Source: a virus (Duplodnaviria; Caudoviricetes). Taken from it: a DNA stretch of 63,194 nucleotides. The stretch covers positions 1 through 63,194 of the IMG/VR virus record IMGVR_UViG_3300028194_000318; one strand, given 5' to 3'. This document shows positions 1 through 63,194 of this stretch, one piece after another. Within the stretch, counting starts at the first letter, position 1. Every line of letters starts with the position of its first letter. A model generated the notes under the pieces. It searched no databases and was not told the origin of the DNA. It saw only the letters and a list, made by a program, of their open reading frames with translations. The position numbers and the translations under genes were made by a program.

Positions 1-1
1 A

Positions 2-838
2 GGACCATTGTTACCTAACTTAGTACGAAGTGAGATTAAAAAGTTACCTAAACCGGTTACATTAAAAGGTGATAAGCTTACTATCAAATTTAAAGATGAA
101 AGTAGTATTAAGAATTATATAAGAATTTCAAATGTTTCAGAGCTTGGAGGAGCAACATATAAAACTTATAAAGCAAATCCAGAACAAGAAGGTTTAACAA
201 TTGAATATTCTGAGGTTCCAACTTATGGGTCAAATCAACAAACAGCTATTGGCTTTATGTTTAATACTCCAGAATTTAGTAGACCAACCTATGCTGAAAA
301 TAGAGAGTATGTAAAGAATAAAAATAATCAAACTTCAGAGGAAAGTAAAATGGATAAGATGGAATTTGGTTTGTCAGAAGCTGCCGCTATACAGCAAGAT
401 GTATTAAATGACACAACTAATAATATAGTTGCTACAGACAAAAGTGTAGAAGCTAATGGTATAAATATGGCTGATACAGATGCTTTGATGAAAAACATTT
501 TAGAAAAAAGTGCTGCAATAGAAAATATAGAGTCTGAAATTAATACTCTAGAAGATACAGAAAATGCATTACCAACAATAGATGTAAATGAACAAGGGCA
601 ATATGCAATGTTTGCAGAAGATATACTTGGAGAAGCATCACAGTTTCCTTTATTGTCTGAAGGTTATGCTAACATTATGAGTAATCCATCTAACAAAAGT
701 ATTATGATGGAAAATAAATTATTTCCTTTTAGTAATATGATTAGTGAATATAATGATAACTTTGTTAAAGAAAAGGAAACAGAACAAGAAAACCAAGAAG
801 CTTTTTTAGATCAACTAAAATGTCTAGGTATAAAATAA
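2..838 (+). CDS. C-terminal end of a large virion (cargo or virion-RNAP cluster) protein, 5'-truncated by the window
   Basis: Frame is open from the window start. It lies directly upstream of a 1945-aa virion protein, as in the tandem giant genes of crAss-like phages. Identity is inferred from position only. Confidence 0.5.
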   Translation, partial: GPLLPNLVRSEIKKLPKPVTLKGDKLTIKFKDESSIKNYIRISNVSELGGATYKTYKANPEQEGLTIEYSEVPTYGSNQQTAIGFMFNTPEFSRPTYAENREYVKNKNNQTSEESKMDKMEFGLSEAAAIQQDVLNDTTNNIVATDKSVEANGINMADTDALMKNILEKSAAIENIESEINTLEDTENALPTIDVNEQGQYAMFAEDILGEASQFPLLSEGYANIMSNPSNKSIMMENKLFPFSNMISEYNDNFVKEKETEQENQEAFLDQLKCLGIK

Positions 839-846
839 TATAAGTT

Positions 847-3800
847 ATGGCAAGATGTCCAAATAAAAATACTGCAGAGTATAAAGCATTACAAGATGTA
901 TTTCAAACAGAAATAAGAACTAATAGTGTTATAAATACTTGGCAAGACATTAATAACTCAGATGCATTTCCTACACCTTTTCAGGCTAATGAGATGGTGT
1001 CTGATCAGAAAGTTGCTTTTGCTTTAAAACAAAAATCATTTGGATTAAGTTTATTAGATAACTTACGTAGAGAACATATAGGTCATACATTCCAGGGACA
1101 ATTTTTAATTAATAATTCTAACCCAGTTACAAGAGAATATGACTCAATGTTTTTAGATGCTAATGTTAAAAAACTATATAGATATTTAAGAATAAACAAT
1201 ATACCTGCTGACACAGTTACATTACAAAGAACACCAAAGACATATAGACTAATTGTAAATGAGGATTTATTTACTAATAAAGATGTACTTGAAAAGTCTA
1301 GGTCATGGGATACTAATAGGTCTAGAGAGGTTGTTATGCACCTAAAAAGAATGTTTCCACAAGTTAATGTAGAAATGTTGAGTGTTACTGAAGCTGCAGA
1401 TATGTTTTCTATGTTTCCAGAATGGAAGAAGAGTAATGTTAAATTTAAAGATGTAAAATCTTTTTATGTAGACGGTACAGCATACTTAATAAAAGGTAGA
1501 GTAACTGATGAGACAGCAATAGAAGAAATGCTACACCCTTTAGTAGATGCAATCAAAGTAGACAACCCTGAATTATTTAATGGTTTGTTAGCAGAGGCCA
1601 GCAAGACTTTTCCAGAAATGGTTCAGCAGATAAAAGCTGAGTATAATGAGAATACCAGAAACTTTAGTGATACTGAAAGAAATCTAGAAATAGTAACACA
1701 AGCCTTATCAAGACACTTTAAGAAAGAATATGAAACTAATCCTAGCCAAGGATTCCTAGACAAAGTAAATGAGTTTATGGATTGGTTTATGGAACTTATA
1801 AATAACCTTAGTGAGTATTTAACAGGTACACCTTTATCTGTAAAAGATATAAACCCAAGTGGTAACTTAAGTGATATTGCTAAACTTTTAAATACAGAAA
1901 GAATACAATTTAAACTGGAGAGTAGAGCTGATGGAAAGATAAGGTTTAGTTTATCTCCAGAAAAGAAAAGACAGGTTGATCAAGCCTTGTCTGAAGCTAA
2001 TGGGGTACAAGCAGAAATAATAAAAAGTTTATTTCATGTAGCCAACTCATCAGATGTTGAAGTTAATTCATTGTCTGGTAGCAGATTTAAAACTGAAGAG
2101 GAAATGCAAAGAGGAGACTCAGGAGAAACCATTGTTGTTTTAAATGAGAAGAATCACACATACTATGATATAACAGATAAGCTTCAGCAGAAACCATATA
2201 CCTCAGTTACTACAGCAATCAAAGGCACTCTTAAAAACTTAGAAGATGTTCAGCTTAATTTAGATATTGGCAATGATGTTGATGCTTTATTAGATGCTTT
2301 GGTAACACACCGTAGTGTAGAGGATGTATTTGATCAAATGAAAGTTGTAGATCTAGAGACTGCTAAAACTGTTTATAATACATTACAAACTACACTAACT
2401 AATATAATGCCTGAAGGATCTATTGCTTTATCTCAAGTTGTAGTATTTGACAAAGCAACAAAAATGGCTGGTACAGCTGATTTAGTTATTGTAGATAAAA
2501 ATGGTTTTATTAAAATTGTAGATTTAAAGACTACAAAAAATTCTTTAAAAACCTATACTACAGAAGATACAAAGGTAGGGAGAAAACAAACTGTATATTA
2601 TGATAAAGAATGGGCACTAAATGAGGATAGTTTATTGAAACAAAAAGGAATTGATAAATTATCTACTAGAGGTCAACATAACCTACAAGTAAACATTTAT
2701 AGAAGGATGTTTCAGAATATGGGATATGATGTATACATGGGAGACTATGCTGCATCTACTTTTCATTTAGTTGCTGATATAAGTGGGAAAGGAAAGAACC
2801 AAAAGTTCAATGGAAATATTAAGTCTGATCAATGGGTAGATCATCCTATATCTCAGAATATTAATTATGTTAATATGCTTATGCCGCTCAATCCTGACAC
2901 AACTAAGAAGGAACAGTTGGATGAGCTTACTAAGGATATGGAAGATAAACTGGTTGATCCAGATGTTGTTCCTGCAGATTTAGTAGAAGAAGATGAAAAA
3001 GTAGCAGAAACGGTTACACCAGTTCCAGAAGATCCAGTATATGATACTATTTCTGGCATACTTAAAGAATACCAATTATCATTAATAAATAAAATAGATT
3101 TACTTGAGGCAAAGAAATTAGCCAAAGCTTCTATATTTATTGATAGAACAAAAGATGAAGCAATAGAACAATTGGCTTCTACAATTGCTTTTATTAATAT
3201 AGCAATGAGTGAGGGGCCTATAGCTAGATCTTCTGCTTATTCAGAATTATTACAAGACTCACTAAGACAAGTTAGAAAGTTTAGTGCCTATGTTCAAGAT
3301 CCTAAGAACTTTGCTAAATCTGAATACATTACTTATGTATTAAATTTTGATAAGTTTATAAAAACATTCCAAGGTTTACAAAGCATTACTGATCTAGCAC
3401 CTTTAAATGCAACGCAAAGATCTTTAATATTGTCTCTTAAGACAGATCTTAATAAATTAACTGGTGCTGATGGAACACAACAAGGTTTAATAGATGGTGC
3501 TATTAATGATTATGTTAAGGAAATTATTAGAAACAAATCTAATAGAGCTTATGGTGAAGAAGGAAGCTTCTTTACAGAAGCAAATCTAGAATTGTTGTTA
3601 AAAGAAGCCAGAGACATCTCTGGTACAGATCTTTACACTAGGGATTTGGCTACACAAGGTGATGTTATTTTAGCTTTGATGGATAAAATATATAAGTCTA
3701 AAAAACAAGAGCTATTAGATAAAGTTGCAGAAAGAGAAGGTGTAATTAAAGCAGCAGGTAACCAAGTAATTAAACTTACACCCAATGCAAAACGTAATAC

Positions 3801-6684
3801 AGCATATAATTTTATGTTAGTATATGATGAGAATGGTGAGTTTACAGGTAACTATGTAAAAAAGATTGGTCAACAGTACTATAAAAAGCAGGAAGAACTA
3901 AGAGCACCGCTATATGATAATGATAATAACCCATATCAATATGAAGAAATTTTAGCATCTGATATAGAAGAGCTTAAAAAAACCAAAGAGGGACGTGCAA
4001 AAATAAAATATAATCAAGATCTTGCAGATGCTAAAGCTGCATTCAGTGCATTCTTTAGAGCTGAAAGAACTACAGATGAACAGTATGATGATGGTGAATA
4101 CCATACATATACAAAAGAATTTAAAGATGCAAGAGATAGAGTAGAATACTATGTGCCTGGTAAAGATGGTAGTCCTTTTGGAAATTGGTATAGAAAACCA
4201 CGTGTTTCTGATGTACAATATGCAAAGTATGAAGCTAGGTATTTTAAAGTAAATGAGTACACTAAAGCAATAAGAATAGATGGGGTACCTACTGGAGCTG
4301 TAGTAGCTGGTCAAACATACCGTTCACCAAAAGTAAAGTATAGAGTAGCATTAGAAAGAAGTAATCCAGTAGATGGCTTACCTCAAGATATGACTAGTGA
4401 ACAATATAGAAGCATTATGAATCCTAGTGATGCATTAGGAATAGCACAAAAAGAATTCTATGAATTGTTTGTACAGTATTTTGAAAATGAACTTCTAGAA
4501 AAGTTACCACAGAATGTTAAAAATAACATGCTTGGTAGAGTACCGTTAGTTCAAGGTGCTGCTATTAATACTATGAAAAAGAAGTCATCCTTCTGGAATC
4601 AATTGTATGCAAAAACTGTAAGAAGCAGAACATGGAATATGTTTAATAAAACTTCAACTCAAAAAGGAGTTATGGTAGATCCTGTTACTGGATATATTGT
4701 AGATCAGATGCCTATTTTTTATACAGGTAGGCCAAAGATTGATGGTGAGATGGAACAAATAGAAAAGGAAAAACTTGCTATACAAGACCAATATAAAACA
4801 GGTAAGAAGCAAGATGGTACTACATATACAGAAGATGACTATAATATTGATTTAGCTGGGATTAATGGTAAGTTAGCTAGAATAAGATCAACACCTAGTG
4901 TAGGAGAAATTAGTACTGACTTAGCAACCAGTCTTATTAAGTTTAGTGCAATGGCAGAAAACTTTGAGACAATGGCTACTATTGATGATACTCTTAATGC
5001 AATGATGAAAGTTATAGAAAACAGACATTATCAACCATCTGAAGGCTCAGGTATAACTTTTATAGATAAAGTAAAAGGTGTAGTTTCAGGAACACCAAAA
5101 AGCAAATATGCTAAAAATGAAAATACAAAGAAGAGAGCTCAGAAATGGATGAGTCAAGTGTATTATGATAATGAAAATATTACAAAAGGAGCAGGTGATA
5201 AAATAGCTGAGGGAATTATTCAACTGTCTTCTTTGTCTTATGTAGCCTTTAACCCTTTTGGTAACTTTAATAACTACTTAATTGGTAGAGTCAATAACAA
5301 TATTGAATTACTAGCAGGTAGGTTTGTAAGTAGAGATGCACAACTAAGAGCATCAAGAGAGTTTAATAAAAGAGCCTTACCTGATATGGTTTCAAGAACA
5401 GGTGCAGCAATGACAGATGCAGTTGACGTACTTACATTTGGTAAAATACCAGGTTTAAAATCAAGTGAGTATGATCCTAAAAGAGCTAATAGTAAATATG
5501 AAGCATTTGTAGATATGTTTAGGATGATGGATAAGATGTCTGAATTGCGTGAACAGGGAGCAGATACTGCAGAGGGCAAAACTTGGTTTGAAAGAGCAGC
5601 TGAATGGGGTTATGTAATGCAAGATGCAGCAGAATATAATGTACAAACTAAAATGGGTATGGCTGTTTTGATGGATACTACTATGCTTAATCCAGACACT
5701 GGGGAAACATTATCTTTATATGATGCCTTTATGTATGATGCCAAGTCACACACAAATAAAATTAAAGAAGGTTTTACCAAGATTGTTAAGTTAGATAAAA
5801 ATAACAAAATAATTAAAGGGAGTGAGCAAGACTATACTAATGAATTTAGATATGATTTAAGAAATAAAATCAGAGAAATAAATAAACAAATTCATGGTAA
5901 CTATGCTAGAGAAGATAGGATGGTTATGCAACAACATACATTAGGTAAACTTGCAGTTCAATTTAAGAAGTGGGTGGCACCTGCTATTAGAGCTAGATAC
6001 CAAAGAGAATACTTTGATGAGAATCTAGGTTGGATGGAAGGTAGATATAGATCTGCTCTTAGCTTTTTAAGATATACAGGTCAACAACTTAGAAAAGGTA
6101 ATACAGAATTTAATACCTATGGTAAAGGTTTTATGGAAGCACAAAAAGGATATGATGGAAAAGGTGGAAATGCAGATCAACGTGCACAGAATAAACTATT
6201 TGGGTTCTATAGAACAATGGGTGAGATAGCTATTATGACAAGTGCACTATTAATCAACTCTATATTAAGTGAATTACTAGCGGGAGATGGAGATGATACT
6301 GACTTAGAAAGAAGAATGAAGAATTTATCTAAGTATCAAGTAAACAGAATTTACAAAGAGATGGTGTTATTTATGCCTTGGATTCCTGATGGAGGTAAGC
6401 AAGTATTCCAACAGTTTGGTAATCCAGTAGCTGCCACTAGAACTTTTGGTGAGTTATCTGAACTATTAGGAATGACATTAGTAACTGGCTATAAAGGTCT
6501 GAGACTCAAAGCAGGAGGTAAAGAAGAAGATTATTTCTATGGAGATAGTTCAATAGTATATCAGAAAGGTAAAAGAAGAGGTGAACTTAAGTTATACAAA
6601 AACTTTAAGGATGTATTTCCTATTGTGTATAGTATTCAGAAATGGGAGTCTTATTTAACTAATGATGATTTCTATATAAAATAA
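847..6684 (+). CDS. Giant virion cargo/ejection protein with a PD-(D/E)XK nuclease-like domain and a degenerate zincin-like motif
   Basis: 1945 aa. AGTADLVIVDKNGFIKIVDLKT...QHNLQVNIY is PD-(D/E)XK-like. TAIEEMLHP is an HExxH variant. Hydrophobic helix near the C-terminus. Confidence 0.7.
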   Translation: MARCPNKNTAEYKALQDVFQTEIRTNSVINTWQDINNSDAFPTPFQANEMVSDQKVAFALKQKSFGLSLLDNLRREHIGHTFQGQFLINNSNPVTREYDSMFLDANVKKLYRYLRINNIPADTVTLQRTPKTYRLIVNEDLFTNKDVLEKSRSWDTNRSREVVMHLKRMFPQVNVEMLSVTEAADMFSMFPEWKKSNVKFKDVKSFYVDGTAYLIKGRVTDETAIEEMLHPLVDAIKVDNPELFNGLLAEASKTFPEMVQQIKAEYNENTRNFSDTERNLEIVTQALSRHFKKEYETNPSQGFLDKVNEFMDWFMELINNLSEYLTGTPLSVKDINPSGNLSDIAKLLNTERIQFKLESRADGKIRFSLSPEKKRQVDQALSEANGVQAEIIKSLFHVANSSDVEVNSLSGSRFKTEEEMQRGDSGETIVVLNEKNHTYYDITDKLQQKPYTSVTTAIKGTLKNLEDVQLNLDIGNDVDALLDALVTHRSVEDVFDQMKVVDLETAKTVYNTLQTTLTNIMPEGSIALSQVVVFDKATKMAGTADLVIVDKNGFIKIVDLKTTKNSLKTYTTEDTKVGRKQTVYYDKEWALNEDSLLKQKGIDKLSTRGQHNLQVNIYRRMFQNMGYDVYMGDYAASTFHLVADISGKGKNQKFNGNIKSDQWVDHPISQNINYVNMLMPLNPDTTKKEQLDELTKDMEDKLVDPDVVPADLVEEDEKVAETVTPVPEDPVYDTISGILKEYQLSLINKIDLLEAKKLAKASIFIDRTKDEAIEQLASTIAFINIAMSEGPIARSSAYSELLQDSLRQVRKFSAYVQDPKNFAKSEYITYVLNFDKFIKTFQGLQSITDLAPLNATQRSLILSLKTDLNKLTGADGTQQGLIDGAINDYVKEIIRNKSNRAYGEEGSFFTEANLELLLKEARDISGTDLYTRDLATQGDVILALMDKIYKSKKQELLDKVAEREGVIKAAGNQVIKLTPNAKRNTAYNFMLVYDENGEFTGNYVKKIGQQYYKKQEELRAPLYDNDNNPYQYEEILASDIEELKKTKEGRAKIKYNQDLADAKAAFSAFFRAERTTDEQYDDGEYHTYTKEFKDARDRVEYYVPGKDGSPFGNWYRKPRVSDVQYAKYEARYFKVNEYTKAIRIDGVPTGAVVAGQTYRSPKVKYRVALERSNPVDGLPQDMTSEQYRSIMNPSDALGIAQKEFYELFVQYFENELLEKLPQNVKNNMLGRVPLVQGAAINTMKKKSSFWNQLYAKTVRSRTWNMFNKTSTQKGVMVDPVTGYIVDQMPIFYTGRPKIDGEMEQIEKEKLAIQDQYKTGKKQDGTTYTEDDYNIDLAGINGKLARIRSTPSVGEISTDLATSLIKFSAMAENFETMATIDDTLNAMMKVIENRHYQPSEGSGITFIDKVKGVVSGTPKSKYAKNENTKKRAQKWMSQVYYDNENITKGAGDKIAEGIIQLSSLSYVAFNPFGNFNNYLIGRVNNNIELLAGRFVSRDAQLRASREFNKRALPDMVSRTGAAMTDAVDVLTFGKIPGLKSSEYDPKRANSKYEAFVDMFRMMDKMSELREQGADTAEGKTWFERAAEWGYVMQDAAEYNVQTKMGMAVLMDTTMLNPDTGETLSLYDAFMYDAKSHTNKIKEGFTKIVKLDKNNKIIKGSEQDYTNEFRYDLRNKIREINKQIHGNYAREDRMVMQQHTLGKLAVQFKKWVAPAIRARYQREYFDENLGWMEGRYRSALSFLRYTGQQLRKGNTEFNTYGKGFMEAQKGYDGKGGNADQRAQNKLFGFYRTMGEIAIMTSALLINSILSELLAGDGDDTDLERRMKNLSKYQVNRIYKEMVLFMPWIPDGGKQVFQQFGNPVAATRTFGELSELLGMTLVTGYKGLRLKAGGKEEDYFYGDSSIVYQKGKRRGELKLYKNFKDVFPIVYSIQKWESYLTNDDFYIK

Positions 6685-6737
6685 GGTTTACACGTCAAAT
6701 TTGCAGTGAAATAATTTTTAAGGATCATTTAGATTGT

Positions 6738-6752
6738 GTATATTATATTATA
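6738..6752 (+). promoter_or_regulatory. Putative phage late promoter motif (TATATTATWTA class)
   Basis: GTATATTATATTATA. The same core recurs at 11725, 11812 and 60220, upstream of + strand late genes. Confidence 0.5.
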
Positions 6753-6788
6753 AACCAGCAGTACATAGTAAACAATTAATTTATATAT

Positions 6789-8060
6789 ATGAAAAAATGT
6801 ATACATCTGCTGGTCATCTTTATTCTATTTTATACACCCCTTCAAGCACAAATAGATACTCTTCCAGAAGATCAAATAATTAAACTTAAAAAAGGTTGGG
6901 AAAAAAAACAATTCTTTAAGGGTCTTTATGAAGACTTTTTAAAGTATGGTACTATATATGGTGCTGGTGATATAAACAACTCTATAGAAGCTGATGAGTC
7001 AACTTATTTTGTTAGAACAGGAGATGGGAATGGTTTATATGATATTCCTGTTGTTGTAGATAATACACCTGAATATCCATTTGATTATAGAATAGGTTTT
7101 GGTATTAGAAAACTAGCAAGGTTTAGTTATGAAAGAAAACCTAGAAACTTTTATGATGGTACTGAAGAGCAGTTAGCATTTAGTGCACCAACATCTGCAT
7201 TAGCAGGTTTAGAATATCAATTACATTGGGAAAAGGAACGTTGGAGAGGGGAAGACTTCAGGAATCATAGGTTCTTTATAAAGCACACAGGCAAACATCA
7301 CATATTTAAAGTTGAGTCAAGAGAAGTAGGAAAGATAAACCTAGCTTATGAGTCAGCAGAAGCAAGATTAAGGTTACCTATAGGAGAAAAGTTTAGCATT
7401 TCTGCGGGTGCAATCTACCGTACTCACTCCCGTGCATATGGTTATAATCCAATTGAGATCTGGTTAAATGAAACAGTGATGTATACTGACCCAAATACAG
7501 GTGAACAGTTTGAATATCCAGCAAACCCTTGGTATACATTAGGATTTGAGTATGGTTATACTGATCATTTTACTACATACACAGATGCTAATACAGGTGA
7601 GGAAATGCAAGATTGGATTTGGAAAGATGAAGATGGAAATATTGTAGCTTATTCTGATATTGACTTTAGAGAAACTATATTTACCCAGCTAATGAACCGC
7701 TTTAATAGTGAGGCATTGTCAGAGATAGATGCATTTGGTGAGATAGCACCAATAGTAGGAATGGATTTTTATCATTATAAAAGAAATTTCTGGTTACATG
7801 CATATGCAAATTATATACTACCATATCACAGATACTTAAAAGGAGATGAAGTTGTTTCTTATTTAAATAGAAATAACTGGGGTAAAGGAGGTTTGAGAGA
7901 AGATTCCAAGCTAGAGCAATGGGCAGACTATTCTTTTGGTGCTAATTTAGGTTGGAAGATTAATAAAAATTTAGGAGTGTTTGTTGAAGGAGAGTACTCT
8001 AAGATGTGGGACAGCCAACTGTTCCAATCAACAGTAGGATTAAATTATACATTTAAGTAA
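6789..8060 (+). CDS. Signal-peptide-bearing outer-membrane beta-barrel protein
   Basis: Sec signal MKKCIHLLVIFILFYTPLQAQ, alternating aromatic beta strands, and a C-terminal BAM-type signal VGLNYTFK. Confidence 0.75.
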   Translation: MKKCIHLLVIFILFYTPLQAQIDTLPEDQIIKLKKGWEKKQFFKGLYEDFLKYGTIYGAGDINNSIEADESTYFVRTGDGNGLYDIPVVVDNTPEYPFDYRIGFGIRKLARFSYERKPRNFYDGTEEQLAFSAPTSALAGLEYQLHWEKERWRGEDFRNHRFFIKHTGKHHIFKVESREVGKINLAYESAEARLRLPIGEKFSISAGAIYRTHSRAYGYNPIEIWLNETVMYTDPNTGEQFEYPANPWYTLGFEYGYTDHFTTYTDANTGEEMQDWIWKDEDGNIVAYSDIDFRETIFTQLMNRFNSEALSEIDAFGEIAPIVGMDFYHYKRNFWLHAYANYILPYHRYLKGDEVVSYLNRNNWGKGGLREDSKLEQWADYSFGANLGWKINKNLGVFVEGEYSKMWDSQLFQSTVGLNYTFK

Positions 8061-8073
8061 AAAAAATAAAACA

Positions 8074-8361
8074 ATGGCAGAAGTACCTCAGATTGGAGAA
8101 CAAACAAAAGTAACTTTAGATCTTAAAACAATTGGAATGATAGTGGGATTTGTAATTTCATTATCAACCATGTGGTTTACATTAAAGGCAGATATAGCTC
8201 AGGCTATGGAAAACCCCAAACCACCAATAGAAAGGGTAGAATATGATTTAAAAGATGAACTTGTAAGACAGACCATAATGGAAACCCAGGAAGACGTGGA
8301 GATGTTGCTTCAGAAGTTTGAAAAAATGGAAGAAAGAATCTATGAGTTAACCAAAAAATAA
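8074..8361 (+). CDS. Single-pass membrane protein with C-terminal coiled coil
   Basis: TM segment IGMIVGFVISLSTMWFTL followed by a heptad-like charged helix. Confidence 0.7.
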   Translation: MAEVPQIGEQTKVTLDLKTIGMIVGFVISLSTMWFTLKADIAQAMENPKPPIERVEYDLKDELVRQTIMETQEDVEMLLQKFEKMEERIYELTKK

Positions 8362-8365
8362 TATT

Positions 8366-8779
8366 ATGAAAAAGGTTTTGTTGTTTATTCTAGCATTGTT
8401 TATTACCTCAACTATACAAGGTCAACAGTGGGTTAGTGATGATAGCTTTACTGATGAAATAAACGGACATTCAGGTGATCAAGATGAAGATATAGTTATT
8501 ATAGAGTTTTGGGCAGAATTTAATAAAGACAATGCTTTTGTAGAGTGGGAGAAGGTAGATGACCTTGACGGTGTAAAATATTTAAGAGCTAACATAGCCC
8601 TTTGCCCATCATTAAAAAAAGAATTTAGAATTAGAATGGTGCCCACTATATTAATTTTTTCAGGAGGAGACGCATTTATAAAGTTCAAAGCTAAAGCCGG
8701 TCTAGACCTCCTATGCCCTGTAGACTATCCTAGGATGGTCAGAGCAATAGAGGTTGTTAGACGAGAAGCTTCTTACTAG
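8366..8779 (+). CDS. Exported thioredoxin-fold protein lacking CxxC
   Basis: Signal peptide. VIIEFWAEFN replaces the WAxWCxxC motif. cis-Pro loop IRMVPTILIF. Confidence 0.7.
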   Translation: MKKVLLFILALFITSTIQGQQWVSDDSFTDEINGHSGDQDEDIVIIEFWAEFNKDNAFVEWEKVDDLDGVKYLRANIALCPSLKKEFRIRMVPTILIFSGGDAFIKFKAKAGLDLLCPVDYPRMVRAIEVVRREASY

Positions 8780-10401
8780 CCTTCACAGCTAGAGCATTCC
8801 AAAATATTTCTTGCAAAATCTTGAGCACTACTTTTACTAAATTGATAGTATAAAGTTTTTACTCCTTCCTCCCAAGCATATAAATACAATTGATTAATCT
8901 GTTTAGCAGATACTGATGGGTCAATCATTAGGTTTAGTGACTGTGACTGATCAATATACTTTTGTCTTTGTGCTGCCTGCAAAACAAGTTCTTTAGGTGT
9001 AATCTCAACAAAAGATTTAAATACAGCTTTGGTAGGAAAGTTTAAGTGTTGGACACTACCATCTTTTTTTAAGATAGACTTCCAGGTCTTATCTGTATTA
9101 AGATCATACTTATCAAGCTCTGCCTCTAGAAAAGGGTTTTTATACACTGTTTTAGATTTAGCAAGATCCTTAATAAAATAATTAGACTTGATAGGCTCTA
9201 TACCCATAGACACAGCACCATGTATAAAAGAACTAGACTTTGTAGGAGCTATAGCCATAAGAGTAGTATTAGCATAACCTTCTCTCAAAGATCTGTATCC
9301 CCATGCACCATGCAACTTTCTTGATGCAATTTCACTTCTATCTTTTAGAGTCCTAAATATTTCTGAGTTAAGTTGTTTAGCTTCAAGTGACTCAAACTCT
9401 ATTAACTTAGATTGAAATAAAGAATGGTATCCTAACACACCTAAGCCAATTGCTCTATGTTTCTCAGCAAAATTAAAGGCTCTCTTCATCCCAGGCATTG
9501 TCTCTGCTTTAATAATAAACTCATCCATTACTGCATTTAAAAAGTATACATATGTTTGTATAGCATCTGTTTCTTTTATTTCATCCCAATGTAAAAGGTT
9601 AATAGATCCTAAACAACAAACAAAAGAGTTATAACTATCTGTTGGTAATTGTATTTCAGAACATAGGTTAGATGCTGTAATATCTAAACCTAGATCTTTA
9701 TATGGAGAATTGTTATTAGAATTATCTTTAAACATTATATAAGGATAACCAAACTCAGATCTACGTTGTATGATTTTAGCCCACACTTTACGTTTTTTTC
9801 TGTCTCCTTCTTTCATTTCTTCCATCCACTTATCTGTGACAGTAATACCATACTGTAGGTTCTGTATAGGATTGCCTTCAGTACCTATGTCTAGAAACTC
9901 TTCTATGTCAGCATGCTCTACAGGTAAGTACACTGCACATGCACCACGTCTTGCCTCAGACTGTTTACAAACATCTACAACTGTATCATACATTCTAGCA
10001 TAATGTATAGGGCCATCAGCATGACCACCTGTAGATATTTCACTTCCTCTAGGTCTAATGTTTCCAAGGTATGCACTTGTTCCTCCACCATACTTAGACA
10101 TCATTCCAATTTCACGGCCTGCATTAAGTATACTATCTAAGTTATCATCTATGTTAGAACCATAACAACTAATAGGTAGTCCTTTCTGCTTGCCAAAGTT
10201 AATCCATACAGGAGTAGACAGAGAGAAAAAACCTCTTGCCATATAATCCTCAAACTTTTCAGCAAAGCCTTTGATGTTTAAATATTTTTCTGCCTTGATG
10301 GCAATGTCTTTAATTCTTTGTTCAGGTGTTTCTGTTATATATCCTCTTGATAAGAAGGTTCTGCTATCATCATTTAGCCAGTAATACTTTTTATATTCCA
10401 T
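8776..10401 (-). CDS. nrdA: Class I ribonucleotide reductase alpha subunit (no ATP cone, class Id-like)
   Basis: Motifs PISCY, SNLCSEI, VCCLGS, APTKSSS, TLYY and C-terminal CSSC. Start chosen at MEYKKYYW. Confidence 0.95.
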   Translation of the reverse strand: MEYKKYYWLNDDSRTFLSRGYITETPEQRIKDIAIKAEKYLNIKGFAEKFEDYMARGFFSLSTPVWINFGKQKGLPISCYGSNIDDNLDSILNAGREIGMMSKYGGGTSAYLGNIRPRGSEISTGGHADGPIHYARMYDTVVDVCKQSEARRGACAVYLPVEHADIEEFLDIGTEGNPIQNLQYGITVTDKWMEEMKEGDRKKRKVWAKIIQRRSEFGYPYIMFKDNSNNNSPYKDLGLDITASNLCSEIQLPTDSYNSFVCCLGSINLLHWDEIKETDAIQTYVYFLNAVMDEFIIKAETMPGMKRAFNFAEKHRAIGLGVLGYHSLFQSKLIEFESLEAKQLNSEIFRTLKDRSEIASRKLHGAWGYRSLREGYANTTLMAIAPTKSSSFIHGAVSMGIEPIKSNYFIKDLAKSKTVYKNPFLEAELDKYDLNTDKTWKSILKKDGSVQHLNFPTKAVFKSFVEITPKELVLQAAQRQKYIDQSQSLNLMIDPSVSAKQINQLYLYAWEEGVKTLYYQFSKSSAQDFARNILECSSCEG

Positions 10402-10411
10402 ATTGGTTTTT

Positions 10412-11389
10412 TTAAAAGAGATCATCTAAGGTGATACTCTTGCTTTTTTTATTATAGTCTACACTCTTTTTGTAAAAGAAGTCTCCCTCTTTTGTTCCAG
10501 TGATTTCTATGTCAAACCACTCTACTGATTTCAATAAATCTTCATTGACATTAAAGATTGGTTTCATACCTATCTTTTCTAATGAATTATTAAATCTATT
10601 TTTTATAAAGTGACGTATAGTTTCTTTAGGTAAGAAACTTAATTCACCTTGCTCAAATATCCAATCAAGGATACCACACTCTGCTTCATATGCTTTTCTA
10701 CATGCAGAATCAATAAGCTCTTCAAACTCTGAGTCAAACCATTCAGGGTTTTCTTTTTTAATAATATTAATTATCTCAGCACCAAAGTTACCGTGTATCT
10801 CTTCCTCTTTACTGGTAGCTTCAACAACGTTAGATATACCTTTGAGTACATTCATTTCTTTGTTAAAACTCATCATAATTAAGAACTGACTAAATAAACT
10901 TACATGCTCTATAAATAAAGAAAATAACAATACAGATTTAGTATACATTTTGTTATCTCTAGATCTAGTACCATCTAGATACTTTCTTAAGTACTTGATT
11001 CTGTTTGCAATAGCAGGTTCTTCTACAACATTTTTAAACTCATCTTCAAGACCAAGGATTCTAAGCAGTCTTGCATAAGCATCTTTGTGTCTTACCTCTG
11101 ACTCTGCAAAGGTAAAGCCTACATCTCCTACCTCAGTGATTGGCATTCTTTTATATAGGTCTCCCCAGAATGTTTTGACATTAACTTCAATCTGAGCAAT
11201 TGCTAGCATTGTTTTCTTTATAACATCTTTCTGGTTAGAGTTTATATTAATTTTAAAATCTTGTATATCTTCAGTAAAATTAAATTCTGTATCAATCCAA
11301 TAAGAATGTCTAATAGCATCTTTATATGCTAATAGTTGTGGGTATTCATATGGCAGGATATTTACTCTAGGTTCAAAGATGTTTTTCAT
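10412..11389 (-). CDS. nrdB: Class I ribonucleotide reductase beta subunit (class Id-like)
   Basis: E68-x3-K72, E98-x2-H101, Y105, FIEH and EEEIH ferritin-like ligands. Confidence 0.95.
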   Translation of the reverse strand: MKNIFEPRVNILPYEYPQLLAYKDAIRHSYWIDTEFNFTEDIQDFKININSNQKDVIKKTMLAIAQIEVNVKTFWGDLYKRMPITEVGDVGFTFAESEVRHKDAYARLLRILGLEDEFKNVVEEPAIANRIKYLRKYLDGTRSRDNKMYTKSVLLFSLFIEHVSLFSQFLIMMSFNKEMNVLKGISNVVEATSKEEEIHGNFGAEIINIIKKENPEWFDSEFEELIDSACRKAYEAECGILDWIFEQGELSFLPKETIRHFIKNRFNNSLEKIGMKPIFNVNEDLLKSVEWFDIEITGTKEGDFFYKKSVDYNKKSKSITLDDLF

Positions 11390-11409
11390 AATAGTAATTT
11401 ATAAGGGTT

Positions 11410-11445
11410 AAAAAAGCTGCACATCCACTGAAGAGTTGTGCAGCT
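11410..11445 (-). terminator. Hairpin plus U-tract in the nrdB leader
   Basis: AGCTGCACA (11415-11423) pairs with TGTGCAGCT (11437-11445). A T-run follows on the minus strand. Confidence 0.6.
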
Positions 11446-11489
11446 ACTTGGTATATATAATGTAATAAATTTTGATTAGACAGAAAAGT

Positions 11490-11678
11490 CTAAGCCAGCA
11501 ATTTTACATAAGTTATTGTAAAAAAAATAAATCCTAATTCCAGGCCACCTATTGAACGGTACTGTTCATCACTACAAAGTACTTCACAATTAATGATTCT
11601 AATACCAAATAAAGTTTCTGTAGGAAGAAATTCAATGTTTAATTTATGTTTGAAATTAAGATGATTTATTTTATCCAT
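11490..11678 (-). CDS. Small beta-rich hydrophobic protein
   Basis: 62-aa ORF downstream of a TATCTTTG promoter, with C-terminal LELGFIFFTITY. Confidence 0.55.
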   Translation of the reverse strand: MDKINHLNFKHKLNIEFLPTETLFGIRIINCEVLCSDEQYRSIGGLELGFIFFTITYVKLLA

Positions 11679-11724
11679 ATGTTATATGTTAAGGGTTAAT
11701 GTTTAATTTAGTGATTAAAATTTT

Positions 11725-11740
11725 GTATATTATATACATA
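11725..11740 (+). promoter_or_regulatory. Putative late promoter motif
   Basis: GTATATTATATACATA. Confidence 0.45.
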
Positions 11741-11760
11741 AGTTTGATCTCTAAGCTTTA

Positions 11761-11768
11761 CAAAGATA
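11761..11768 (-). promoter_or_regulatory. Bacteroidetes sigma70 -7 element TAnnTTTG
   Basis: TATCTTTG on the minus strand, upstream of the 11678 ORF and nrdBA. Confidence 0.65.
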
Positions 11769-11811
11769 GCATTAATATGTGTCAATGAGTTGCTTAAGTG
11801 ATACAAAATTT

Positions 11812-11827
11812 GTATATTATTTATATA
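11812..11827 (+). promoter_or_regulatory. Putative late promoter motif
   Basis: GTATATTATTTATATA, about 20 nt before the ATG at 11848. Confidence 0.5.
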
Positions 11828-11847
11828 GTGTAAAAAATAAGGTTATT

Positions 11848-12102
11848 ATGTTTAAAAAATTTATAAATGTATTATGGACATATAGTGCTCAAGATTATTG
11901 GAGAGCTGTATGGTCTAAAACATCAGTTGATGAAAAAGCTGAAAAGACTTTGGTAGAAATAGTTAAACGCTATAAGCTTACAGCTGCTGAGTTAGCTGAT
12001 GTAGGTAGAGCAATCAAAGAAGTTGGTAGTCAACTTGGAGACCTTGGTGGTGCAGTTAAAGGTAAAGCCAGAAAAGGTAGAAAGAAAAAAGAGAGTAAGT
12101 AA
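11848..12102 (+). CDS. Small helical protein with basic tail
   Basis: Start reassigned to MFKKFINVLW, after the promoter motif. C-terminus KGKARKGRKKK. Confidence 0.7.
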   Translation: MFKKFINVLWTYSAQDYWRAVWSKTSVDEKAEKTLVEIVKRYKLTAAELADVGRAIKEVGSQLGDLGGAVKGKARKGRKKKESK

Positions 12103-12236
12103 TGGCCAAAATATTAACGGGGAATTATGTTAAACCTTCAAGAAGGAAAAGACCAGGCATACACTCAAAGACAAAAGCTTCTAATTTAAAAGGGAGTAAA
12201 AATTATTTAAAACAATATAAAGGTCAAGGAAGATGA
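12102..12236 (+). CDS. 44-aa basic peptide ending YKGQGR (not in ORF track)
   Basis: MAKILTGNYVKPSRRKRPGIHSKTKASNLKGSKNYLKQYKGQGR. TAATG overlap with the upstream gene. Confidence 0.75.
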   Translation: MAKILTGNYVKPSRRKRPGIHSKTKASNLKGSKNYLKQYKGQGR

Positions 12237-12334
12237 GAAATATTTGTATACTAATTAAGTGGTTAACCTTTGGCAAAGTTTGCTTGGGGCATTGTAAAAA
12301 GGAAGTTTGTAAAAAATCTAAATGTAAAGACTAA
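12233..12334 (+). CDS. 33-aa Cys/Lys-rich peptide (not in ORF track)
   Basis: MRNICILIKWLTFGKVCLGHCKKEVCKKSKCKD. ATGA and TAATG coupling on the two sides. Confidence 0.6.
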   Translation: MRNICILIKWLTFGKVCLGHCKKEVCKKSKCKD

Positions 12335-12477
12335 TGGACTGGCAACTAGAGATAGCATTTCACTGGCCTCACAATAGATTTGCATTAGGTTGGGAATATA
12401 TTGCAAAAGATGAAGAGTATGATTATAGTACAATTAAATTGTATCTAGTAATAGCAACATTAACTTTTGATTATTAA
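12334..12477 (+). CDS. 47-aa aromatic beta-strand peptide (not in ORF track)
   Basis: MDWQLEIAFHWPHNRFALGWEYIAKDEEYDYSTIKLYLVIATLTFDY. Translationally coupled. Confidence 0.7.
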   Translation: MDWQLEIAFHWPHNRFALGWEYIAKDEEYDYSTIKLYLVIATLTFDY

Positions 12478-12485
12478 AAAGAATA

Positions 12486-12674
12486 ATGGGTAAGAATAAA
12501 AATAGTTTAGTGGTAGGAAAGCTTTCAAGACAAAAGTCAAAACTTCTTATGAGATCAGGCGGTGAATTAGCTGAGATGGTAATGGGAAGTATTGAAAAGT
12601 TTTCTAAAGGGGGAAAGAAAAAACTAGGTGGAGGAACGCATAATACATATAGTGGTAAAAGCAAAAAGAAATGA
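12486..12674 (+). CDS. Small basic protein with xxGG motifs
   Basis: Lys-rich, with MRSGG, FSKGG and KKLGG. Confidence 0.7.
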   Translation: MGKNKNSLVVGKLSRQKSKLLMRSGGELAEMVMGSIEKFSKGGKKKLGGGTHNTYSGKSKKK

Positions 12675-13789
12675 ACATTTTAACTGACATACTAAGTTTA
12701 ATTAAACGTGGAGTATATGCTGAGAAAGCAGGGGTTAATGATGTTTTAGTTTTAGGTGTCAATGAAGAACCTGAAATGACAGGTGTGGCATCTCCTATAC
12801 CATATAAAAGTGTTAAGCTTATAAAAGTAAAAGATTTTAAGGTTGCTGCTTCTAACTGTGAGTATAAAAACTCTCCTACAGTTCCTGCATCAGGTACTGG
12901 ACAAGTATATCAGAAAACTGATATTGATGCAACAACACAAGCCTGCACTGTTTTTTTTAGATCTCTAAAGTCAATGAGCAGCAACCTAACTCTTGCAACA
13001 TCATCTGATGATAATTATATAGAAATAACAACAGAGGGTGAGCCAAATCTTGCAGCTAATGTTGGAAGTGGAGCAGAAGTATGGAAAAATAAAGTTGGTG
13101 AAACATTAAACTTTAGAAGTATAGTACAGGGAAGCAATATAAGTGTAGCACAAAGTACAAATGAAATATCACTTAGTGTTCCTGCAGGTGGAGGTTTAAG
13201 CCTAACTACAACCGGAACATCTGGAGCAGCAACATTAAGCAGTGGTGTTTTAAATATCCCCAACTATGCAACAGGCGGTGGTGGTGGTATGACAAGCTTT
13301 AATGTATATGATGAGAATCCAGGTGGTGCAGGACCAGGCTTTACTGTAAATGATTCAGATAATGTTTTATTTTGGGGACGTAATGGAGTAGGAACAATAA
13401 CTGGTGTTCCTTTAGGTTCAACAGCTAATCCTAAGTCAGTAGCAGTAGGATTAGATCATTATTATAAAGCATATGTATGTAAGATAAGTCAAAGTCTTAC
13501 TAATGACCCAACAGAGACTATAGTATATAATGACACAGGATTAACATTAACATGGTCAAGAGTGGGTATAGGACAATATAGAGCAACTTGGTCTACACCA
13601 ATAACTGCTGGAGATGACTTTGTAATAAACCCTATGCCAGTATTTAAAAATGCTCCTAACAGTATAAATGTAATTGCGGCTACTAATTCTAGTTTTACAG
13701 TAGTTACTAATAAGCTTGATTTAAATTTAGCACCTGAAGAAGATAGTGTATTAGAAAATACACCAATAGAAATAAGAATTTATCAATAA
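12671..13789 (+). CDS. Fibre-like structural protein with shared N-terminal anchor domain
   Basis: G/T/S-rich. Carries one SLTTTGTSGAATLSSGVLNIP repeat shared with the 15655 gene. Confidence 0.7.
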   Translation: MNILTDILSLIKRGVYAEKAGVNDVLVLGVNEEPEMTGVASPIPYKSVKLIKVKDFKVAASNCEYKNSPTVPASGTGQVYQKTDIDATTQACTVFFRSLKSMSSNLTLATSSDDNYIEITTEGEPNLAANVGSGAEVWKNKVGETLNFRSIVQGSNISVAQSTNEISLSVPAGGGLSLTTTGTSGAATLSSGVLNIPNYATGGGGGMTSFNVYDENPGGAGPGFTVNDSDNVLFWGRNGVGTITGVPLGSTANPKSVAVGLDHYYKAYVCKISQSLTNDPTETIVYNDTGLTLTWSRVGIGQYRATWSTPITAGDDFVINPMPVFKNAPNSINVIAATNSSFTVVTNKLDLNLAPEEDSVLENTPIEIRIYQ

Positions 13790-13793
13790 AATT

Positions 13794-14204
13794 ATGCCAA
13801 ACTTTATAACAAAATTATTTTCAAGCGGAGCAACTAAATTAGTTGAAGGAATAGGTGGTGTCTTAGATGAGCTTATTACTTCTAAAGATGAAAAGCTAGC
13901 AGCTGAATTAAAGATAAAAGAATTAGTAGCAAAACATGAAGCAGAAATGGAAAAAGAAATTTCTTCTAGATGGGCTGCTGATATGACCAGTGATAGCTGG
14001 CTATCAAAGAATGTTAGACCTATGGTTCTTATTTTCTTAGTAGTGTCAACAGTATTATTAGTATTTATAGATGCAGGAGTAATTGAGTTTGAAGTAAAAG
14101 CTAGTTGGGTAGATCTACTACAACTGGTTTTAATAACAGTAATAGGAGCCTACTTTGGTGGAAGGTCAATTGAAAAAGTTAGAAAAAATAAAGATGGGAA
14201 ATAA
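13794..14204 (+). CDS. Holin, 3TM (GTA-holin-like)
   Basis: DSWLSKNVRPMVLIFL...YFGGRSIEKV signature with hydrophobic helices. Confidence 0.8.
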   Translation: MPNFITKLFSSGATKLVEGIGGVLDELITSKDEKLAAELKIKELVAKHEAEMEKEISSRWAADMTSDSWLSKNVRPMVLIFLVVSTVLLVFIDAGVIEFEVKASWVDLLQLVLITVIGAYFGGRSIEKVRKNKDGK

Positions 14205-14484
14205 GAAATCAAGAAATAAAAAACGCATGCAAGCATATGCTAAAGGAGGTGGTCTTATGGGCTATACTACAGGTGGTAGTGTTTTGGATGAAAAACAACT
14301 TGGTGGAATAGTTAAAGCTGTTAAACCTTTTATAAAGAAAGCTGCAAGTAAACTAAAAAAAATCTATACAGACTATAAAGGAACAACTTATGATCCAAAG
14401 TTATTAGAAAATACAGGATATGCTAGAAAAGTAGATCTTGAACAAGGAATTAAAAATAGAAAACAAGCAACGGGATCAAATTAA
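14194..14484 (+). CDS. Small basic protein with xxGG motifs
   Basis: Start MGNKKSRN. Contains YAKGGGLMGYTTGG and KQLGG. Confidence 0.7.
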   Translation: MGNKKSRNKKRMQAYAKGGGLMGYTTGGSVLDEKQLGGIVKAVKPFIKKAASKLKKIYTDYKGTTYDPKLLENTGYARKVDLEQGIKNRKQATGSN

Positions 14485-14509
14485 TATTAACAATTTAAAA
14501 TTAGAAATT

Positions 14510-14761
14510 ATGGGAAAAGCAAAAGTAGTAAAGTATCAAGGTGGAGGTGGATTCACTTACGGAGCAGGAGATGGTGACATTACTCCACAAAAAGCAAACA
14601 TGGAATCAATGGCCAAAGGTGGTGGTTTAATGGGCTTCACAACTGGTGGGGGTGTCATGGACGGAATGATGGATAAGAAAGGAAAAGGTGGTGGTACCGG
14701 AAAAGGTAATGCTAGAAAAAACAAACCACCAGGTAGTAGACTGGCTTATGACGCACTATAA
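14510..14761 (+). CDS. Small Gly/Met/Lys-rich protein with xxGG motifs
   Basis: Start MGKAKVV. Contains YQGGG and MAKGGGLMGFTTGG. Confidence 0.7.
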   Translation: MGKAKVVKYQGGGGFTYGAGDGDITPQKANMESMAKGGGLMGFTTGGGVMDGMMDKKGKGGGTGKGNARKNKPPGSRLAYDAL

Positions 14762-14764
14762 AAA

Positions 14765-14977
14765 ATGCCAGCTAAAAAGAAATCAGCTTCTAAGAAGAAC
14801 TGGATAAAAGGAGCAATTAAAAAGCCAGGTGCTTTAAAAGCTACTGCTAAAAGAGCAGGGGCAATGAAAGCTGATGGAACTATTAAGAAAAGCTGGCTTA
14901 GGGAAAAGGCAAAAGGGACTGGTAAGACAGCACAACGTGCTAGGCTTGCTTTAACTTTAGGTAAAATGAAAAAATAA
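14765..14977 (+). CDS. Small highly basic protein
   Basis: KNWIKGAIKKPGALK...RARLALTLGKM. About one third Lys/Arg. Confidence 0.8.
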   Translation: MPAKKKSASKKNWIKGAIKKPGALKATAKRAGAMKADGTIKKSWLREKAKGTGKTAQRARLALTLGKMKK

Positions 14978-14978
14978 T

Positions 14979-15062
14979 ATGAATAATAGAACTCAATGTA
15001 TATGTGGAAACACTCAGAATCCTGATGGACTCTGTGATGGATCACATCTACTTAATAAATAA
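14979..15062 (+). CDS. 27-aa CDGSH-type [2Fe-2S]-binding micro-protein (not in ORF track)
   Basis: MNNRTQCICGNTQNPDGLCDGSHLLNK. Exactly fills the gap between two genes. Confidence 0.75.
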   Translation: MNNRTQCICGNTQNPDGLCDGSHLLNK

Positions 15063-15067
15063 TAATC

Positions 15068-15289
15068 ATGGCAAAAAAAATATCATTCCCAATGGGAGAC
15101 GGTAAAGTAGAGAATGGGTACTATAACCCTACTTCTGTATATCAGAAGACTTTACAAAAAAGAAATGCAAAAGCAGTAGCTAAAAGACAAAGACTTGCAA
15201 AAGCAGGAATCAAATGTGATATGGATTCTACTAGAGCAGCTGAGCCTGTTCAATCTAAAGCTTTTAGAAACGGATATAGAAATAGTTAA
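15068..15289 (+). CDS. Small basic hypothetical protein
   Basis: 73-aa ORF in the operon, with an A-rich leader. Confidence 0.7.
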   Translation: MAKKISFPMGDGKVENGYYNPTSVYQKTLQKRNAKAVAKRQRLAKAGIKCDMDSTRAAEPVQSKAFRNGYRNS

Positions 15290-15299
15290 AAAATAAAAC

Positions 15300-15644
15300 A
15301 TGGCAATATTAACAGCACAACAAATAAGTCAAGCTGGTTTGGAACCTACAACGGTTACTCCGGCTGCAGGTGGTGATACACTTGCAAATACAGCAGTTCA
15401 ATTTTTTCATGTGGCTAATGGTGGAGGAGTAGCTATGACAGCTACAGTTGTACCAGTAGTGACAACAGTTGTAGATCCTTTATTGGGTACACTGAAAAAA
15501 GAAAATGCAGTACTCAGCTTAGCGGCTGGTGAAGAAGGTTTTTTAGGACCTTTTGAAGTTGATGCATTTAATGATGTCAATGGTAATATAACAATAACAT
15601 GTTCAGCAACAGCTAGTGTGAAACTATCTGCACTGTACTTATAA
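15300..15644 (+). CDS. Small beta-rich structural (decoration-like) protein
   Basis: A/T/V/G-rich all-beta pattern, located next to the fibre genes. Confidence 0.55.
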   Translation: MAILTAQQISQAGLEPTTVTPAAGGDTLANTAVQFFHVANGGGVAMTATVVPVVTTVVDPLLGTLKKENAVLSLAAGEEGFLGPFEVDAFNDVNGNITITCSATASVKLSALYL

Positions 15645-15654
15645 ATAAAAAACA

Positions 15655-18600
15655 ATGGGATCATTATTACAAGATGTAATTGGATTATTTTCCAAAAAGA
15701 AATATGCACCAAAACCATATGATGTAAACAAAGAAGGTAAGGAAGACTACCTAGTACTATCTACAAAACAAGATAGTTCTTTAAACGTTATGGCATATTT
15801 ACCTAAGTTAGATCAAGAGTTAATCTCTATATTTGACTTAGCCACAGCAATCAATGGTGCAGGAAATACTACTTATGATTTTGCTAATGCTGACCTAGGT
15901 GGAAAAACAAACCTAAATCTTACTGGTTCAGATGGTACTGTAGATACAGTAAGTCTTGTAGGAGGAACAGGTGTTACTATTGCAAGCACAGGATCTGATG
16001 TTGAGTTTAGTGTTACAGCAGGAACTTATGTAGAATGTACAGGAACCAACACTGCTAACGCAATACCTATGTGGAACGGGGGTACTTGTTCTCTTGATGA
16101 TAGTAATATTACTTATGATGGCAACAACATGTACATTTTGGAGTCTGGTAAAAAATTCCAAGTAGGTTGGTTAAATATGTCAACTTCAGGAGTTATAGAT
16201 ACATCTAATGGTACAGGAGCAGTTGGTCAAGTTCTTACAGTAGCTGCTAGTGGTCAATTAGAATGGACTACAAACGGTACTGGTTCTATGAGCTCATGGA
16301 ATGTAGGTGGTGAAGGTGGTTTTTCAGTAACAGATGGAGAAAGTGTTTTATTTATAGGAGGAGCAAAGCTTACTTCTATAGCTAACAATGGAAATGAATC
16401 AGTTACATTTAGTCATAATAATACAACTAGAGTTGACACAAACTCAGCAGTATCACCTGCTGCAGGTGGTACATTTACAGTAGTAGATTCTATTACACAA
16501 GATGCTACAGGTCATCCCACGGCAGTTAATGTTAAGACAGTAACTTTACCAAACCCATCTGATGATAATACAACATATGATCTTACAGGTGCAGCAAACG
16601 GTTCTAGCTATGAAGTAAAATTAACAGGATCAGATGCAACAGTAGATACAATATCATTTAATCCAGGAGGAGGTGTAACTCTAACTGATGAAGGAGGTAA
16701 TAATGTTAAAATTAATGTTCCAGAAGGAACGGTTACTAGTGTATCAGGAGGTTTAGGAACAACTGTAACAGGAACTGGAAGTGTAGCTCCAGTAGTGAAT
16801 ATAGATTACGCAGGAAATGATAATGCAATAATTATTGCACCAACAACAACCCCAGTAGCAGATGATTATATATGGTTTAGTGATACTAGTGATAATGGTG
16901 ATATTAAAAAAGGATTAATATCAAACCTTCCAGGAGGAAGTGGTGGAGTAACTCAAATTGTAGCAGGTACTAATGTAAGTATAAGCCCATCAGGTGGTAC
17001 GGGTGTTGTTACTATAAACTCAACTGATAACTTTAGTGGTACAGTTACTTCTGTAACAGGAGGAACAAGTACTTTTATAACTAATACTGTAGTGAACCCT
17101 TCAACTGTTCCAGTACTAACATCTACGTTAAGTGCAACCGGGACAGCAAACGCAACTTCTTTTTTAAGAGGAGACAATGTTTGGGCAACTATTCCAGGTG
17201 GTGATACAACATACAACTTAGGTGTACCAGCAGCTACTACACAAATTAATTTAAATGGGAGTGACGGAACAAATACTCCTGTAACTATAACAGGTGGAAC
17301 TAATGTAACAGTTACCAGAACTTCTGGTACTGAGCTTACAATAGATTCTACTGATCAATATAGTGGTACAGTTACAACTGTTTCTTCTACCACGGCAGGT
17401 GATGCATTAGACGTTGCAGTAACAAATCCTACAACAACTCCTGATTTAGCATTTACTTTTGCAGGTGCTGCAGGAGATTATATTAATGGTCTAGGTAATT
17501 TAGTTACTTTTCCATCAATACCTTCAGTTCCAGCAGACATAGTTAATACAGTAACCACAACAGATGGTAACTTTATTGACCTTACACCAGATGCAGCAGT
17601 AACTGGATCAGTAACAGTAACAGCTGATCTTTCAGCAACAGGTACTGCAGATGCTACTACATATTTAAGGGGTGATAATACTTGGGCTGCTATTCCTGCA
17701 GGGGGTTCAGTAACAAGTGTTGGTGCTACAACAACAGGTGATGCTTTAAATGTAGCTAACTCACCTATAACAAACAATGGTACACTAGCTTTCTCATGGA
17801 CAGGTGATGCTACACAATATATAAATGGAGCGGGTGATAAAGTTTTATTAAGTACATTACCTCAAGGTGCAGTAACAAGTTTGACAACAACTGGAACAAG
17901 TGGAGCATCAACGTTGAATTCAGGAGTTTTAAATATACCTAATTACGCTAATACACAAAATTCTTTAACTACAACAGGAACTGGTGCTGCAACACTTGTT
18001 GGTACTGTTCTAAACATACCTACTCCAGTTATACCATTTACAAGTTTAACTACTACGGGTAGTTCAGGTGCAGCTACATTAAATAGTGGAGTTCTTAATA
18101 TACCTCAGTACGGTGGAGGAAGCACATATGGAGCAGGCCCAGGTTTAATACTTAATACTACACCAACCCCTGATCAATTTGAATTAGATTATGTTGGAAC
18201 AGATAACTACATATACCGTCAGCCTACAAAATCAATTACTTCAGCTGATTTCTTACCATGGACAGATGCTGCTGCAACTCCAAATGTATTTAAAACATCA
18301 CCTGCAGCTATTATTAATGCAGGTCTGTCTTTAACAACTACAGGTTCAAGTGGTGCTGCAACATTAAGTTCATCAGGAGTATTAAATATCCCACAATATT
18401 CTGGAGGAGGTGGTGGTTTTACTAGTTTTGATATAACAGATAATACTACTACACAAACTATAACTAGTGGTTCTACTATAGAATTTACCAAAGCTAATCT
18501 TGCTTCAACTGAAGGTGGTCTTACAATTGCTGTAAGTGCAACTGATAAAGTAACAATAGGTGTAAATGCTTTAGGTACTGATAACTTAATTTTATCTAGA

Positions 18601-19827
18601 CCAACTACTACAGTTCAGAATACTGATTACTTAATGATCAGTGATACTAGTGGTGGAAATCAATTAATAAAGCAACAAATTTATTTAATGCCTGGTTATT
18701 ACAGCGGTTTTATGGCTAGAGGTAATGGTATAACTGCAGGAAGTAGTCTTGTAACAAGTGAACAAGGATTAAATATTGCAGGAGGTACAGGTTTAAGTAC
18801 AATTGCTAGTGAATCAACACCAGCTGGACAGGAAACTCAAAAGAAAATACAAATAAATATAGATGATACTGGTGTAACAGCAGGAGCTTATACTAATGCA
18901 AACATCACAGTAAATGCTCAAGGGCAAATTACAGCAGCAGCTAATGGTTCTGGTGGTGGTGGAACAGTAACTAGTTTAACAACTACTGGAACAACCGGGG
19001 CAGCAACACTAAACTCTGGAGTATTAAATATTCCTCAGTATGGTGGTATAAATGCTGTTAACTTACTATTAGGAACAAGTACTGGAGCTCCTTTGACAAC
19101 TTCTGTAGCTTTTAATGCTTTAAATATTACATCAAATGCATTTGCAGGAGGAACTAAAGTTGGTCATGTACCATCATATGGTTCTGATCCAGGAAACCAA
19201 AAGTTCTATTTAGATGCAACAGGAACCTGGAGTAATCCAAGTTCTGCCGTAGCTCCACAATCAGGTTGTGGTGTAAAAGTTACTTCAGGCACTAATGTAT
19301 TAGATATATATTATGGAGATGGTGTTGCTACTACTAGTAATGTAATTACTTGTGCAACCCTTGGAACAAAAGAAGTTTTTGATATACAAACTGATCATAT
19401 TTTATATAATGATAAAGATGTAGGTGGTACAAACGTTGATGTAGCTAAAAAAATAGTAGTAAAAGATGTATTTGATAGATATGTGTCAAGATCAACTGCA
19501 CCACTTTCAAATGCATGGTGTAGAGTTATTACTGGGCAAACTGGTTTTAATGCTCCTGCTAATCAAGGTAGATCAGCTATAGGAACACTAACAGCTACTT
19601 CAACAGGAGCTAATGGTGTAACTTTATCTTGGACAAAAGCTTTATCTGGTGTAAATTATGCGGTTGTAGTTACTAGTGAAAATATCTCTACTCCAATTTG
19701 GTGTGCTGTAAGAGGAAAGACAACAACAAGTTGTATTATTACTACTAAGAATATGCAGAGTGGTGTTGATGTAAACAGCCAAGAAGTAAATGTAGTAATT
19801 TATGATACATCTTTAGACACAATATAA
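15655..19827 (+). CDS. Long repetitive fibre protein
   Basis: 1390 aa, T/G/S-rich, with several internal repeat families and the shared N-terminal anchor. Confidence 0.85.
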   Translation: MGSLLQDVIGLFSKKKYAPKPYDVNKEGKEDYLVLSTKQDSSLNVMAYLPKLDQELISIFDLATAINGAGNTTYDFANADLGGKTNLNLTGSDGTVDTVSLVGGTGVTIASTGSDVEFSVTAGTYVECTGTNTANAIPMWNGGTCSLDDSNITYDGNNMYILESGKKFQVGWLNMSTSGVIDTSNGTGAVGQVLTVAASGQLEWTTNGTGSMSSWNVGGEGGFSVTDGESVLFIGGAKLTSIANNGNESVTFSHNNTTRVDTNSAVSPAAGGTFTVVDSITQDATGHPTAVNVKTVTLPNPSDDNTTYDLTGAANGSSYEVKLTGSDATVDTISFNPGGGVTLTDEGGNNVKINVPEGTVTSVSGGLGTTVTGTGSVAPVVNIDYAGNDNAIIIAPTTTPVADDYIWFSDTSDNGDIKKGLISNLPGGSGGVTQIVAGTNVSISPSGGTGVVTINSTDNFSGTVTSVTGGTSTFITNTVVNPSTVPVLTSTLSATGTANATSFLRGDNVWATIPGGDTTYNLGVPAATTQINLNGSDGTNTPVTITGGTNVTVTRTSGTELTIDSTDQYSGTVTTVSSTTAGDALDVAVTNPTTTPDLAFTFAGAAGDYINGLGNLVTFPSIPSVPADIVNTVTTTDGNFIDLTPDAAVTGSVTVTADLSATGTADATTYLRGDNTWAAIPAGGSVTSVGATTTGDALNVANSPITNNGTLAFSWTGDATQYINGAGDKVLLSTLPQGAVTSLTTTGTSGASTLNSGVLNIPNYANTQNSLTTTGTGAATLVGTVLNIPTPVIPFTSLTTTGSSGAATLNSGVLNIPQYGGGSTYGAGPGLILNTTPTPDQFELDYVGTDNYIYRQPTKSITSADFLPWTDAAATPNVFKTSPAAIINAGLSLTTTGSSGAATLSSSGVLNIPQYSGGGGGFTSFDITDNTTTQTITSGSTIEFTKANLASTEGGLTIAVSATDKVTIGVNALGTDNLILSRPTTTVQNTDYLMISDTSGGNQLIKQQIYLMPGYYSGFMARGNGITAGSSLVTSEQGLNIAGGTGLSTIASESTPAGQETQKKIQINIDDTGVTAGAYTNANITVNAQGQITAAANGSGGGGTVTSLTTTGTTGAATLNSGVLNIPQYGGINAVNLLLGTSTGAPLTTSVAFNALNITSNAFAGGTKVGHVPSYGSDPGNQKFYLDATGTWSNPSSAVAPQSGCGVKVTSGTNVLDIYYGDGVATTSNVITCATLGTKEVFDIQTDHILYNDKDVGGTNVDVAKKIVVKDVFDRYVSRSTAPLSNAWCRVITGQTGFNAPANQGRSAIGTLTATSTGANGVTLSWTKALSGVNYAVVVTSENISTPIWCAVRGKTTTSCIITTKNMQSGVDVNSQEVNVVIYDTSLDTI
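17878..19041 (+). repeat. Five copies of the SLTTTG(T/S)SGAATLxSGVLNIP coding repeat
   Basis: Copies near 17878, 17962, 18043, 18328 and 18973. A sixth copy is at about 13199 in another gene. Confidence 0.85.
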
Positions 19828-19860
19828 AAAAAACTAATAAGTTTGTAAAAAAGAAATAAA

Positions 19861-22800
19861 ATGAGTGTATATATACAAGAGGTCTTAGGCCTACTAAAGA
19901 GAAACAAAAAGAAACTAATCCTTGATAAACAAAAGGATCATTTTGAATTTGGTAAACTATTTCAAAATAGTTCTTTAAACAATGCTGGTACTTATGGTCC
20001 CAGGATGGAACCATTTGTAGTAAAGTGGGGTGATCTTGTATGTCAAGCAACAGAAAATCTAACAAGAACTCAAATTGGTTCAGGTGTTTTAGGTAGAGTA
20101 CCTGTATATACAAGACCAGAAGGATCATGTACATGGGATACTTTGATGGATTCTATTATTACTCAGAATGCAATTGGTGATACTATTACTATTAACAATG
20201 GTAATTTAATAGTAGACTTACAATTAACAGCTGGTTCAGCAAATATATTAGATCTTACTAATGACCGTGTGGTTATTGTAGGAGTTAATGGTGAGCTTGA
20301 AGATGATGCTAATTTTACAATGGATGGTACAACGTTTACAGCTAATGTAGATGTAGTGCATGGAACTGATGTACCAGCAGGTACTCCAGCTCAAACAACA
20401 AGAATAAACTCTAATCTTAAACTAGAAGGGCCTGTATATGATTCACTTGGAGCATTAGGTGGATTAAATAAAGTGCTTGTAGGTTTAGCAGATGGTAGAG
20501 TAAAGTGGCAAGATGATGATGTGGTTGAAGCATTAACATATGGTTCACTATGGCAAGGAGATGCTACTAATTATAAAGTAGAGTTGCCTATTGGCACTGT
20601 AGATCAGATTCTTATTTCTGATGGAACTACTTTTGCATGGCAAGATAATCCTGCAGCAATTGTAGGAGAAATATGTAGTGTATATAGAATTCCACTATGG
20701 ACCCCTGATTCAAACACTTTAGGATGTTCATTACTTATTCAAGATGGAAACTCAGGTACACCAGCTACTCAAATTACTAATGATGGTAAGCTTAAACAAA
20801 CAAAAGAACTATATTTAGATACTGTAATACAAAATGATGCACTTACACAAGTTTTAGTAAGAGATACAGGTGCTGCTAATGAAGTTAAGTTTAGAGATGC
20901 ATCAACAATAATTCCTCAAAGAGGATTTGATACATTAACAATGACTGCTAATGGTGGAGCAGCCGGTAAATGGACTCAGACTTTTTTAAATGCATATATA
21001 GCTTTAGATTTATCTAAGTTTGCATTTATTGACATTAAAGGGATGGATAACTTAACTGATGGAGAACATGGTGTGGTTATAGCAGAAAATGTTCAGTCAG
21101 GATCTGCACTACCAGATAATGTTATTAGATTTCCTGATGGATGGGGTACTGTGGGTAATTTATTTGATAATACAGTTACATGGACTCCAGGTGTAGATAA
21201 CGGTTACCCAACCTCAAGCCTTTTATTTGGTGAGTCACTAAAACTTAGTTATATTAATTATGATATTCCAGGAGGCAACAATATGTTATACTGGGATGCA
21301 TGTTGTAAGTCAACTTCAGCAAATGCATGTCCTGTAGCTAATAATGGCTCTATTATAATTGATGAAGATACTTCTGTAGGTGGTACAGTAGTAGCAAATG
21401 ATGATGGTTTTGGTGGATATGGTTTAACATATACACTAGTTACTCCAATACCGGCTGGTCAAGGTTCAGTAACTCTTGATGCTGCAACAGGTAATTGGGT
21501 TTATACACCTACTCTTAATTATTTTGGTGTTACCTCTTTTCAATGGAAAGTAAATGATGGTTATTGTGATAGTAATATTGCTACACAAACTATAACCCTA
21601 AGAGCAATAGCAGATCCAGTTATCTGGACATCTACTGATCCGGTTACAGCTAATACATATCCTAATTTAACAGGTGGTGATACTTGGACTTATACATGGA
21701 CAGTAGCAGATCAAGATACACCATGTAATCAATTAAGTTTTACTACACCAAGTTTGCCGTCATGGTTAACTTTTACTAATAATGGAAATTGTACAGGAAC
21801 TTTAAGTGGGACTGTGCCAAGTGCGGGAGGTAGCTTCCCAGTTGTATTAAATGTAACTGACAATGATGGTAGTTCTGACACACAAACTTTTACAATTGGT
21901 GGATTAGGTGTTACAGTAAATACATATTTCCAATACTGGAGTGATACTTCAGGATCTATGGTTAGTACAATTAGAAGAACTGCTAAAATGGCAAGTGTTC
22001 CAGAAGTAATTACTAGAATAACTGATAGTAATACTGGAAGCGGAACAACTACTATAAGGTTTGGAAATACTGTACAAGCAAATTTAATTAGTGGTAGAGT
22101 TAATGCAGCAAATGGTCAAACAGCAAAATCATTTTATTGTGTTGCTGTAGGTATGACTGTTGTAGGTGTTGGAGCTGCAGCTGCTAGAGTTCCAGCAGGA
22201 ACAACTGTAGTATCTTATACAGATGGGGGAATACCTAATCAAGCTACGGCAATATTAAGTAATCCGCATACTCTTAATCAAAATGATATTGTAAAATTTG
22301 ATATAACAGATGCTATGATGGCTGCAGATTATACTAATCCAGCTAACTTTAGAAACTTACTTCAAGATTTCTATCAGACAGGTGGAACTGAAGCAAGTGG
22401 AAATACAAACGCAGCAACAAATGGACGTGATCAATTTAATTCACACGTTTATTGGAGTCATCAGAATTCAGAAAGACAGATAGCATTCTTCTCTGGAGGT
22501 GAAAATGGAACTCCAGCAGATGGAACTAACTATAATACAATTTGGCCAAGTGCTGATAGAGTACAATTCCTTTGTTTTGCTGATGAATCAAGTCAATATA
22601 ATATGGCAGGTACTGGTACTGGTACATGGGCAGATAGGGCTAATAGTACAGTAACTACTATAACAGATGACGTAACAACTGTTAAAGGTTTTATTAGTAA
22701 CATGGTAACGGCAGCAGGTAATAATTCTATATACAGAGGTATATTTTTCCCAGTTGATTATAACACAGGTCCTAACGGAGTACAACTTAATCCTTTATTG

Positions 22801-23022
22801 GCTAATGACGGTTTAATGGCAACTGGTGGTTTAACTGCAAATGGATTTGCATATGCACCACAAGCTTCTGCATACAATACAACAACACAAACGTTGTATC
22901 CAGAGTCATCAGGATCTCCAACTTATTTAACTTATACAGCAGAAGTAGCTGACGGTAATACTAATCAATATTACTATAATCAAGTAAAAGCTGCATTGAA
23001 CAATAGTGGATATACATTATAA
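19861..23022 (+). CDS. Fibre/adhesin with Ig/cadherin-like domains and a vWA-like tip
   Basis: PVANNGSIIIDEDT (Big/cadherin-like), LPSWLTF...LSGTVP (He_PIG-like), and WSDTSGSM...FLCFADES (MIDAS-like). Confidence 0.75.
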   Translation: MSVYIQEVLGLLKRNKKKLILDKQKDHFEFGKLFQNSSLNNAGTYGPRMEPFVVKWGDLVCQATENLTRTQIGSGVLGRVPVYTRPEGSCTWDTLMDSIITQNAIGDTITINNGNLIVDLQLTAGSANILDLTNDRVVIVGVNGELEDDANFTMDGTTFTANVDVVHGTDVPAGTPAQTTRINSNLKLEGPVYDSLGALGGLNKVLVGLADGRVKWQDDDVVEALTYGSLWQGDATNYKVELPIGTVDQILISDGTTFAWQDNPAAIVGEICSVYRIPLWTPDSNTLGCSLLIQDGNSGTPATQITNDGKLKQTKELYLDTVIQNDALTQVLVRDTGAANEVKFRDASTIIPQRGFDTLTMTANGGAAGKWTQTFLNAYIALDLSKFAFIDIKGMDNLTDGEHGVVIAENVQSGSALPDNVIRFPDGWGTVGNLFDNTVTWTPGVDNGYPTSSLLFGESLKLSYINYDIPGGNNMLYWDACCKSTSANACPVANNGSIIIDEDTSVGGTVVANDDGFGGYGLTYTLVTPIPAGQGSVTLDAATGNWVYTPTLNYFGVTSFQWKVNDGYCDSNIATQTITLRAIADPVIWTSTDPVTANTYPNLTGGDTWTYTWTVADQDTPCNQLSFTTPSLPSWLTFTNNGNCTGTLSGTVPSAGGSFPVVLNVTDNDGSSDTQTFTIGGLGVTVNTYFQYWSDTSGSMVSTIRRTAKMASVPEVITRITDSNTGSGTTTIRFGNTVQANLISGRVNAANGQTAKSFYCVAVGMTVVGVGAAAARVPAGTTVVSYTDGGIPNQATAILSNPHTLNQNDIVKFDITDAMMAADYTNPANFRNLLQDFYQTGGTEASGNTNAATNGRDQFNSHVYWSHQNSERQIAFFSGGENGTPADGTNYNTIWPSADRVQFLCFADESSQYNMAGTGTGTWADRANSTVTTITDDVTTVKGFISNMVTAAGNNSIYRGIFFPVDYNTGPNGVQLNPLLANDGLMATGGLTANGFAYAPQASAYNTTTQTLYPESSGSPTYLTYTAEVADGNTNQYYYNQVKAALNNSGYTL

Positions 23023-23041
23023 CAATTAAAAAAATAAAAAA

Positions 23042-23461
23042 ATGGGAGTACAATTTAATACATCAGAATCATCAAGTCTTAATGCAGAGTATCCAAAAGA
23101 TATGGCAATGCCAAACCAATATGGATTTGGTGGATTAGAAGTACATGCAGTTATTTCAGCTGCTACTACAAATCTAGGCTTTATAAAAAAAGGATCTGGT
23201 TCAGTCTATGGAATTAATTTACATAACAAAGCTGCAGCCCCTGCTTATCTAAGAATATTTGACAAAGCTTCAGCTCCAGTAGATGCTGATATACCTTTAG
23301 TAACATTGACAATACCTGCAGTAGGTTCTCTAGCTATGGAGTTACCTATTGGGTTAAGGTTTAAACTTGGTTTAGGTTTTAATATTACAGCTGCTGCAAC
23401 AAATGGAAATGCAACTGCAATAGTAGCAGAAGATGTTGTTGGTGGAATACTTTGGAGATAA
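23042..23461 (+). CDS. Small beta-sandwich structural protein
   Basis: GSVYGINLHN...AYLRIFDKASAP all-beta pattern following the fibre genes. Confidence 0.55.
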   Translation: MGVQFNTSESSSLNAEYPKDMAMPNQYGFGGLEVHAVISAATTNLGFIKKGSGSVYGINLHNKAAAPAYLRIFDKASAPVDADIPLVTLTIPAVGSLAMELPIGLRFKLGLGFNITAAATNGNATAIVAEDVVGGILWR

Positions 23462-23664
23462 TGAAACTTTTAAATAAATATTTAAGAGGTAAAGAGTGGT
23501 TAGCTGACCAGTATAATAGAAACAGAAAGGTTGAAGATCATAAATCTGTAGAAGAATTTAATTCATCAGAGAAGTTAGCAGATGAAATTTCTTTTAGATT
23601 GCTAGCAACTAAGAACCACCCAGATTACGAATGGTTAAAAGAAGTTTTAGCTAGTCATCATTAG
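23461..23664 (+). CDS. Hypothetical protein
   Basis: TAATG coupling. Last gene of the + strand block. Confidence 0.6.
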   Translation: MKLLNKYLRGKEWLADQYNRNRKVEDHKSVEEFNSSEKLADEISFRLLATKNHPDYEWLKEVLASHH

Positions 23665-23953
23665 AATATTTCTTATCTTCTTCTAATTCTTTTTGTAAAC
23701 ATGCAAGAGCACGCCAAGCAACTTTAGCAGTATGACGAATACCATCATCATCAATAGTTCCTGCATCCATTAAATGTCTAGTCAATGCATCTAAGTCATC
23801 ATTAGACTTGCTACGGTCCCAATGCAAAGGTTTATCAGGGTGATGTTGTTTGTTGCCAGCTAACGACACCTTAGCAATTTCCATAATAGCATCAGGAAAA
23901 TATCTTAATACACCAGTAAAGACTGGTCTTTCTTTTCTTTCTTTAGAATTCAT
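23651..23953 (-). CDS. dATP/dGTP diphosphohydrolase-domain protein (DUF5664-like)
   Basis: PDAIMEIAKVSLAGNKQH...W...DALTRHL...HTAKVAWRAL. Confidence 0.75.
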   Translation of the reverse strand: MNSKERKERPVFTGVLRYFPDAIMEIAKVSLAGNKQHHPDKPLHWDRSKSNDDLDALTRHLMDAGTIDDDGIRHTAKVAWRALACLQKELEEDKKYSNDD

Positions 23954-23956
23954 GTG

Positions 23957-24175
23957 TTATTCTTTTTTATGAGGAGGAAAATTGTAATTTTTTTTATTGA
24001 GCTTGTAGTCTATAACAAATCCTATAGCTACTATAACATGCAGGCCTATACTAGTTAATATTTCATATAGGTCCTGATAGTTATGTATTGATAAATGAAT
24101 ATGTCCAACTATCCAAAAAGGAATTGCAAGTTGTTGACTAATCCATACAATTGTAAATATTATAAATCTTTTCAT
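23957..24175 (-). CDS. Small 2-TM membrane protein
   Basis: Start MKRFIIFTIVW, two hydrophobic helices, preceded by a structured leader. Confidence 0.65.
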   Translation of the reverse strand: MKRFIIFTIVWISQQLAIPFWIVGHIHLSIHNYQDLYEILTSIGLHVIVAIGFVIDYKLNKKNYNFPPHKKE

Positions 24176-24186
24176 AGTAAAAGGAA

Positions 24187-24243
24187 GGGAGCCCAAGATC
24201 CAAGAATGCATAAACTTAGATCTTGAGTTGGTTTAAGTCTCCC
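24187..24243 (-). other. Structured 5' leader RNA
   Basis: 13-bp stem CTCAAGATCTAAG/CTTGGATCTTGGG with G-U pairs valid only on the minus strand, enclosed by GGGAG/CTCCC. Confidence 0.55.
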
Positions 24244-24271
24244 AGTTATTTAATCAATATCAGCTTTACTA

Positions 24272-24279
24272 CAAAGATA
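24272..24279 (-). promoter_or_regulatory. Bacteroidetes -7 element
   Basis: TATCTTTG on the minus strand. Confidence 0.65.
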
Positions 24280-24320
24280 AAAGCATAGAACACATACCAC
24301 AAGAAAAAACACAGTGTTTA

Positions 24321-25208
24321 TCATCTACCCATGTATACATCTTGAACTAATATAGAGTGGCTTATATCCTCATCTATTTCTATTGCATTGTCTGTATCAG
24401 TCATACTAATACCAAGGTCAGTGTTATCTGTATTTAATTCAAAAGTGTTTAGACCTGATAAATTATTATTTACACACTCTACCATCATAAAGTCATGAAA
24501 GTTTTGTTGATCTGCTAGCCAATCCCGTGGATGTGCTTTCTTTAATGCATGTGTAATATGATTATAAAATGTCCAAGCACTGTTTTCTAAGGTCCCATAA
24601 TCATATGATCCCTTATTCATTTCACTCTTAACACAAGACATTTGTTGTGAGTCAAGTAAATCTTCTTCAATAAACAATCTACCAACAAGCTCAGACTGTT
24701 GACTACAATCTAAAGTTGTAAGCTTCATTGATTCTTTATCTTGTAAGATACGTTTATAGTACTTTTCAGCATTCTTAATCTGATCTGCTAAATGTACTTT
24801 AACATCATAATCAGCTGACCCAGTATGTTTTCTTTTAAAGTTCATCATATCACCTGCTACCATACCATTGTAACATACTGCTACATAGGCACCAACAGCA
24901 CATTGAAAACGTGTGCTTTTGTCATATGAATTAGTCCAGGCAAACATCATCCCAAGTTCTTTCTCATTGATGATTTCTTCATCAGTTGTTTGAGAAGGGT
25001 AGATATGATATATGCCTTGTGCTACATTGGCATTCATGTTTGCTCTATATATTTCTTTTTCTATTGTAAATCCACTACTAGCTAAAAGCTGTAATGTATT
25101 GTCTATCACGGATTTATGTGATACTACTGTATATGTCTTACCATGATTAGGTAAGCTTGCATTTTCTAAATGCCATTTAGTTGTTTCTTTTGGTTTTGTA
25201 TAACCCAT
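24321..25208 (-). CDS. DUF932/DUF945-like protein
   Basis: YTVVSH...NSYDKS...VCYNGM...KRKHTG...WTFYNHITH pattern. Confidence 0.7.
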   Translation of the reverse strand: MGYTKPKETTKWHLENASLPNHGKTYTVVSHKSVIDNTLQLLASSGFTIEKEIYRANMNANVAQGIYHIYPSQTTDEEIINEKELGMMFAWTNSYDKSTRFQCAVGAYVAVCYNGMVAGDMMNFKRKHTGSADYDVKVHLADQIKNAEKYYKRILQDKESMKLTTLDCSQQSELVGRLFIEEDLLDSQQMSCVKSEMNKGSYDYGTLENSAWTFYNHITHALKKAHPRDWLADQQNFHDFMMVECVNNNLSGLNTFELNTDNTDLGISMTDTDNAIEIDEDISHSILVQDVYMGR

Positions 25209-25228
25209 AATTATAAACTTTTAAAGTG

Positions 25229-25236
25229 TAAAGATA
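25229..25236 (-). promoter_or_regulatory. -7-like element TATCTTTA
   Basis: Lies 20 nt upstream of the ATG at 25208. An identical GTAAAGATAATAA context occurs at 45846. Confidence 0.55.
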
Positions 25237-25252
25237 ATAAATTTAATGGAAT

Positions 25253-25319
25253 AAAAAAGGGAGAGTTGTAAAAAACATTTAATAAATTGTTGTTTGGCAG
25301 TATGCCTACTCTCCCTTTT
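25253..25319 (-). terminator. Branched terminator-like structure after polB
   Basis: 12-bp outer stem AAAAGGGAGAGT/ACTCTCCCTTTT enclosing two small hairpins, with a T-run. Confidence 0.6.
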
Positions 25320-27314
25320 CTAAAATAATTTTAATTGATTTGTTGACACAGAGAGAATAGAATTTATCTCAGACTCAATTGCTTGCATATAGTAACCTTT
25401 ATTGATGTTATATGTCTCCCACTTGGGTTCCACAACCATCTCATTGTATACTGTCTGCAGCCACCGGCCTGCTTCTAATTGTATTTCTCTTGCATCTGAT
25501 TTATTTACTTTGATTATTTTCACTCCATCCTTAGAGATAAAGTATCTATTTATTTTCTGAAGTTCTTCTTCATTTAGTTTACCATCCTTAATCTTTCTAG
25601 CAACTTGTTTCCAGTTACCCTTAGATTTACCACCTATACAATAATCTAGAATGTTTTTATTCTCATCTAGATAGTCTTCAGGTAGCTTATCATTAACAAA
25701 GTATTGATAGATAGCTTTTGGTATAACTAATTTGGACTTATTCTTATGCAATTGTAAATCATGAAAATCAAAACGTCCCTTAAGTTTAACAGGAGCATAA
25801 CTAAATTTATCATTCTCTACTTTAAATAAGTAATGAGGCTGACTCTGTTTAATTTCTCTCCATTTGGTAATGTCAACTTCTATAAACTCATTAACGCCTA
25901 TATAATTGTTGACATCAGCTAATACAAGCTTCTGATATTTATCATGTTCAAGATTAAGATTGGTTGTTTCCTCCCATTCTTTACATATTTGCATGTATTC
26001 ATCTATATAATCCCTAGGTATAATAGTCTCAACACCATCTGTGTTTTGCAATAAAGCTACAGCACCGGGTATTCTTTCCATTATCTGTTCATATAACATC
26101 ATAAGACTAAGTTGACCATTAATTGTTATTCTACAGAACAATTCAGGATCATAAAAGAAGCTCTTATCATCATTGCTAAGGCCAAATGTTGAGTTAAGTA
26201 TAATCTTATATACATAATTCATTGGATTACTCTTAGGAATCTTCTTACGTTCTGTAAAGAACCATTCATACTGATCACAAAATGCTTCTTTAGGAAAATG
26301 TCCAGGAGACCACTTATTCTTTATAGCTAAGTTAGGATAATAACTAGTAACATCTGAAGACATTATAATCATATCATCTGTGCTTTCATAAACACCTTTC
26401 TTAGCTGCACCGTGAACACCACCTGTGCCAAAATGAGTCTTTACATTCTTATAGTTTACATGATACTTAAAACTACCTTTAAGGTTGTCTGCATTAACTT
26501 CTAAAGATTTAAATCTATTTAATAAAAGATTAAAATCAGCAGATGTAAATTTAACATAAGGAAGAATAATGTCTGATATTTTAATTATATCTCTTTTAGT
26601 CCTCATAGTTCTAAGGTCACGCTTCTGTATATTAAGTTTCTGCATTAAGTAATAACCAAAGAGTTCTTTACTTATTCTTGGTTCTGATGCACTGAATAGG
26701 TTAATACCATATGTTTTAGTAAGTTCTTTCCTAAGTCTTATTTGAGACTTAGATCTATTGTATATTTCTTTAGTTGACTTCACATCATTAATACAATACT
26801 CTATAATTGTATCTATCTCAGCTTGTGTAGTTATCTTTGTCTCATGGTGAATAGGCATATCAAGAATGTTTTGCCAATCCATACTATATTGTATCCATTT
26901 AAGACTAGAACGTTTAGCCGGGTTATCCCAATGATGCATTTTAAATATATCTATTTGCATTATCTGCATCTTCCAAGGTGCATACTCTGCAAACTGTTTA
27001 TTATTAGAAGCCTCAATAGTTTTTTGTGCATAGGCATATATAATCTCAGCTATCTCTGATCCACTTAGGTCAGACCACATGAAGTGGTTATCTAATATAT
27101 AGTGAGTGATCTGTGAATCAAAAGCTAATCCATTATAGGATATATGCCACTCTTTGTTATTAATATTACTTTCTAGAAAATGAACTAATATATCTAAATC
27201 ATTTTGCAGGTTATGAATTACAAAAACTTTAGTTTCCTGAGTTTTGTAATGTTCAAATACGCCTGTAAAACAATTAGATAAAGTCTCATAATCCATTACC
27301 CAATGTTTCTTCAT
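25320..27314 (-). CDS. polB: Family B DNA polymerase
   Basis: Exonuclease motifs DYET, YNGLAFD and YCINDV. Polymerase motifs DVTSYYP, KIILNSTFG and NTDG. Confidence 0.93.
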   Translation of the reverse strand: MKKHWVMDYETLSNCFTGVFEHYKTQETKVFVIHNLQNDLDILVHFLESNINNKEWHISYNGLAFDSQITHYILDNHFMWSDLSGSEIAEIIYAYAQKTIEASNNKQFAEYAPWKMQIMQIDIFKMHHWDNPAKRSSLKWIQYSMDWQNILDMPIHHETKITTQAEIDTIIEYCINDVKSTKEIYNRSKSQIRLRKELTKTYGINLFSASEPRISKELFGYYLMQKLNIQKRDLRTMRTKRDIIKISDIILPYVKFTSADFNLLLNRFKSLEVNADNLKGSFKYHVNYKNVKTHFGTGGVHGAAKKGVYESTDDMIIMSSDVTSYYPNLAIKNKWSPGHFPKEAFCDQYEWFFTERKKIPKSNPMNYVYKIILNSTFGLSNDDKSFFYDPELFCRITINGQLSLMMLYEQIMERIPGAVALLQNTDGVETIIPRDYIDEYMQICKEWEETTNLNLEHDKYQKLVLADVNNYIGVNEFIEVDITKWREIKQSQPHYLFKVENDKFSYAPVKLKGRFDFHDLQLHKNKSKLVIPKAIYQYFVNDKLPEDYLDENKNILDYCIGGKSKGNWKQVARKIKDGKLNEEELQKINRYFISKDGVKIIKVNKSDAREIQLEAGRWLQTVYNEMVVEPKWETYNINKGYYMQAIESEINSILSVSTNQLKLF

Positions 27315-27520
27315 ACCTTTTGTTTATATTTACCCATTATACCACTATGTTTTCTAGGATTACCATATTTCTTAGTTCTCTTATCAACATATTTGTATTT
27401 CTTTTTTTCTGGATATTTAGAGACAGTACACATACTTTCTCCAAACATCATTGCAAATGTATTATATTCTTTAGTCTCAGGATTATAGCCAGGAAGTCTA
27501 TTTCTTTTCATCCTTGACAT
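27311..27520 (-). CDS. Small basic hypothetical protein
   Basis: ATGA overlap with polB. Confidence 0.6.
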   Translation of the reverse strand: MSRMKRNRLPGYNPETKEYNTFAMMFGESMCTVSKYPEKKKYKYVDKRTKKYGNPRKHSGIMGKYKQKV

Positions 27521-27782
27521 TCTTAAGAGTAATTTCTTTAGCTTCTAAAACAAGATCCATAATACAATCATATATTTGTTCTATACCATCACTACCACCT
27601 CTTTTCATTTTTTTATTTATTTCTCTTTCATATAAGTCAACAGTTTTAATCACGTGTTTGATTTTCTGTTTAACTTGATGGGTATGTTTATACTGCAGGC
27701 CATGTGCTATTTCTCCCATACACTTGGTCATTGCTAATAGGATATTTATATCCATTATATCTGAATCAGTTAATTCTGCCAT
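27498..27782 (-). CDS. Hypothetical protein
   Basis: 94-aa ORF in the operon. Confidence 0.65.
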   Translation of the reverse strand: MAELTDSDIMDINILLAMTKCMGEIAHGLQYKHTHQVKQKIKHVIKTVDLYEREINKKMKRGGSDGIEQIYDCIMDLVLEAKEITLKNVKDEKK

Positions 27783-27802
27783 GTAATTTATTTATTAGAG
27801 CC

Positions 27803-27829
27803 AAAAAAAGCCCAAATCAATGAGCTTTT
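27803..27829 (-). terminator. Intrinsic terminator
   Basis: AAAAGCTCA/TGGGCTTTT stem plus T-run on the minus strand. Confidence 0.5.
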
Positions 27830-27858
27830 CTTTTTAAGTCAATAGAGTCAACCAAGAA

Positions 27859-28278
27859 CTATTGACCAGGTAATATAATCTTGGAAGGTTCAGTCTTTTT
27901 TAAGTCTACAAAGAATTCATCTACTTTAAAATGTTCTGCATTTATTGCAAACATATGAATAAATGTTTCTATATCAGCTCTATCACTAAGATAGAACTCA
28001 GAAAATGTATCTACTAATCTTCTTTCTTCTTTATGTGTCTTACCAGTTTGTGGATTAGGTTTCTTAAGTCTAATTGGTTGCCCATCATCATCTAACTTTG
28101 GGACCATATGATAAGATTGTTTCATTACTTTACTGATGACTGCTAAGATGCCTGACGCAGGGTCAAACATAGCTTCTGTGTATGGTGAGTCCATGCTCAC
28201 TGGAATTAATGTAAATGATTTAGCATTTCTAAATGTAGAATTTACTAACATCATATTTTGTCCAATTTGGTTTGCCAT
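27859..28278 (-). CDS. Hypothetical protein
   Basis: 139 aa, with its own TACATTTG promoter at 28298-28305. Confidence 0.75.
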   Translation of the reverse strand: MANQIGQNMMLVNSTFRNAKSFTLIPVSMDSPYTEAMFDPASGILAVISKVMKQSYHMVPKLDDDGQPIRLKKPNPQTGKTHKEERRLVDTFSEFYLSDRADIETFIHMFAINAEHFKVDEFFVDLKKTEPSKIILPGQ

Positions 28279-28282
28279 AATT

Positions 28283-28870
28283 TTATTTTTGTTTTGTCAA
28301 ATGTATGGAATCTTTTTTTAACAATTGATACAATACTGCATTATTATTAACTAAAGTTTCTTTTTCTATGTCAGGTTTTGAACATAATTCCCCTATACTC
28401 TCTAGTAAATCTTTATCTACTTTAAAGTATTGAGCATATGATTCAAAACTTTCATCTGGTGTGAGAAATGTCTGGATATATTCTCCTGCCTTTTCTTTAT
28501 CACCAAAGAAATCTATAATAAGTATCTTAGCATTTAGACTAAGTTGAGAATATTTCCCATTTATAAACCTTTTATGATCAGGTTTAAATGCTTTAGTCAA
28601 ATTAAATATATATATAACTTTATCTTTTGATAGTTCTACAAAGTCATCATACATATCATGATTATCTAAATACTTTTCTGCAAAATCCTTAAAGCCCTTT
28701 GTCTGTTTAGTTTTATATTCTAATATTAATCTGCAATCTTCAACAGAGTAAACACTGTCCCAACAGACATAAGTCTGTAAAGGGACGTATTTAGCTTTTC
28801 TACCTATACCTAATAAAGGATATAGAAATACTTTACTCTTCTGAAAATAGTCAGTATATATTAAACCCAT
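28283..28870 (-). CDS. Conserved-looking phage hypothetical protein
   Basis: Start reassigned to MGLIYTDYF. Contains KSKVFLYPLLG...FINGKYSQLS. Confidence 0.7.
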   Translation of the reverse strand: MGLIYTDYFQKSKVFLYPLLGIGRKAKYVPLQTYVCWDSVYSVEDCRLILEYKTKQTKGFKDFAEKYLDNHDMYDDFVELSKDKVIYIFNLTKAFKPDHKRFINGKYSQLSLNAKILIIDFFGDKEKAGEYIQTFLTPDESFESYAQYFKVDKDLLESIGELCSKPDIEKETLVNNNAVLYQLLKKDSIHLTKQK

Positions 28871-28871
28871 A

Positions 28872-29864
28872 CTATAAGGTAACCTTTTTTGATAAAAATT
28901 CAATAGGCAATGAGTAATTTCTACTTTTATAATGGAATTCAGCAGTTTTAATTGCACCTCCAAGGCCATCAGCCCATCCACCCATAGTTTCTCTAGATAC
29001 ATCAAAGACATATACTTGATCATATGTATCAATTACAACAAACTTAAACATTAATTCATAATCATCAGCATCATCACCCAAGGTATCATACACTAACTTC
29101 ATATAAATAGAAGCTTGTAACCAGTAATTATAAAAGTCTACAGTGTCTTTAAAGTCTGAGACTGTCTTCCCGGTTGTCTTAAGATCACATATGGTTACTT
29201 GCTTTTTATCACTATCAACCTTATAATAATCTATAAATCCATGCAGGCCAAAATCTAAACCTTTAAGTTCAGACTTAAGATACTTCTCACTAAATGTTTC
29301 AATAGGATCTAAATCAAAATCAGTTGTTACTTCACTAAACAATGACATAACATCTTTATTTTCTTTTAGTATTTCTACTCTCTCAGTACATCTCACTAAA
29401 GTATCTTGATCAACTACATCAACATTACTGTTACCAACAAATTTCCAATAAGGTTCATTGTCTTCTGTTCTTATCTTAGCTATTCTTGACTCATCAGCTT
29501 TAAGAGATTGATATAGGTTTAAATTCTTTAGTGAATCTAGTATGATAAAGTCATCACAATCTACTAATGTTTCTGCATCAGTATGAAGAGCCATATCTTT
29601 TAATACCTTTCTGATATTATCACTTGGGCTTTTCCCTGGTACAACATTAAATTTATTATTAACTTCACCTGCCTCAAACAAGAGACAGTGTATTAGTTTA
29701 CCTTCAATTAAATGTTTATCAGTTCTGACCTCACGGTCATGTAATATATAGTCCTTATAGAATAAGGATGGTGAAAATAATAATTTATTCAAAGAAGAGT
29801 AGCTAAAGCAAAAATCTTTATTTGCATAAAACTTCTCTTCTTTTTCTTTATTTGTTTTTATCAT
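28872..29864 (-). CDS. PD-(D/E)XK exonuclease (RecE/DUF3799-like)
   Basis: FSYSSL, GKLIHCLL, GFIDYY...ICDLKTT, YWLQASIY. Confidence 0.85.
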   Translation of the reverse strand: MIKTNKEKEEKFYANKDFCFSYSSLNKLLFSPSLFYKDYILHDREVRTDKHLIEGKLIHCLLFEAGEVNNKFNVVPGKSPSDNIRKVLKDMALHTDAETLVDCDDFIILDSLKNLNLYQSLKADESRIAKIRTEDNEPYWKFVGNSNVDVVDQDTLVRCTERVEILKENKDVMSLFSEVTTDFDLDPIETFSEKYLKSELKGLDFGLHGFIDYYKVDSDKKQVTICDLKTTGKTVSDFKDTVDFYNYWLQASIYMKLVYDTLGDDADDYELMFKFVVIDTYDQVYVFDVSRETMGGWADGLGGAIKTAEFHYKSRNYSLPIEFLSKKVTL

Positions 29865-29988
29865 CTAGTTTATCTAATTTTTGTTGTAGTTTCTGTATCA
29901 TTGCTTTAACACCAGGTGTCTGGTTTATTTTTTCTTTATAGAATAATATAGTTTCTATCAACGCTTTTCTATCATCTTTTTTAGTCAT
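29848..29988 (-). CDS. 46-aa helical peptide (not in ORF track)
   Basis: MTKKDDRKALIETILFYKEKINQTPGVKAMIQKLQQKLDKLDDKNK. Fills the gap and overlaps both neighbours. Confidence 0.55.
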   Translation of the reverse strand: MTKKDDRKALIETILFYKEKINQTPGVKAMIQKLQQKLDKLDDKNK

Positions 29989-31165
29989 TATTAATGTTTT
30001 CTATTAAGTTATCTCTTAGTTGAAGAGCTTCTAAAGATACATGGAACACTGTGTCTTCTCTATCATTACCTACTAGAGGAGACATAATGTGTTTATACAT
30101 TTTCTCTCTTGTATTATCAATAGCAAACTTAGTTAATTTATCATGATGTATCAAATTTTTGATATAATTATTGTAGCTATAGCAGTTGCTTACACTACCA
30201 CCACCTTCAAAGACTTTCATTTTAGATCTCAGTGCTTTAACATTTACTGTATTCCAATTATTAGTGTCTTTTAACCAGTCATATTGCCAGTAATAAATAT
30301 TACTAACTACATCAAAAGAAGCATTAACATTACAATTTGCTAGCATTTCTAAGGCTAAGGATCTATTATCTCTATCTGAACTAGTAATCATTTGTTCAAT
30401 GTTTTCTAATTCAGTATTTTCAATAACAGCTAAGTCTTTATCAATTAAGTTATTTATATCAACATCAAATACTATTTGAGATGAAGTATTAATTATACTA
30501 TGATATTTATCTATGTTCTCTTGTCCTTTAACTAGTATTTCTCTACCACCATTATCTCTCAGTTTATCCCTTTCAGCTTCTATATAATTACCTATAATTC
30601 TATTAGCATCAAGTAAATGTACTGAGTTCCCATGAAAGTAAGATTTACTAATATGTATTCTTGAGTCTTTAGGTATTCCTTCTAACAGTTCCTTACACTT
30701 TAATAAAGAATCTGCTGTTAGAGAGTCAGACTTTTTAAGAAAGCTTAATAGATCATACATACCACTGTAATTATATGAGGGGTACCAATTAGTTTCCATT
30801 AACTTTCTCATTGTATTAATAGATATTACCTCTATGTCAGCTTTATCTATAGATCTAGTTATTTTACAATTAAACTTTTCTTTTAATAGATCAACTTTTT
30901 GTCTAGGTAAATCTAAATGTGGCCATCTGTACAGCTTTTTATCTTGTACATCTATTACTTCTGGTGACGGAGGTAAGATTTCTTTTATTAACTCTTTCTC
31001 TATTTGCCAACTGTTAGTTTGACCAACATATACACCTTCTTCTACTAGAGTAAATGCATTACTCAATAGTTTTGTGGTTACTTTATTATTATTTACTATG
31101 CTATTGTTATTAGTTACAGTAGTTTTTTCATCTACTTGTATACTTAAATTGAATTTTCTAATCAT
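29981..31165 (-). CDS. BRCT-like domain protein, paralog of 31158-32210
   Basis: KKLYRWPHLDLPRQKVDLLKEKFNCKITRSIDKADIEVI, plus the shared helical motif. Confidence 0.6.
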   Translation of the reverse strand: MIRKFNLSIQVDEKTTVTNNNSIVNNNKVTTKLLSNAFTLVEEGVYVGQTNSWQIEKELIKEILPPSPEVIDVQDKKLYRWPHLDLPRQKVDLLKEKFNCKITRSIDKADIEVISINTMRKLMETNWYPSYNYSGMYDLLSFLKKSDSLTADSLLKCKELLEGIPKDSRIHISKSYFHGNSVHLLDANRIIGNYIEAERDKLRDNGGREILVKGQENIDKYHSIINTSSQIVFDVDINNLIDKDLAVIENTELENIEQMITSSDRDNRSLALEMLANCNVNASFDVVSNIYYWQYDWLKDTNNWNTVNVKALRSKMKVFEGGGSVSNCYSYNNYIKNLIHHDKLTKFAIDNTREKMYKHIMSPLVGNDREDTVFHVSLEALQLRDNLIENINND

Positions 31166-32210
31166 CTTGTTTTTTTAAATATTGTTGATATTCTTTCTTT
31201 ACAGCTACTTGAAATGTATAAAGATCTCTATTATGTATGCTTATTTCTCTTCTTACTATAGGTTCTAAATATCTAAAAGTTGTTTTACATAACTTATCAT
31301 TTACTTCTAACCATAGTATCATATCTTGAGCACTTTTTCTTTCAAACTTTTTAAATCCAGAAGCTTCTAACCAATACTGAAGATCTTTATCTCTATTATC
31401 TGCATAGGTTATACTATTACAGTCTTGTGCAAACTGCCATAATAAATGATAGTTTCTTTTATAGTCAATAGTAGGGACAATCTTAAGAGCAATAGCTTTA
31501 TCATCACTATAAGAATTAAGTTGAGTTTTAAGATCTGCTAGCAATTGTTCATCAAGAACCATTTTACTAGCTGAGCTATGTAACACTGTCTCAGGATCAA
31601 CTACACTTAAGTCTGTTGTATCTATAAGATGTGCTAAGTTTAAAGCCATACCTGTAATCATCCACACATCATATACACTACTTTCTATATCTAAATCATA
31701 GTATCTTACTTTGTCAGTCAACTTACCAGTTATTAGAGTTGGAATACCTGAGTTATAAATTGATATTTCCATAGGATGACAAGCTGTGCTTCTACCTTTA
31801 GTAGTTTCATAATTCCATAACTTTGCCATCATAAGAGTACTGGGTATGTTATCTCCATTACTTAACTTCTCATATGGTGCTATTTCATCATGACCTATAA
31901 TTAAGTCTGCTAATTCATAATCATTAGTTACAGTAATACCGTGCTCTTTAAGAGCTGCTTTTAATCTATCTTGTGATACACTACACTTAGGTAATATAAA
32001 AGCTTTCTTTTTAGTTCTAAAAGTTTGGTCATCTTCTGTAGGGACCGTTAATATACTGTGTATTTTTTCATATGTTGTTTGATCTTCAGTGCATAACACT
32101 TCATTTATCTCATTTGAAGAAGAGAGGATACCGTTTATGGTATCACTCTCTAAATCAAAGTAAGATAAAGCAGCAAGATCAAGGTTTTGATATACTGATT
32201 TATTTGCCAT
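31158..32210 (-). CDS. BRCT-like domain protein
   Basis: KKAFILPKCSVSQDRLKAALKEHGITVTNDYELADLIIG. Confidence 0.6.
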   Translation of the reverse strand: MANKSVYQNLDLAALSYFDLESDTINGILSSSNEINEVLCTEDQTTYEKIHSILTVPTEDDQTFRTKKKAFILPKCSVSQDRLKAALKEHGITVTNDYELADLIIGHDEIAPYEKLSNGDNIPSTLMMAKLWNYETTKGRSTACHPMEISIYNSGIPTLITGKLTDKVRYYDLDIESSVYDVWMITGMALNLAHLIDTTDLSVVDPETVLHSSASKMVLDEQLLADLKTQLNSYSDDKAIALKIVPTIDYKRNYHLLWQFAQDCNSITYADNRDKDLQYWLEASGFKKFERKSAQDMILWLEVNDKLCKTTFRYLEPIVRREISIHNRDLYTFQVAVKKEYQQYLKKQDD

Positions 32211-32211
32211 T

Positions 32212-33483
32212 TTATTTCATTGTCATTTTGATAATGTCTGGATTCATCATCATCTTATTAAACTTCTTTTTATTTCCGTTAAAGATTGTTCTCACAATTA
32301 AATACTTAAGATCATTAGTAAAATAATCTTTTGTACAGAGAGAGATTAATCTATCAGTTTGCTTTTGCCCTATAGTATTTTCTTTAGAATATACTACAGA
32401 ATAATTACCAAGTCTAGTTGCTAAGGTTGCAGCAATATCTGCACGGTATGTATCATCTTGTCCAATACAAGATCTTAGTTCACCAAGAATATAAGATTCA
32501 TTATCATGAGTCAATAAATCTTTAGGTGTTACTAGTTTATCAAGTTTATTATTAATAAATGTAGTAAACATAGAAGCAAATTCATCTCCTACACTACCTT
32601 CACCAATCATTTGAATTAATGATAAACTATCTTCAAACTTTTCAAAGCTAGATATAGCATTAAAGAACGTTGTAATTGATCTTGCATTTGTTTCTTGAGT
32701 TACTAACTCTGGGTGAAGTAATAGGAAGTTAATACATCTAGTATCAATTCCTGCACCCTCTGCCCATTGTGCCCATACATTAACATCAAACTTAAGGTTA
32801 GCGGTTACATATCTAGTCTTCTGTGCACTATCTACACTGTTAACCATATAATCTCCATTATCAGGGTTTGCTGTTAAAATTATGTGCCAGTCTTTTGGTA
32901 ATGTCCATGAAATATAAGTCTGACGGTCTATCAGTTCCATAACTGCCTGAATAAATCTTGTATCAGCACGGTTCCAGTCATCTAGTAATAATATACCACC
33001 TTCTTTTGCATCAGCAATCCATTCAGGAGCACAATAAGACATTCTATTTTTACCTGACATTTTATATCCATTCTTTAGGTACTCTTGTACAGCTAGTTCA
33101 TCAACCCACATACCAATTTTCTTAGTAGTTGTTGTATTTAAATTAGCTAAACTATTACCTGCAGCTCTTTGTGCAGCAGTAACCATACTTAGATCATCTA
33201 ATTTTTTAGCCGGTACTGTCTTCTCTTTGTACATTTGAAATTGACGTACAGGGAAACCAACAAGGTCACCTAACTCTTCTATCTGTGCTAAGTTTAGCTT
33301 AACAAACTTTAAATTATTATCCTGAGCAAGCTCTACTATGGTAGATGTCTTACCTATACCTGATTCTCCTACAACTTCTACTGATACAGGACTTTTACCC
33401 TCTGTTTGTAGGAATCTATTATTTTTTATTATGTGATTTACAAATCCTTTTAGTTCTGTAACGTTTAAATTTACTTGTGCCAT
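32212..33483 (-). CDS. MoxR-like AAA+ ATPase
   Basis: Walker A GESGIGKT, Walker B ILLLDDWNRA, and ILTANP. Confidence 0.9.
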   Translation of the reverse strand: MAQVNLNVTELKGFVNHIIKNNRFLQTEGKSPVSVEVVGESGIGKTSTIVELAQDNNLKFVKLNLAQIEELGDLVGFPVRQFQMYKEKTVPAKKLDDLSMVTAAQRAAGNSLANLNTTTTKKIGMWVDELAVQEYLKNGYKMSGKNRMSYCAPEWIADAKEGGILLLDDWNRADTRFIQAVMELIDRQTYISWTLPKDWHIILTANPDNGDYMVNSVDSAQKTRYVTANLKFDVNVWAQWAEGAGIDTRCINFLLLHPELVTQETNARSITTFFNAISSFEKFEDSLSLIQMIGEGSVGDEFASMFTTFINNKLDKLVTPKDLLTHDNESYILGELRSCIGQDDTYRADIAATLATRLGNYSVVYSKENTIGQKQTDRLISLCTKDYFTNDLKYLIVRTIFNGNKKKFNKMMMNPDIIKMTMK

Positions 33484-33490
33484 TGTTTTA

Positions 33491-34654
33491 TTAATTTAAT
33501 TTGATTTTTTGTCCTGGTAATTCATCATTTATTTCTGATACACTGCTGTGAACCCATAATGTGTTCTTAGGACAGTCATCAGGAGAATATGCTTCACCAT
33601 CTGTTAAATATATTAGAGCTGTATAAGCTCCTTTCTTTTCATTGTAATGGTCTATTACAGGTTGGAATGAAGTCCCACCTCTACCATGTATTTCCCAATC
33701 ATGCTTAGGATTGAACTCTTTCACACTATTAAGTTTTGTATCACATTGTGCTACTGTAATTTTATGACCAGTTTTGCACATATGTGCTAACTCATTAAAG
33801 AATTCTTTTAATTCATCATTATTTACAGACCCACTTGTGTCAACACCAACAAGAATATGATTCTTAAACTTAATTTTAAGGCCTGGATTAGCAGCATACC
33901 GTTTGTTATACTTACGTCTGAGCTTCTTAGTATATACTATACTTGAATTACCAACAAACCTTTTTAAATAACCTTTCCAATCAAATTTAGCTGGCTCAAT
34001 ATGAGTAAGTCTATGTATAAGGTCTGCTAATTCACCCGGAATAGTTCCCATTTTCTTGATTGTTTGTTCAGCAGAATCTTTTAACTGATGCTCAATTTGT
34101 TTTTGCATTAGTTTTTTATCTGCTTCAGGCAGTTCATCAAAATCATTCCACGTGCCATGACAGTACTGACTGGTACCATCCATTTGATTCATAAGATTAT
34201 CTAATGAAGGAGATGTTCCATCCTCTTTTGCCTGTTCCAAAAGCTCATAATACTTTTTGGTACCTGCTTTTGTAGGAAGATTTAATTCAGGAAAACTATT
34301 TAATAACAGCCCACCCGTAGGTAGTTTGCTTTCCAGTATGTACTGGTTTATTTCCAAATCTGCAGCTATATTAAATAACTTATGATCTGTATATAGGTCC
34401 CTTAAAATAAGATGTCCAAAAGCTATATGTAATAGCTCATGTTTTATCAAACCAAATCTATGGTCTTCACTGAGATCATTATAGAACTCTGGGTTTATAG
34501 TCAATTGTATACCAATATTGTGTTTACTTACACCTGCAGTGGGAATGTTCTCACTATACTTTTTATTGATACCAATTAAAAAGAGCCCGTAAAAGGGCTC
34601 AGTAAATATTAAACTTTTGGTTGTTCTTGCAACCTGATCTTGTATATTAATCAT
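33491..34654 (-). CDS. HExxH metallopeptidase plus vWA protein (DUF2201-like)
   Basis: KHELLH, NIAADLEIN, VDTSGS, GRGGTSF, YLTDG. Confidence 0.9.
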   Translation of the reverse strand: MINIQDQVARTTKSLIFTEPFYGLFLIGINKKYSENIPTAGVSKHNIGIQLTINPEFYNDLSEDHRFGLIKHELLHIAFGHLILRDLYTDHKLFNIAADLEINQYILESKLPTGGLLLNSFPELNLPTKAGTKKYYELLEQAKEDGTSPSLDNLMNQMDGTSQYCHGTWNDFDELPEADKKLMQKQIEHQLKDSAEQTIKKMGTIPGELADLIHRLTHIEPAKFDWKGYLKRFVGNSSIVYTKKLRRKYNKRYAANPGLKIKFKNHILVGVDTSGSVNNDELKEFFNELAHMCKTGHKITVAQCDTKLNSVKEFNPKHDWEIHGRGGTSFQPVIDHYNEKKGAYTALIYLTDGEAYSPDDCPKNTLWVHSSVSEINDELPGQKIKLN

Positions 34655-34943
34655 CCATTAATTTATCTAAAATTTGTTTATAAATATCATCAGCTTGTTC
34701 CAATGATAAAAATGTATATAATTTTTTACCATTACCTACGGTAAAATCTACTTTTATAGTAGCAGCAAAAGCTTTTCTGTCACTGAACATTAATGCTTTT
34801 AGCATCAATAGATCAAGTATCTTTCTATCTGTATACTGATTGTTGTATATTTCAAATGCAAGTTCTTTGTCTTCTAATGATCCAGAAAACATTTCTTTCA
34901 TTCTAAAGAATTCATCAATTGATATTATCTTCTTTTTTTTCAT
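34647..34943 (-). CDS. Small protein sharing a helical motif with the BRCT-like pair
   Basis: ISIDEFFRMKEMFSGSLEDKELAFEIYNN. Confidence 0.65.
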   Translation of the reverse strand: MKKKKIISIDEFFRMKEMFSGSLEDKELAFEIYNNQYTDRKILDLLMLKALMFSDRKAFAATIKVDFTVGNGKKLYTFLSLEQADDIYKQILDKLMDD

Positions 34944-35316
34944 TAATTATTAATTCTATCCACACACCTGGATTTTCTTTATCATAAGTATATTGTTCAA
35001 ATGCAGGAATTATAAACTCTGCATTGTCATCTTCAATCCACCCATACTTAACCATATCATCTTGCACTGTCTGTGCAGGATTTATATAGTCAAACTTATG
35101 GCGGCTTCCTCTGATAAATTCAAAAGATATTTTTACTGGTAATTCTACCTTTTCTAGTTCTTGCTTAAAATCCTTAGTATATTTTAAATATATATCCTTA
35201 GTAGCTTTTCTATAATTCATTACAGCTTTGCTAGCAATAAAGTATTTACCTGTCCAACGCCTACCATTTTTACTGCTAGGAACGTTACCTGGTATCCACC
35301 ATCTTATTTTTCTCAT
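34915..35316 (-). CDS. RusA-like Holliday junction resolvase
   Basis: IPGNVPSSKN...FDYINPAQTVQDDMVKYGWIEDDN. Confidence 0.75.
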   Translation of the reverse strand: MRKIRWWIPGNVPSSKNGRRWTGKYFIASKAVMNYRKATKDIYLKYTKDFKQELEKVELPVKISFEFIRGSRHKFDYINPAQTVQDDMVKYGWIEDDNAEFIIPAFEQYTYDKENPGVWIELIINEKKEDNIN

Positions 35317-35317
35317 A

Positions 35318-35641
35318 TTATTTATCTTTTACAAATTGACCATTAATCATTTTACCTGTACGTTTTGAGATTACATTATAAGCTGATTCAAGACAGTATT
35401 CTAAAGATACATTTTGCATCTTAGCCTGAATAATCAAGGTGACCATTATATCACCTATAGCATCAATGGTCTCTGCATGGTCATTACTATTGATAGCTTG
35501 TATAAGCTCAGTTGTTTCTTCTAGTGTCTTCAGTGCTTGAGCCATTGGTGAAGCTACTTTATCTGGTCCTTGAATTTTATCAAGGATACCTTTTTCTTCT
35601 GCCCAGCTTTCAACTGCACATTCTAATTCAAAATAATCCAT
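35318..35641 (-). CDS. MazG-like nucleotide pyrophosphohydrolase
   Basis: KTLEETTEL...DAIGDIMVTL...AYNVISKRTGKMINGQFVK. Confidence 0.85.
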   Translation of the reverse strand: MDYFELECAVESWAEEKGILDKIQGPDKVASPMAQALKTLEETTELIQAINSNDHAETIDAIGDIMVTLIIQAKMQNVSLEYCLESAYNVISKRTGKMINGQFVKDK

Positions 35642-35644
35642 AAT

Positions 35645-36622
35645 TTATTTATTTAAAATCTTTTTTAATATAGGTTGAATCATCAAATGCACTAATTTAA
35701 AACCAGAATTTTTCATAGCATCAGATATATCTTTAGCTGTAGGACATACCATACCATCTAGTTTATAAAGCTCACTATATTTTTTAATAGCTGCTTTGCC
35801 TGCATCATCATTATCAAAAAGAGTTATTATTTTTTTATACTTTTTCTTAAGATGCTCAATTATATGAGGTTTAATCATAGTATTCTCACTGTCTGGTGCT
35901 AATACTTCTAAATTATAACCCATACCTTTTAAACACATAGCATCTTTAAGAGATGAACATATTACTAAGTATGGTTGATCAAATTTCAGCTGGTCAAACC
36001 CTTGTAAATAAGGTTTAACTTTATGAAACTTGTGCTTCTTACTATGAGGTTGATAGATTTTATATACTTCACCATACTTATCAAAGTATCCGTACATATG
36101 TTTGCTAGCAATTCTCAATTTTTTAATTTCTCCCTCTTGTTCTTTTATTAAGTTATAGTATTCAATAGGTTTTACATTATAATTACTTAGTAATGTTTTA
36201 CCAATTCTAAAAGATAACCAATAATCTTTATCCTCCACGGTCCAGGCCCTATCTTTAATAAGGTCTACTTCCCATTTGGATTGAGGTTCAAATTTTTGTT
36301 CAATATATTCTGATGATCTCACGTAAGCGTTGTAATCTCTAACCATCCTCTGCATTGCTGTAGGAAAGTCAAAGTTAAATATTGATTTAACTAAGTCAAT
36401 CTTATTGCCGCTTTTACCAGTAGAGAAATCTTTAAACTTATATTGCATAATAGTTTTATCAACATATATGCAAAAGCTTGGTGTTCTCTCATTGGTATTA
36501 AAGATAGATACAATCTTTAAGTCTTGTCCTGTTAATTTTTCAGGTAAGTTTAGATAGTATTGGAAAACCCACGTACTTGGTATATCAGATCCTTCTAGTA
36601 CAAAGTTTTTAGTATTAAACAT
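35645..36622 (-). CDS. DNA primase (Toprim)
   Basis: ERTPSF...FKDFSTG N-terminal domain, then ICSSLKDAMCL and LFDNDDAG. Confidence 0.85.
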   Translation of the reverse strand: MFNTKNFVLEGSDIPSTWVFQYYLNLPEKLTGQDLKIVSIFNTNERTPSFCIYVDKTIMQYKFKDFSTGKSGNKIDLVKSIFNFDFPTAMQRMVRDYNAYVRSSEYIEQKFEPQSKWEVDLIKDRAWTVEDKDYWLSFRIGKTLLSNYNVKPIEYYNLIKEQEGEIKKLRIASKHMYGYFDKYGEVYKIYQPHSKKHKFHKVKPYLQGFDQLKFDQPYLVICSSLKDAMCLKGMGYNLEVLAPDSENTMIKPHIIEHLKKKYKKIITLFDNDDAGKAAIKKYSELYKLDGMVCPTAKDISDAMKNSGFKLVHLMIQPILKKILNK

Positions 36623-36636
36623 ATTCCAAAAATAAT

Positions 36637-36670
36637 AAAAAGAAATGGGCCCAGCATTATACTGAGCCCA
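36637..36670 (-). terminator. Intrinsic terminator
   Basis: TGGGCTCAG/CTGGGCCCA stem followed by TTTCTTTT. Confidence 0.7.
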
Positions 36671-36688
36671 CTCTTTTCAAATTACTAA

Positions 36689-37363
36689 CTATAAATCAAA
36701 GTCATCTCCACTAGTTACTGCTGGCTCAAAGCTAGTAGCTACAGTAGGAGCTTTTTGGACCATAGGTCTAAAGTGGTTAGTATCATTTTTGTCAAATGTT
36801 AACAAGCTAGAACCTTCAGTATCCAAAGCTTCCAATGGCACTCCGTTTCTGCTTCTCTTAGGTAAGAACAAATCATTATTTACATAACCTTCTTTGTTTT
36901 CCCACTCACGTGCACCTAAGCATGCATTAATCCAACCTGTTTCTGAACATACAGTTGCAGCTTTTACCATAAAGTCTTCAATTGTATTTGCTTCAATAGC
37001 ATCTAGCTCAGTTCTTTTACCTACTACTTCTGATAAGAAGACCATTGCTTTCAATACCTCAGTATCACGGCTGATCTCATTACCATTATTTAATGTAGCA
37101 TCTTTAAATGGATATGGAGAGAATCTCACTCTACCTACTTGACCTTCATAACGTGGACCATTAGGATTATTCATATCTTTTAAGAAACCATTAAACTCTC
37201 CTGTTACAGGTTCACCTTCTATATGCAGGGTAATATTATATGCATCTGCATCATATGGTGTTTGATCAAATGTAATTGAGTTGATTTTCACTTTGTGATT
37301 ACCTGTTCCAATTACTGGTTTAGTTCCACCTGATCCGGCAGACATGTCTTTAGTACTTAACAT
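36689..37363 (-). CDS. Putative ssDNA-binding protein
   Basis: Lies beside a Sak4-like ATPase. Beta-rich, with acidic/aromatic tail GDDFDL. Confidence 0.55.
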   Translation of the reverse strand: MLSTKDMSAGSGGTKPVIGTGNHKVKINSITFDQTPYDADAYNITLHIEGEPVTGEFNGFLKDMNNPNGPRYEGQVGRVRFSPYPFKDATLNNGNEISRDTEVLKAMVFLSEVVGKRTELDAIEANTIEDFMVKAATVCSETGWINACLGAREWENKEGYVNNDLFLPKRSRNGVPLEALDTEGSSLLTFDKNDTNHFRPMVQKAPTVATSFEPAVTSGDDFDL

Positions 37364-37390
37364 AATTTACTTTTTTTTATTAATTATTAA

Positions 37391-38074
37391 TTATTGATTA
37401 TATTCTTCAATACAATCTTTTACAAATTTTAGGTCATTAGGGATAAACTTATCCTCAAACATACCCATAGGTGATTTACATGTGTTCTCTCCTGAGTTTT
37501 GTGTTTCAAAACCATAAGTGAGTTCACCATCATCATTTTTATTTACTTTACCAAATAAGACTATAGAGAACAGGCCTTCTAAAGTAAGAGTATTGTCAAT
37601 CATTTTACCAATAGTCTTTGCTTTTATTTTCCTATTTCCATTTATATCAGTTGAATCTTCTGAGTGAGTTAAAAAGATAACAGTTAGATCATCTCTCAAA
37701 TCTTTAGGTAGCTTAGCAACCATTGCTAAGTTTGCTGCAATCTGAGTAAACTTATCATAACCTTTCTCATTAGCTCTATCAAAGTATTCAAAAGAACTCA
37801 TATACTGCCAGTCATCTACAACAATAGTTTTGATGTCTGTCATTTTATCATTAACATGCTTCATTGCCTTAATAATACCAGGAGCTGATGCTGCTGATGT
37901 TAAATTACCTTTTGGGTTTTCTTTACTAATCTGAGTATACTTACTCTTATAGCCTTTAAAAGGTAAAGGTTTATTTGCAATATTTATAATGAAAGTCTCT
38001 TTAGGGTCTAATGTTCTGATTGAGGTAGACTTTCCTGTACCTGAATCTGCTATTACTAATATACTTTGTGCCAT
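37391..38074 (-). CDS. AAA_24/Sak4-like ATPase
   Basis: ADSGTGKST, IVVDDWQY, FLTHSE, KSPMGMF. Confidence 0.85.
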   Translation of the reverse strand: MAQSILVIADSGTGKSTSIRTLDPKETFIINIANKPLPFKGYKSKYTQISKENPKGNLTSAASAPGIIKAMKHVNDKMTDIKTIVVDDWQYMSSFEYFDRANEKGYDKFTQIAANLAMVAKLPKDLRDDLTVIFLTHSEDSTDINGNRKIKAKTIGKMIDNTLTLEGLFSIVLFGKVNKNDDGELTYGFETQNSGENTCKSPMGMFEDKFIPNDLKFVKDCIEEYNQ

Positions 38075-38076
38075 AG

Positions 38077-38631
38077 TTAGTTACTTAATTTTTGCATAAT
38101 ATTTCTAATTGTTTTGAGTGTTTCATTTAACTCTTTTAAAGCTTCTGCAACAGGGTTCTCAACCTTGTCATCAGGATTAGGTAAATCAAATATAGTTTGG
38201 ACCTTTACTGGGTCTGATACTTTCATACCACCCAACCTATTAGTTACATCACTTACAACTTTTAATTCACCTACTGGAATTAAATGTCTTTGAAATCCAG
38301 AGTTGCTTGTGATTAATTCATACTCTGCTTTCCAATGTGGATTGTATTTATGTAAGTATAAAGTTCTCTTAGGATCTTCACTTTCATAATCAATACTTAC
38401 AAACTCTGTATATATATCTTTTTCTTTTTCCATTTCACTTGGAAAGAAACTAACATGTAACTCATCCTTACCAGTTGGTCTATATGCCATCTTAGGAATG
38501 TATAGTGCACTTAAGTTACCTTCTTTCTGAAAGTAATCTTCATGCTCTTCTCTTAATTTTTTAACTTTACTTTTGCGTTCTGCAGGTGTTAATCCCATAA
38601 TTTCAATATTTATTTTTTTTGTGTTTATCAT
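38077..38631 (-). CDS. Hypothetical protein
   Basis: 184-aa ORF in the replication operon. Confidence 0.7.
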   Translation of the reverse strand: MINTKKINIEIMGLTPAERKSKVKKLREEHEDYFQKEGNLSALYIPKMAYRPTGKDELHVSFFPSEMEKEKDIYTEFVSIDYESEDPKRTLYLHKYNPHWKAEYELITSNSGFQRHLIPVGELKVVSDVTNRLGGMKVSDPVKVQTIFDLPNPDDKVENPVAEALKELNETLKTIRNIMQKLSN

Positions 38632-39584
38632 CTTCTTGGTTGCTGGCCAGGTGTAGCCATTTCTTCTATCTGCATTTGTTCAAACTTTGCTTTAAAGAAT
38701 GACATACGTGCATCACCATTTCTTGCTTTTAAGAAGTGTAGTACTAATGTTCTATCATTTTCTATTATATATCTATCAGGTCCATAAAACCTAATCTTTT
38801 GTTTAGCTGGCCTGTTGATACCTATTAACATATCTGCATGTTGTAGCATTGCATCTGAGCCAAATATATCTGACTCAAGTATATAGTTACCATATTTACC
38901 ATCTATAGCCCTATCCGGGTTATCTATATTCCTATTAAGTTGTGACAAAGCAATAAACAAACAAGGATAATCTCTCTTACACTGTGTAAAGAACTCACCT
39001 AACTCAAATAACATGTCTAATGTGCTATTTTGATATGGTGCCCTCTTAACTAACATAGTATGGTCAAGAGTTATCATTGTATTTACTCCTTTATGTAAAT
39101 TCATATAGGCATCTATTTGTTCACGCATTTGGTTAACAGTCATAGGTGTACTAATTATATCAACCGGATGCTTTACTCTTTCTTTAGCATATAAATGACA
39201 TGTGTTTAGTGTATCATTACTTAGTATAGATCCTGCACTACACAGTTCTTTATAAGTTTTACCAGTAATAGAACTAAACTCTCTAATAGCTGAGGTTCTA
39301 CCAACCATCTCAAATTGAAATTCTAATACTCTAAATTTATCATTAGGATTAAGAGCAAAAGACTCTCTAATAATTTGATCTTTAATCAATGTTTTACCTG
39401 AACCAGGTCTACCACCAATTACAGTTAGTGTATTCCACTCTATACCATCAGTAGCAGCATCATTAAATTTAGGCCAAGGTGTATATATAGACTTCTCTTC
39501 TCCAGTTGATCTCTTAAACATATATTTAAGAGCTTCATTGAAAGCTGCATATTGCCCAACCCATGCTTCTGATGTTTTCTTCAT
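38628..39584 (-). CDS. dnaB: DnaB-like replicative helicase
   Basis: GGRPGSGKT, FQFEM, LDH, LSQLNR, KARNG. Confidence 0.9.
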   Translation of the reverse strand: MKKTSEAWVGQYAAFNEALKYMFKRSTGEEKSIYTPWPKFNDAATDGIEWNTLTVIGGRPGSGKTLIKDQIIRESFALNPNDKFRVLEFQFEMVGRTSAIREFSSITGKTYKELCSAGSILSNDTLNTCHLYAKERVKHPVDIISTPMTVNQMREQIDAYMNLHKGVNTMITLDHTMLVKRAPYQNSTLDMLFELGEFFTQCKRDYPCLFIALSQLNRNIDNPDRAIDGKYGNYILESDIFGSDAMLQHADMLIGINRPAKQKIRFYGPDRYIIENDRTLVLHFLKARNGDARMSFFKAKFEQMQIEEMATPGQQPRR

Positions 39585-40171
39585 ACTACGTTTTCTTTAA
39601 AGTGATCATCCTCTGTACTGACACCTTCTAGTATCATATCACAGTAGTCTGCTAATGTAGAGTGCTTTACTCTATGCTTATCTTGTTTGCAGATAAAATA
39701 TTGGCTGGTTTGCATATACATATACTGAGCATCTCTATACTCATTAACATACATCTTAGTAGCTTTTATTACATCATCCCAGGTATAGTCATAAGTTTCA
39801 AAGAACCATCTAAATGCTTCTCCTAGTGCTTTAACATTGTTTCTTGCAGGTTTACCACTTGGTAATTTTTTAGCAGGAAATATTTCTCTATAGTTATTTA
39901 TCTTATCTACAAAGTTTTTACCCATCAGTTGTATATCTGTTTTCTTTTTAGCTTTAACAAAATAGTTATCAAGCTTGATACAAATAAGCTTAGCTTCTTG
40001 TGTCATTATATATTGGTCATCTTTTTTTTCTAGATAACCATTTAGTACCAACTCATACTTTTCTTTATTGGTTGTTTGCTTTAATGAAATTCCTTGCTTT
40101 ATCCCAAATAGGATCAACGCTTGGTTTGGGGTTAAGTTGGCTTTCAAAATTTTTTGGAACAGTTCCCACAT
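39581..40171 (-). CDS. Putative replication initiator/helicase loader
   Basis: N-terminal wHTH-like segment and YREIFP. Immediately upstream of dnaB. Confidence 0.5.
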   Translation of the reverse strand: MWELFQKILKANLTPNQALILFGIKQGISLKQTTNKEKYELVLNGYLEKKDDQYIMTQEAKLICIKLDNYFVKAKKKTDIQLMGKNFVDKINNYREIFPAKKLPSGKPARNNVKALGEAFRWFFETYDYTWDDVIKATKMYVNEYRDAQYMYMQTSQYFICKQDKHRVKHSTLADYCDMILEGVSTEDDHFKENVV

Positions 40172-40595
40172 AAGTTTCTATTTCTTTTAAAATGTTATTT
40201 AGTGCAGTTAATATTAATTTATCTTTTGTAAACATAGCATTATCAATTTGTTTACATGAATTAATTACAGTAGCATGATTTTTTAATAAGAATTTAGCTA
40301 TTGAAGATTTAGTATACCCTTCATTGTGTGCTAAGTATGACATCACATGACAATGAATTATGTATGCTTTTTCTCTATTTCTATATCTTAAATGCTCCAT
40401 GTAATTATACTGAGGATAACTTTTTTTTAAAGCTACTAGAGTACATTCTTCTAAGGTTTTCAGATCTATTCTATAATCTGGTTCTCCAGAGGAGTATATA
40501 TAGAGATGAACCCCATATTCCTTAAAAAACTTCTTCTTGAACTTTTGTATCTTTTTATCCTGACTTGCTTGTGTAACTTCCTGATTATCAGTCAT
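40065..40595 (-). CDS. DnaA C-terminal-like HTH protein
   Basis: RNREK...YLA...TKSSIAKFLLKNHATVINSCKQI resembles DnaA domain IV. TATATTTG promoter at 40619-40626. Confidence 0.7.
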   Translation of the reverse strand: MTDNQEVTQASQDKKIQKFKKKFFKEYGVHLYIYSSGEPDYRIDLKTLEECTLVALKKSYPQYNYMEHLRYRNREKAYIIHCHVMSYLAHNEGYTKSSIAKFLLKNHATVINSCKQIDNAMFTKDKLILTALNNILKEIETYVGTVPKNFESQLNPKPSVDPIWDKARNFIKANNQ

Positions 40596-40633
40596 TTATT
40601 ATTAATCTTTAGTGTTTACAAATATAACAAATT

Positions 40634-41317
40634 TTACCAATCTATACAACTTTTACCTTGTTTAGTTAGTTCTTCATTAGTTTTATTAAATACGTCTTTA
40701 CAATCCCATTCACCACCTCTATAAGCAGCTGATGCTGGGTGTGGACATTTAAGGATTATACAGTCTGGCAATAAAGTTTGCCATTCTTCTGCTTTCTTAC
40801 CCATCAGTATAAATATAGTTTTAGACTTATGTCTATTTATATTTTCAAATAAGTATTCAGTAAAGCTTTTCCATCTACCATAGTGTGAGCCTATTTTGTT
40901 TATCTCACAAGTAAATGCTGTATTAATCATAAGTACGCCTTGATTAGACCAGCATCTAAGATCTACATGATCAGTTCCTAATGCTTTATTAATATACTGC
41001 AGGGATTTTTCTGCTTTACCTTTTCTACTACAACTAAATGCTATTCCGTCAGCAACTCCTAATTGAGGATAAGGGTCTTGACCAACTATTACAACTTTAG
41101 TATCCCCATAAGGACATTCATAGAACGCATTAAAAATGTCTTTAAATCTTGGTGTAAATCTTCTACCCTCATTCACATCTTTTACAAGATTGTCAACAAT
41201 TATATCAAAGTTAAGACCGTTTATATATGGTGATAACATATTATGCCAATCACTCTCTATCAGGTTAGCATTCAGTGTTTCCCTGAGTTTTATTATGTTT
41301 ATTTCAATATTTTCCAT
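40634..41317 (-). CDS. ung: Uracil-DNA glycosylase, family 1
   Basis: KVVIVGQDPYP, ADGIAFS, QGVLMINTAFT, HPA. Confidence 0.9.
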   Translation of the reverse strand: MENIEINIIKLRETLNANLIESDWHNMLSPYINGLNFDIIVDNLVKDVNEGRRFTPRFKDIFNAFYECPYGDTKVVIVGQDPYPQLGVADGIAFSCSRKGKAEKSLQYINKALGTDHVDLRCWSNQGVLMINTAFTCEINKIGSHYGRWKSFTEYLFENINRHKSKTIFILMGKKAEEWQTLLPDCIILKCPHPASAAYRGGEWDCKDVFNKTNEELTKQGKSCIDW

Positions 41318-41324
41318 ATCTTTG
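41317..41324 (+). promoter_or_regulatory. Bacteroidetes -7 element
   Basis: TATCTTTG, 20 nt before the ATG at 41344. Confidence 0.65.
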
Positions 41325-41343
41325 TGTTATTAAATAATTTATT

Positions 41344-41805
41344 ATGGCTGAAGAAAAAAATATACAAAGCAGATCTGATGATAAAAGAACTGTCTGGCAA
41401 TATGATCAAACTAAATTGATTGAAAACCTAAAAGTTCATACATCTTATATTGATGCACTGCAGCGTATTACTAGTAAATTTATTTTAAGGTCATCTGAAG
41501 AAGATCAGTTAAGATTACCAGAAACTATAAATGAATTTAACAAACTAGTAGTTCATAATATAGAAAGAGATGGTGATCCAGGCATCAGGTTTGATGAATG
41601 GCAGTCTGATCTCTATGTATTATTTTCTTTGGTTCAGCTAATGAAATATGAAGCTCAACAACAAGGTCTAGCTAAAGAAGTTGAAGTAGAGTATGATGAT
41701 GCTGAAATTCAAAATTTAGCTCAACAAGTTGCTTCAGGTAAAATAGACCCTGATCTACAAAAGAAAGTAGAAGATATAGCTGATCAATTAAAGATAGTAA
41801 GATAA
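41344..41805 (+). CDS. Acidic helical hypothetical protein, lone + strand gene
   Basis: 153 aa with its own promoter. Exactly fills the gap between ung and the NinB-like gene. Confidence 0.8.
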   Translation: MAEEKNIQSRSDDKRTVWQYDQTKLIENLKVHTSYIDALQRITSKFILRSSEEDQLRLPETINEFNKLVVHNIERDGDPGIRFDEWQSDLYVLFSLVQLMKYEAQQQGLAKEVEVEYDDAEIQNLAQQVASGKIDPDLQKKVEDIADQLKIVR

Positions 41806-42189
41806 CTATCTAAGTTGCATACCACTAAAATCTCCTATCTCAATACAAGCTTGTATAGCTAAATTGAGTTCTTCTTTATCACATTTACCAAAAGATTTAC
41901 AGTGCTCTACACCATTTTTAACAAAACATAGGCCAGCTTTACGCTTAACTTGTAGTTTTGCTTCTTCAAATGTATAGCCTATTTCATTTGCTATCTCTCT
42001 TATCATTGCATGTACCCTTGCTAATTGTGGGTTGCTACCTTTACCATCTTGTACACCTATAAATAATTCTATACGTGCACCCTCCGGCATATCTTTAAGA
42101 AACTTATTATACTTAGTTTCAAAGGCTTTTATAGGGAAGTGTAATTTACCTTCCTTTATTGTGGCTTGTACAAATAGCTGATCTTTCAT
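41806..42189 (-). CDS. NinB/Orf-like recombination protein
   Basis: SNPQLARVHAMIREIANEIGYTFEEAK...KSFGKCDKEEL. Confidence 0.65.
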   Translation of the reverse strand: MKDQLFVQATIKEGKLHFPIKAFETKYNKFLKDMPEGARIELFIGVQDGKGSNPQLARVHAMIREIANEIGYTFEEAKLQVKRKAGLCFVKNGVEHCKSFGKCDKEELNLAIQACIEIGDFSGMQLR

Positions 42190-42329
42190 AATATAATCTT
42201 ACAAGCTAAAGTAACTATAAATAATACAAAGCCTGCACATATCAGTGCAAAGCAACCTTTATATATTTTTTCCATTTTTTCAGGACTGCGTCCTTGATTA
42301 CTTCTGTATTGTCTTACTTTTTTATTCAT
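42186..42329 (-). CDS. 47-aa membrane peptide (not in ORF track)
   Basis: MNKKVRQYRSNQGRSPEKMEKIYKGCFALICAGFVLFIVTLACKIIL. Overlaps both neighbours. Confidence 0.6.
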   Translation of the reverse strand: MNKKVRQYRSNQGRSPEKMEKIYKGCFALICAGFVLFIVTLACKIIL

Positions 42330-42600
42330 AACTATTATTTAAATGTTCTTCTATTATATCTTCTTCTACTCTATCTAGGTCTAAATCATACATTTCAGTT
42401 AATAATGGGCTTATATCCACAGTAACTTTATGATCATGTATGTCTGCTAGCACTAGCATAGCTTTGTGTATTGACACAACAGGTCCTGAGCCAGGATGAC
42501 CTGGATCACCATTAGAGTACGTATGTACTTCTGGTTCTCCTGGTTCATAATCATAATGAAACTCTATTGTTATATCATTATGCTTGTAGTCAAAAGTCAT
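42322..42600 (-). CDS. Acidic hypothetical protein
   Basis: YEPGEP...YSNGDPGHPG. Confidence 0.7.
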   Translation of the reverse strand: MTFDYKHNDITIEFHYDYEPGEPEVHTYSNGDPGHPGSGPVVSIHKAMLVLADIHDHKVTVDISPLLTEMYDLDLDRVEEDIIEEHLNNSYE

Positions 42601-42830
42601 TTGTATCTAAGTGCTTCACCAACAAATATAAATTCTTGTCCACAATGTACACACCTTGCTTCTGTTTCATTACGTTCTAATGATGCATTATAACAATTAG
42701 GACACATGTTTGCCTCATCTTTTATGAATTCTTCACATGTTTGTCTAGCCATATCAGCTATCATTGCTTCATGGCTTCCATGGTATTCTTTTTCCATTTG
42801 TTCCATAAATATTTCTTTCATTTTTCCCAT
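42597..42830 (-). CDS. Zn-ribbon protein
   Basis: CPNC...CVHC. Confidence 0.75.
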   Translation of the reverse strand: MGKMKEIFMEQMEKEYHGSHEAMIADMARQTCEEFIKDEANMCPNCYNASLERNETEARCVHCGQEFIFVGEALRYK

Positions 42831-42834
42831 AATT

Positions 42835-43935
42835 TTATCTTTTAAGTGGATTATAACGTTTTATTTTATTTTTATCAAAACTACTAATAGCAGCTTCTAC
42901 CCACTTTACATCTTGGGTTCCTTTATAACATAGTATGTGACATACTGCTGTCTCAGATGGATTAAGTCTAAGTAATCTACCTATTCTTTGAGCAGTTTTC
43001 TTTTCATTACCATATGCATGCATAATAATACCTTGTTTTAAATTAGGTATTGTAACACCCTCTGATAACTGTAACACACAGGATAAATGATTAATCCTAC
43101 CATCAGAGAACAACTCAAGGTTATCCTCTGATTTTGGATTTCCAGAATGATAACTATGCTTACATATTCTGTCTGCTTGTTTTTGAGTATTTGCAAATAC
43201 AATACACTGTGTATTTATATTCTTTAGTATACTCTTTACATAGCTCTCTTTACTTGTATAGTCCATCAAAGCACGCATTCTCATAATTCTTGCAAATTGT
43301 ATTTGCTGTTGTGATTGTGCTTCTGCTAATCTAGACGTGACATAGTTATAATCTTTTTCTTCTGTTGTCCACCAATGGCCACCGGCTTTATTTTTCTTTT
43401 TTAAAGCAGGTACTTTTGATAGCTCTAATTCATGTATTACTATTTGATAATCATTTAATATATTTGAGTCAGTTGCTTCATCAACACTAAATTCATATTT
43501 AATAGGACAGTACTTTTGTACTAACATACCTTTCTCAGTTGTTTTATTCTTTGGTGGTGTACCTGTTAATCCTAAGATTTTACCAACGTAAGGTCCTAAA
43601 AATAACTCATGTGAATATTTAAGTGAGTGACATTCATCTAAGTATACTATATCATAATCATTTGGATTATGTTTCTTTAATGATAGATATGTAGTAAATG
43701 TTATATGTTTTGTTAACTTTTCTAAATTCATCTTACCTAACTCATCAATCCATGACTGGGCTACTGAGTGTTTTGGTATCACTACCAAGGCTTCTATTAA
43801 AGGATTAAAGTTAATCATAAGGTGCTTTATAGCAATTCTTGTTTTACCAACACCCATAGATATACCTAATCCACATCTTTTATTATTTGTAGCAATTGCT
43901 AATGCATCTGCCTGTACAGTTTCTCTATTATTCAT
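42835..43935 (-). CDS. Superfamily 2 DExH helicase
   Basis: MGVGKT, LDECH, GLTGT, QRIGRLLR. Confidence 0.9.
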   Translation of the reverse strand: MNNRETVQADALAIATNNKRCGLGISMGVGKTRIAIKHLMINFNPLIEALVVIPKHSVAQSWIDELGKMNLEKLTKHITFTTYLSLKKHNPNDYDIVYLDECHSLKYSHELFLGPYVGKILGLTGTPPKNKTTEKGMLVQKYCPIKYEFSVDEATDSNILNDYQIVIHELELSKVPALKKKNKAGGHWWTTEEKDYNYVTSRLAEAQSQQQIQFARIMRMRALMDYTSKESYVKSILKNINTQCIVFANTQKQADRICKHSYHSGNPKSEDNLELFSDGRINHLSCVLQLSEGVTIPNLKQGIIMHAYGNEKKTAQRIGRLLRLNPSETAVCHILCYKGTQDVKWVEAAISSFDKNKIKRYNPLKR

Positions 43936-43948
43936 AAATTATTTTTTG

Positions 43949-44022
43949 TGATCTCACTAGGATTTGAACCTAGAACCTACAGCTTAGAAGGCTGTTGCTC
44001 TATCCAGTTGAGCTATGAGACC
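43949..44022 (-). tRNA. tRNA-Arg(TCT)
   Basis: GGTCTCA/TGAGATC acceptor stem, TAGCTCAACTGGATAGAGC D-arm, ACAGC-CTTCTAA-GCTGT anticodon arm, GGTTCAAATCC T-loop. No encoded CCA. Confidence 0.95.
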
Positions 44023-44028
44023 ATATTA

Positions 44029-44298
44029 CTATGATCTTGAGCCTGAGAATCCTAATTCATAAGATTCAGCTGGATGTTCTTCTATCCACATATGACAGTT
44101 TCTACAAACAGATAACCATGTAGTAGTATCTAAATGATACACTCCACGGCCATGTTTGTGATGTACATCTGTGGCATGTAAACTACAGTTATGTATTTTA
44201 GCATGACAGATTGGTTTGTCTGTTAAATACTGCTTACGCAATTTGCTATAAGCAGCATTTAATTTTGACATTTTACTTGAGACTTTTTTGATACTCAT
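44029..44298 (-). CDS. HNH-like small nuclease
   Basis: ICHAKIHNC...ATDVHHKHGRG...VCRNCHMWIEEH. Confidence 0.75.
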   Translation of the reverse strand: MSIKKVSSKMSKLNAAYSKLRKQYLTDKPICHAKIHNCSLHATDVHHKHGRGVYHLDTTTWLSVCRNCHMWIEEHPAESYELGFSGSRS

Positions 44299-44815
44299 TT
44301 GGTTTAATTGTAAAGAAATTATTAGGTAACAAACCTAGAGACATAAATTTTAGAATCACATCTTCATAATTTATACCTAAGTCTTTAAAAGTCATAGTAT
44401 TATGATAGTCATCTAATGTCTCTTCAGCTGGTATACTTGCTATATACTGTGCTAATGGAGAGTGTTTAAACGTTTCCCTAAGATAAGAATTTATTTTCTT
44501 ATTACAAAGTGTTTGTTTCCAAGCATTGATTTCTCTTTGCCCACGCTTCCAAACTTTAGAAATGCGTCTTCTTTTGTCCCAATGTAACTTTTTAACTTCT
44601 TCAGGTTTATATACATTAAGACCATGTAATACACGTTTAAACAAAAAGTGTTGGTATGGATTTAACTTACTATATTCAAAGGAGTTAATTAGTGATGGTG
44701 GGTGTAACTGATATTCTTCCAGTATACCCAAGTATTGATAACGCTCAATGCGTTTGCTTAAGATTAATTGTTGTTCATTTAATTTTAGTTTTGAAATTTG
44801 TTCATGAGATAGCAT
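44273..44815 (-). CDS. Hypothetical protein
   Basis: Start reassigned to MLSHEQ, because the upstream extension overlaps a structured intergenic region. Confidence 0.7.
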   Translation of the reverse strand: MLSHEQISKLKLNEQQLILSKRIERYQYLGILEEYQLHPPSLINSFEYSKLNPYQHFLFKRVLHGLNVYKPEEVKKLHWDKRRRISKVWKRGQREINAWKQTLCNKKINSYLRETFKHSPLAQYIASIPAEETLDDYHNTMTFKDLGINYEDVILKFMSLGLLPNNFFTIKPNEYQKSLK

Positions 44816-44945
44816 AGTGTGTTTATTTAAGAAATTAGTTAATGTTTTAGTAGTATAAAAATGAACAAAGGCTGTGATCACAAATAGATTCACATTTAAT
44901 AACCCTCTGATGGGTTAACCTTTATGCATTCTTTAGAAATCTTTA

Positions 44946-45515
44946 TTAAAGTTCAAAGGTCTCTGCCTCTTCTAGAACTTCTTCTGTTTCTTCTTCTACT
45001 ACTTCATTACTAACTTCTTCTTTCTCATCAACGTTAATTCCAAAAGCTTGAGCTGATGTAGGCTTAGCACTATTAGCATTTAATATACTAGTAGAACCAT
45101 TAGCTTCTCTTATATCAGCACCATTAGTGTGCGTCAATAATACATCTCCAGCATTTACATCTGGTGTAAAGAACGTCTTTCTATAAATTGGTTGACCATC
45201 TACACAGCATATGATACCTGTATCACCTGCATATTTATAGTCTCTGTCAGGATCATTAGAACTAAATGGCTCTAATTGTTCTCTAACTTGGATTTTACCA
45301 GCTAATTTTTGATCAGCTTTCCAATTCATTTCTTGTAAGTCTTCTAACTTACCATGTATTAACGTAGATAGGTTAGAACTTTTAACAAAGCTACTGTTAG
45401 TACCAAAGGTTACTCTTTTCTGTTGTAGCCTTACATAGCCAAATTCTGAATTAGTGTTTGACTGGCGGATAACATTTCCCATGTCATCAGCAATGATGTT
45501 TACTTGATTTTGCAT
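44946..45515 (-). CDS. Beta-rich protein with acidic tail (SSB-like)
   Basis: GKIQVRE...VDGQPIYRKTFF, with tail EEETEEVLEEAETFEL. Confidence 0.5.
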   Translation of the reverse strand: MQNQVNIIADDMGNVIRQSNTNSEFGYVRLQQKRVTFGTNSSFVKSSNLSTLIHGKLEDLQEMNWKADQKLAGKIQVREQLEPFSSNDPDRDYKYAGDTGIICCVDGQPIYRKTFFTPDVNAGDVLLTHTNGADIREANGSTSILNANSAKPTSAQAFGINVDEKEEVSNEVVEEETEEVLEEAETFEL

Positions 45516-45557
45516 TTTTAAATTGTTTATGGATTAATAAAATAATTGATTGATGAT

Positions 45558-45830
45558 TTAGCAATCATCTGAATGAAAATATGGGTCATCTAGTTTTTCA
45601 TAAGCTGTTAGTTCATCTAAAGCTGGTTCATGTTCTTCAATATGCTCTATTGCATCTTCTTGAACTGGTGCTTTAGTGTGTCTAGCAAACCTATTATAAA
45701 ACGGGTCACCCACTTCCTTAGTATATACAGAACTCAAACCATTAAGATCCTGATACTCTTCATCTGTCAATGAAAGGTATTGTTCTAATGAACACTCAAT
45801 AATTCTGCCGTTTGGAAGCTGTAATATCAT
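45558..45830 (-). CDS. Acidic hypothetical protein
   Basis: 90 aa, with a TATCTTTA element at 45847-45854. Confidence 0.7.
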   Translation of the reverse strand: MILQLPNGRIIECSLEQYLSLTDEEYQDLNGLSSVYTKEVGDPFYNRFARHTKAPVQEDAIEHIEEHEPALDELTAYEKLDDPYFHSDDC

Positions 45831-45905
45831 CTTTATTTTATTGAGGTAAAGATAATAATATAACTTGCATTCAGTCAGTCTAATTAAATGTATTTTAATT
45901 AATTC

Positions 45906-45935
45906 TGAAAATAAAAAGCATACATATAGCTAACG
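45906..45935 (-). repeat. Conserved element CGTTAGCTATAT-N-TGC-N2-TTTATTTTCA
   Basis: Near-identical copy at 60138 (+). The 12-bp core also occurs at 47897 (+). Confidence 0.7.
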
Positions 45936-45937
45936 TC

Positions 45938-46195
45938 TTATTTTATTGTTAACTTTCTGCCTACTCTTTTAATATATTTATGTTGTTTTAGCTCTTTTAT
46001 CCATCTATTTACACTAGATTGACCTGAGTCAAGTTCATCAGCTAATCTACTAATAGATGGCCAACATTCTCTCTCTTTATTTGCATAACAACATAAAACG
46101 GCATATAATGCCTTAGCTGATACTGATACAGCTGGATCTGTCATGACTTGGTATTTAACTATACCAAATCTTTTACTATTCTTTATCCATGACAT
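45938..46195 (-). CDS. Winged helix-turn-helix protein (HTH_36-like)
   Basis: AKALYAVL...CWPSISRLADEL...SVNRWIKELKQHKYI. Confidence 0.85.
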   Translation of the reverse strand: MSWIKNSKRFGIVKYQVMTDPAVSVSAKALYAVLCCYANKERECWPSISRLADELDSGQSSVNRWIKELKQHKYIKRVGRKLTIK

Positions 46196-46364
46196 AATCC
46201 TTTAGTATTCTCAACATAGCCATGTTGTTATCTATCTCTTTTACAAGATCTATATCAGTAAGACTATATTTAGTATTCATATATTCACCAAAACCAGTTG
46301 GTTTACCTCCTTTTTTATAAAGGTTATACTCATCCTTTATAATTTCTAAATTAATTTTAGGCAT
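46176..46364 (-). CDS. Hypothetical protein
   Basis: Overlaps both neighbours in the operon. Confidence 0.6.
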   Translation of the reverse strand: MPKINLEIIKDEYNLYKKGGKPTGFGEYMNTKYSLTDIDLVKEIDNNMAMLRILKDYVMDKE

Positions 46365-46878
46365 CTTTCTTGGTTTTAGTGATGTTTTTTAATGATTTAA
46401 AGTATCTAATGTGACCTTTACTAATCTTTTTGATTGCCATAGGATTAATGGTTGTCTCATGAAACTTTAAATTCTTTTCTTTATCATGATATAACAGGTT
46501 TACTTTTAATGAAGAGTAAAAAGGATTAAACTCCTCAGTACTACTCCAAGATGAATCATCTAAAACTTCAGCATAACATATACCAAGCTCTTCTTCACGC
46601 ATAAGACCCATGTCAATCATGACATCTTCTTCATACTCTGAACCCTTGTGGTATTTTGGTACTTCCATTTTAACATAATCACCAACCTTTACAGGCTGAT
46701 ATTCTTCTTCTTTAAGTAATAGAGTTGTAATAATCTCTATCTGTGTATCACTTAATTCTCTTAATAGTATACTAAGAGTGCTTTCATAATTTTGTTTCTG
46801 TTTAAAACTAGACTGTGATAGTATGTTTTTAAATAGATTATGAATTATTTCTTTATTGATTGAATATGTATCTGACAT
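46357..46878 (-). CDS. Hypothetical protein
   Basis: 173 aa with an A-rich leader. Confidence 0.7.
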   Translation of the reverse strand: MSDTYSINKEIIHNLFKNILSQSSFKQKQNYESTLSILLRELSDTQIEIITTLLLKEEEYQPVKVGDYVKMEVPKYHKGSEYEEDVMIDMGLMREEELGICYAEVLDDSSWSSTEEFNPFYSSLKVNLLYHDKEKNLKFHETTINPMAIKKISKGHIRYFKSLKNITKTKKDA

Positions 46879-47031
46879 TTTATTTTTTTTTTAATTATAC
46901 TAACAGGTGAGCAAACAAGTTATTATGAAAACGAACCCACCTGTATAGTATAATATTAACAAGGCCTAACTACACTAGTATTACTAACTATAATAATACT
47001 GGTGTTGTTAGTACCCCACTCATGAGACTTT

Positions 47032-47358
47032 TTATCTTCCTAACTCTATTGAATAGAACGGTAATATAACTAATATCTTATAACCTTTGTGATGTGTATC
47101 TACTATTATACCTATTGCTATACCTGGCACAAATGATCCTGATATAGACGGAAGTATTTTTGTTTTAGACATGAAGGTGTGATAAAACACAGCATTAAGA
47201 TAGCTAATTAATACTAATGAGATTAACATAATCCAAGTGAGATAACTCTGTACATAGACAGAGTCACCACTTAGAAAATAAACAACACTAATTGTTGTGA
47301 TGATTGGTAGTACGAAGACAAATATTGTCTTGATAAAGATTTTGAATGCATTTTTCAT
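47032..47358 (-). CDS. Membrane protein
   Basis: Two TM helices plus a hydrophobic beta-rich tail. Confidence 0.7.
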   Translation of the reverse strand: MKNAFKIFIKTIFVFVLPIITTISVVYFLSGDSVYVQSYLTWIMLISLVLISYLNAVFYHTFMSKTKILPSISGSFVPGIAIGIIVDTHHKGYKILVILPFYSIELGR

Positions 47359-47368
47359 AATAATTTAT

Positions 47369-47770
47369 TTAAAGTTGAATGATTGTGTCACCACTATTGA
47401 TGACATCTGAAATTGGTATTGTTATGTAATAGTAGTCATCTTCCCAACCGCTTGGGTTAATAAGATACTGTCCATTACTGAATATATAATAGTCTGGATT
47501 ACTATTAGCTGAATCAAATGACCAAGACAACCATCCATTCATAGAGTGTGGTGGTGGTGTAGTAGCCATGTATATATCAAGATATACCTGATAATTATCT
47601 TGTGACCAAGCATGTGATCTAAATGTACCATTAGACTCTTGTCTTTCAAAGTACATAGTGATAGTATCATTTGGGTTTAGCTCAAATAAATTGCATGTTG
47701 GTTCTAACTCTTCTTTGACACAAGAAGACAATGATAGGATAAGGCCTATACCTAATAGTAATTGTTTCAT
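47369..47770 (-). CDS. Lipoprotein
   Basis: Lipobox MKQLLLGIGLILSLSS-C, followed by VKEELE. Confidence 0.8.
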   Translation of the reverse strand: MKQLLLGIGLILSLSSCVKEELEPTCNLFELNPNDTITMYFERQESNGTFRSHAWSQDNYQVYLDIYMATTPPPHSMNGWLSWSFDSANSNPDYYIFSNGQYLINPSGWEDDYYYITIPISDVINSGDTIIQL

Positions 47771-48041
47771 AATTTTGGTTTTTATATATTTATTCTGATT
47801 AAGGATATTCCGGGTACTATGTCTATTATCCTATAGAGGAAGACAAACATAATACCCTTGTAGTAGTGTTGAGTGTAATAGCTACACTTGTTGTAACGTT
47901 AGCTATATTTATACTTATAGCACGTGTAATAATTATTATGTGGTAAAAGGTGGTAATAAGTGGATATAAGACCACCTATTCAGTGTTACACACACATTTA
48001 ATTAATTATTACCAAGTTTTATTAGTTATTAGTAACAAAAC

Positions 48042-48065
48042 ATAGTTAGGGAGCAGATTATAGTA
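48042..48065 (-). repeat. Early-region repeat, copy 1 (candidate early promoter)
   Basis: ATAGTTAGGGAGCAGATTATAGTA (+ strand reading) versus ATAGCTGGGGAGCAGAACCATAGTA at 48554. Confidence 0.6.
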
Positions 48066-48115
48066 AAGTAGTAGAGCAGATGGCAGTAACTACGCTGCTA
48101 ATGTGTCCCTTAATT

Positions 48116-48146
48116 AAAAAACAACCAGGCTTTTACACCTGATTGC
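48116..48146 (-). terminator. Intrinsic terminator
   Basis: GCAATCAGGT/GCCTGGTTGT stem plus T-run, after the 48160 gene. Confidence 0.65.
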
Positions 48147-48159
48147 TTTTGTTCTCAAA

Positions 48160-48492
48160 CTAGTTGGATGCTTCAACCCATCTTAGGTTGGTTTCTTCAC
48201 CTGTGTTTAAGTCTACTACTGCATTATCACTCAACTGGAATCCTGGCATTTCATCACCTTGATTTAGTTTTGTTTGCAATGCTTTAATAGTTGGATGTTT
48301 AGCACCCATTACTTTGTTTGTTTCAGGGTCTATAAGACTTAGAACTCCAAAGGTTACATTACTACTTGTTCTTAGAGCAGTCTGCATTCCTGCAATCTCT
48401 CTCTTTGTACTTGAGATAGGCTTGTCTGTTACAATGATTGTAGCAGTTCCTGTGTTCTCATTGATTCTTAGTTTTCTAAAGAATACACTCAT
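48160..48492 (-). CDS. First gene of the minus-strand block, hypothetical
   Basis: 110 aa, flanked by the repeat copies and a terminator. Confidence 0.75.
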   Translation of the reverse strand: MSVFFRKLRINENTGTATIIVTDKPISSTKREIAGMQTALRTSSNVTFGVLSLIDPETNKVMGAKHPTIKALQTKLNQGDEMPGFQLSDNAVVDLNTGEETNLRWVEASN

Positions 48493-48553
48493 AATTATAA
48501 ATATTTAATTAAGTTATTGAGGATTACTTACGGGGGTATCCCTGCCTCAATAT

Positions 48554-48578
48554 ATAGCTGGGGAGCAGAACCATAGTA
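48554..48578 (-). repeat. Early-region repeat, copy 2 (candidate early promoter)
   Basis: Matches the copy at 48042. Lies in the divergent strand-switch region. Confidence 0.6.
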
Positions 48579-48728
48579 CATCTCAAGCATGCAAAACACA
48601 CAACTTTTTGGTGGGGGAAAAAATTTTTTTATATCCGGTGAGACAACATTAGTTGAGTGAACACTTTTATAAAATCTAAAAAATGACTATATTGTTCTTA
48701 TAGAAGAGTTACTAACTAAATATATACT

Positions 48729-49040
48729 ATGGGAAATTGGGATGATGACTCAGGTGATGAGACAAATGGACTGAGTGAAATAGAACAAATGCAGCTTGAT
48801 GCAGTGCTATTACAGACAGCTTATAGTAATGCCTGGAAAGTATTGTCCGGCCAAACTACATTTGAAAATATGATGCAGAATCAATTTGATAATGGCGTAG
48901 AGTTAATTTTACCGTATGATCCACAACATGGACCCAGAGAAGAAGAGTTAGAAAATATGATTGCATATTACATAGAGACAGAAGAATATGAAAAATGTGG
49001 AGTATTAAATAAAATGTTAAAGGAAAAGTATGGCAACTAA
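48729..49040 (+). CDS. Acidic protein with a C-terminal UVR-like motif
   Basis: YYIETEEYEKCGVLNKML. Confidence 0.65.
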   Translation: MGNWDDDSGDETNGLSEIEQMQLDAVLLQTAYSNAWKVLSGQTTFENMMQNQFDNGVELILPYDPQHGPREEELENMIAYYIETEEYEKCGVLNKMLKEKYGN

Positions 49041-49188
49041 TGATAGAAGAATAAATTTTATTTTGGATAAAAAGGTACAGCAGACTGCTAATCCATTTAA
49101 TTACTTTATTAATCAGGCACCCCGTGTAAGAGGTGGACAAAAAGAATTTAGTCATACTGTAGCTAAAAATAAAAAGAATGGCCGTTAA
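49030..49188 (+). CDS. 52-aa basic peptide (not in ORF track)
   Basis: MATNDRRINFILDKKVQQTANPFNYFINQAPRVRGGQKEFSHTVAKNKKNGR. Overlaps both neighbours. Confidence 0.6.
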   Translation: MATNDRRINFILDKKVQQTANPFNYFINQAPRVRGGQKEFSHTVAKNKKNGR

Positions 49189-49375
49189 GAAAAAGAAAAA
49201 AAGTACCGTAAATAGTTCTGGGAATTATACAAAACCTGGAATGCGTAAAAGATTATTTAATTCAATCAAAGCAGGTGGTAAGGGTGGAGCACCAGGACAA
49301 TGGTCAGCACGTAAAGCACAAATGTTAGCTAAACGTTATAAAGCTAATGGTGGAGGTTATAAAACAAAGAAATAA
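49178..49375 (+). CDS. Basic protein resembling the DUF5872 N-terminal part
   Basis: YTKPGMRKRLF...KGGAPGQWSARKAQMLAKRYKANGGGY. Confidence 0.7.
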   Translation: MAVKKKKKSTVNSSGNYTKPGMRKRLFNSIKAGGKGGAPGQWSARKAQMLAKRYKANGGGYKTKK

Positions 49376-49542
49376 TGAAAGGAGTAAAACACTATTTAAA
49401 AAACGGAACTGAATGGAAAGGTGGTATGCACAAAATGGCCAATGGTAAATTACATACTGGTAAGAAGCATACTAAGACTAGTAAGCCTTTAGTTCATTTC
49501 AAAGACTTATCTAAAACAGCTAAACTAAAAGCAAAGAAGTAA
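49375..49542 (+). CDS. 55-aa His/Lys-rich peptide (not in ORF track)
   Basis: MKGVKHYLKNGTEWKGGMHKMANGKLHTGKKHTKTSKPLVHFKDLSKTAKLKAKK. TAATG coupling on both sides. Confidence 0.8.
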   Translation: MKGVKHYLKNGTEWKGGMHKMANGKLHTGKKHTKTSKPLVHFKDLSKTAKLKAKK

Positions 49543-49784
49543 TGGCTAAGACTAAACAGCAAAAAAGTCTTACTAGATGGACTAAACAGAAGTGGACAAC
49601 TGCATCAGGAAAGAAAAGTTCTGAGACAGGTGAAGTATATGCTCCAAAAAAGACTATTGCTAAGTTAAAGAGTACTAAAAAAGGTAAAGCTAAACTAGCT
49701 GCAGCTAATAAAAAGAAAAGAGCCGCAACAAAAAAAGGTAAACAACATGCTAAACATGGGTTACACAAAGGAAAAAAACGTTAA
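49542..49784 (+). CDS. Basic protein resembling the DUF5872 C-terminal part
   Basis: QKSLTRWTKQKWTT...TGEVYAPKK...ANKKKRAATKKGKQ. Confidence 0.7.
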   Translation: MAKTKQQKSLTRWTKQKWTTASGKKSSETGEVYAPKKTIAKLKSTKKGKAKLAAANKKKRAATKKGKQHAKHGLHKGKKR

Positions 49785-49799
49785 TTTAAAAATAAAAAA

Positions 49800-50132
49800 A
49801 TGAGTACAATACTACAAGACATGATGGGCATGTTAAAACAAAAAGGTACAGTTACCCCTAAAGCGGATAATTATATTACAGTAGCTAGGTATCCTAACCC
49901 ACAAGAGAGATTAAAACCTCAACCTAAGTTACAAACAGAATTAGTTACACTAAGTCAGTTAAAAAAATTTACTGATCAGAAATTAAATGCTATATCAGGA
50001 ATAGGTGTATCAGCTCATAAAGATGATGCAACAGCAGGGGCTGCTGGAGTTCAAGCTGGTAGTGTATTTCAAACAGACGGTACAGGAGCTGCACCATTAA
50101 ATGTAGCAGGTATAGTAATGATCAAACAATAG
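49800..50132 (+). CDS. Short fibre-like protein with shared N-terminal anchor domain
   Basis: MSTILQDMMGMLKQK...PKLQTELVTLSQL, with a C-terminal DDATAGAAGVQAGSVF knob-like motif. Confidence 0.65.
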   Translation: MSTILQDMMGMLKQKGTVTPKADNYITVARYPNPQERLKPQPKLQTELVTLSQLKKFTDQKLNAISGIGVSAHKDDATAGAAGVQAGSVFQTDGTGAAPLNVAGIVMIKQ

Positions 50133-50134
50133 TA

Positions 50135-50425
50135 ATGGCAAAGAAGAAAGATAGTAGACTAGCAAGAGCAGGAGTATCTGGGTTTAACAAACCTAAGAGA
50201 ACTCCTTCTCACCCTAAAAAATCACACGTAGTTGTGGCTAAGGTGGGTGATAAAGTAAAAACCATTAGATTTGGTGAGCAAGGTGCTAGTACAGCTGGTA
50301 AACCTAAATCTGGTGAATCTGCAAAAATGAAAGCTAAAAGAAAATCTTTCAAAGCTAGACACGGTAAGAACATTAAGAAAGGTAAAATGAGTGCTGCTTA
50401 TTGGGCAGATAAAGTAAAATGGTAA
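50135..50425 (+). CDS. Basic viral protein
   Basis: KTIRFGEQG...RKSFKARH...SAAYWADKVKW. Confidence 0.8.
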   Translation: MAKKKDSRLARAGVSGFNKPKRTPSHPKKSHVVVAKVGDKVKTIRFGEQGASTAGKPKSGESAKMKAKRKSFKARHGKNIKKGKMSAAYWADKVKW

Positions 50426-50431
50426 TGAGTT

Positions 50432-50698
50432 ATGAAACAGGCAGACTTAATTAAATTAGGATTTAAAAAAATAAGTCCATACAGTATACTAGATTTAGAT
50501 CTTCCTGATAATGTATTTTATTATGAAAGATCTTTTGGACAGTTAACCTTTTTGTCTGGGGATAACAATGAAGCAGAGATAGACGGATCTTGGTATGTAA
50601 CTACACCATGTCAGTCTTTAAAATTCCGTAGTTATACAGAGCTTAAAAGCGTAATAGATATATTTATACGTAATAAGGTTTCTGAAATAATTCAATAA
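50432..50698 (+). CDS. Hypothetical protein
   Basis: LIKLGFKK N-terminus. Confidence 0.7.
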   Translation: MKQADLIKLGFKKISPYSILDLDLPDNVFYYERSFGQLTFLSGDNNEAEIDGSWYVTTPCQSLKFRSYTELKSVIDIFIRNKVSEIIQ

Positions 50699-50725
50699 AC
50701 TTTTTTTATTTAAACTAATTTTGTA

Positions 50726-50733
50726 TATCTTTG
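50726..50733 (+). promoter_or_regulatory. Bacteroidetes -7 element
   Basis: TATCTTTG upstream of the 50760 gene. Confidence 0.65.
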
Positions 50734-50759
50734 CTAATATTAATTTAAAATATTAGAAG

Positions 50760-51062
50760 ATGTCAAAAAAAACCAACACAGCTCCACTCAATGAAAAGGA
50801 TCCTCAAATGAGTAAAGAGGAGATGAACAAACGTAGAGAAGAAATCACTGAATTTTACAAGGATAACATTCCTCATCTTGAGATACAAGCTGATTATGAA
50901 ATGTTATTGGCTCAAATTGAAAAGTCAAGAGCTGAGCGTATGCAAGCACAAATGTTCATGGCTCAACAATATGCTACACAAAAAGAAGGAGGAGTTGACC
51001 CAAACTCTGAAGAAGGTAAAGCTTTTCAAGAAGCAATGGCTCAAGCTGTTAATCCAGAATAG
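50760..51062 (+). CDS. Coiled-coil hypothetical protein
   Basis: 100 aa, helical. Confidence 0.75.
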   Translation: MSKKTNTAPLNEKDPQMSKEEMNKRREEITEFYKDNIPHLEIQADYEMLLAQIEKSRAERMQAQMFMAQQYATQKEGGVDPNSEEGKAFQEAMAQAVNPE

Positions 51063-51064
51063 AT

Positions 51065-51988
51065 ATGAGGCAGCTGAAGTTAGGAGATAGAGGTTCAGAA
51101 GTAAAAACACTACAAACTAAATTGGGTATACTTGTAGATGGACACTTTGGACCAATTACAGAAAAACATGTTGAAAGATTTCAATTAACTATGGAGTTAC
51201 CTGTAACAGGTATAGTTGATAGTGACTGTTGGGTTATTTTACTTAATGTAGAGAATTTAAATCTAGATGCAACAATTGATGAAGATACAGATATTAATAA
51301 ACAATATTTTACTACATCATATGATCAAGTAATTCATAAGTATTACCTACCTAAAGGTGAGTATTTAAAAGGACCAATACAAAATGAATATATTTTTTTA
51401 CATCATACTGCTGGTAATTCTAATCCTTATAGATGTATTGATCATTGGGGTAGAGATACTAGGGGGAGAATAGCCACTGAATTTGTATTGGGTGGGGTTA
51501 ATCATAGAAATGGTAATGATGACCATGATGGTGTTATGCTACAAGCTTTCCCAAAGGGAGCACAAGGTTGGCATTTAGGTAGAACAGGATCAGGATATAT
51601 GAACCGTCATTCTGTAGGAATTGAATTATGTAACATGGGTTATTTAGATAGTGACTATAAAACATATGTCAAATCTAAATGTCAGGAAGAACAAGTAGTT
51701 GCTTTAGATGAAGCTTTTAAAGGTAAACTTTATTGGCATGCTTACAGTGAAAAACAAATCAAAGAAACAGAAAAATGGATTAGATGGGTGGGGGAAAGAG
51801 ATGAAATAGATATTAGACTAGGATTAAAACAGTTTATTAAAAAACATGGTCCAACAAAAGGTTTTGATTTTCAAGATGATGCATTCTATGGTAAAGTAAA
51901 AGGGTTATTAACACATACTAACGTTAGGAAAGGAAAAATGGACTGTTATCCTCATCCTGATTTTGTAGATATGATAATGAGTTTATAA
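51065..51988 (+). CDS. Endolysin: PG-binding domain plus N-acetylmuramoyl-L-alanine amidase
   Basis: LKLGDRGSEVKTLQ...DGHFGPITE...TGIVD, then IFLHHTAG, WHLG, SVGIEL and THTN...KMDC. Confidence 0.9.
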   Translation: MRQLKLGDRGSEVKTLQTKLGILVDGHFGPITEKHVERFQLTMELPVTGIVDSDCWVILLNVENLNLDATIDEDTDINKQYFTTSYDQVIHKYYLPKGEYLKGPIQNEYIFLHHTAGNSNPYRCIDHWGRDTRGRIATEFVLGGVNHRNGNDDHDGVMLQAFPKGAQGWHLGRTGSGYMNRHSVGIELCNMGYLDSDYKTYVKSKCQEEQVVALDEAFKGKLYWHAYSEKQIKETEKWIRWVGERDEIDIRLGLKQFIKKHGPTKGFDFQDDAFYGKVKGLLTHTNVRKGKMDCYPHPDFVDMIMSL

Positions 51989-51989
51989 T

Positions 51990-52361
51990 ATGGCAATAGT
52001 ACAAAAAGTAGAGCTTAAATTACAGACTTCTTTAGATATTACAATGAAGTATCAAATAATAACTTATTGTTTCTTTAAAGATATATTAATAAGTAATTCT
52101 GATTTAAAATTTTTAACTGAATTAGCAAAGACTGGTAAAATTGAGTTAACTAAATTTTGTAAGAGTTTAGTAGAAAAGCAAATTTTTAAAAGTCCTCAAT
52201 CAGCAAGAAATGCTATAACTAAAGCAGAAAAAAAGGAATTATTATTTAAAGAAGGCAATAATAAAAAAACAATTATGCTTAATAAAGATATTAATGTACA
52301 GACTGAAGGCGTAGTATTATTGGATTATAAAGTACTTGGGCGTGAATCCAAAGAGTCATAA
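51990..52361 (+). CDS. Putative DNA-binding (wHTH-like) protein
   Basis: SPQSARNAITKAEKKELL. Located in the capsid-module leader. Confidence 0.55.
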   Translation: MAIVQKVELKLQTSLDITMKYQIITYCFFKDILISNSDLKFLTELAKTGKIELTKFCKSLVEKQIFKSPQSARNAITKAEKKELLFKEGNNKKTIMLNKDINVQTEGVVLLDYKVLGRESKES

Positions 52362-52698
52362 GGAATTTAGGAAAGACCTAGCTGATAAAGTAGGTGTACA
52401 TCAATCAGTAGTTGATGATTTTATTGCTTTTTACTATGCTAAAGTAAGAAGTAATTTATCTAGCTTAGTATTTCCTAGAATAAATGTAGATGGGTTAGGT
52501 ACTTTTTATTTAAGAAAAGGTAAGTTAGATAAAGCAATAAAAAAGAATAAAAGTATATTGGGTAACCTAGCTAAAAGAACATATGTAGGATTTGCTAAAA
52601 GTGAGGATATACAAACTAATATTGTTCAAATGGAAAAAGCAATGAAGCAAATGGAACTTGATATTATTAAAAAGAAAAAATTTAGAAGTGAAAAGTAA
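52336..52698 (+). CDS. IHF/HU-like protein
   Basis: DLADKVGVHQSVVDDFI...INVDGLGTF. IHF-like genes are typical of the crAss-like capsid module. Confidence 0.75.
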   Translation: MGVNPKSHKEFRKDLADKVGVHQSVVDDFIAFYYAKVRSNLSSLVFPRINVDGLGTFYLRKGKLDKAIKKNKSILGNLAKRTYVGFAKSEDIQTNIVQMEKAMKQMELDIIKKKKFRSEK

Positions 52699-53014
52699 AT
52701 GGTCAAAATATTTAGATGTATTTAAAAATATAGATAAAATTGCTGAAGGCATTAAAAATAATACATTTAAAAAAGAACATATTGAAGCAGTTGCTACTGA
52801 TAGATTTCAGATATGTATCAAGTGTTCTTTGTTTGATGCTAAAGGGGATGATTGTTTAGCTCCTGGTACACAACCTTGCTGTTCAGATTGTGGATGTAGT
52901 TTAGCTTTTAAAGTTAGATCATTGTCAAGTGAATGTCCAAAAGGATATTGGAGTGCATTAATGCCAGAAGAAACAGAAGAATTATTAATTAAACAAATAG
53001 AAAAAAATGACTGA
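52688..53014 (+). CDS. Cys-rich metal-binding protein
   Basis: RFQICIKC...CCSDCGC...CPKGYW. Probable GTG start. Confidence 0.7.
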   Translation: MKSKWSKYLDVFKNIDKIAEGIKNNTFKKEHIEAVATDRFQICIKCSLFDAKGDDCLAPGTQPCCSDCGCSLAFKVRSLSSECPKGYWSALMPEETEELLIKQIEKND

Positions 53015-53195
53015 AAAATTAACCAAAGCACAAATTGTAGGTGAACTATTAGCAGAAGAACAAATTACTGCTGAAGAAGCTATAACTTTACTAAGTGAGA
53101 AGCCAACCACTGTAGTTTATAATATAGTAGCTCCATCTAAACAAGATATACCACTATATGGAAATATGTGGACTGCTAATACAACTCTAGACTGA
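53007..53195 (+). CDS. Small SHOCT-like protein
   Basis: IVGELLAEEQITAEEAITLL. Confidence 0.55.
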   Translation: MTEKLTKAQIVGELLAEEQITAEEAITLLSEKPTTVVYNIVAPSKQDIPLYGNMWTANTTLD

Positions 53196-54013
53196 TGGCT
53201 ATTTCATTTAAAGAAGAAGGACACTTATATGAAAGTATAGATGATGCTAACATTACTTGGCTTAGTGTAACATCATTTATAGGTAAGTTTAAACCTAAGT
53301 TTGATAGAGATGGTCAAGCTGTTAAGTCTTCAAAGAACAAAAGATCTAAGTGGTATGGTATGACCCCTAAAGAAATTATTGCTGCTTGGGATGGTGAAAC
53401 AAATAGAGCAATTACTTTAGGTAATTTTTACCACAATCAAAGAGAAGCAGATATGTTAGACTTTAAAACCATAGAACGCCATGGTGTTGAAGTACCTATT
53501 GTTAAACCAATAGTAAATGAAACTGGTGTTAAGTTAGCACCTGTTCAGAAACTATCTGAAGGAGTGTATCCTGAGCATTTAGTATATTTAAAATCAATTG
53601 GGGTATGTGGACAAGCTGACGTAGTAGAAGTAGTAAATGGTTATATAAATATAAATGATTATAAAACTAATAAAGAAATAAAAGAAAAAGGATTTACTAA
53701 TTGGGAAGGAATCACAAACAAGATGTTTAGGCCTGTAAACCATTTAGATGACTGTAATTTGAATCATTATAACCTACAGCTCAGTATTTATGCGTATATT
53801 ATTAAAAAGCATAACCCTAAACTAAAGATTGGTAAACTTACTATACAACATGTTAAATTTAAACAAGTAGGTACTGATACAAATGGCTACCCAATTAATG
53901 AACATGTCAATGGTGAGCCAGTATTAGAAGATATAAAAATATATGAATTACCATATTTAAAGGATGAGGTTAACTCATTAGTGATGTGGTTAAAAGATAA
54001 CTTAAATAAATAA
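53195..54013 (+). CDS. PD-(D/E)XK nuclease
   Basis: SVTSFI, GNFYH, GQADVV...INDYKT, YNLQLSIY. Confidence 0.85.
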   Translation: MAISFKEEGHLYESIDDANITWLSVTSFIGKFKPKFDRDGQAVKSSKNKRSKWYGMTPKEIIAAWDGETNRAITLGNFYHNQREADMLDFKTIERHGVEVPIVKPIVNETGVKLAPVQKLSEGVYPEHLVYLKSIGVCGQADVVEVVNGYININDYKTNKEIKEKGFTNWEGITNKMFRPVNHLDDCNLNHYNLQLSIYAYIIKKHNPKLKIGKLTIQHVKFKQVGTDTNGYPINEHVNGEPVLEDIKIYELPYLKDEVNSLVMWLKDNLNK

Positions 54014-54018
54014 ATACT

Positions 54019-54363
54019 ATGCCTAGAATTCCAATTTTTAAACCTGACTATAGAACCCTTACTAAATGTGAGATACTAGTTGATTATGATCCTGATACTG
54101 GATCACCAACTAAACTAACTTATAATAAACAAACACCAATATATATTGATGTTAATGAAATAGTTGGTGTATCAAGAAAGTTTGATCCATATGATAATGT
54201 TTATTTACCTGTGTGTACATTAATAATGAAAAATGCATTTAATGTAGATCAGTCAAGTTTTGGATTACATGTAGTAAACAGTTATAATTCTTTAGTTGCA
54301 ATACTAAACGCTAGAGATTGTAATGATTTATGTACTGACGGCTGTGCTAATTGTCCATCTTAA
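54019..54363 (+). CDS. Hypothetical protein with C-terminal Cys cluster
   Basis: CNDLCTDGCANC. Confidence 0.65.
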   Translation: MPRIPIFKPDYRTLTKCEILVDYDPDTGSPTKLTYNKQTPIYIDVNEIVGVSRKFDPYDNVYLPVCTLIMKNAFNVDQSSFGLHVVNSYNSLVAILNARDCNDLCTDGCANCPS

Positions 54364-54372
54364 TAAAAGCTT

Positions 54373-54891
54373 ATGATAGTAAAATTATTTGATATACAGA
54401 ATAGTAAACTAATATTAACAGAACACTGTTATTCCCTTCCATTTTTAAAAGGTATTATGGATGAATACCCTGATACACATATGCAGATATATCAGTATTT
54501 ATTTTATATGACTTGTCCTAATCCTGATTTAAATCCTTTTTTTAATTTACCAGAACATGAAAAGGAAGATATAATAATTGAAGAGATTGGTTTAGAAGAG
54601 TCACCAGAAGATCCAAAGATTAGGTATGGAATAGACATGTGTAAAAAAATGTATGAGACACCTACTTTTAGGGCTTATGTAGGTATTAAGGCTATGTTAG
54701 ACAGACTTGCTAAGTATATGGAGGTAACACCCATAGAACATGGTAGAGATGGTAATATGAACTCTATGATTAATGCAGCTGCTAAGTTTGAAAATATCAG
54801 ACAATCATATAAAGGAGCTTTTACTGATATGAGAAATGAACAAGAAAGCTCAGTACGTGGTGGTGCAGGTCTTGCTTATGACCAAATGTAA
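54373..54891 (+). CDS. Conserved packaging-module protein (terminase small subunit candidate)
   Basis: Helical protein ending VRGGAGLAYDQ, two genes upstream of terL. The call is positional. Confidence 0.5.
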   Translation: MIVKLFDIQNSKLILTEHCYSLPFLKGIMDEYPDTHMQIYQYLFYMTCPNPDLNPFFNLPEHEKEDIIIEEIGLEESPEDPKIRYGIDMCKKMYETPTFRAYVGIKAMLDRLAKYMEVTPIEHGRDGNMNSMINAAAKFENIRQSYKGAFTDMRNEQESSVRGGAGLAYDQM

Positions 54892-54924
54892 ACAAAGTTT
54901 AATTATAAAAAACCAAATAAAAAG

Positions 54925-55206
54925 ATGAGAAATCAAACAGTAGTACCAGTAGGAATGAAATTGTTAATTAAAGAAATAAAACCAGAGACTAAAACTGCAT
55001 CAGGTTTATATTTACCTGAACAATTTTCCAAGCAAACTTTTCAAGGTACAGTTGTAGGAAGAGGAGATGAAGTAACGTCAATACAAATTGGTGATACAGT
55101 GCAATATGCAGATCATGCTATGCCAACACCAATGCAACATAATGGGGAAGAACACTTATTATTGCAATTAGGAGATGTCTATGCAATTATAAGATATGAT
55201 GAGTAG
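54925..55206 (+). CDS. groES: Co-chaperonin GroES/Cpn10
   Basis: PVGMKLLIK, mobile loop ETKTASGLYLP, GTVVGRG, IGDTV. Confidence 0.9.
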   Translation: MRNQTVVPVGMKLLIKEIKPETKTASGLYLPEQFSKQTFQGTVVGRGDEVTSIQIGDTVQYADHAMPTPMQHNGEEHLLLQLGDVYAIIRYDE

Positions 55207-57385
55207 AATTATTCCTATATATGATGGTAAATGGGGTACAAAAGAATTTCAAACTGATGCTGATTTTCAAGAATATCTAGAGCTTATTTTTAAAGAACCT
55301 GGTGAGTATAATTTTACCAAGATGGCTTTAAAATTTAATGAGCAAGCTAGAATATTTAATGATCAGGGTAATTATTGTAGTGCACCTTTTAGATCTAAAG
55401 ATTTTAATGCATATTGGAATGATCAAAAAAATAAATGTAGAACAGGTGTAATCTACAAAGATGGCAATAAAGAATGGTACCTAACTAGGGACTATTATAT
55501 GTGGCTTAATTTCCTTCCTATTTTTGATAAAGAAGAAAAGCGTTATGGTTTTGCAAAAGTAAGAGATGCTCAATATCACATGGCATTATATGAAATCATT
55601 GCAGAACTAAATAATCAACATGTTGCTATACTTAAAAAAAGACAGATAGCTTCATCATATTTTCATATGGGTAAAATTATAAACCAATACTGGTTTGAAG
55701 AAGGATCTATATGCAAAGTAGGAGCATCACTTAAAGATTATATAAATGATAAAGGTTCATGGAAATTTCTTGAAGAATATAAAACTTTTTTAAATGAGCA
55801 TACTGCATGGTATAGGCCAAGTAATCCAGAAAAGGTATTATTATGGCAACAACAGATTGAAGTAAAAATAAACAATAGAAAAACATCCAGAGGGCTCAAA
55901 TCTAAAATACAAGGTGCTTCTTTTGAAAAGAATGCTACTACAGGGGTAGGGGGTCCATGTACTTACTTCTTTCATGAGGAAGCAGGTATTGCAAAAAACA
56001 TGATGCAGACATATGAGTATCTGCGTCCTGCTATGTCTTCAGGTATGATGACAACTGGACAATTTATAGCAGCAGGATCTGTAGGTGATTTAGAACAGTG
56101 TAATCCTTTAAAGGATATGATACTGAATCCTGGTGCTAATGATATATATGCAGTAGAAACTAATCTAATGGATGCTGATGGTACTATTGGTATGGCAGGG
56201 TTGTTTATACCTGAACAGTGGTCTATGCCACCTTATATTGATGATTATGGTAATTCTCAAATAGAGGAAGCTATCAAAGCAATTAAGATGGAAAGAGAAA
56301 GATGGAAGAATGAATTAAATGGTGAACAATTCCAATTAAGAATATCTCAAAAGCCATTAAATATTGCAGAGGCATTTGCTTATAGAAAAGAATCAATTTT
56401 TCCACAAGGTATATTAAGTAAACAAATAAAAAAAATAGAAGAAAAAGAATATCCATATGAATTAATAAAACTAGATAGAGATGAGACAGGTGTTATTGCA
56501 TCTAGAACAAGCAAACTACCTATATCTCAATTTCCTGTTAACAAAAAACAAACTGATAAAACAGGTACTATTGTAGTTTGGGAAAGACCAGCAAAAAAGA
56601 AACCTGATTTTGGAGCATACTATGCTTCTATTGACCCTGTGTCAGAAGGTAAGACAACTACATCAGATTCATTGTGTAGTATTTTTGTTTATAAAAATGC
56701 AATAGAAGTAACAAGAACTTTATCAGGCGGTGATGTAGAACAATTTATAGAAAAAGATAAAATAGTAGCTGCTTGGTGTGGTAGATTTGATGACATTAAT
56801 AGAACACATGAAAGATTAGAATTAATAATTGAATGGTATAATGCTTGGACTATTGTTGAGAATAATATATCCTTGTTTATACAACATATGATTGCTAGAA
56901 AAAAACAAAGATACTTAGTTCCTAAACAACAAATATTGTTTCTAAAAGATCTAGGATCTAACAAAACAGTGTATCAAGAATATGGTTGGAAAAATACTGG
57001 AACTTTATTTAAGAGTCATTTAATTTCATATGCAATTGAGTTTTTAAGAGAGGTGATTGATGAGGAAACAGATACTGAAGGTAATGTAATGAGACAAACA
57101 TTAGGTATAGAAAGAATACCTGATCCAATGTTATTAAAAGAAATGCAAGCTTACCACCCTGGTTTAAACGTGGATAGAATGGTAGCATTTGGTGCATTAA
57201 TTGCATTTGTTAAAATACAACAATCTAACAGAGGATATTCCAAAAGACGTGAATCAGAGGACAATTCCTTGGTAAATTCAGAAAAAATAAGTAAATTAAA
57301 GTATAGCCCATTTAAGAATCTTGGGCGTAGTAAAAGAGATAATAATTCTAGAATAAGAAGATCTGGCTTTAAAAATTATAAATAG
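55196..57385 (+). CDS. terL: Terminase large subunit
   Basis: LKKRQIASS, FHEEAG, IDPV, ENN, DRMVA. Adjacent to the portal gene. Confidence 0.9.
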   Translation: MMSRIIPIYDGKWGTKEFQTDADFQEYLELIFKEPGEYNFTKMALKFNEQARIFNDQGNYCSAPFRSKDFNAYWNDQKNKCRTGVIYKDGNKEWYLTRDYYMWLNFLPIFDKEEKRYGFAKVRDAQYHMALYEIIAELNNQHVAILKKRQIASSYFHMGKIINQYWFEEGSICKVGASLKDYINDKGSWKFLEEYKTFLNEHTAWYRPSNPEKVLLWQQQIEVKINNRKTSRGLKSKIQGASFEKNATTGVGGPCTYFFHEEAGIAKNMMQTYEYLRPAMSSGMMTTGQFIAAGSVGDLEQCNPLKDMILNPGANDIYAVETNLMDADGTIGMAGLFIPEQWSMPPYIDDYGNSQIEEAIKAIKMERERWKNELNGEQFQLRISQKPLNIAEAFAYRKESIFPQGILSKQIKKIEEKEYPYELIKLDRDETGVIASRTSKLPISQFPVNKKQTDKTGTIVVWERPAKKKPDFGAYYASIDPVSEGKTTTSDSLCSIFVYKNAIEVTRTLSGGDVEQFIEKDKIVAAWCGRFDDINRTHERLELIIEWYNAWTIVENNISLFIQHMIARKKQRYLVPKQQILFLKDLGSNKTVYQEYGWKNTGTLFKSHLISYAIEFLREVIDEETDTEGNVMRQTLGIERIPDPMLLKEMQAYHPGLNVDRMVAFGALIAFVKIQQSNRGYSKRRESEDNSLVNSEKISKLKYSPFKNLGRSKRDNNSRIRRSGFKNYK

Positions 57386-60136
57386 ATGAGAGTATTAAAT
57401 GCAATGCAACTTAAGAATGGTGCCAAAGCTGAAGCTGGACCAACGTTTTCTAGTTTAACGCAGCCAGTTCAATTTTTACCATATAAAAAGAAAGATGATG
57501 ATTGGGCAGCTTGGAACTTAGATTGGTTAGAACTTCAAGGTATAGAATTTTTACGTATAAATTCTAGAAGGTTATTAAAGAATTATAAATTAGCAAAAGG
57601 TGTAATTGATAAATCAGATTACATTGTTGAGCCAGATAATGAATACAAAGATTTAATGGACACTCTTACAAAAGAGAATGATTCTGCATTAGAATTAAAA
57701 TTTTATCCAATTGTTCCTAATGTAATCAATGTATTAACTGGTGAATTTGCAAAGAGATATTCCAAAGTACAATTTAGAGCAGTAGATGATGCATCCTATA
57801 ATGAGATGCTAGAACAAAAAAGAATGCAAATAGAAGAAGCTCTATTATCAGATGCTGAAGCTAACCTTGTACGTAGAATGGTTGATATGGGTATGGACCC
57901 TGCTTCTGAAGAAGCACAACAGCAAATGTCTCCTGAAGCTATTAAATCATTACCAGAAATTGAAGACTTCTTTAGTAAGTCATACAGGAGTATGGTTGAA
58001 GAATGGGCATCCCACCAACTTGCAGTAGATGATGAAAGATTTAAAATGCAAGAACTTGAAGAAAGAGGCTTTAGAGATATGCTTATTGCAGATAGAGAGT
58101 TTTGGCATTTCCGTATGTTAGAAGATGACTATGATGTTGAGCTATGGAATCCTGTATTAACATTTTATCAGAAGTCCCCAGATCAAAGATATATTGCAGA
58201 TTCAAATTATGCAGGTAAAGTTGATCTAATGACTGTATCAGATGCAATTGATAGATATGGTTATTTAATGGATGAAAAACAACTAAAGTCATTACAAAGA
58301 ATTTATCCAGCTAGATCAGCACAATATCAAGTAAATGGATACCAAAATGATGGGGCATATTATGATGCAACAAGATCACATGAATGGAATACTAATTCAC
58401 CAGGTTTAGCATACAGACAATTTACAAGTAACTATTGGAATGATCCAGCAAATGGTGGTGATATACTAAGTGAGATACTTGATGAGAATGAAGATGTATC
58501 ATCTTGGGGTGAAGGAAACCTATTAAGAGTTGCAACAATATATTGGAAGACTCAAAGAAAAGTAGGACATTTAACAAAGATAGAAGATGATGGAGAAGTA
58601 ACTCAAGAAATAGTTGATGAAACATTTAAGATTACTAAGAAAGCAATTTTTGATACGTCAATTTTCAAGAACAAAAGCAAAGAAAATTTATTGCAGGGTG
58701 AACACATAGAATGGATATGGATTAATGAAGTTTGGGGTGGAGTTAAGATAGGTCCAAATTTACCTGCTATGTGGAGATCTACTATGGGTGATAATATAAA
58801 CCCTATTTATTTAGGTATTAACAGAACTAAACCTGGTAGATTGCCTTTTCAATTTAAAGGAAACAATACACTTTATGGATGTAAACTTCCTGTAGAAGGA
58901 AGAGTATTTTCAGATAGAAACACTAGATCTACATCATTAGTTGATCTAATGAAAGCATACCAAGTTGGATACAATATGGTTAATAACCAGATTGCAGACA
59001 TTCTAATAGATGAATTAGGAACAGTAATCATGTTTGATCAAAATGCTTTACCACGTCATTCCATGGGGGAAGATTGGGGTAAAAATAATTATTCAAAAGC
59101 ATGGGTGGCAATGAAAGATTTTCAAATGTTACCATTAGATACTTCAATTACTAATACTGAGAATGCTACCAACTTCAACCATTATCAGACTCTGAACATG
59201 GAACAGACTAGTAGGTTGATGTCAAGAATACAATTAGCTAATTACTTTAAACAACAATGTTTTGATGCTATAGGTATTAACCCACAACGTCTAGGAGGAG
59301 CTGTATCAGCTCAAACAGCTACTGGAGTAGTTCAGGCTATGCAACAATCATACGCTCAAACAGAGATGTATTTTGTACAGCATTCAGATCATCTAATGCC
59401 AAGAGTGCATCAAATGAGAACTGACTTAGCTCAATACTATTATAGTACTAATCCAAGTGTTAGATTATCTTATATCTCTACAGAAGCTGAGAAGGTCAAT
59501 TTTCAGATAAATGGAACTGATTTATTACTAAGAGATTTTAATGTATTTGCAACTACTAAAACTAATCATAGAGCTATATTAGAAAATCTTAAACAAATGG
59601 CTCTTACTAATAATACTACTGGAGCAAGTATCTATGAATTAGGTAATATTGTTAAAGCTGACTCAATTGCAGAAGTATCAGATATACTAAAAGATTCTGA
59701 AACTAGAGTGCAAAAGCAAAGAGAGCAAGATATGCAACAGCAACGTCAGATGCAGGAACAACAATTAAAAGCTAAGGCTCAAGAAGATCAGCAAAAACTT
59801 CAAGTTGAAATGGCTGAAAATGAAAAAGACAGACAGAATGATATTACATTAGCAGAAATTAGATCAGCAGGATATGGTTCTATGGTTGATATTAATCAAA
59901 ACCAACAATCTGATTTTCAAGATGCTATGAAAGATATTAGAGAAACTACACAGTACCGTGAACAAATGAATTTAAAGCGTGAAGAGAATGCTTCTAAATC
60001 ATCTATGGAGAATAGTAGATTATCTGTTGAAAGGGAAAAAATAGCTGCTGACAAACAAATTGCTAACACTAAACTACAAATAGCAAGGGAGAACAAAAAC
60101 AAGTATGATTCACCAAAAAAGAAAGATAAAAAGTAA
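57386..60136 (+). CDS. Portal protein
   Basis: YPIVPNVINVLTGE, GINPQRLG and a Q-rich C-terminal coil. Follows the terL-portal-scaffold-MCP order. Confidence 0.9.
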   Translation: MRVLNAMQLKNGAKAEAGPTFSSLTQPVQFLPYKKKDDDWAAWNLDWLELQGIEFLRINSRRLLKNYKLAKGVIDKSDYIVEPDNEYKDLMDTLTKENDSALELKFYPIVPNVINVLTGEFAKRYSKVQFRAVDDASYNEMLEQKRMQIEEALLSDAEANLVRRMVDMGMDPASEEAQQQMSPEAIKSLPEIEDFFSKSYRSMVEEWASHQLAVDDERFKMQELEERGFRDMLIADREFWHFRMLEDDYDVELWNPVLTFYQKSPDQRYIADSNYAGKVDLMTVSDAIDRYGYLMDEKQLKSLQRIYPARSAQYQVNGYQNDGAYYDATRSHEWNTNSPGLAYRQFTSNYWNDPANGGDILSEILDENEDVSSWGEGNLLRVATIYWKTQRKVGHLTKIEDDGEVTQEIVDETFKITKKAIFDTSIFKNKSKENLLQGEHIEWIWINEVWGGVKIGPNLPAMWRSTMGDNINPIYLGINRTKPGRLPFQFKGNNTLYGCKLPVEGRVFSDRNTRSTSLVDLMKAYQVGYNMVNNQIADILIDELGTVIMFDQNALPRHSMGEDWGKNNYSKAWVAMKDFQMLPLDTSITNTENATNFNHYQTLNMEQTSRLMSRIQLANYFKQQCFDAIGINPQRLGGAVSAQTATGVVQAMQQSYAQTEMYFVQHSDHLMPRVHQMRTDLAQYYYSTNPSVRLSYISTEAEKVNFQINGTDLLLRDFNVFATTKTNHRAILENLKQMALTNNTTGASIYELGNIVKADSIAEVSDILKDSETRVQKQREQDMQQQRQMQEQQLKAKAQEDQQKLQVEMAENEKDRQNDITLAEIRSAGYGSMVDINQNQQSDFQDAMKDIRETTQYREQMNLKREENASKSSMENSRLSVEREKIAADKQIANTKLQIARENKNKYDSPKKKDKK

Positions 60137-60137
60137 G

Positions 60138-60166
60138 CGTTAGCTATATACTGCAATTTATTTTCA
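60138..60166 (+). repeat. Conserved element CGTTAGCTATAT-N-TGC-N2-TTTATTTTCA
   Basis: Matches 45906-45935 on the minus strand. Confidence 0.7.
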
Positions 60167-60219
60167 TTTTTCTAAAAATTTTTTAAGTTTAACATACCAA
60201 TATATTATAAAAGATTTCT

Positions 60220-60234
60220 TATATTATATATGTA
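60220..60234 (+). promoter_or_regulatory. Putative late promoter motif
   Basis: TATATTATATATGTA upstream of the scaffold-MCP operon. Confidence 0.5.
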
Positions 60235-60265
60235 AGAAGTATTAATATTAAAACCAACAAATATT

Positions 60266-61567
60266 ATGAGTGCAACGCAAACACAAACTGTGAATAGTAA
60301 AGTAGAACAAGTAGATGTAAATTTAGATGAAATATTCAATGCTGCTCCAAGCGGTGCTGATATGATTCAAGATACTAAGGCTAAACCTAAAAGTATTTTT
60401 TCAAGAGGGGAAAAAGCTGATATGTCTTTTGCAGACCCAGATGTCAGTGATGTAGATGATTTAGATGCTAAAGTAGAAGAAACCAAAGTAGATGAAACTA
60501 CTGAAGAAACTACTGAAGAAGTAAAAGCTGAATCTAAACCAGAAGTAGCTGAGGATATACTAGATTCTCTAGACAATGTAGAAGAAGAAGAAGTTGAAAC
60601 TAAAAAAGAAGAAAAGAGAGGTAGAAAATCTATCAGTGGTATTTCAGATGTATTTGGAAAACTAATTAAAGATGATAAGATTGTTCCTTTTGATGATGAT
60701 AAAGCTTTAGAGGAATATAGTGCTAAAGATTGGGAAGAACTTATTGAAGCTAACTTAGAAGAAAAAGCTAATCAAGTAAGACGTGAAACACCAAAGCAAT
60801 TTTTTCAGAGCTTACCACAAGAATTACAAATAGCTGCAAAATATGTAGCAGATGGTGGTAAAGATTTAAAAGGTTTATTTTCTACATTATCACAAGTAGA
60901 GCAGCATAAAGAGTTAAACATTAAAAAAGCAGGTGATCAAGAAAAAATTATCACTGAGTATTTAAGTGCAACAGGATATGGTACTGCTGAAGATATACAA
61001 GAAGAAATTGAAATTTGGAAAGACTTAGGCAAACTTGAATCACAAGCTTCTAAGTTTAAACCTAAATTGGATAAGATGCAAGAAAAAGTTGTTGCAAGAA
61101 AATTGCAAGAGCAAGAGCTTAAAAAGAAACAACAAGAAAATGCATCACAAGCGTACATGAAGAATGTATATGAAACATTAAAAGAAGGTAAATTGGGAGA
61201 TATTAAAGTTGACAGAAAAACTCAGGCCATGTTATATAATGGTTTAGTTCAGCCTAATTACCCATCAGTAAGTGGAACTAATACTAATCTATTAGGACAC
61301 CTACTAGAAAAATATCAATTTGTGGAACCTAATTATGGATTAATCTCTGAGGCTCTGTGGCTATTACAAGACCCAGTAGCTTACAAAGCAAAGATAATGG
61401 ATAAGGGTGCACAAAAGAGTGTTGAGAAGACGGTCAGAAAATTGAAGAGTGAGCAAACTAATGCAGGCGGTGCTTCATTAGGTGTGCAAGCAAGAGATGA
61501 AGAAAGTAAAAAAACTTCATCTAAAAGAAAGATTCAAAGACCTACCAACATATTTAAAAGAATTTAA
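60266..61567 (+). CDS. Acidic scaffold-like head protein
   Basis: E/D-rich N-half and coiled coil, located between portal and MCP. Confidence 0.7.
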   Translation: MSATQTQTVNSKVEQVDVNLDEIFNAAPSGADMIQDTKAKPKSIFSRGEKADMSFADPDVSDVDDLDAKVEETKVDETTEETTEEVKAESKPEVAEDILDSLDNVEEEEVETKKEEKRGRKSISGISDVFGKLIKDDKIVPFDDDKALEEYSAKDWEELIEANLEEKANQVRRETPKQFFQSLPQELQIAAKYVADGGKDLKGLFSTLSQVEQHKELNIKKAGDQEKIITEYLSATGYGTAEDIQEEIEIWKDLGKLESQASKFKPKLDKMQEKVVARKLQEQELKKKQQENASQAYMKNVYETLKEGKLGDIKVDRKTQAMLYNGLVQPNYPSVSGTNTNLLGHLLEKYQFVEPNYGLISEALWLLQDPVAYKAKIMDKGAQKSVEKTVRKLKSEQTNAGGASLGVQARDEESKKTSSKRKIQRPTNIFKRI

Positions 61568-61629
61568 TCAAGTATGTATTAAATATTAACAGAGTAAAAT
61601 TAATTATTAACTAAAAACAATCAAAAATT

Positions 61630-63194
61630 ATGGCAACTCCAGTTTTAAATAATGGGATTTTCCTACGTGATACAAGCTATAAAGCAAGTTCACATGTTGA
61701 TTCTTATCACCTAACCCAAATGCTTGGTAACCCTGAGCCTATGGATATGGGACCAATTGATTTATGGGCTATGACCCAAAAGGTAGAAATGCCTTTATAT
61801 CAAATGGCTTCTTTTGGTGGAAAGAATACAATCATGGTGGATAATGCTAGAGGTGAGTACAAGTGGCAAACTCCTATTGCACAAGATCTTCCGTACATTG
61901 TTGCGGATATTGAACCAGCTAATGCTAGTAAAGGTACAGATGGTACATTATTTAAGATCAAAATTAACAAAAGAACTTTTGGACATGGTGACATTATTAC
62001 TTATGATAAGTATAATGGACTAGAACTTTACATCACAGCAGATGATATTATCCCTGCAGGTGACGGTTTTGTTTACACTGTTCAATTAGTGAACAACAAC
62101 AACACGGCTTTCTTGGATAACAAGTATTTAGCTAAAGGTACTAAATTCTTCAGAAAAGGTTCTGCAAGAGGAGAGTACGGAGAAAGATTCTCAGACATTG
62201 AAACTGGTTCTGGTTTCCGTGAATTCTACAATTTTGTAGGAGGAGCAGAAGCACATGTACACTATTCAATTTCTTCAAGAGCAGATTTAATGATCAAAGG
62301 TGGATTAAACGCTGATGGTACTGTACCTGTTACTGAAATCTGGAGAAACTTCAACACAGATCCAAACAATCCATCAGTACCTAGTATTGAAGGACTTGTA
62401 GCTAACATGGGTAAAGCAGGAGCAAGAGAAGCATTTGAAAATGGAACTCTTACAAGAACTTTCATTACAAATATGGAAGCAGCTCACTTATCTAAAATAG
62501 CAACGGATATTGAAACTTACCTAATGTGGGGTAAAGGTGGTAGAATTAAGCAAGATGGACCGGATGATATTAGATTATCTGTAGGTTTATGGGCACAGTT
62601 AGATAACTCTTTCAAAAGAGTATATAACAAGTCTTCATTTACTCTTGACATGTTTAAGTCTGAACTTTATAACTTCTATCAAGGTAAAGTTGAATTTAAA
62701 GGGCCAGACCCACAAAGATCACTTGTTGTACAAACAGGTATTGGAGGTATGCAACTAATCAACAAAGCAATTGCTGATGAAGTGTATGGTTCAGGTCTAG
62801 TACAAAATGCATCAGATATTGGAGCTGTTAAAGGTTCTGGTATGGATTTAGATTATGGTTTTGCTTACACAAGCTTTACTATTCCTTTCTTAGCTAACGT
62901 TAAGTTTGTATTAAATCCAGCATTTGATAACTTAAATACTAATGACATTGAGAATCCATTAATTGATGGAAGACCTCTAAGTTCATTTAGCTTTATTATC
63001 TTTGATGTAACAGATGAAGGAAATGACAACATTCACTTGTTGAAACTTTCTTGGGATAATCAACTTAAGTGGTTCTACCAAAATGGTACTATGGACTACA
63101 TGGGAAGAACTCAAGGTTTTGCTTCTACTGGACAATTCAATGGATATAGAGTTTATATGACTCAGACCATGCCAGCTATTTGGGTTAAGGATCC
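61630..63194 (+). CDS. Major capsid protein (crAss-like), 3'-truncated and absent from the ORF track
   Basis: Open frame MATPVLNNGIFLRDTSYKASSHVDSYHL...LSVGLWAQL...PAIWVKDP to the window end, more than 520 aa. Canonical position. Confidence 0.9.
   Translation, partial: MATPVLNNGIFLRDTSYKASSHVDSYHLTQMLGNPEPMDMGPIDLWAMTQKVEMPLYQMASFGGKNTIMVDNARGEYKWQTPIAQDLPYIVADIEPANASKGTDGTLFKIKINKRTFGHGDIITYDKYNGLELYITADDIIPAGDGFVYTVQLVNNNNTAFLDNKYLAKGTKFFRKGSARGEYGERFSDIETGSGFREFYNFVGGAEAHVHYSISSRADLMIKGGLNADGTVPVTEIWRNFNTDPNNPSVPSIEGLVANMGKAGAREAFENGTLTRTFITNMEAAHLSKIATDIETYLMWGKGGRIKQDGPDDIRLSVGLWAQLDNSFKRVYNKSSFTLDMFKSELYNFYQGKVEFKGPDPQRSLVVQTGIGGMQLINKAIADEVYGSGLVQNASDIGAVKGSGMDLDYGFAYTSFTIPFLANVKFVLNPAFDNLNTNDIENPLIDGRPLSSFSFIIFDVTDEGNDNIHLLKLSWDNQLKWFYQNGTMDYMGRTQGFASTGQFNGYRVYMTQTMPAIWVKD

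Follow-up and report, generated by a model that had tools for sequence, protein, structure and literature searches.

The locus studied here raises the question of whether an open reading frame (ORF) of only 27 codons, enclosed between two small phage genes, is a gene at all, and, if it is, how its product is related to the CDGSH (mitoNEET-type) iron-sulfur domain whose ligand residues it displays and what such a peptide could do for a virus. The ORF lies in a 63,194-base IMG/VR virus record with a CheckV completeness of 55% and a G+C content of 30-37%, and the whole of this stretch is called the window throughout. An earlier note on this DNA had described the ORF as an unannotated CDGSH iron-sulfur microprotein expressed with the late genes.

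Anatomy of the ORF

The product of the ORF is MNNRTQCICGNTQNPDGLCDGSHLLNK, a peptide of 27 aa (Table 1). The upstream ORF stops 1 nt before its ATG and the next ATG (15068) is found 5 nt past its stop, and the position, the 27 codons and this spacing all agree with those given in the earlier note. All four ligand residues (Cys7, Cys9, Cys19 and His23) are present, preceded by six residues of polar character and followed by four more behind the histidine. The peptide is soluble as judged from its composition (GRAVY -0.84) and has no hydrophobic or transmembrane (TM) segment. When the loop motif was written as a degenerate DNA pattern, it matched the window once (14997-15047), while 100 shuffles that preserved dinucleotide composition gave no match. 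The peptide in its exact form is absent from a collection of about 15 billion predicted proteins, so the description as unannotated holds in that sense; relatives of the peptide are present in the same collection, some of them under the JGI name 'CDGSH-type Zn-finger protein'.

Table 1. Features of the window discussed in the text, with their coordinates and the basis of each assignment.
Feature	Position	Strand	Basis and remarks
Class I ribonucleotide reductase (RNR) pair	10412-11389 and 8776-10425	-	small subunit by PDB match
Holin, phrog_3427 / Pfam GTA_holin_3TM	13794..14204	+	PHROG E 4.8e-31, Pfam E 2.5e-5; two hydrophobic segments
Very basic 70-aa protein, phrog_20603 (function unknown)	14765..14977	+	E 1.7e-8; pI 11.7
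Mini-CDGSH microprotein gene	14979..15062	+	27 codons and TAA (15060-15062), ATG at 14979
Predicted metal-binding loop, Cys7 to His23, C-x-C-G-x-T-x4-G-x-C-D-G-S-H	14997..15047	+	family alignment, Pfam
73-aa conserved protein	15068..15289	+	always immediately 3' of the mini gene in this clade
Tail protein, phrog_16194	15300..15644	+	PHROG; anchor for collecting 54 related loci
Terminase large subunit	55196-57385	+	24-26% identity over about 85% of its length to crAss-like gut phages

Genomic setting and probable host

The mini gene belongs to a same-strand block composed of the holin, which ends 775 nt upstream, small basic proteins without an assigned family, the tail protein and very large fibre-like proteins. 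The replication genes are on the opposite strand, and the endolysin, terminase, portal and major head protein form a second plus-strand block. No terminator-like site was found on the plus strand between 12300 and 16000, and the placement among late genes proposed earlier is borne out by this arrangement of structural and lysis genes. Promoter-like sites in the scan were not in excess (18, versus 13.2±3.4 in shuffled sequences), although the sigma-70 consensus used may not fit the host, and an Rfam search of 14400-15500 gave no family at E≤1.

Several small neighbours deserve mention in their own right. The 70-aa protein directly upstream weakly resembles the fusellovirus VP2 capsid/DNA-binding family (E 0.015, under the cut-off) and could be a virion component, either a basic internal protein or one that binds DNA, and the 73-aa protein directly downstream had no match in Pfam or PHROG searches. 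Further upstream on the plus strand, 14155-14761 contains two overlapping small ORFs with Gly/Met-rich and Lys-rich products, a repeated 'GGGLMGF'-like motif and no family match; these ORFs differ in number and form across the 54 related loci, and 14193-14484 is missing from one RNA-library contig of a relative.

With respect to the host, the terminase also matches 29 Flavobacterium phage records, in addition to the crAss-like gut phages, and the gene starts of the region are A-rich and without Shine-Dalgarno sequences. The small RNR subunit, NrdB, matches the PDB entries 6sf4/5olk at E 1e-134 and the group 6cwo/6cwp/6cwq at about 1e-89, all of which we take to be class Id dimanganese R2 proteins of flavobacteria. 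If this class identity is right, the RNR would plausibly be iron-independent, as had been supposed before from the sequence, and would point to a host among the Flavobacteriia. Because of the terminase and NrdB matches and the character of the gene starts, the window is probably from a marine crAss-like phage of Bacteroidota, an assignment of host made from these sequence comparisons. Cultured phages offered little for comparison: a blastn search with 12000-19000 gave just four matches of 54-94 nt, and a tblastn search with the window peptide gave none at E≤1.

A conserved gene under purifying selection

Using the tail protein as anchor we collected 54 related viral loci, 53 of which are assessable, as one (L053) is cut. 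At the corresponding position, 21 of the 54 have an ORF of 26-28 codons that encodes the CDGSH motif, as does the window itself (L055), and this ORF is always directly 5' of the homologue of the 73-aa protein. These 22 copies represent 11 distinct nucleotide sequences, and the pooled Nei-Gojobori dN/dS of their 23-codon core was 0.256 in frame versus 0.53-1.18 in the five other frames, which rules out coding in another frame or strand. Furthermore, the invariant C, G, T, G, G, S and H positions are each written with two or three synonymous codons. The mini-CDGSH ORF is a real gene under purifying selection, and the earlier reading of it as a genuine gene stands.

The contrary view would be that no independent gene exists here, either because the ORF arose by chance in a spacer or because the upstream protein runs on into it as a C-terminal extension, through a +1 frameshift at the A-run ahead of its stop. 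The extreme shortness of the ORF, the absence of the exact peptide from the protein collection and the end of the upstream gene, AAA AAA TAA, 1 nt ahead of the ATG, all lend themselves to this view, which we nevertheless regard as hardly credible: selection in frame is clear, the motif does not arise in shuffled sequence, hundreds of free-standing homologues each have an ATG of their own, and related loci without the mini gene have no gap at the site. The frameshift extension in particular was rejected because several carrier loci have a different protein upstream and because in one of them (L003) a stop directly precedes the ATG.

Contigs from RNA libraries of close relatives, originating in two studies, contain the frame intact (X16, 14764-15456; X17, 14764-15652; X15, 15013-15133), a library origin that is in itself no proof of transcription. 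Seven differences within the ORF are listed for these contigs; five are synonymous by codon reading, and two fall in one variable codon and one in another.

The mini gene is missing from 32 of the 53 close relatives, and its distribution on the tail-protein tree needs at least seven gains or losses, two of them forced by well-supported branches. Judged from this distribution, the gene is thus optional and mobile within the clade, and dispensable.

Relation to the CDGSH iron-sulfur domain

At E≤1 the only Pfam family returned for the window peptide was zf-CDGSH (PF09360), with E 0.11 and 13.3 bits, residues 7-23 being placed on profile positions 32-47 of 48; this score is below the gathering cut-off of the family, 29.5 bits. 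Among 15 longer viral relatives, six scored 13.6-16.1 bits against the same profile. PHROGs, NCBIfam and PADLOC contained no family for the peptide, and Pfam gave no other metal-knuckle family. A profile built from 73 family members was more informative: against the PDB it gave eight matches at E≤10, seven of which are CDGSH proteins, the best being 3tbm (E 0.01), and over 1.84 billion representative proteins it retrieved 352 matches at E≤1e-3 and 23 at E≤1e-10. These included CDGSH proteins that pass the Pfam threshold (P0012, P0013, P0023, P0041, P0043, P0053, P0097, P0106 and P0143), which were found at E 7e-12 to 1e-6. The relation to CDGSH proteins that had been proposed from the motif is upheld by the Pfam listing, by the PDB matches and by this retrieval.

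According to Lin et al. 2011 (PMC3174974), the CDGSH signature comprises 17 residues, hydrophobic-C-X-C-X2-(S/T)-X3-P-hydrophobic-C-D-G-(S/T/A)-H, and the spacing between the second and third cysteines of the window peptide is one residue above this consensus. HMMER places a single loop gap at this residue in the alignments with 3tbm and 3tbn. The four ligands and the longer loop noticed earlier are both confirmed. The signature C, C, T and C-D-G-S-H are all present in the peptide, the Pro-hydrophobic pair is replaced by Gly-x, and the proline is found one position earlier and is variable, being P, S or A in the clade copies. In turn, C, C, G, T, G, C, D, G and H are invariant across the 73 aligned members. 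Since Pfam-passing CDGSH proteins are retrieved by the family profile, and since in some of them (P0041, P0053 and P0097) one motif also has the additional loop residue, the sequences establish that the peptide and the cluster-binding loop of CDGSH proteins are homologous, and the longer loop is, on the same comparison, a natural variant.

Homology of the loop does not extend to the rest of the domain. The same paper regards a beta-sandwich, complete with N-strand and lid-proline P motif, as indispensable for the iron-sulfur module (PMC3174974). The N-strand, the P motif and the beta-sandwich dimerisation module are all absent from the 27-residue peptide, and the lack of a beta-cap reported in the earlier note is upheld. 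Because the remainder of the domain is missing, we class the peptide, in sequence terms, as a bare CDGSH loop and not as a domain of that type. AlphaFold2 gave low-confidence models without regular secondary structure for both a 33-residue member (73 sequences, pLDDT 66) and a 52-residue tandem form (36 sequences, pLDDT 66.3). A Foldseek search of the PDB (no match at E≤10) and a VIA-align search of 48,161 chains (none at Z≥2) are uninformative for a metal-free loop this small.

A family shared by phages and bacteria

The window peptide combines the invariant C-x-C-G-x-T-x4-G-x-C-D-G-S/T-H with a length of at most 45 residues and its own start and stop, which is what we mean by a mini-loop protein. 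It shares 48-89% identity with 61 family members, with an ungapped core. Motif scans found at least 119 viral stretches in IMG/VR and at least 120 cellular stretches in prokaryotes, using one genome per species; short forms of 45 aa or less made up 76 of the 106 distinct viral motif proteins and 100 of the 121 cellular motif ORFs. A search of 5.8 billion protein clusters limited to lengths of 12-79 aa gave 757 at E≤1e-3, and a precomputed Pfam domain was absent in all but one of the best 120 of these 757. The taxonomy of 80 titled cellular loci showed 57 Bacteroidota (mostly marine Flavobacteriales, e.g. Polaribacter), 12 Paenibacillaceae or other Bacillales and 11 Verrucomicrobiota.

The mini-loop family occurs in free-standing, tandem and fused forms in marine phages, Flavobacteriales, Paenibacillus and Opitutales. 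Many members of these three bacterial groups encode the microprotein on their chromosomes, and it is no phage novelty. It can also be regarded as an abundant and mostly uncalled phage micro-gene, 27 codons being under the limits of many gene callers.

Among the viral forms, four of the 119 viral loci listed (L076:199-657, L090:595-1194, L095 and L099) encode XkdF-type prohead proteases (Peptidase_S78_2, E 1e-11 to 5e-13) with the loop fused on as their C-terminal end. This fusion would put the loop inside the procapsids of those phages, and it gives a hint, though a mere hint, for the earlier idea that the peptide is packaged. In other viral forms the loop opens proteins of about 108 aa or precedes Cys-rich tails. 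Four proteins of 56-72 aa (L058, L061, L082 and L113) have the loop followed by a C-terminal tail with six to eight further cysteines and no Pfam match, and a 96-aa viral protein (L132:382-669) has a degenerate second loop near its N-terminus (C-x-C-G-x-S...C-x-G-x-H) and an intact loop at its C-terminus.

Cellular forms are equally varied. The Opitutales motif ORFs in the cellular scan are tandem two-loop proteins of 52-63 aa. In Opitutales and Verrucomicrobiota together, such two-loop proteins span 42-68 aa, with a short Pro/Ala linker (P0001, P0003, P0004, P0010 and P0151-P0192; further loci L263, L266, L281, L295 and others), and some of the contigs are 400-740 kb long. One protein (P0002) has three loops behind a leader that resembles an organelle transit peptide. 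In genomes of the Coraliomargaritaceae type, ribosomal protein S16 (P0148; L313, L345; PF00886, E 8.6e-22) contains the loop in a long acidic C-terminal extension.

We found no paper that describes the mini-CDGSH loop as a module. Literature searches on CDGSH combined with phage, viral metagenomes, YceI or microprotein gave nothing on such mini forms, and the texts of two evolutionary surveys of CDGSH proteins (PMC3174974 and PMC5859297) contain neither 'virus' nor 'phage' nor 'shortest'; in the text of PMC5859297, 'short' and 'minimal' were likewise not found. New in this work are the selection test on the clade, the counts of YceI and FMN-reductase operons, and the association with lysis cassettes.

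Redox genes accompany the bacterial homologues

In the cellular loci the mini gene keeps a characteristic company. A YceI gene (PF04264, E 2.9e-25) is located directly upstream on the same strand in 58 of the 120 loci listed (36 of the 75 with full flanks), and the gap between the YceI stop and the mini-gene ATG is 54 nt or less in 57 of these 58. An NADPH-dependent FMN reductase (PF03358, E 2.9e-26) follows downstream on the same strand in 14 of the 120. Other genes found in these loci encode HxlR (9) and MarR (9) regulators, pirin (4) and nitroreductase (4). In addition, Pfam confirmed fusions of the loop with YceI via a hydrophobic segment (P0051, P0135), with FMN_red (P0042), with 2OG-FeII_Oxy_3 (P0101) and with Ribosomal_S16 (P0148).

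By the predicted functions of these genes, the cellular company is that of a redox or electrophile-stress module. The redox role suggested in the earlier note thus receives indirect support from the operons and fusions of cellular relatives with FMN reductase, YceI, nitroreductase and 2OG-Fe(II) oxygenase; the roles of iron scavenger and of Fe-S carrier, which it had also put forward, are not supported. The tight linkage of YceI, mini-loop and FMN reductase in marine flavobacteria would offer a testable function for the poorly understood YceI and bacterial CDGSH families.

Metal centre and proposed function

Our best reading of the window peptide, which we rate at about an even chance, is that of a host-derived redox microprotein consisting of a CDGSH loop, most likely with a labile [2Fe-2S] cluster, and made together with the late genes. 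Cys7, Cys9, Cys19 and His23 would hold one metal centre, most likely a labile [2Fe-2S] as in mitoNEET, and two loops may act jointly, given that tandem two-loop forms exist and that single-motif CISDs are dimers. The peptide would then be a small electron-transfer or redox-sensing module. The gene was probably acquired from a host, and in the phage it would be co-expressed with the late structural and lysis block and feed the YceI/flavin-reductase redox pathway of the host. No YceI or FMN reductase is encoded in the window or in the collected viral loci, so that this phage partner is deduced from the presumed hosts.

Several observations speak against the best reading: the Pfam score is far under the cut-off, the motif proline is not conserved, the AlphaFold2 models are of low confidence, the collected viral loci have no YceI or FMN reductase, and the gene is dispensable in the clade. 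The beta-sandwich, N-strand and lid-proline motif are moreover all absent, which would leave a cluster unshielded and might make zinc the favoured metal. The competing proposal is a knuckle that binds one Zn2+ (or a mononuclear iron), has no redox chemistry and acts as a small tag, either structural or for protein binding. Besides the lack of a beta-sandwich or lid proline to shield a cluster, it would account for the loop occurring as a terminal appendage of unrelated proteins (XkdF protease, ribosomal protein S16 and YceI), and zinc knuckles are frequent in ribosomal and phage proteins. The JGI label 'CDGSH-type Zn-finger protein' could be counted in its favour as well, although the name 'zinc finger' for CDGSH predates the demonstration of iron-sulfur in mitoNEET. 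A zinc knuckle would not, however, explain why the CDGSH signature is invariant beyond the four ligands, in the Thr and in Asp-Gly-Ser/Thr, or why most of the neighbouring and fused genes code for redox enzymes of the flavin or iron kind, and no other metal-knuckle family was found in Pfam at E≤1. Taken together, the redox gene company and the invariance of these non-ligand residues make a redox-active iron-sulfur centre more likely than zinc in a structural role only. For the metal itself, the chances of [2Fe-2S] appear about balanced, and zinc is a possible but clearly less probable occupant; we hold the structural tag with no redox chemistry to be similarly tentative.

Should the bare loop hold a [2Fe-2S] cluster, it would do so in about half the size of a rubredoxin, it would contradict the supposed need of the CDGSH module for a beta-sandwich, and it would provide a natural, chemically synthesisable model of minimal iron-sulfur peptides. 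A self-sufficient [2Fe-2S] peptide of this kind, if that reading is true, would be the smallest natural iron-sulfur protein.

Association with lysis genes

In phages a holin or M15 endolysin gene often lies close to the mini gene, at a distance of about 1 kb or less. Full 600-nt flanks are available for 71 of the viral motif loci; a Peptidase_M15_3 endolysin (phrog_894) is encoded in the flank of 27 of these, a phrog_3427-type holin in 11 and at least one of the two in 35. Counted over all 119 viral loci listed, 48 have a holin or M15 endolysin in the flank. On a second, unrelated backbone, anchored on a 142-aa protein with two TM segments, the mini gene is present in 18 of 80 loci, mostly right behind the anchor. 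One of these loci (L175) has the order tail fibre, 46-aa TM protein, 142-aa two-TM protein, mini gene, 51-aa TM protein, M15 endolysin, 60-aa protein and phrog_3427 holin. The phrog_3427 family adjoins mini-CDGSH genes in other phage lineages too; in a 114-kb record the holin gene leads straight into the mini gene, in a 122-kb record the two are about 1.5 kb apart, and no phrog_3427 holin was found in three of the five records searched. In a further set of loci (L057, L071, L088, L104 and relatives) the mini gene is flanked by the small proteins phrog_27331, phrog_23735 and phrog_7595, which are not lysis genes; a phrog_7595 protein is also encoded in the window (50135-50425), where the endolysin gene follows about 0.6 kb downstream.

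These data raise the possibility that the peptide modulates the timing of lysis, its cytoplasmic metal loop sensing redox state or iron and acting on holin or endolysin as an antiholin-like cofactor, a function compatible with either metal. T4 RIII, a small cytoplasmic antiholin cofactor, provides a precedent, and the frequency of lysis genes in the full flanks, the L175 gene order, the 114-kb and 122-kb records and the 775 nt between holin and mini gene in the window all fit the idea. Nevertheless, we judge it unlikely. In the clade of the window the holin is present in 52 of the 54 loci and the mini gene in just 21, the direct neighbours vary between lineages, a phrog_3427 holin is lacking in most of the records searched, the cellular homologues are unconnected with lysis, and the peptide has no TM segment. 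Moreover, the lineages have the holin family in common and are not independent, and the region between holin and tail gene is variable and could be a hot spot of accessory genes. Literature on antiholins and iron-sulfur centres gave nothing relevant.

The association with lysis genes is recurrent, and an accessory-gene hot spot accounts for it roughly as well as a lysis function would, since the lineages share a holin family, the clade loci have the holin regardless of the mini gene, and gene content varies. The repeated gain and loss of the mini gene beside lysis genes would point either to a hot spot for accessory genes taken from hosts or to a so far unrecognised influence on when lysis occurs. 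The most far-reaching combination, in which a self-sufficient [2Fe-2S] 27-mer originating from the flavobacterial YceI/FMN-reductase module, with paired loops shielding two clusters, would tune holin or endolysin to redox state or iron, seems to us very unlikely. The redox microprotein of host origin remains our preferred reading.

Comparison with known systems

The closest known relatives of the peptide are the bacterial CISDs of types 3-7 (3tbm, 3tbn; PF09360) as described by Lin et al. 2011 (PMC3174974), which have the same C-x-C-G-x-(S/T)...C-D-G-S-H loop with three Cys and one His. They are the best PDB matches of the phage-peptide family, and the loop with one additional residue is found inside three of them (P0041, P0053 and P0097). 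Unlike the phage peptide, these proteins have 60-90 residues or more per domain, with N-strand, lid proline and beta-sandwich (PMC3174974), and their motif has a Pro-hydrophobic pair where the phage peptide has Gly-x. The mitoNEET/CISD1-3 proteins (3fnv, 4oo7, 7p0p, 6avj and the plant protein 3s2q) are more distant: the C-D-G-S/A-H end of their loop aligns with the mini loop, but the matches are weak (E 0.27-2.7), and the proteins, none of them viral, possess a membrane anchor, a beta-cap and a helix behind the histidine. It is from this group that the 3Cys-1His [2Fe-2S] model of the earlier note is drawn.

Two further comparisons concern size and context. Rubredoxins and the smallest ferredoxins, of about 45-55 residues, have one Cys-ligated iron centre in a folded core and serve as carriers beside flavin reductases; they share with the mini-CDGSH peptide a very small size and solubility, whereas the peptide is only about half as large and has no sequence relation to them. 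Lysis regulators of the T4 RIII type are likewise small soluble phage proteins encoded with lysis genes.

Follow-up and report, generated by a model that had tools for sequence, protein, structure and literature searches.

The window, meaning the whole stretch of 63,194 nucleotides analysed here, belongs to the genome of an uncultured marine crAss-like phage, in which a cassette of five minus-strand genes (29981-34943) sits among the DNA-replication genes. Listed in the direction of the strand, these genes encode a 98-aa protein, a zincin-vWA protein, an AAA+ ATPase, a 350-aa protein and a 394-aa protein; the first and the last two are referred to below as partners. The analysis was computational throughout and followed up an earlier sequence-only reading, whose gene order and tight packing could be reproduced, with all open reading frames at the coordinates claimed and every quoted peptide found within them. 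The junctions comprise two 8-nt overlaps, one 7-nt gap, which separates the ATPase gene from the vWA gene, and one 1-nt gap. The features are as follows.

34647..34943, minus strand: 98-aa partner (open reading frame; family alignment A4)
34839..34928, minus strand: motif helices of the 98-aa partner (residues 6-35)
33491..34654, minus strand: zincin-like metallopeptidase domain (DUF2201_N) fused to a vWA domain (DUF2201), 387 aa, as predicted from Pfam and PHROG 1314
34427..34441, minus strand: HELLH of the 387-aa protein
33827..33841, minus strand: MIDAS motif DTSGS of the 387-aa protein
32212..33483, minus strand: putative MoxR/midasin-class AAA+ ATPase, 423 aa (PHROG 1297)
33346..33369, minus strand: Walker A of the ATPase
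33091..33252, minus strand: insert of the ATPase (about residues 78-131)
32977..32994, minus strand: Walker B of the ATPase (ILLLDD)
31158..32210, minus strand: 350-aa partner, predicted to contain an N-terminal domain, a BRCT-like domain with an insertion and then an ARM/HEAT-like C-terminal domain
31860..32027, minus strand: first half of the predicted BRCT-like domain of the 350-aa partner (residues 62-117)
31161..31562, minus strand: C-terminal domain of the 350-aa partner (residues 217-350)
29981..31165, minus strand: 394-aa partner, remotely paralogous to the 350-aa partner and of the same predicted architecture
30776..30952, minus strand: first half of the predicted BRCT-like domain of the 394-aa partner (residues 72-130)
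29984..30430, minus strand: C-terminal domain of the 394-aa partner (residues 246-394)
36643..36673, minus strand: terminator-like hairpin of 14 pairs upstream of the primase gene, the strongest of 13 such sites

The view that these genes form a five-gene operon of their own was not sustained. While 13 terminator-like sites were found against 2.8 expected, the sole strong hairpin, at 36643-36673, lies upstream of the primase gene and is a probable boundary of the transcription unit holding the cassette, and no minus-strand terminator-like hairpin was found on the way from the 394-aa gene to the exonuclease gene. The cassette is flanked by primase/RusA on one side and exonuclease/DNA polymerase on the other, far from the terminase/portal genes, which are located at 55-60 kb, and the primase-to-polymerase gene order is conserved as a whole in relatives. 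The term operon is thus too strong, as the genes sit inside a longer, primase-to-polymerase transcription unit of the replication module.

The zincin-vWA protein and the ATPase

The 387-aa protein had been assigned as a HExxH protein with a vWA domain, and both domains scored well above their Pfam cut-offs: DUF2201_N (PF13203) at 68.6 bits (cut-off 23.2, E 8.6e-19) and DUF2201 (PF09967) at 56.8 bits (cut-off 26.4, E 3.2e-15). Alignment with 25 relatives from two sublineages revealed that the zinc-site residues H72, E73 and H76, together with H81 and E101, are invariant in all 25, as are the MIDAS residues D272, S274 and S276 (DTSGS), T328 and D352. The protein also matches PHROG 1314 at 3.4e-63. 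No solved relative was found by sequence. On these sequence criteria, it is a member of the DUF2201-type zincin-vWA proteins and a predicted peptidase. The label of the PHROG 1314 family, 'HNH endonuclease', is a mislabelling.

The neighbouring 423-aa protein matches PHROG 1297 ('ATPase') at 2.4e-34, and the best PDB sequences for it are midasin AAA modules (E 2e-8). Its previous description as a MoxR ATPase was right in so far as the protein is a MoxR/midasin-like AAA+ ATPase adjoining a vWA gene; the Pfam cut-offs, however, were missed both for AAA_5 (21.1 bits, cut-off 22) and for AAA_3 (16.2 bits, cut-off 27). The name MoxR is approximate, given these sub-threshold scores and the closeness to midasin among solved sequences, and the ATPase is predicted to work like the MoxR/midasin class, yet is no certified MoxR member. 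An alignment including the N4 gp24, S-TIM5, AR9, 121Q, nACB1 and Moorella homologues showed that Walker A (GESGIGKT), sensor-1 N206 and R224 are conserved, and it bore out two peculiarities noted beforehand. One is an insert of ~54-65 aa that, in comparison with N4 gp24 and S-TIM5, separates GFPVRQFQM from MSYCAPEW. The other is a DD Walker B, kept in 6/6 aligned clade members, compared to DE in five other phage homologues and EE in one; DD instead of DE may slow or alter ATP hydrolysis.

The partner family

Segments shared among the partners had been claimed from inspection of the sequences. Pairwise BLASTP gave no significant match (E 0.056 to 16), and direct hhalign comparison of the 350-aa with the 394-aa family yielded P 0.066. 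The likeness emerged beyond chance at the profile level only, through a bridging family, A3, that joins both families over nearly full length (hhalign E 2.3e-16 and 2.7e-34; for A3 against alignment A2, probability 98.7%, E 2.3e-16, 302 columns), indicating a genuine though remote paralogy of the 350-aa and 394-aa proteins. The family of the 98-aa protein (A4) aligns with A3 at the motif region (hhalign E 3.1e-5, probability 73%) and at the same place with A2 (E 0.014) and A1 (E 0.021), and small proteins of a sister lineage match positions 220-277 of the A3 hmm at E 3.5e-7. From these profile matches, the 98-aa protein is assigned as an isolated version of the ARM/HEAT-like C-terminal domain predicted in both large partners; it has no match in Pfam, PHROG, NCBIfam or PADLOC. 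The helical motif proposed to be common to the three partners is indeed shared, but it is no free-standing peptide motif, being the first two helices of the whole ARM/HEAT-like domain.

Structural modelling with AF2 gave a pLDDT of 96.0 and a pTM of 0.89 for the 350-aa partner and a pLDDT of 85.9 for the 394-aa partner. BRCT domains head the VIA-align lists of both models (rmsd 2.8-4.5), with Z 5.3-6.2 over 70-78 aligned residues in range 62-216 of the 350-aa model and Z 4.6-6.3 over 67-84 residues in range 72-245 of the 394-aa model, values below the noise line of the tool (Z ~8); the top matches are PARP1, XRCC1, TopBP1, REV1, ECT2, MCPH1 and Dbf4. A Foldseek search against the PDB, the check suggested for this assignment, returned nothing at E<=1e-3 but did place a PARP1 BRCT domain at probability 0.72 and E 0.027. 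Pfam BRCT models gave no match at E<=0.1 to the window's own proteins. Among relatives, matches to BRCT (7/98) and BRCT_2 (3/98) were all sub-threshold, the best (E 8.5e-5) being that of relative P0360 with 23.2 bits against a cut-off of 27.3 over profile positions 4-53 of 86, and these matches coincide exactly with the segment flagged as BRCT-like in the two large partners. Combined, the fold matches of two independent models and the sub-threshold Pfam matches lend support to that assignment. The partners differ from BRCT domains in that they match by sequence in the first half only (profile positions 4-54) and in that the fold is split by a 60-80-residue insertion. BRCT domains bind phosphate through a Ser/Thr-Gly motif, whereas the partners show a conserved Pro-x-Cys/Leu at this place, as compared by eye in the alignment.

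Downstream of this domain, VIA-align retrieved ARM/HEAT proteins for residues 217-292 of the 350-aa model (Z 5.2-6.8) and residues 249-324 of the 394-aa model (about Z 5), with ~65-75 residues matched to STAG1, Pds5B, beta-catenin, importin-beta and AP complexes, in a score range (under about Z 13) where helical matches can be generic. Sub-threshold matches to Pfam DNA_alkylation (AlkD HEAT-like) were found in 9/40 members of the 394-aa family. In the models of both large partners, a BRCT-like domain thus comes first and an ARM/HEAT-like domain forms the C-terminus, a combination that, as modelled, is a new domain architecture. The partner family appears to be undescribed and has no Pfam, PHROG or NCBIfam model.

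Linkage to the pair and proposed function

Whether the partners belong with the ATPase-vWA pair was surveyed in 126 related viral loci, 80 from close relatives and 46 more distant (AAA 52-100% identical to a sister-lineage query). The ATPase and vWA genes adjoin each other in every one of the 80 close loci, as they do in those distant loci that contain both, and the order small protein-vWA-AAA-350-394 is kept in all 80 close relatives wherever the DNA reaches. In the distant loci, a partner-family member directly follows the ATPase gene in 35 of the 41 with readable downstream DNA, and in three of the other six it directly precedes the vWA gene; since the remaining three stop short of the upstream side, the family is present in every locus that can be read on both sides. 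Upstream, the small paralogue could be detected in just 18/38 readable distant loci, and many lineages carry a single partner. The linkage extends to rearranged contexts: at locus L137 the trio is kept and followed by helicase-Sak4-primase, and at L117 it is kept with the partner upstream and other neighbours, so that the predicted association of the partners with the pair in other genomes was confirmed. Much of this linkage is shared ancestry, because all loci with partners come from one broad marine phage group whose replication module is syntenic for the most part.

The partners diverge far more quickly than the core. Among close relatives, identities are 31-95% for the 394-aa and 32-95% for the 98-aa protein, compared to 87-100% for the AAA and 79-98% for the vWA protein. 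Conservation within the 394-aa family is a mosaic, with high values for the BRCT-like half (0.60) and the motif helices (0.71) and low ones for the variable N-terminus (0.33) and insert (0.32).

Considering this linkage, the three flanking proteins probably work with the ATPase-vWA pair. It is somewhat better than an even proposition, in our judgement, that the cassette encodes a phage ATP-driven remodelling or proteolysis machine together with its dedicated partner subunits, which number one to three and all belong to the same undescribed family. In such a machine, the AAA+ ring would power unfolding or extraction, the MIDAS site of the vWA domain would grip an acidic residue of a protein ligand, and the conserved C-terminal domain of the partners would be the constant part meeting the machine, with the BRCT-like domain and the fast-evolving N-terminal and insert regions choosing the target. 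The target would most likely be a protein that is associated with DNA or serves host defence and that is removed or cut at an early stage of infection, given the location in the replication module, the early promoter annotated before the AR9 pair and the anti-defence phenotype of a phage MoxR ATPase described below.

The same linkage would be expected if the partners were clients and not adaptors, i.e. pro-proteins or assembly intermediates remodelled by the ATPase and cut by the zincin, for instance so that a replication or takeover factor with a BRCT domain becomes active. MoxR-vWA systems are described as chaperones for dedicated client complexes (eLife 2020, PMC7159879). The domain common to the partners could serve recognition in the manner of a degron. 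Three diverged proteins in which one domain is constant and the surfaces vary are, however, more reminiscent of a set of receptors, and the single partner of many lineages also speaks against clients, making this explanation an unlikely one.

A further explanation, to which we give rather little credence, holds that the partners are ordinary replication or repair accessory proteins placed beside the pair merely through the syntenic replication module. BRCT domains are typical of ligases, clamp loaders and repair scaffolds, and the position between primase/RusA and exonuclease/DNA polymerase, in a gene order conserved from primase to polymerase, fits this explanation. In addition, no family member was detectable within 4-6 kb of the pair in 8/8 other phage lineages (N4, S-TIM5, Vibrio 1.025.O, Moorella MTATph1, AR9, 121Q, TDDLMA and nACB1), and the pair therefore works without partners elsewhere. 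The explanation accounts poorly, however, for one family occurring on both sides of the pair in overlapping or abutting reading frames, for the trio staying intact where the surrounding module is rearranged (L117 and L137), and for a partner that moves from downstream to upstream of the pair and is still adjacent (L114 and L117). Very improbable is a virion-assembly chaperone or protease with the partners as assembly scaffolds, a role that an archaeal virus's MoxR-vWA tail system has been shown to play, proposed for the pair in jumbo phages of group 2.2 (PMC7824862) and in keeping with the 121Q pair, which adjoins virion structural genes, whereas the present cassette lies in the replication module far from terminase/portal, the AR9 pair has its early promoter and one would not expect a capsid or tail scaffold to contain a BRCT-like domain.

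Comparison with known systems

By sequence, the ATPase and the zincin-vWA protein constitute an already known and widespread phage pair; the number of phage records with a tblastn match is 347 for the vWA protein and 832 for N4 gp24. N4 gp24/gp25, AR9 g028/g029 and the pairs of 121Q, S-TIM5 and Moorella MTATph1 share the same PHROG 1297 and 1314 and the DUF2201_N+DUF2201 composition, and like the present pair they are adjacent genes in an early/middle position or within a replication module. N4 gp24/gp25 are core genes of Schitoviridae, and both are listed among 17 conserved N4-like proteins in PMC7650795. The present pair differs in gene order (vWA-then-ATPase, against ATPase-then-vWA in N4, AR9, 121Q, S-TIM5 and Moorella), in Walker B (DD, against DE or EE) and in sequence (18-23% identity for the ATPase, 23-29% for the vWA protein). 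Jumbo phages of group 2.2 likewise have a MoxR ATPase beside the same peptidase-vWA cochaperone fusion, the metallopeptidase being N-terminal, with no third component described in the account of that pair (Iyer et al. 2021, PMC7824862). Virion assembly is the role proposed there, whereas the context here is one of replication.

In its three-part logic, the cassette resembles the vWA-MoxR ternary conflict systems, which as outlined in Kaur et al. 2020 (PMC7159879) combine a MoxR ATPase, a vWA protein, sometimes fused to peptidases, and a distinctive third component, VMAP, with variable modules. Unlike the phage cassette, these are bacterial and enriched in multicellular prokaryotes according to the same account, in whose main text the term 'BRCT' is absent. 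In a transposon screen (HIDEN-SEQ, Nat Microbiol 2026, PMC13716836), the portion concerned with phage Bas54 names its MoxR ATPase, bas54_0063, as specifically required against the predicted defence system DS-28, along with an unannotated second gene, bas54_0140. Bas54 is an E. coli phage, and its kinship with the present ATPase is inferred only via N4 gp24 homologues in Vequintavirinae phages (27% identity, E 1e-21). The question of what the machine targets is timely because of this recent requirement against bacterial defence, and a clade pairing the machine with a fast-evolving partner family offers a concrete experimental handle on its substrates.

Midasin/Rea1, like the phage pair, couples an AAA_5-type motor to a MIDAS-bearing domain. 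Its MIDAS domain grips a shared domain of two different adaptors, Ytm1 and Rsa4. Midasin is also listed among MoxR-vWA couplings where these are enumerated (eLife 2020, PMC7159879). Midasin is, however, a single giant polypeptide of eukaryotes that lacks a peptidase and whose adaptors use UBL domains, whereas in the phage each part has a gene of its own and the domain in common is ARM/HEAT-like. It is tempting, though doubtful, to speculate that the cassette is a split viral counterpart of midasin or of Cdc48-SPRTN/Wss1, in which the constant ARM/HEAT-like domain is recognised and interchangeable partners deliver DNA-bound host proteins. The AAA+ ring and the MIDAS-plus-zincin subunit would recognise this domain in one to three partners. 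With their BRCT-like and hypervariable surfaces, these partners would fetch host proteins bound to DNA or associated with replication forks, defence sensors for example, which would then be stripped away and cleaved. If true, the N4 gp24/gp25-type pair, which hundreds of phages carry, would for the first time have a mechanism and targeting subunits assigned to it.

Genomic setting of the five-gene cassette

The window, which is the entire virus record of 63,194 bases, has a G+C content of ~31% and encodes a large terminase whose nearest relatives, at ~25% identity, are those of Crassvirales and Flavobacterium phages. It is closely related to uncultured marine contigs of ~113-125 kb, and a cultured relative would probably have a host among the Flavobacteriia. 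A replication/recombination module occupies 25.3-43.9 kb on the minus strand and contains genes for DNA helicases, Sak4, primase, MazG, RusA, the five cassette proteins, a PD-(D/E)XK exonuclease, a conserved protein of unknown function and DNA polymerase. All five cassette ORFs claimed in the sequence-only reading were found at their positions and are tightly packed, as follows:

34647-34943, minus strand, 98-aa protein
33491-34654, minus strand, 387-aa zincin-vWA protein
32212-33483, minus strand, 423-aa AAA+ ATPase
31158-32210, minus strand, 350-aa protein
29981-31165, minus strand, 394-aa protein
34647-34654, minus strand, 98-aa/vWA junction, 8-nt overlap, ATGATTAA
vWA/ATPase junction, minus strand, 7-nt gap
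ATPase/350-aa junction, minus strand, 1-nt gap
31158-31165, minus strand, 350-aa/394-aa junction, 8-nt overlap, ATGATTAG
36643-36673, minus strand, terminator-like hairpin upstream of the primase gene, the sole strong one on this strand

The two overlaps, ATGATTAA and ATGATTAG, are near-identical, so that the 98-aa and 350-aa proteins both end in Asp-Asp and the vWA and 394-aa proteins both start with Met-Ile. The C-termini of the three partner proteins read MDD, QDD and NND. The cassette had been taken for a five-gene operon, but the hairpin positions place it inside a longer unit: since the sole strong hairpin lies upstream of the primase gene and the minus-strand scan revealed no comparable one between the 394-aa and exonuclease genes, the cassette is most reasonably read as belonging to a unit that runs from primase to polymerase. 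One marine RNA library contained short contigs that match the window identically over portions of the exonuclease, ATPase, vWA and RusA/MazG genes, other portions having no cover; according to the search tool, such contigs do not show transcription.

Several neighbouring genes were also recorded. The MazG-like pyrophosphatase gene (35318-35641, minus strand), sitting between the primase and RusA genes, was detected in only 1/80 close relatives (L009; blastp E<=1e-5) and is therefore a variable insertion in the module. The conserved gene of unknown function (28283-29032, minus strand) always lies between those of the exonuclease and polymerase, in 64/80 close loci and most distant loci; taken from the TTG start as listed, it overlaps the exonuclease gene by 161 nt, which probably puts the real start further in. 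Genes for the large and small subunits of ribonucleotide reductase (8776-11389, minus strand) sit within an otherwise plus-strand block. Three giant plus-strand ORFs (847-6684, 15655-19827 and 19861-23022; 1945, 1390 and 1053 aa) gave no PHROG match at E<=1e-5 and, because the terminase and portal at 55196-60136 are crAss-like, may be the big virion or RNA-polymerase-like proteins which crAss-like phages typically encode.

The AAA+ ATPase and zincin-vWA protein

The 423-aa protein is an AAA+ ATPase, matching PHROG 1297 at 2.4e-34, with Pfam AAA_5 just under and AAA_3 under the cut-off; its nearest solved sequences are midasin AAA modules (E 2e-8). Walker A is canonical. Alignment with phage homologues bore out both the DD Walker B and the insert of ~60 aa noted from the sequence: Walker B reads ILLLDD in 6/6 aligned members of the window clade, whereas DE is found in N4, S-TIM5, AR9, 121Q and nACB1 and EE in a Moorella phage, and the insert spans ~54-65 residues between GFPVRQFQM and MSYCAPEW compared to N4 gp24 and S-TIM5. 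It is ~35 residues shorter in the sister lineage and, judged by position, probably represents the helix-2 insert region. Some distant relatives possess longer ATPase ORFs (L131:5995-7476 and L134-L136, e.g. L135:5920-7506) of ~493-528 aa versus the usual ~395-423 aa, which may carry extra modules in the variable insert region or at the termini. In the sister-lineage locus L086, the ATPase gene is found in two ORFs (5773-6198 and 7237-7989) with ~1 kb of other sequence between them, and the DNA polymerase of both L085 and L086 is broken into three, which suggests introns, inteins or homing-endonuclease insertions.

The 387-aa protein scores above threshold for two Pfam families, DUF2201_N (putative metallopeptidase) and DUF2201 (vWA-like), and matches PHROG 1314 at 3.4e-63. 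This PHROG is labelled 'HNH endonuclease', as are many GenBank phage records (e.g. 121Q, Vibrio and Pseudomonas phages). As our searches gave DUF2201_N/DUF2201 and no HNH match for the 387-aa protein, the label is likely to be a propagated mis-annotation of the zincin-vWA family. The HExxH residues H72, E73 and H76, together with H81 and E101, and the MIDAS residues D272, S274, S276, T328 and D352 are invariant in 25/25 aligned relatives. These cover two sublineages sharing only 49-56% identity, indicating that both active sites are under selection; at the level of the alignment, the zincin and MIDAS sites are intact. A PDB sequence search with the vWA protein profile returned nothing meaningful.

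The partner family

The 98-, 350- and 394-aa partners had no worthwhile match in Pfam, PHROG, NCBIfam or PADLOC. The PADLOC and NCBIfam searches gave noise-level matches only, e.g. BrxF (0.0089) and SprT (0.041). Pairwise BLASTP among the three was not significant, and direct hhalign of the 350-aa family alignment (A1) with that of the 394-aa family (A2) recovered only the segment flagged earlier as BRCT-like (P 0.066, not significant). A HMMER search with A1 against 1.84 billion representatives gave 176 matches, the weaker of which are proteins of 347-399 aa, several also scoring against A2. An alignment of 31 such bridging proteins (A3), picked by their A1 matches, aligned with A1 at 99.9% probability (E 2.7e-34, 338 columns) and with A2 at 98.7% (E 2.3e-16, 302 columns), only the latter comparison being independent owing to the way A3 was selected. 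Through A3, profile comparison identifies the 350-aa and 394-aa proteins as distant paralogues over almost their full length. The 98-aa family (A4, 34 sequences) matched the motif region of A3 (E 3.1e-5) and aligned at the same region of A2 (E 0.014) and A1 (E 0.021), while the small upstream proteins of the sister lineage (148-150 aa) start with the motif and match A3 220-277 (E 3.5e-7 to 4.1e-5). By these profile matches, the 98-aa protein consists of the large partners' C-terminal domain on its own. The helical motif proposed to be common to the three partners is thus present in the A3-linked profiles, not as a free motif but as the first two helices of this domain.

The 350-aa and 394-aa proteins and two of the bridging proteins had no tblastn match among 50,697 phage records, and neither did the whole cassette by blastn against cultured-phage records. 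A metagenome scan for the surroundings of the bridging proteins gave back the same contig alone. PDB sequence searches with profiles A1, A2, A3 and A5 gave nothing meaningful, fused partner forms of 700-2000 aa numbered 0 among 7160 candidates (weak evidence), and 0/5 gut Crassvirales records contained the partner family or DUF2201, the partner search having no positive control genome.

The gene order primase-(MazG)-RusA-98-vWA-ATPase-350-394-exonuclease-unknown-polymerase is kept in the 80 close relatives as far as the DNA extends, with a 98-aa homologue passing E 1e-5 in 75/80.

Identity to the window protein among the 80 close relatives
ATPase: 87-100%
vWA protein: 79-98%
DNA polymerase: 74-99%
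350-aa partner: 48-90%
394-aa partner: 31-95%
98-aa partner: 32-95%

A sister-lineage ATPase query retrieved 46 more distant loci, whose ATPases are 52-100% identical to it. Here the partners number three, two or a single downstream member (354-498 aa); other arrangements have a short extra copy of 157 aa, or place a lone full-length member ahead of the vWA gene. A family member lies directly downstream of the ATPase (E 2.9e-15 or better) in 35 of the 41 distant loci in which 1.1 kb or more can be read 3' of the ATPase. Among the other six, three (L114, L116 and L117) have a member directly upstream, and L113, L138 and L144 do not extend to the upstream side. Wherever both sides could be read, the family was present, so the proposed linkage to the MoxR-vWA pair holds in other genomes, by adjacency in the 80 close loci and the distant loci readable on both sides. 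Counting against it, the partner-bearing loci all fall within a single broad group of phages, the small paralogue was found upstream in only 18/38 readable distant loci, and members were detected within 4-6 kb of the pair in 0/8 other phage lineages.

AlphaFold2 models of the 394-aa (pLDDT 85.9) and 350-aa (pLDDT 96.0, pTM 0.89) proteins were searched against 48,161 PDB representatives by a method independent of Foldseek, giving the same two answers for both.

Fold matches of the partner models (all Z-scores are under the search tool's stated noise line)
394-aa model: BRCT domains, Z 4.6-6.3, residues ~72-245; ARM/HEAT, ~Z 5, residues 249-324
350-aa model: BRCT domains, Z 5.3-6.2, residues ~62-216; ARM/HEAT, Z 5.2-6.8, residues 217-292

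The BRCT matches (67-84 residues aligned) include PARP1, PARP4, XRCC1, TopBP1, REV1, ECT2, MCPH1 and Dbf4, and the ARM/HEAT matches STAG1, Pds5B, beta-catenin, importin-beta and AP complexes. With either model, Foldseek against the PDB had no match at E<=1e-3, the weak whole-chain matches to RFC subunits and ketol-acid reductoisomerases (TM 0.1-0.14) being noise, and the ESM Atlas yielded no usable match. Against viral models (BFVD), four full-length look-alikes were found (A0A8S5QMV2, A0A6J5LXR8, A0A8S5TKB2 and A0A8S5TL70; E 2.6e-7 to 3.2e-6), from one crAss-like virus, one uncultured caudovirus and, for two of them, a single 'Podoviridae sp.' genome. BRCT is the most frequent Pfam family across partner relatives (7/98; BRCT_2 3/98), with matches at residues 56-103 of P0360 (E 8.5e-5, profile positions 4-53 of 86) and 62-113 of P0380. 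The best matches coincide with the flagged segment and span the BRCT profile's first half; a 60-80-residue insertion interrupts the fold in its second half. Three points argue for a genuine likeness: the two models, although built on different alignments, agree; no other Pfam family is hit as often in relatives; and the best matches fall on this segment. We therefore describe the domain of the large partners as BRCT-like, not as a certified BRCT, the sequence matches being confined to the first half of the profile and the Z-scores lying under the noise line.

Proposed function and comparison with known systems

The window encodes an AAA+ motor together with a partner family sharing a constant C-terminal domain. 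Mean identity within the 394-aa family is 0.60 in the BRCT-like half and 0.71 in the motif helices, versus 0.33 in the N-terminus and 0.32 in the insert, a mosaic to be expected if a subunit keeps its contacts fixed but can change its specificity. MoxR-vWA systems include midasin, RavA-ViaA and archaeal tail systems (PMC7159879). By analogy with these, the AAA+ ring would remodel a target while MIDAS would hold a protein ligand by an acidic residue, and in the window system the fused zincin could cut as well. We consider it most likely, with moderate confidence, that the partners are dedicated subunits of this ATPase-vWA machine; less securely, their common C-terminal domain would act as the docking module, and the BRCT-like and variable parts would choose a DNA-associated or host-defence target. 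The sequence-only reading, a protease/remodeller with exchangeable adaptors, is confirmed in its observations and supported in part in its interpretation.

The partners might instead be clients of the machine. They might also be unrelated replication factors, given their place in the module; against this, L137 has a vWA-ATPase-partner trio followed by helicase, Sak4 and primase, and L117 a partner-vWA-ATPase trio amid quite different neighbours, so the trio survives rearrangement. A virion-assembly chaperone, as proposed for the jumbo-phage pair (PMC7824862), is a further, less likely possibility. An early, non-structural role is favoured by the replication-module position, the early promoter annotated in AR9 before its own ATPase-vWA pair, and the HIDEN-SEQ 2026 result (PMC13716836) that a phage MoxR ATPase, bas54_0063, is needed specifically to overcome defence system DS-28. 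The sole link between bas54_0063 and the window ATPase family is the presence of N4 gp24 homologues in Vequintavirinae phages.

Among the openly accessible papers searched on DUF2201, MoxR-vWA and phage BRCT/HEAT, neither the partner family nor its association with the pair came up. The pair itself is known, gp24 and gp25 belonging to a core set of 17 proteins in N4-like phages (PMC7650795) and a peptidase-vWA/MoxR pair being already recorded in jumbo phages (PMC7824862). What appears to be new is the BRCT-like/ARM-like partner family beside this known phage MoxR/vWA-zincin pair.
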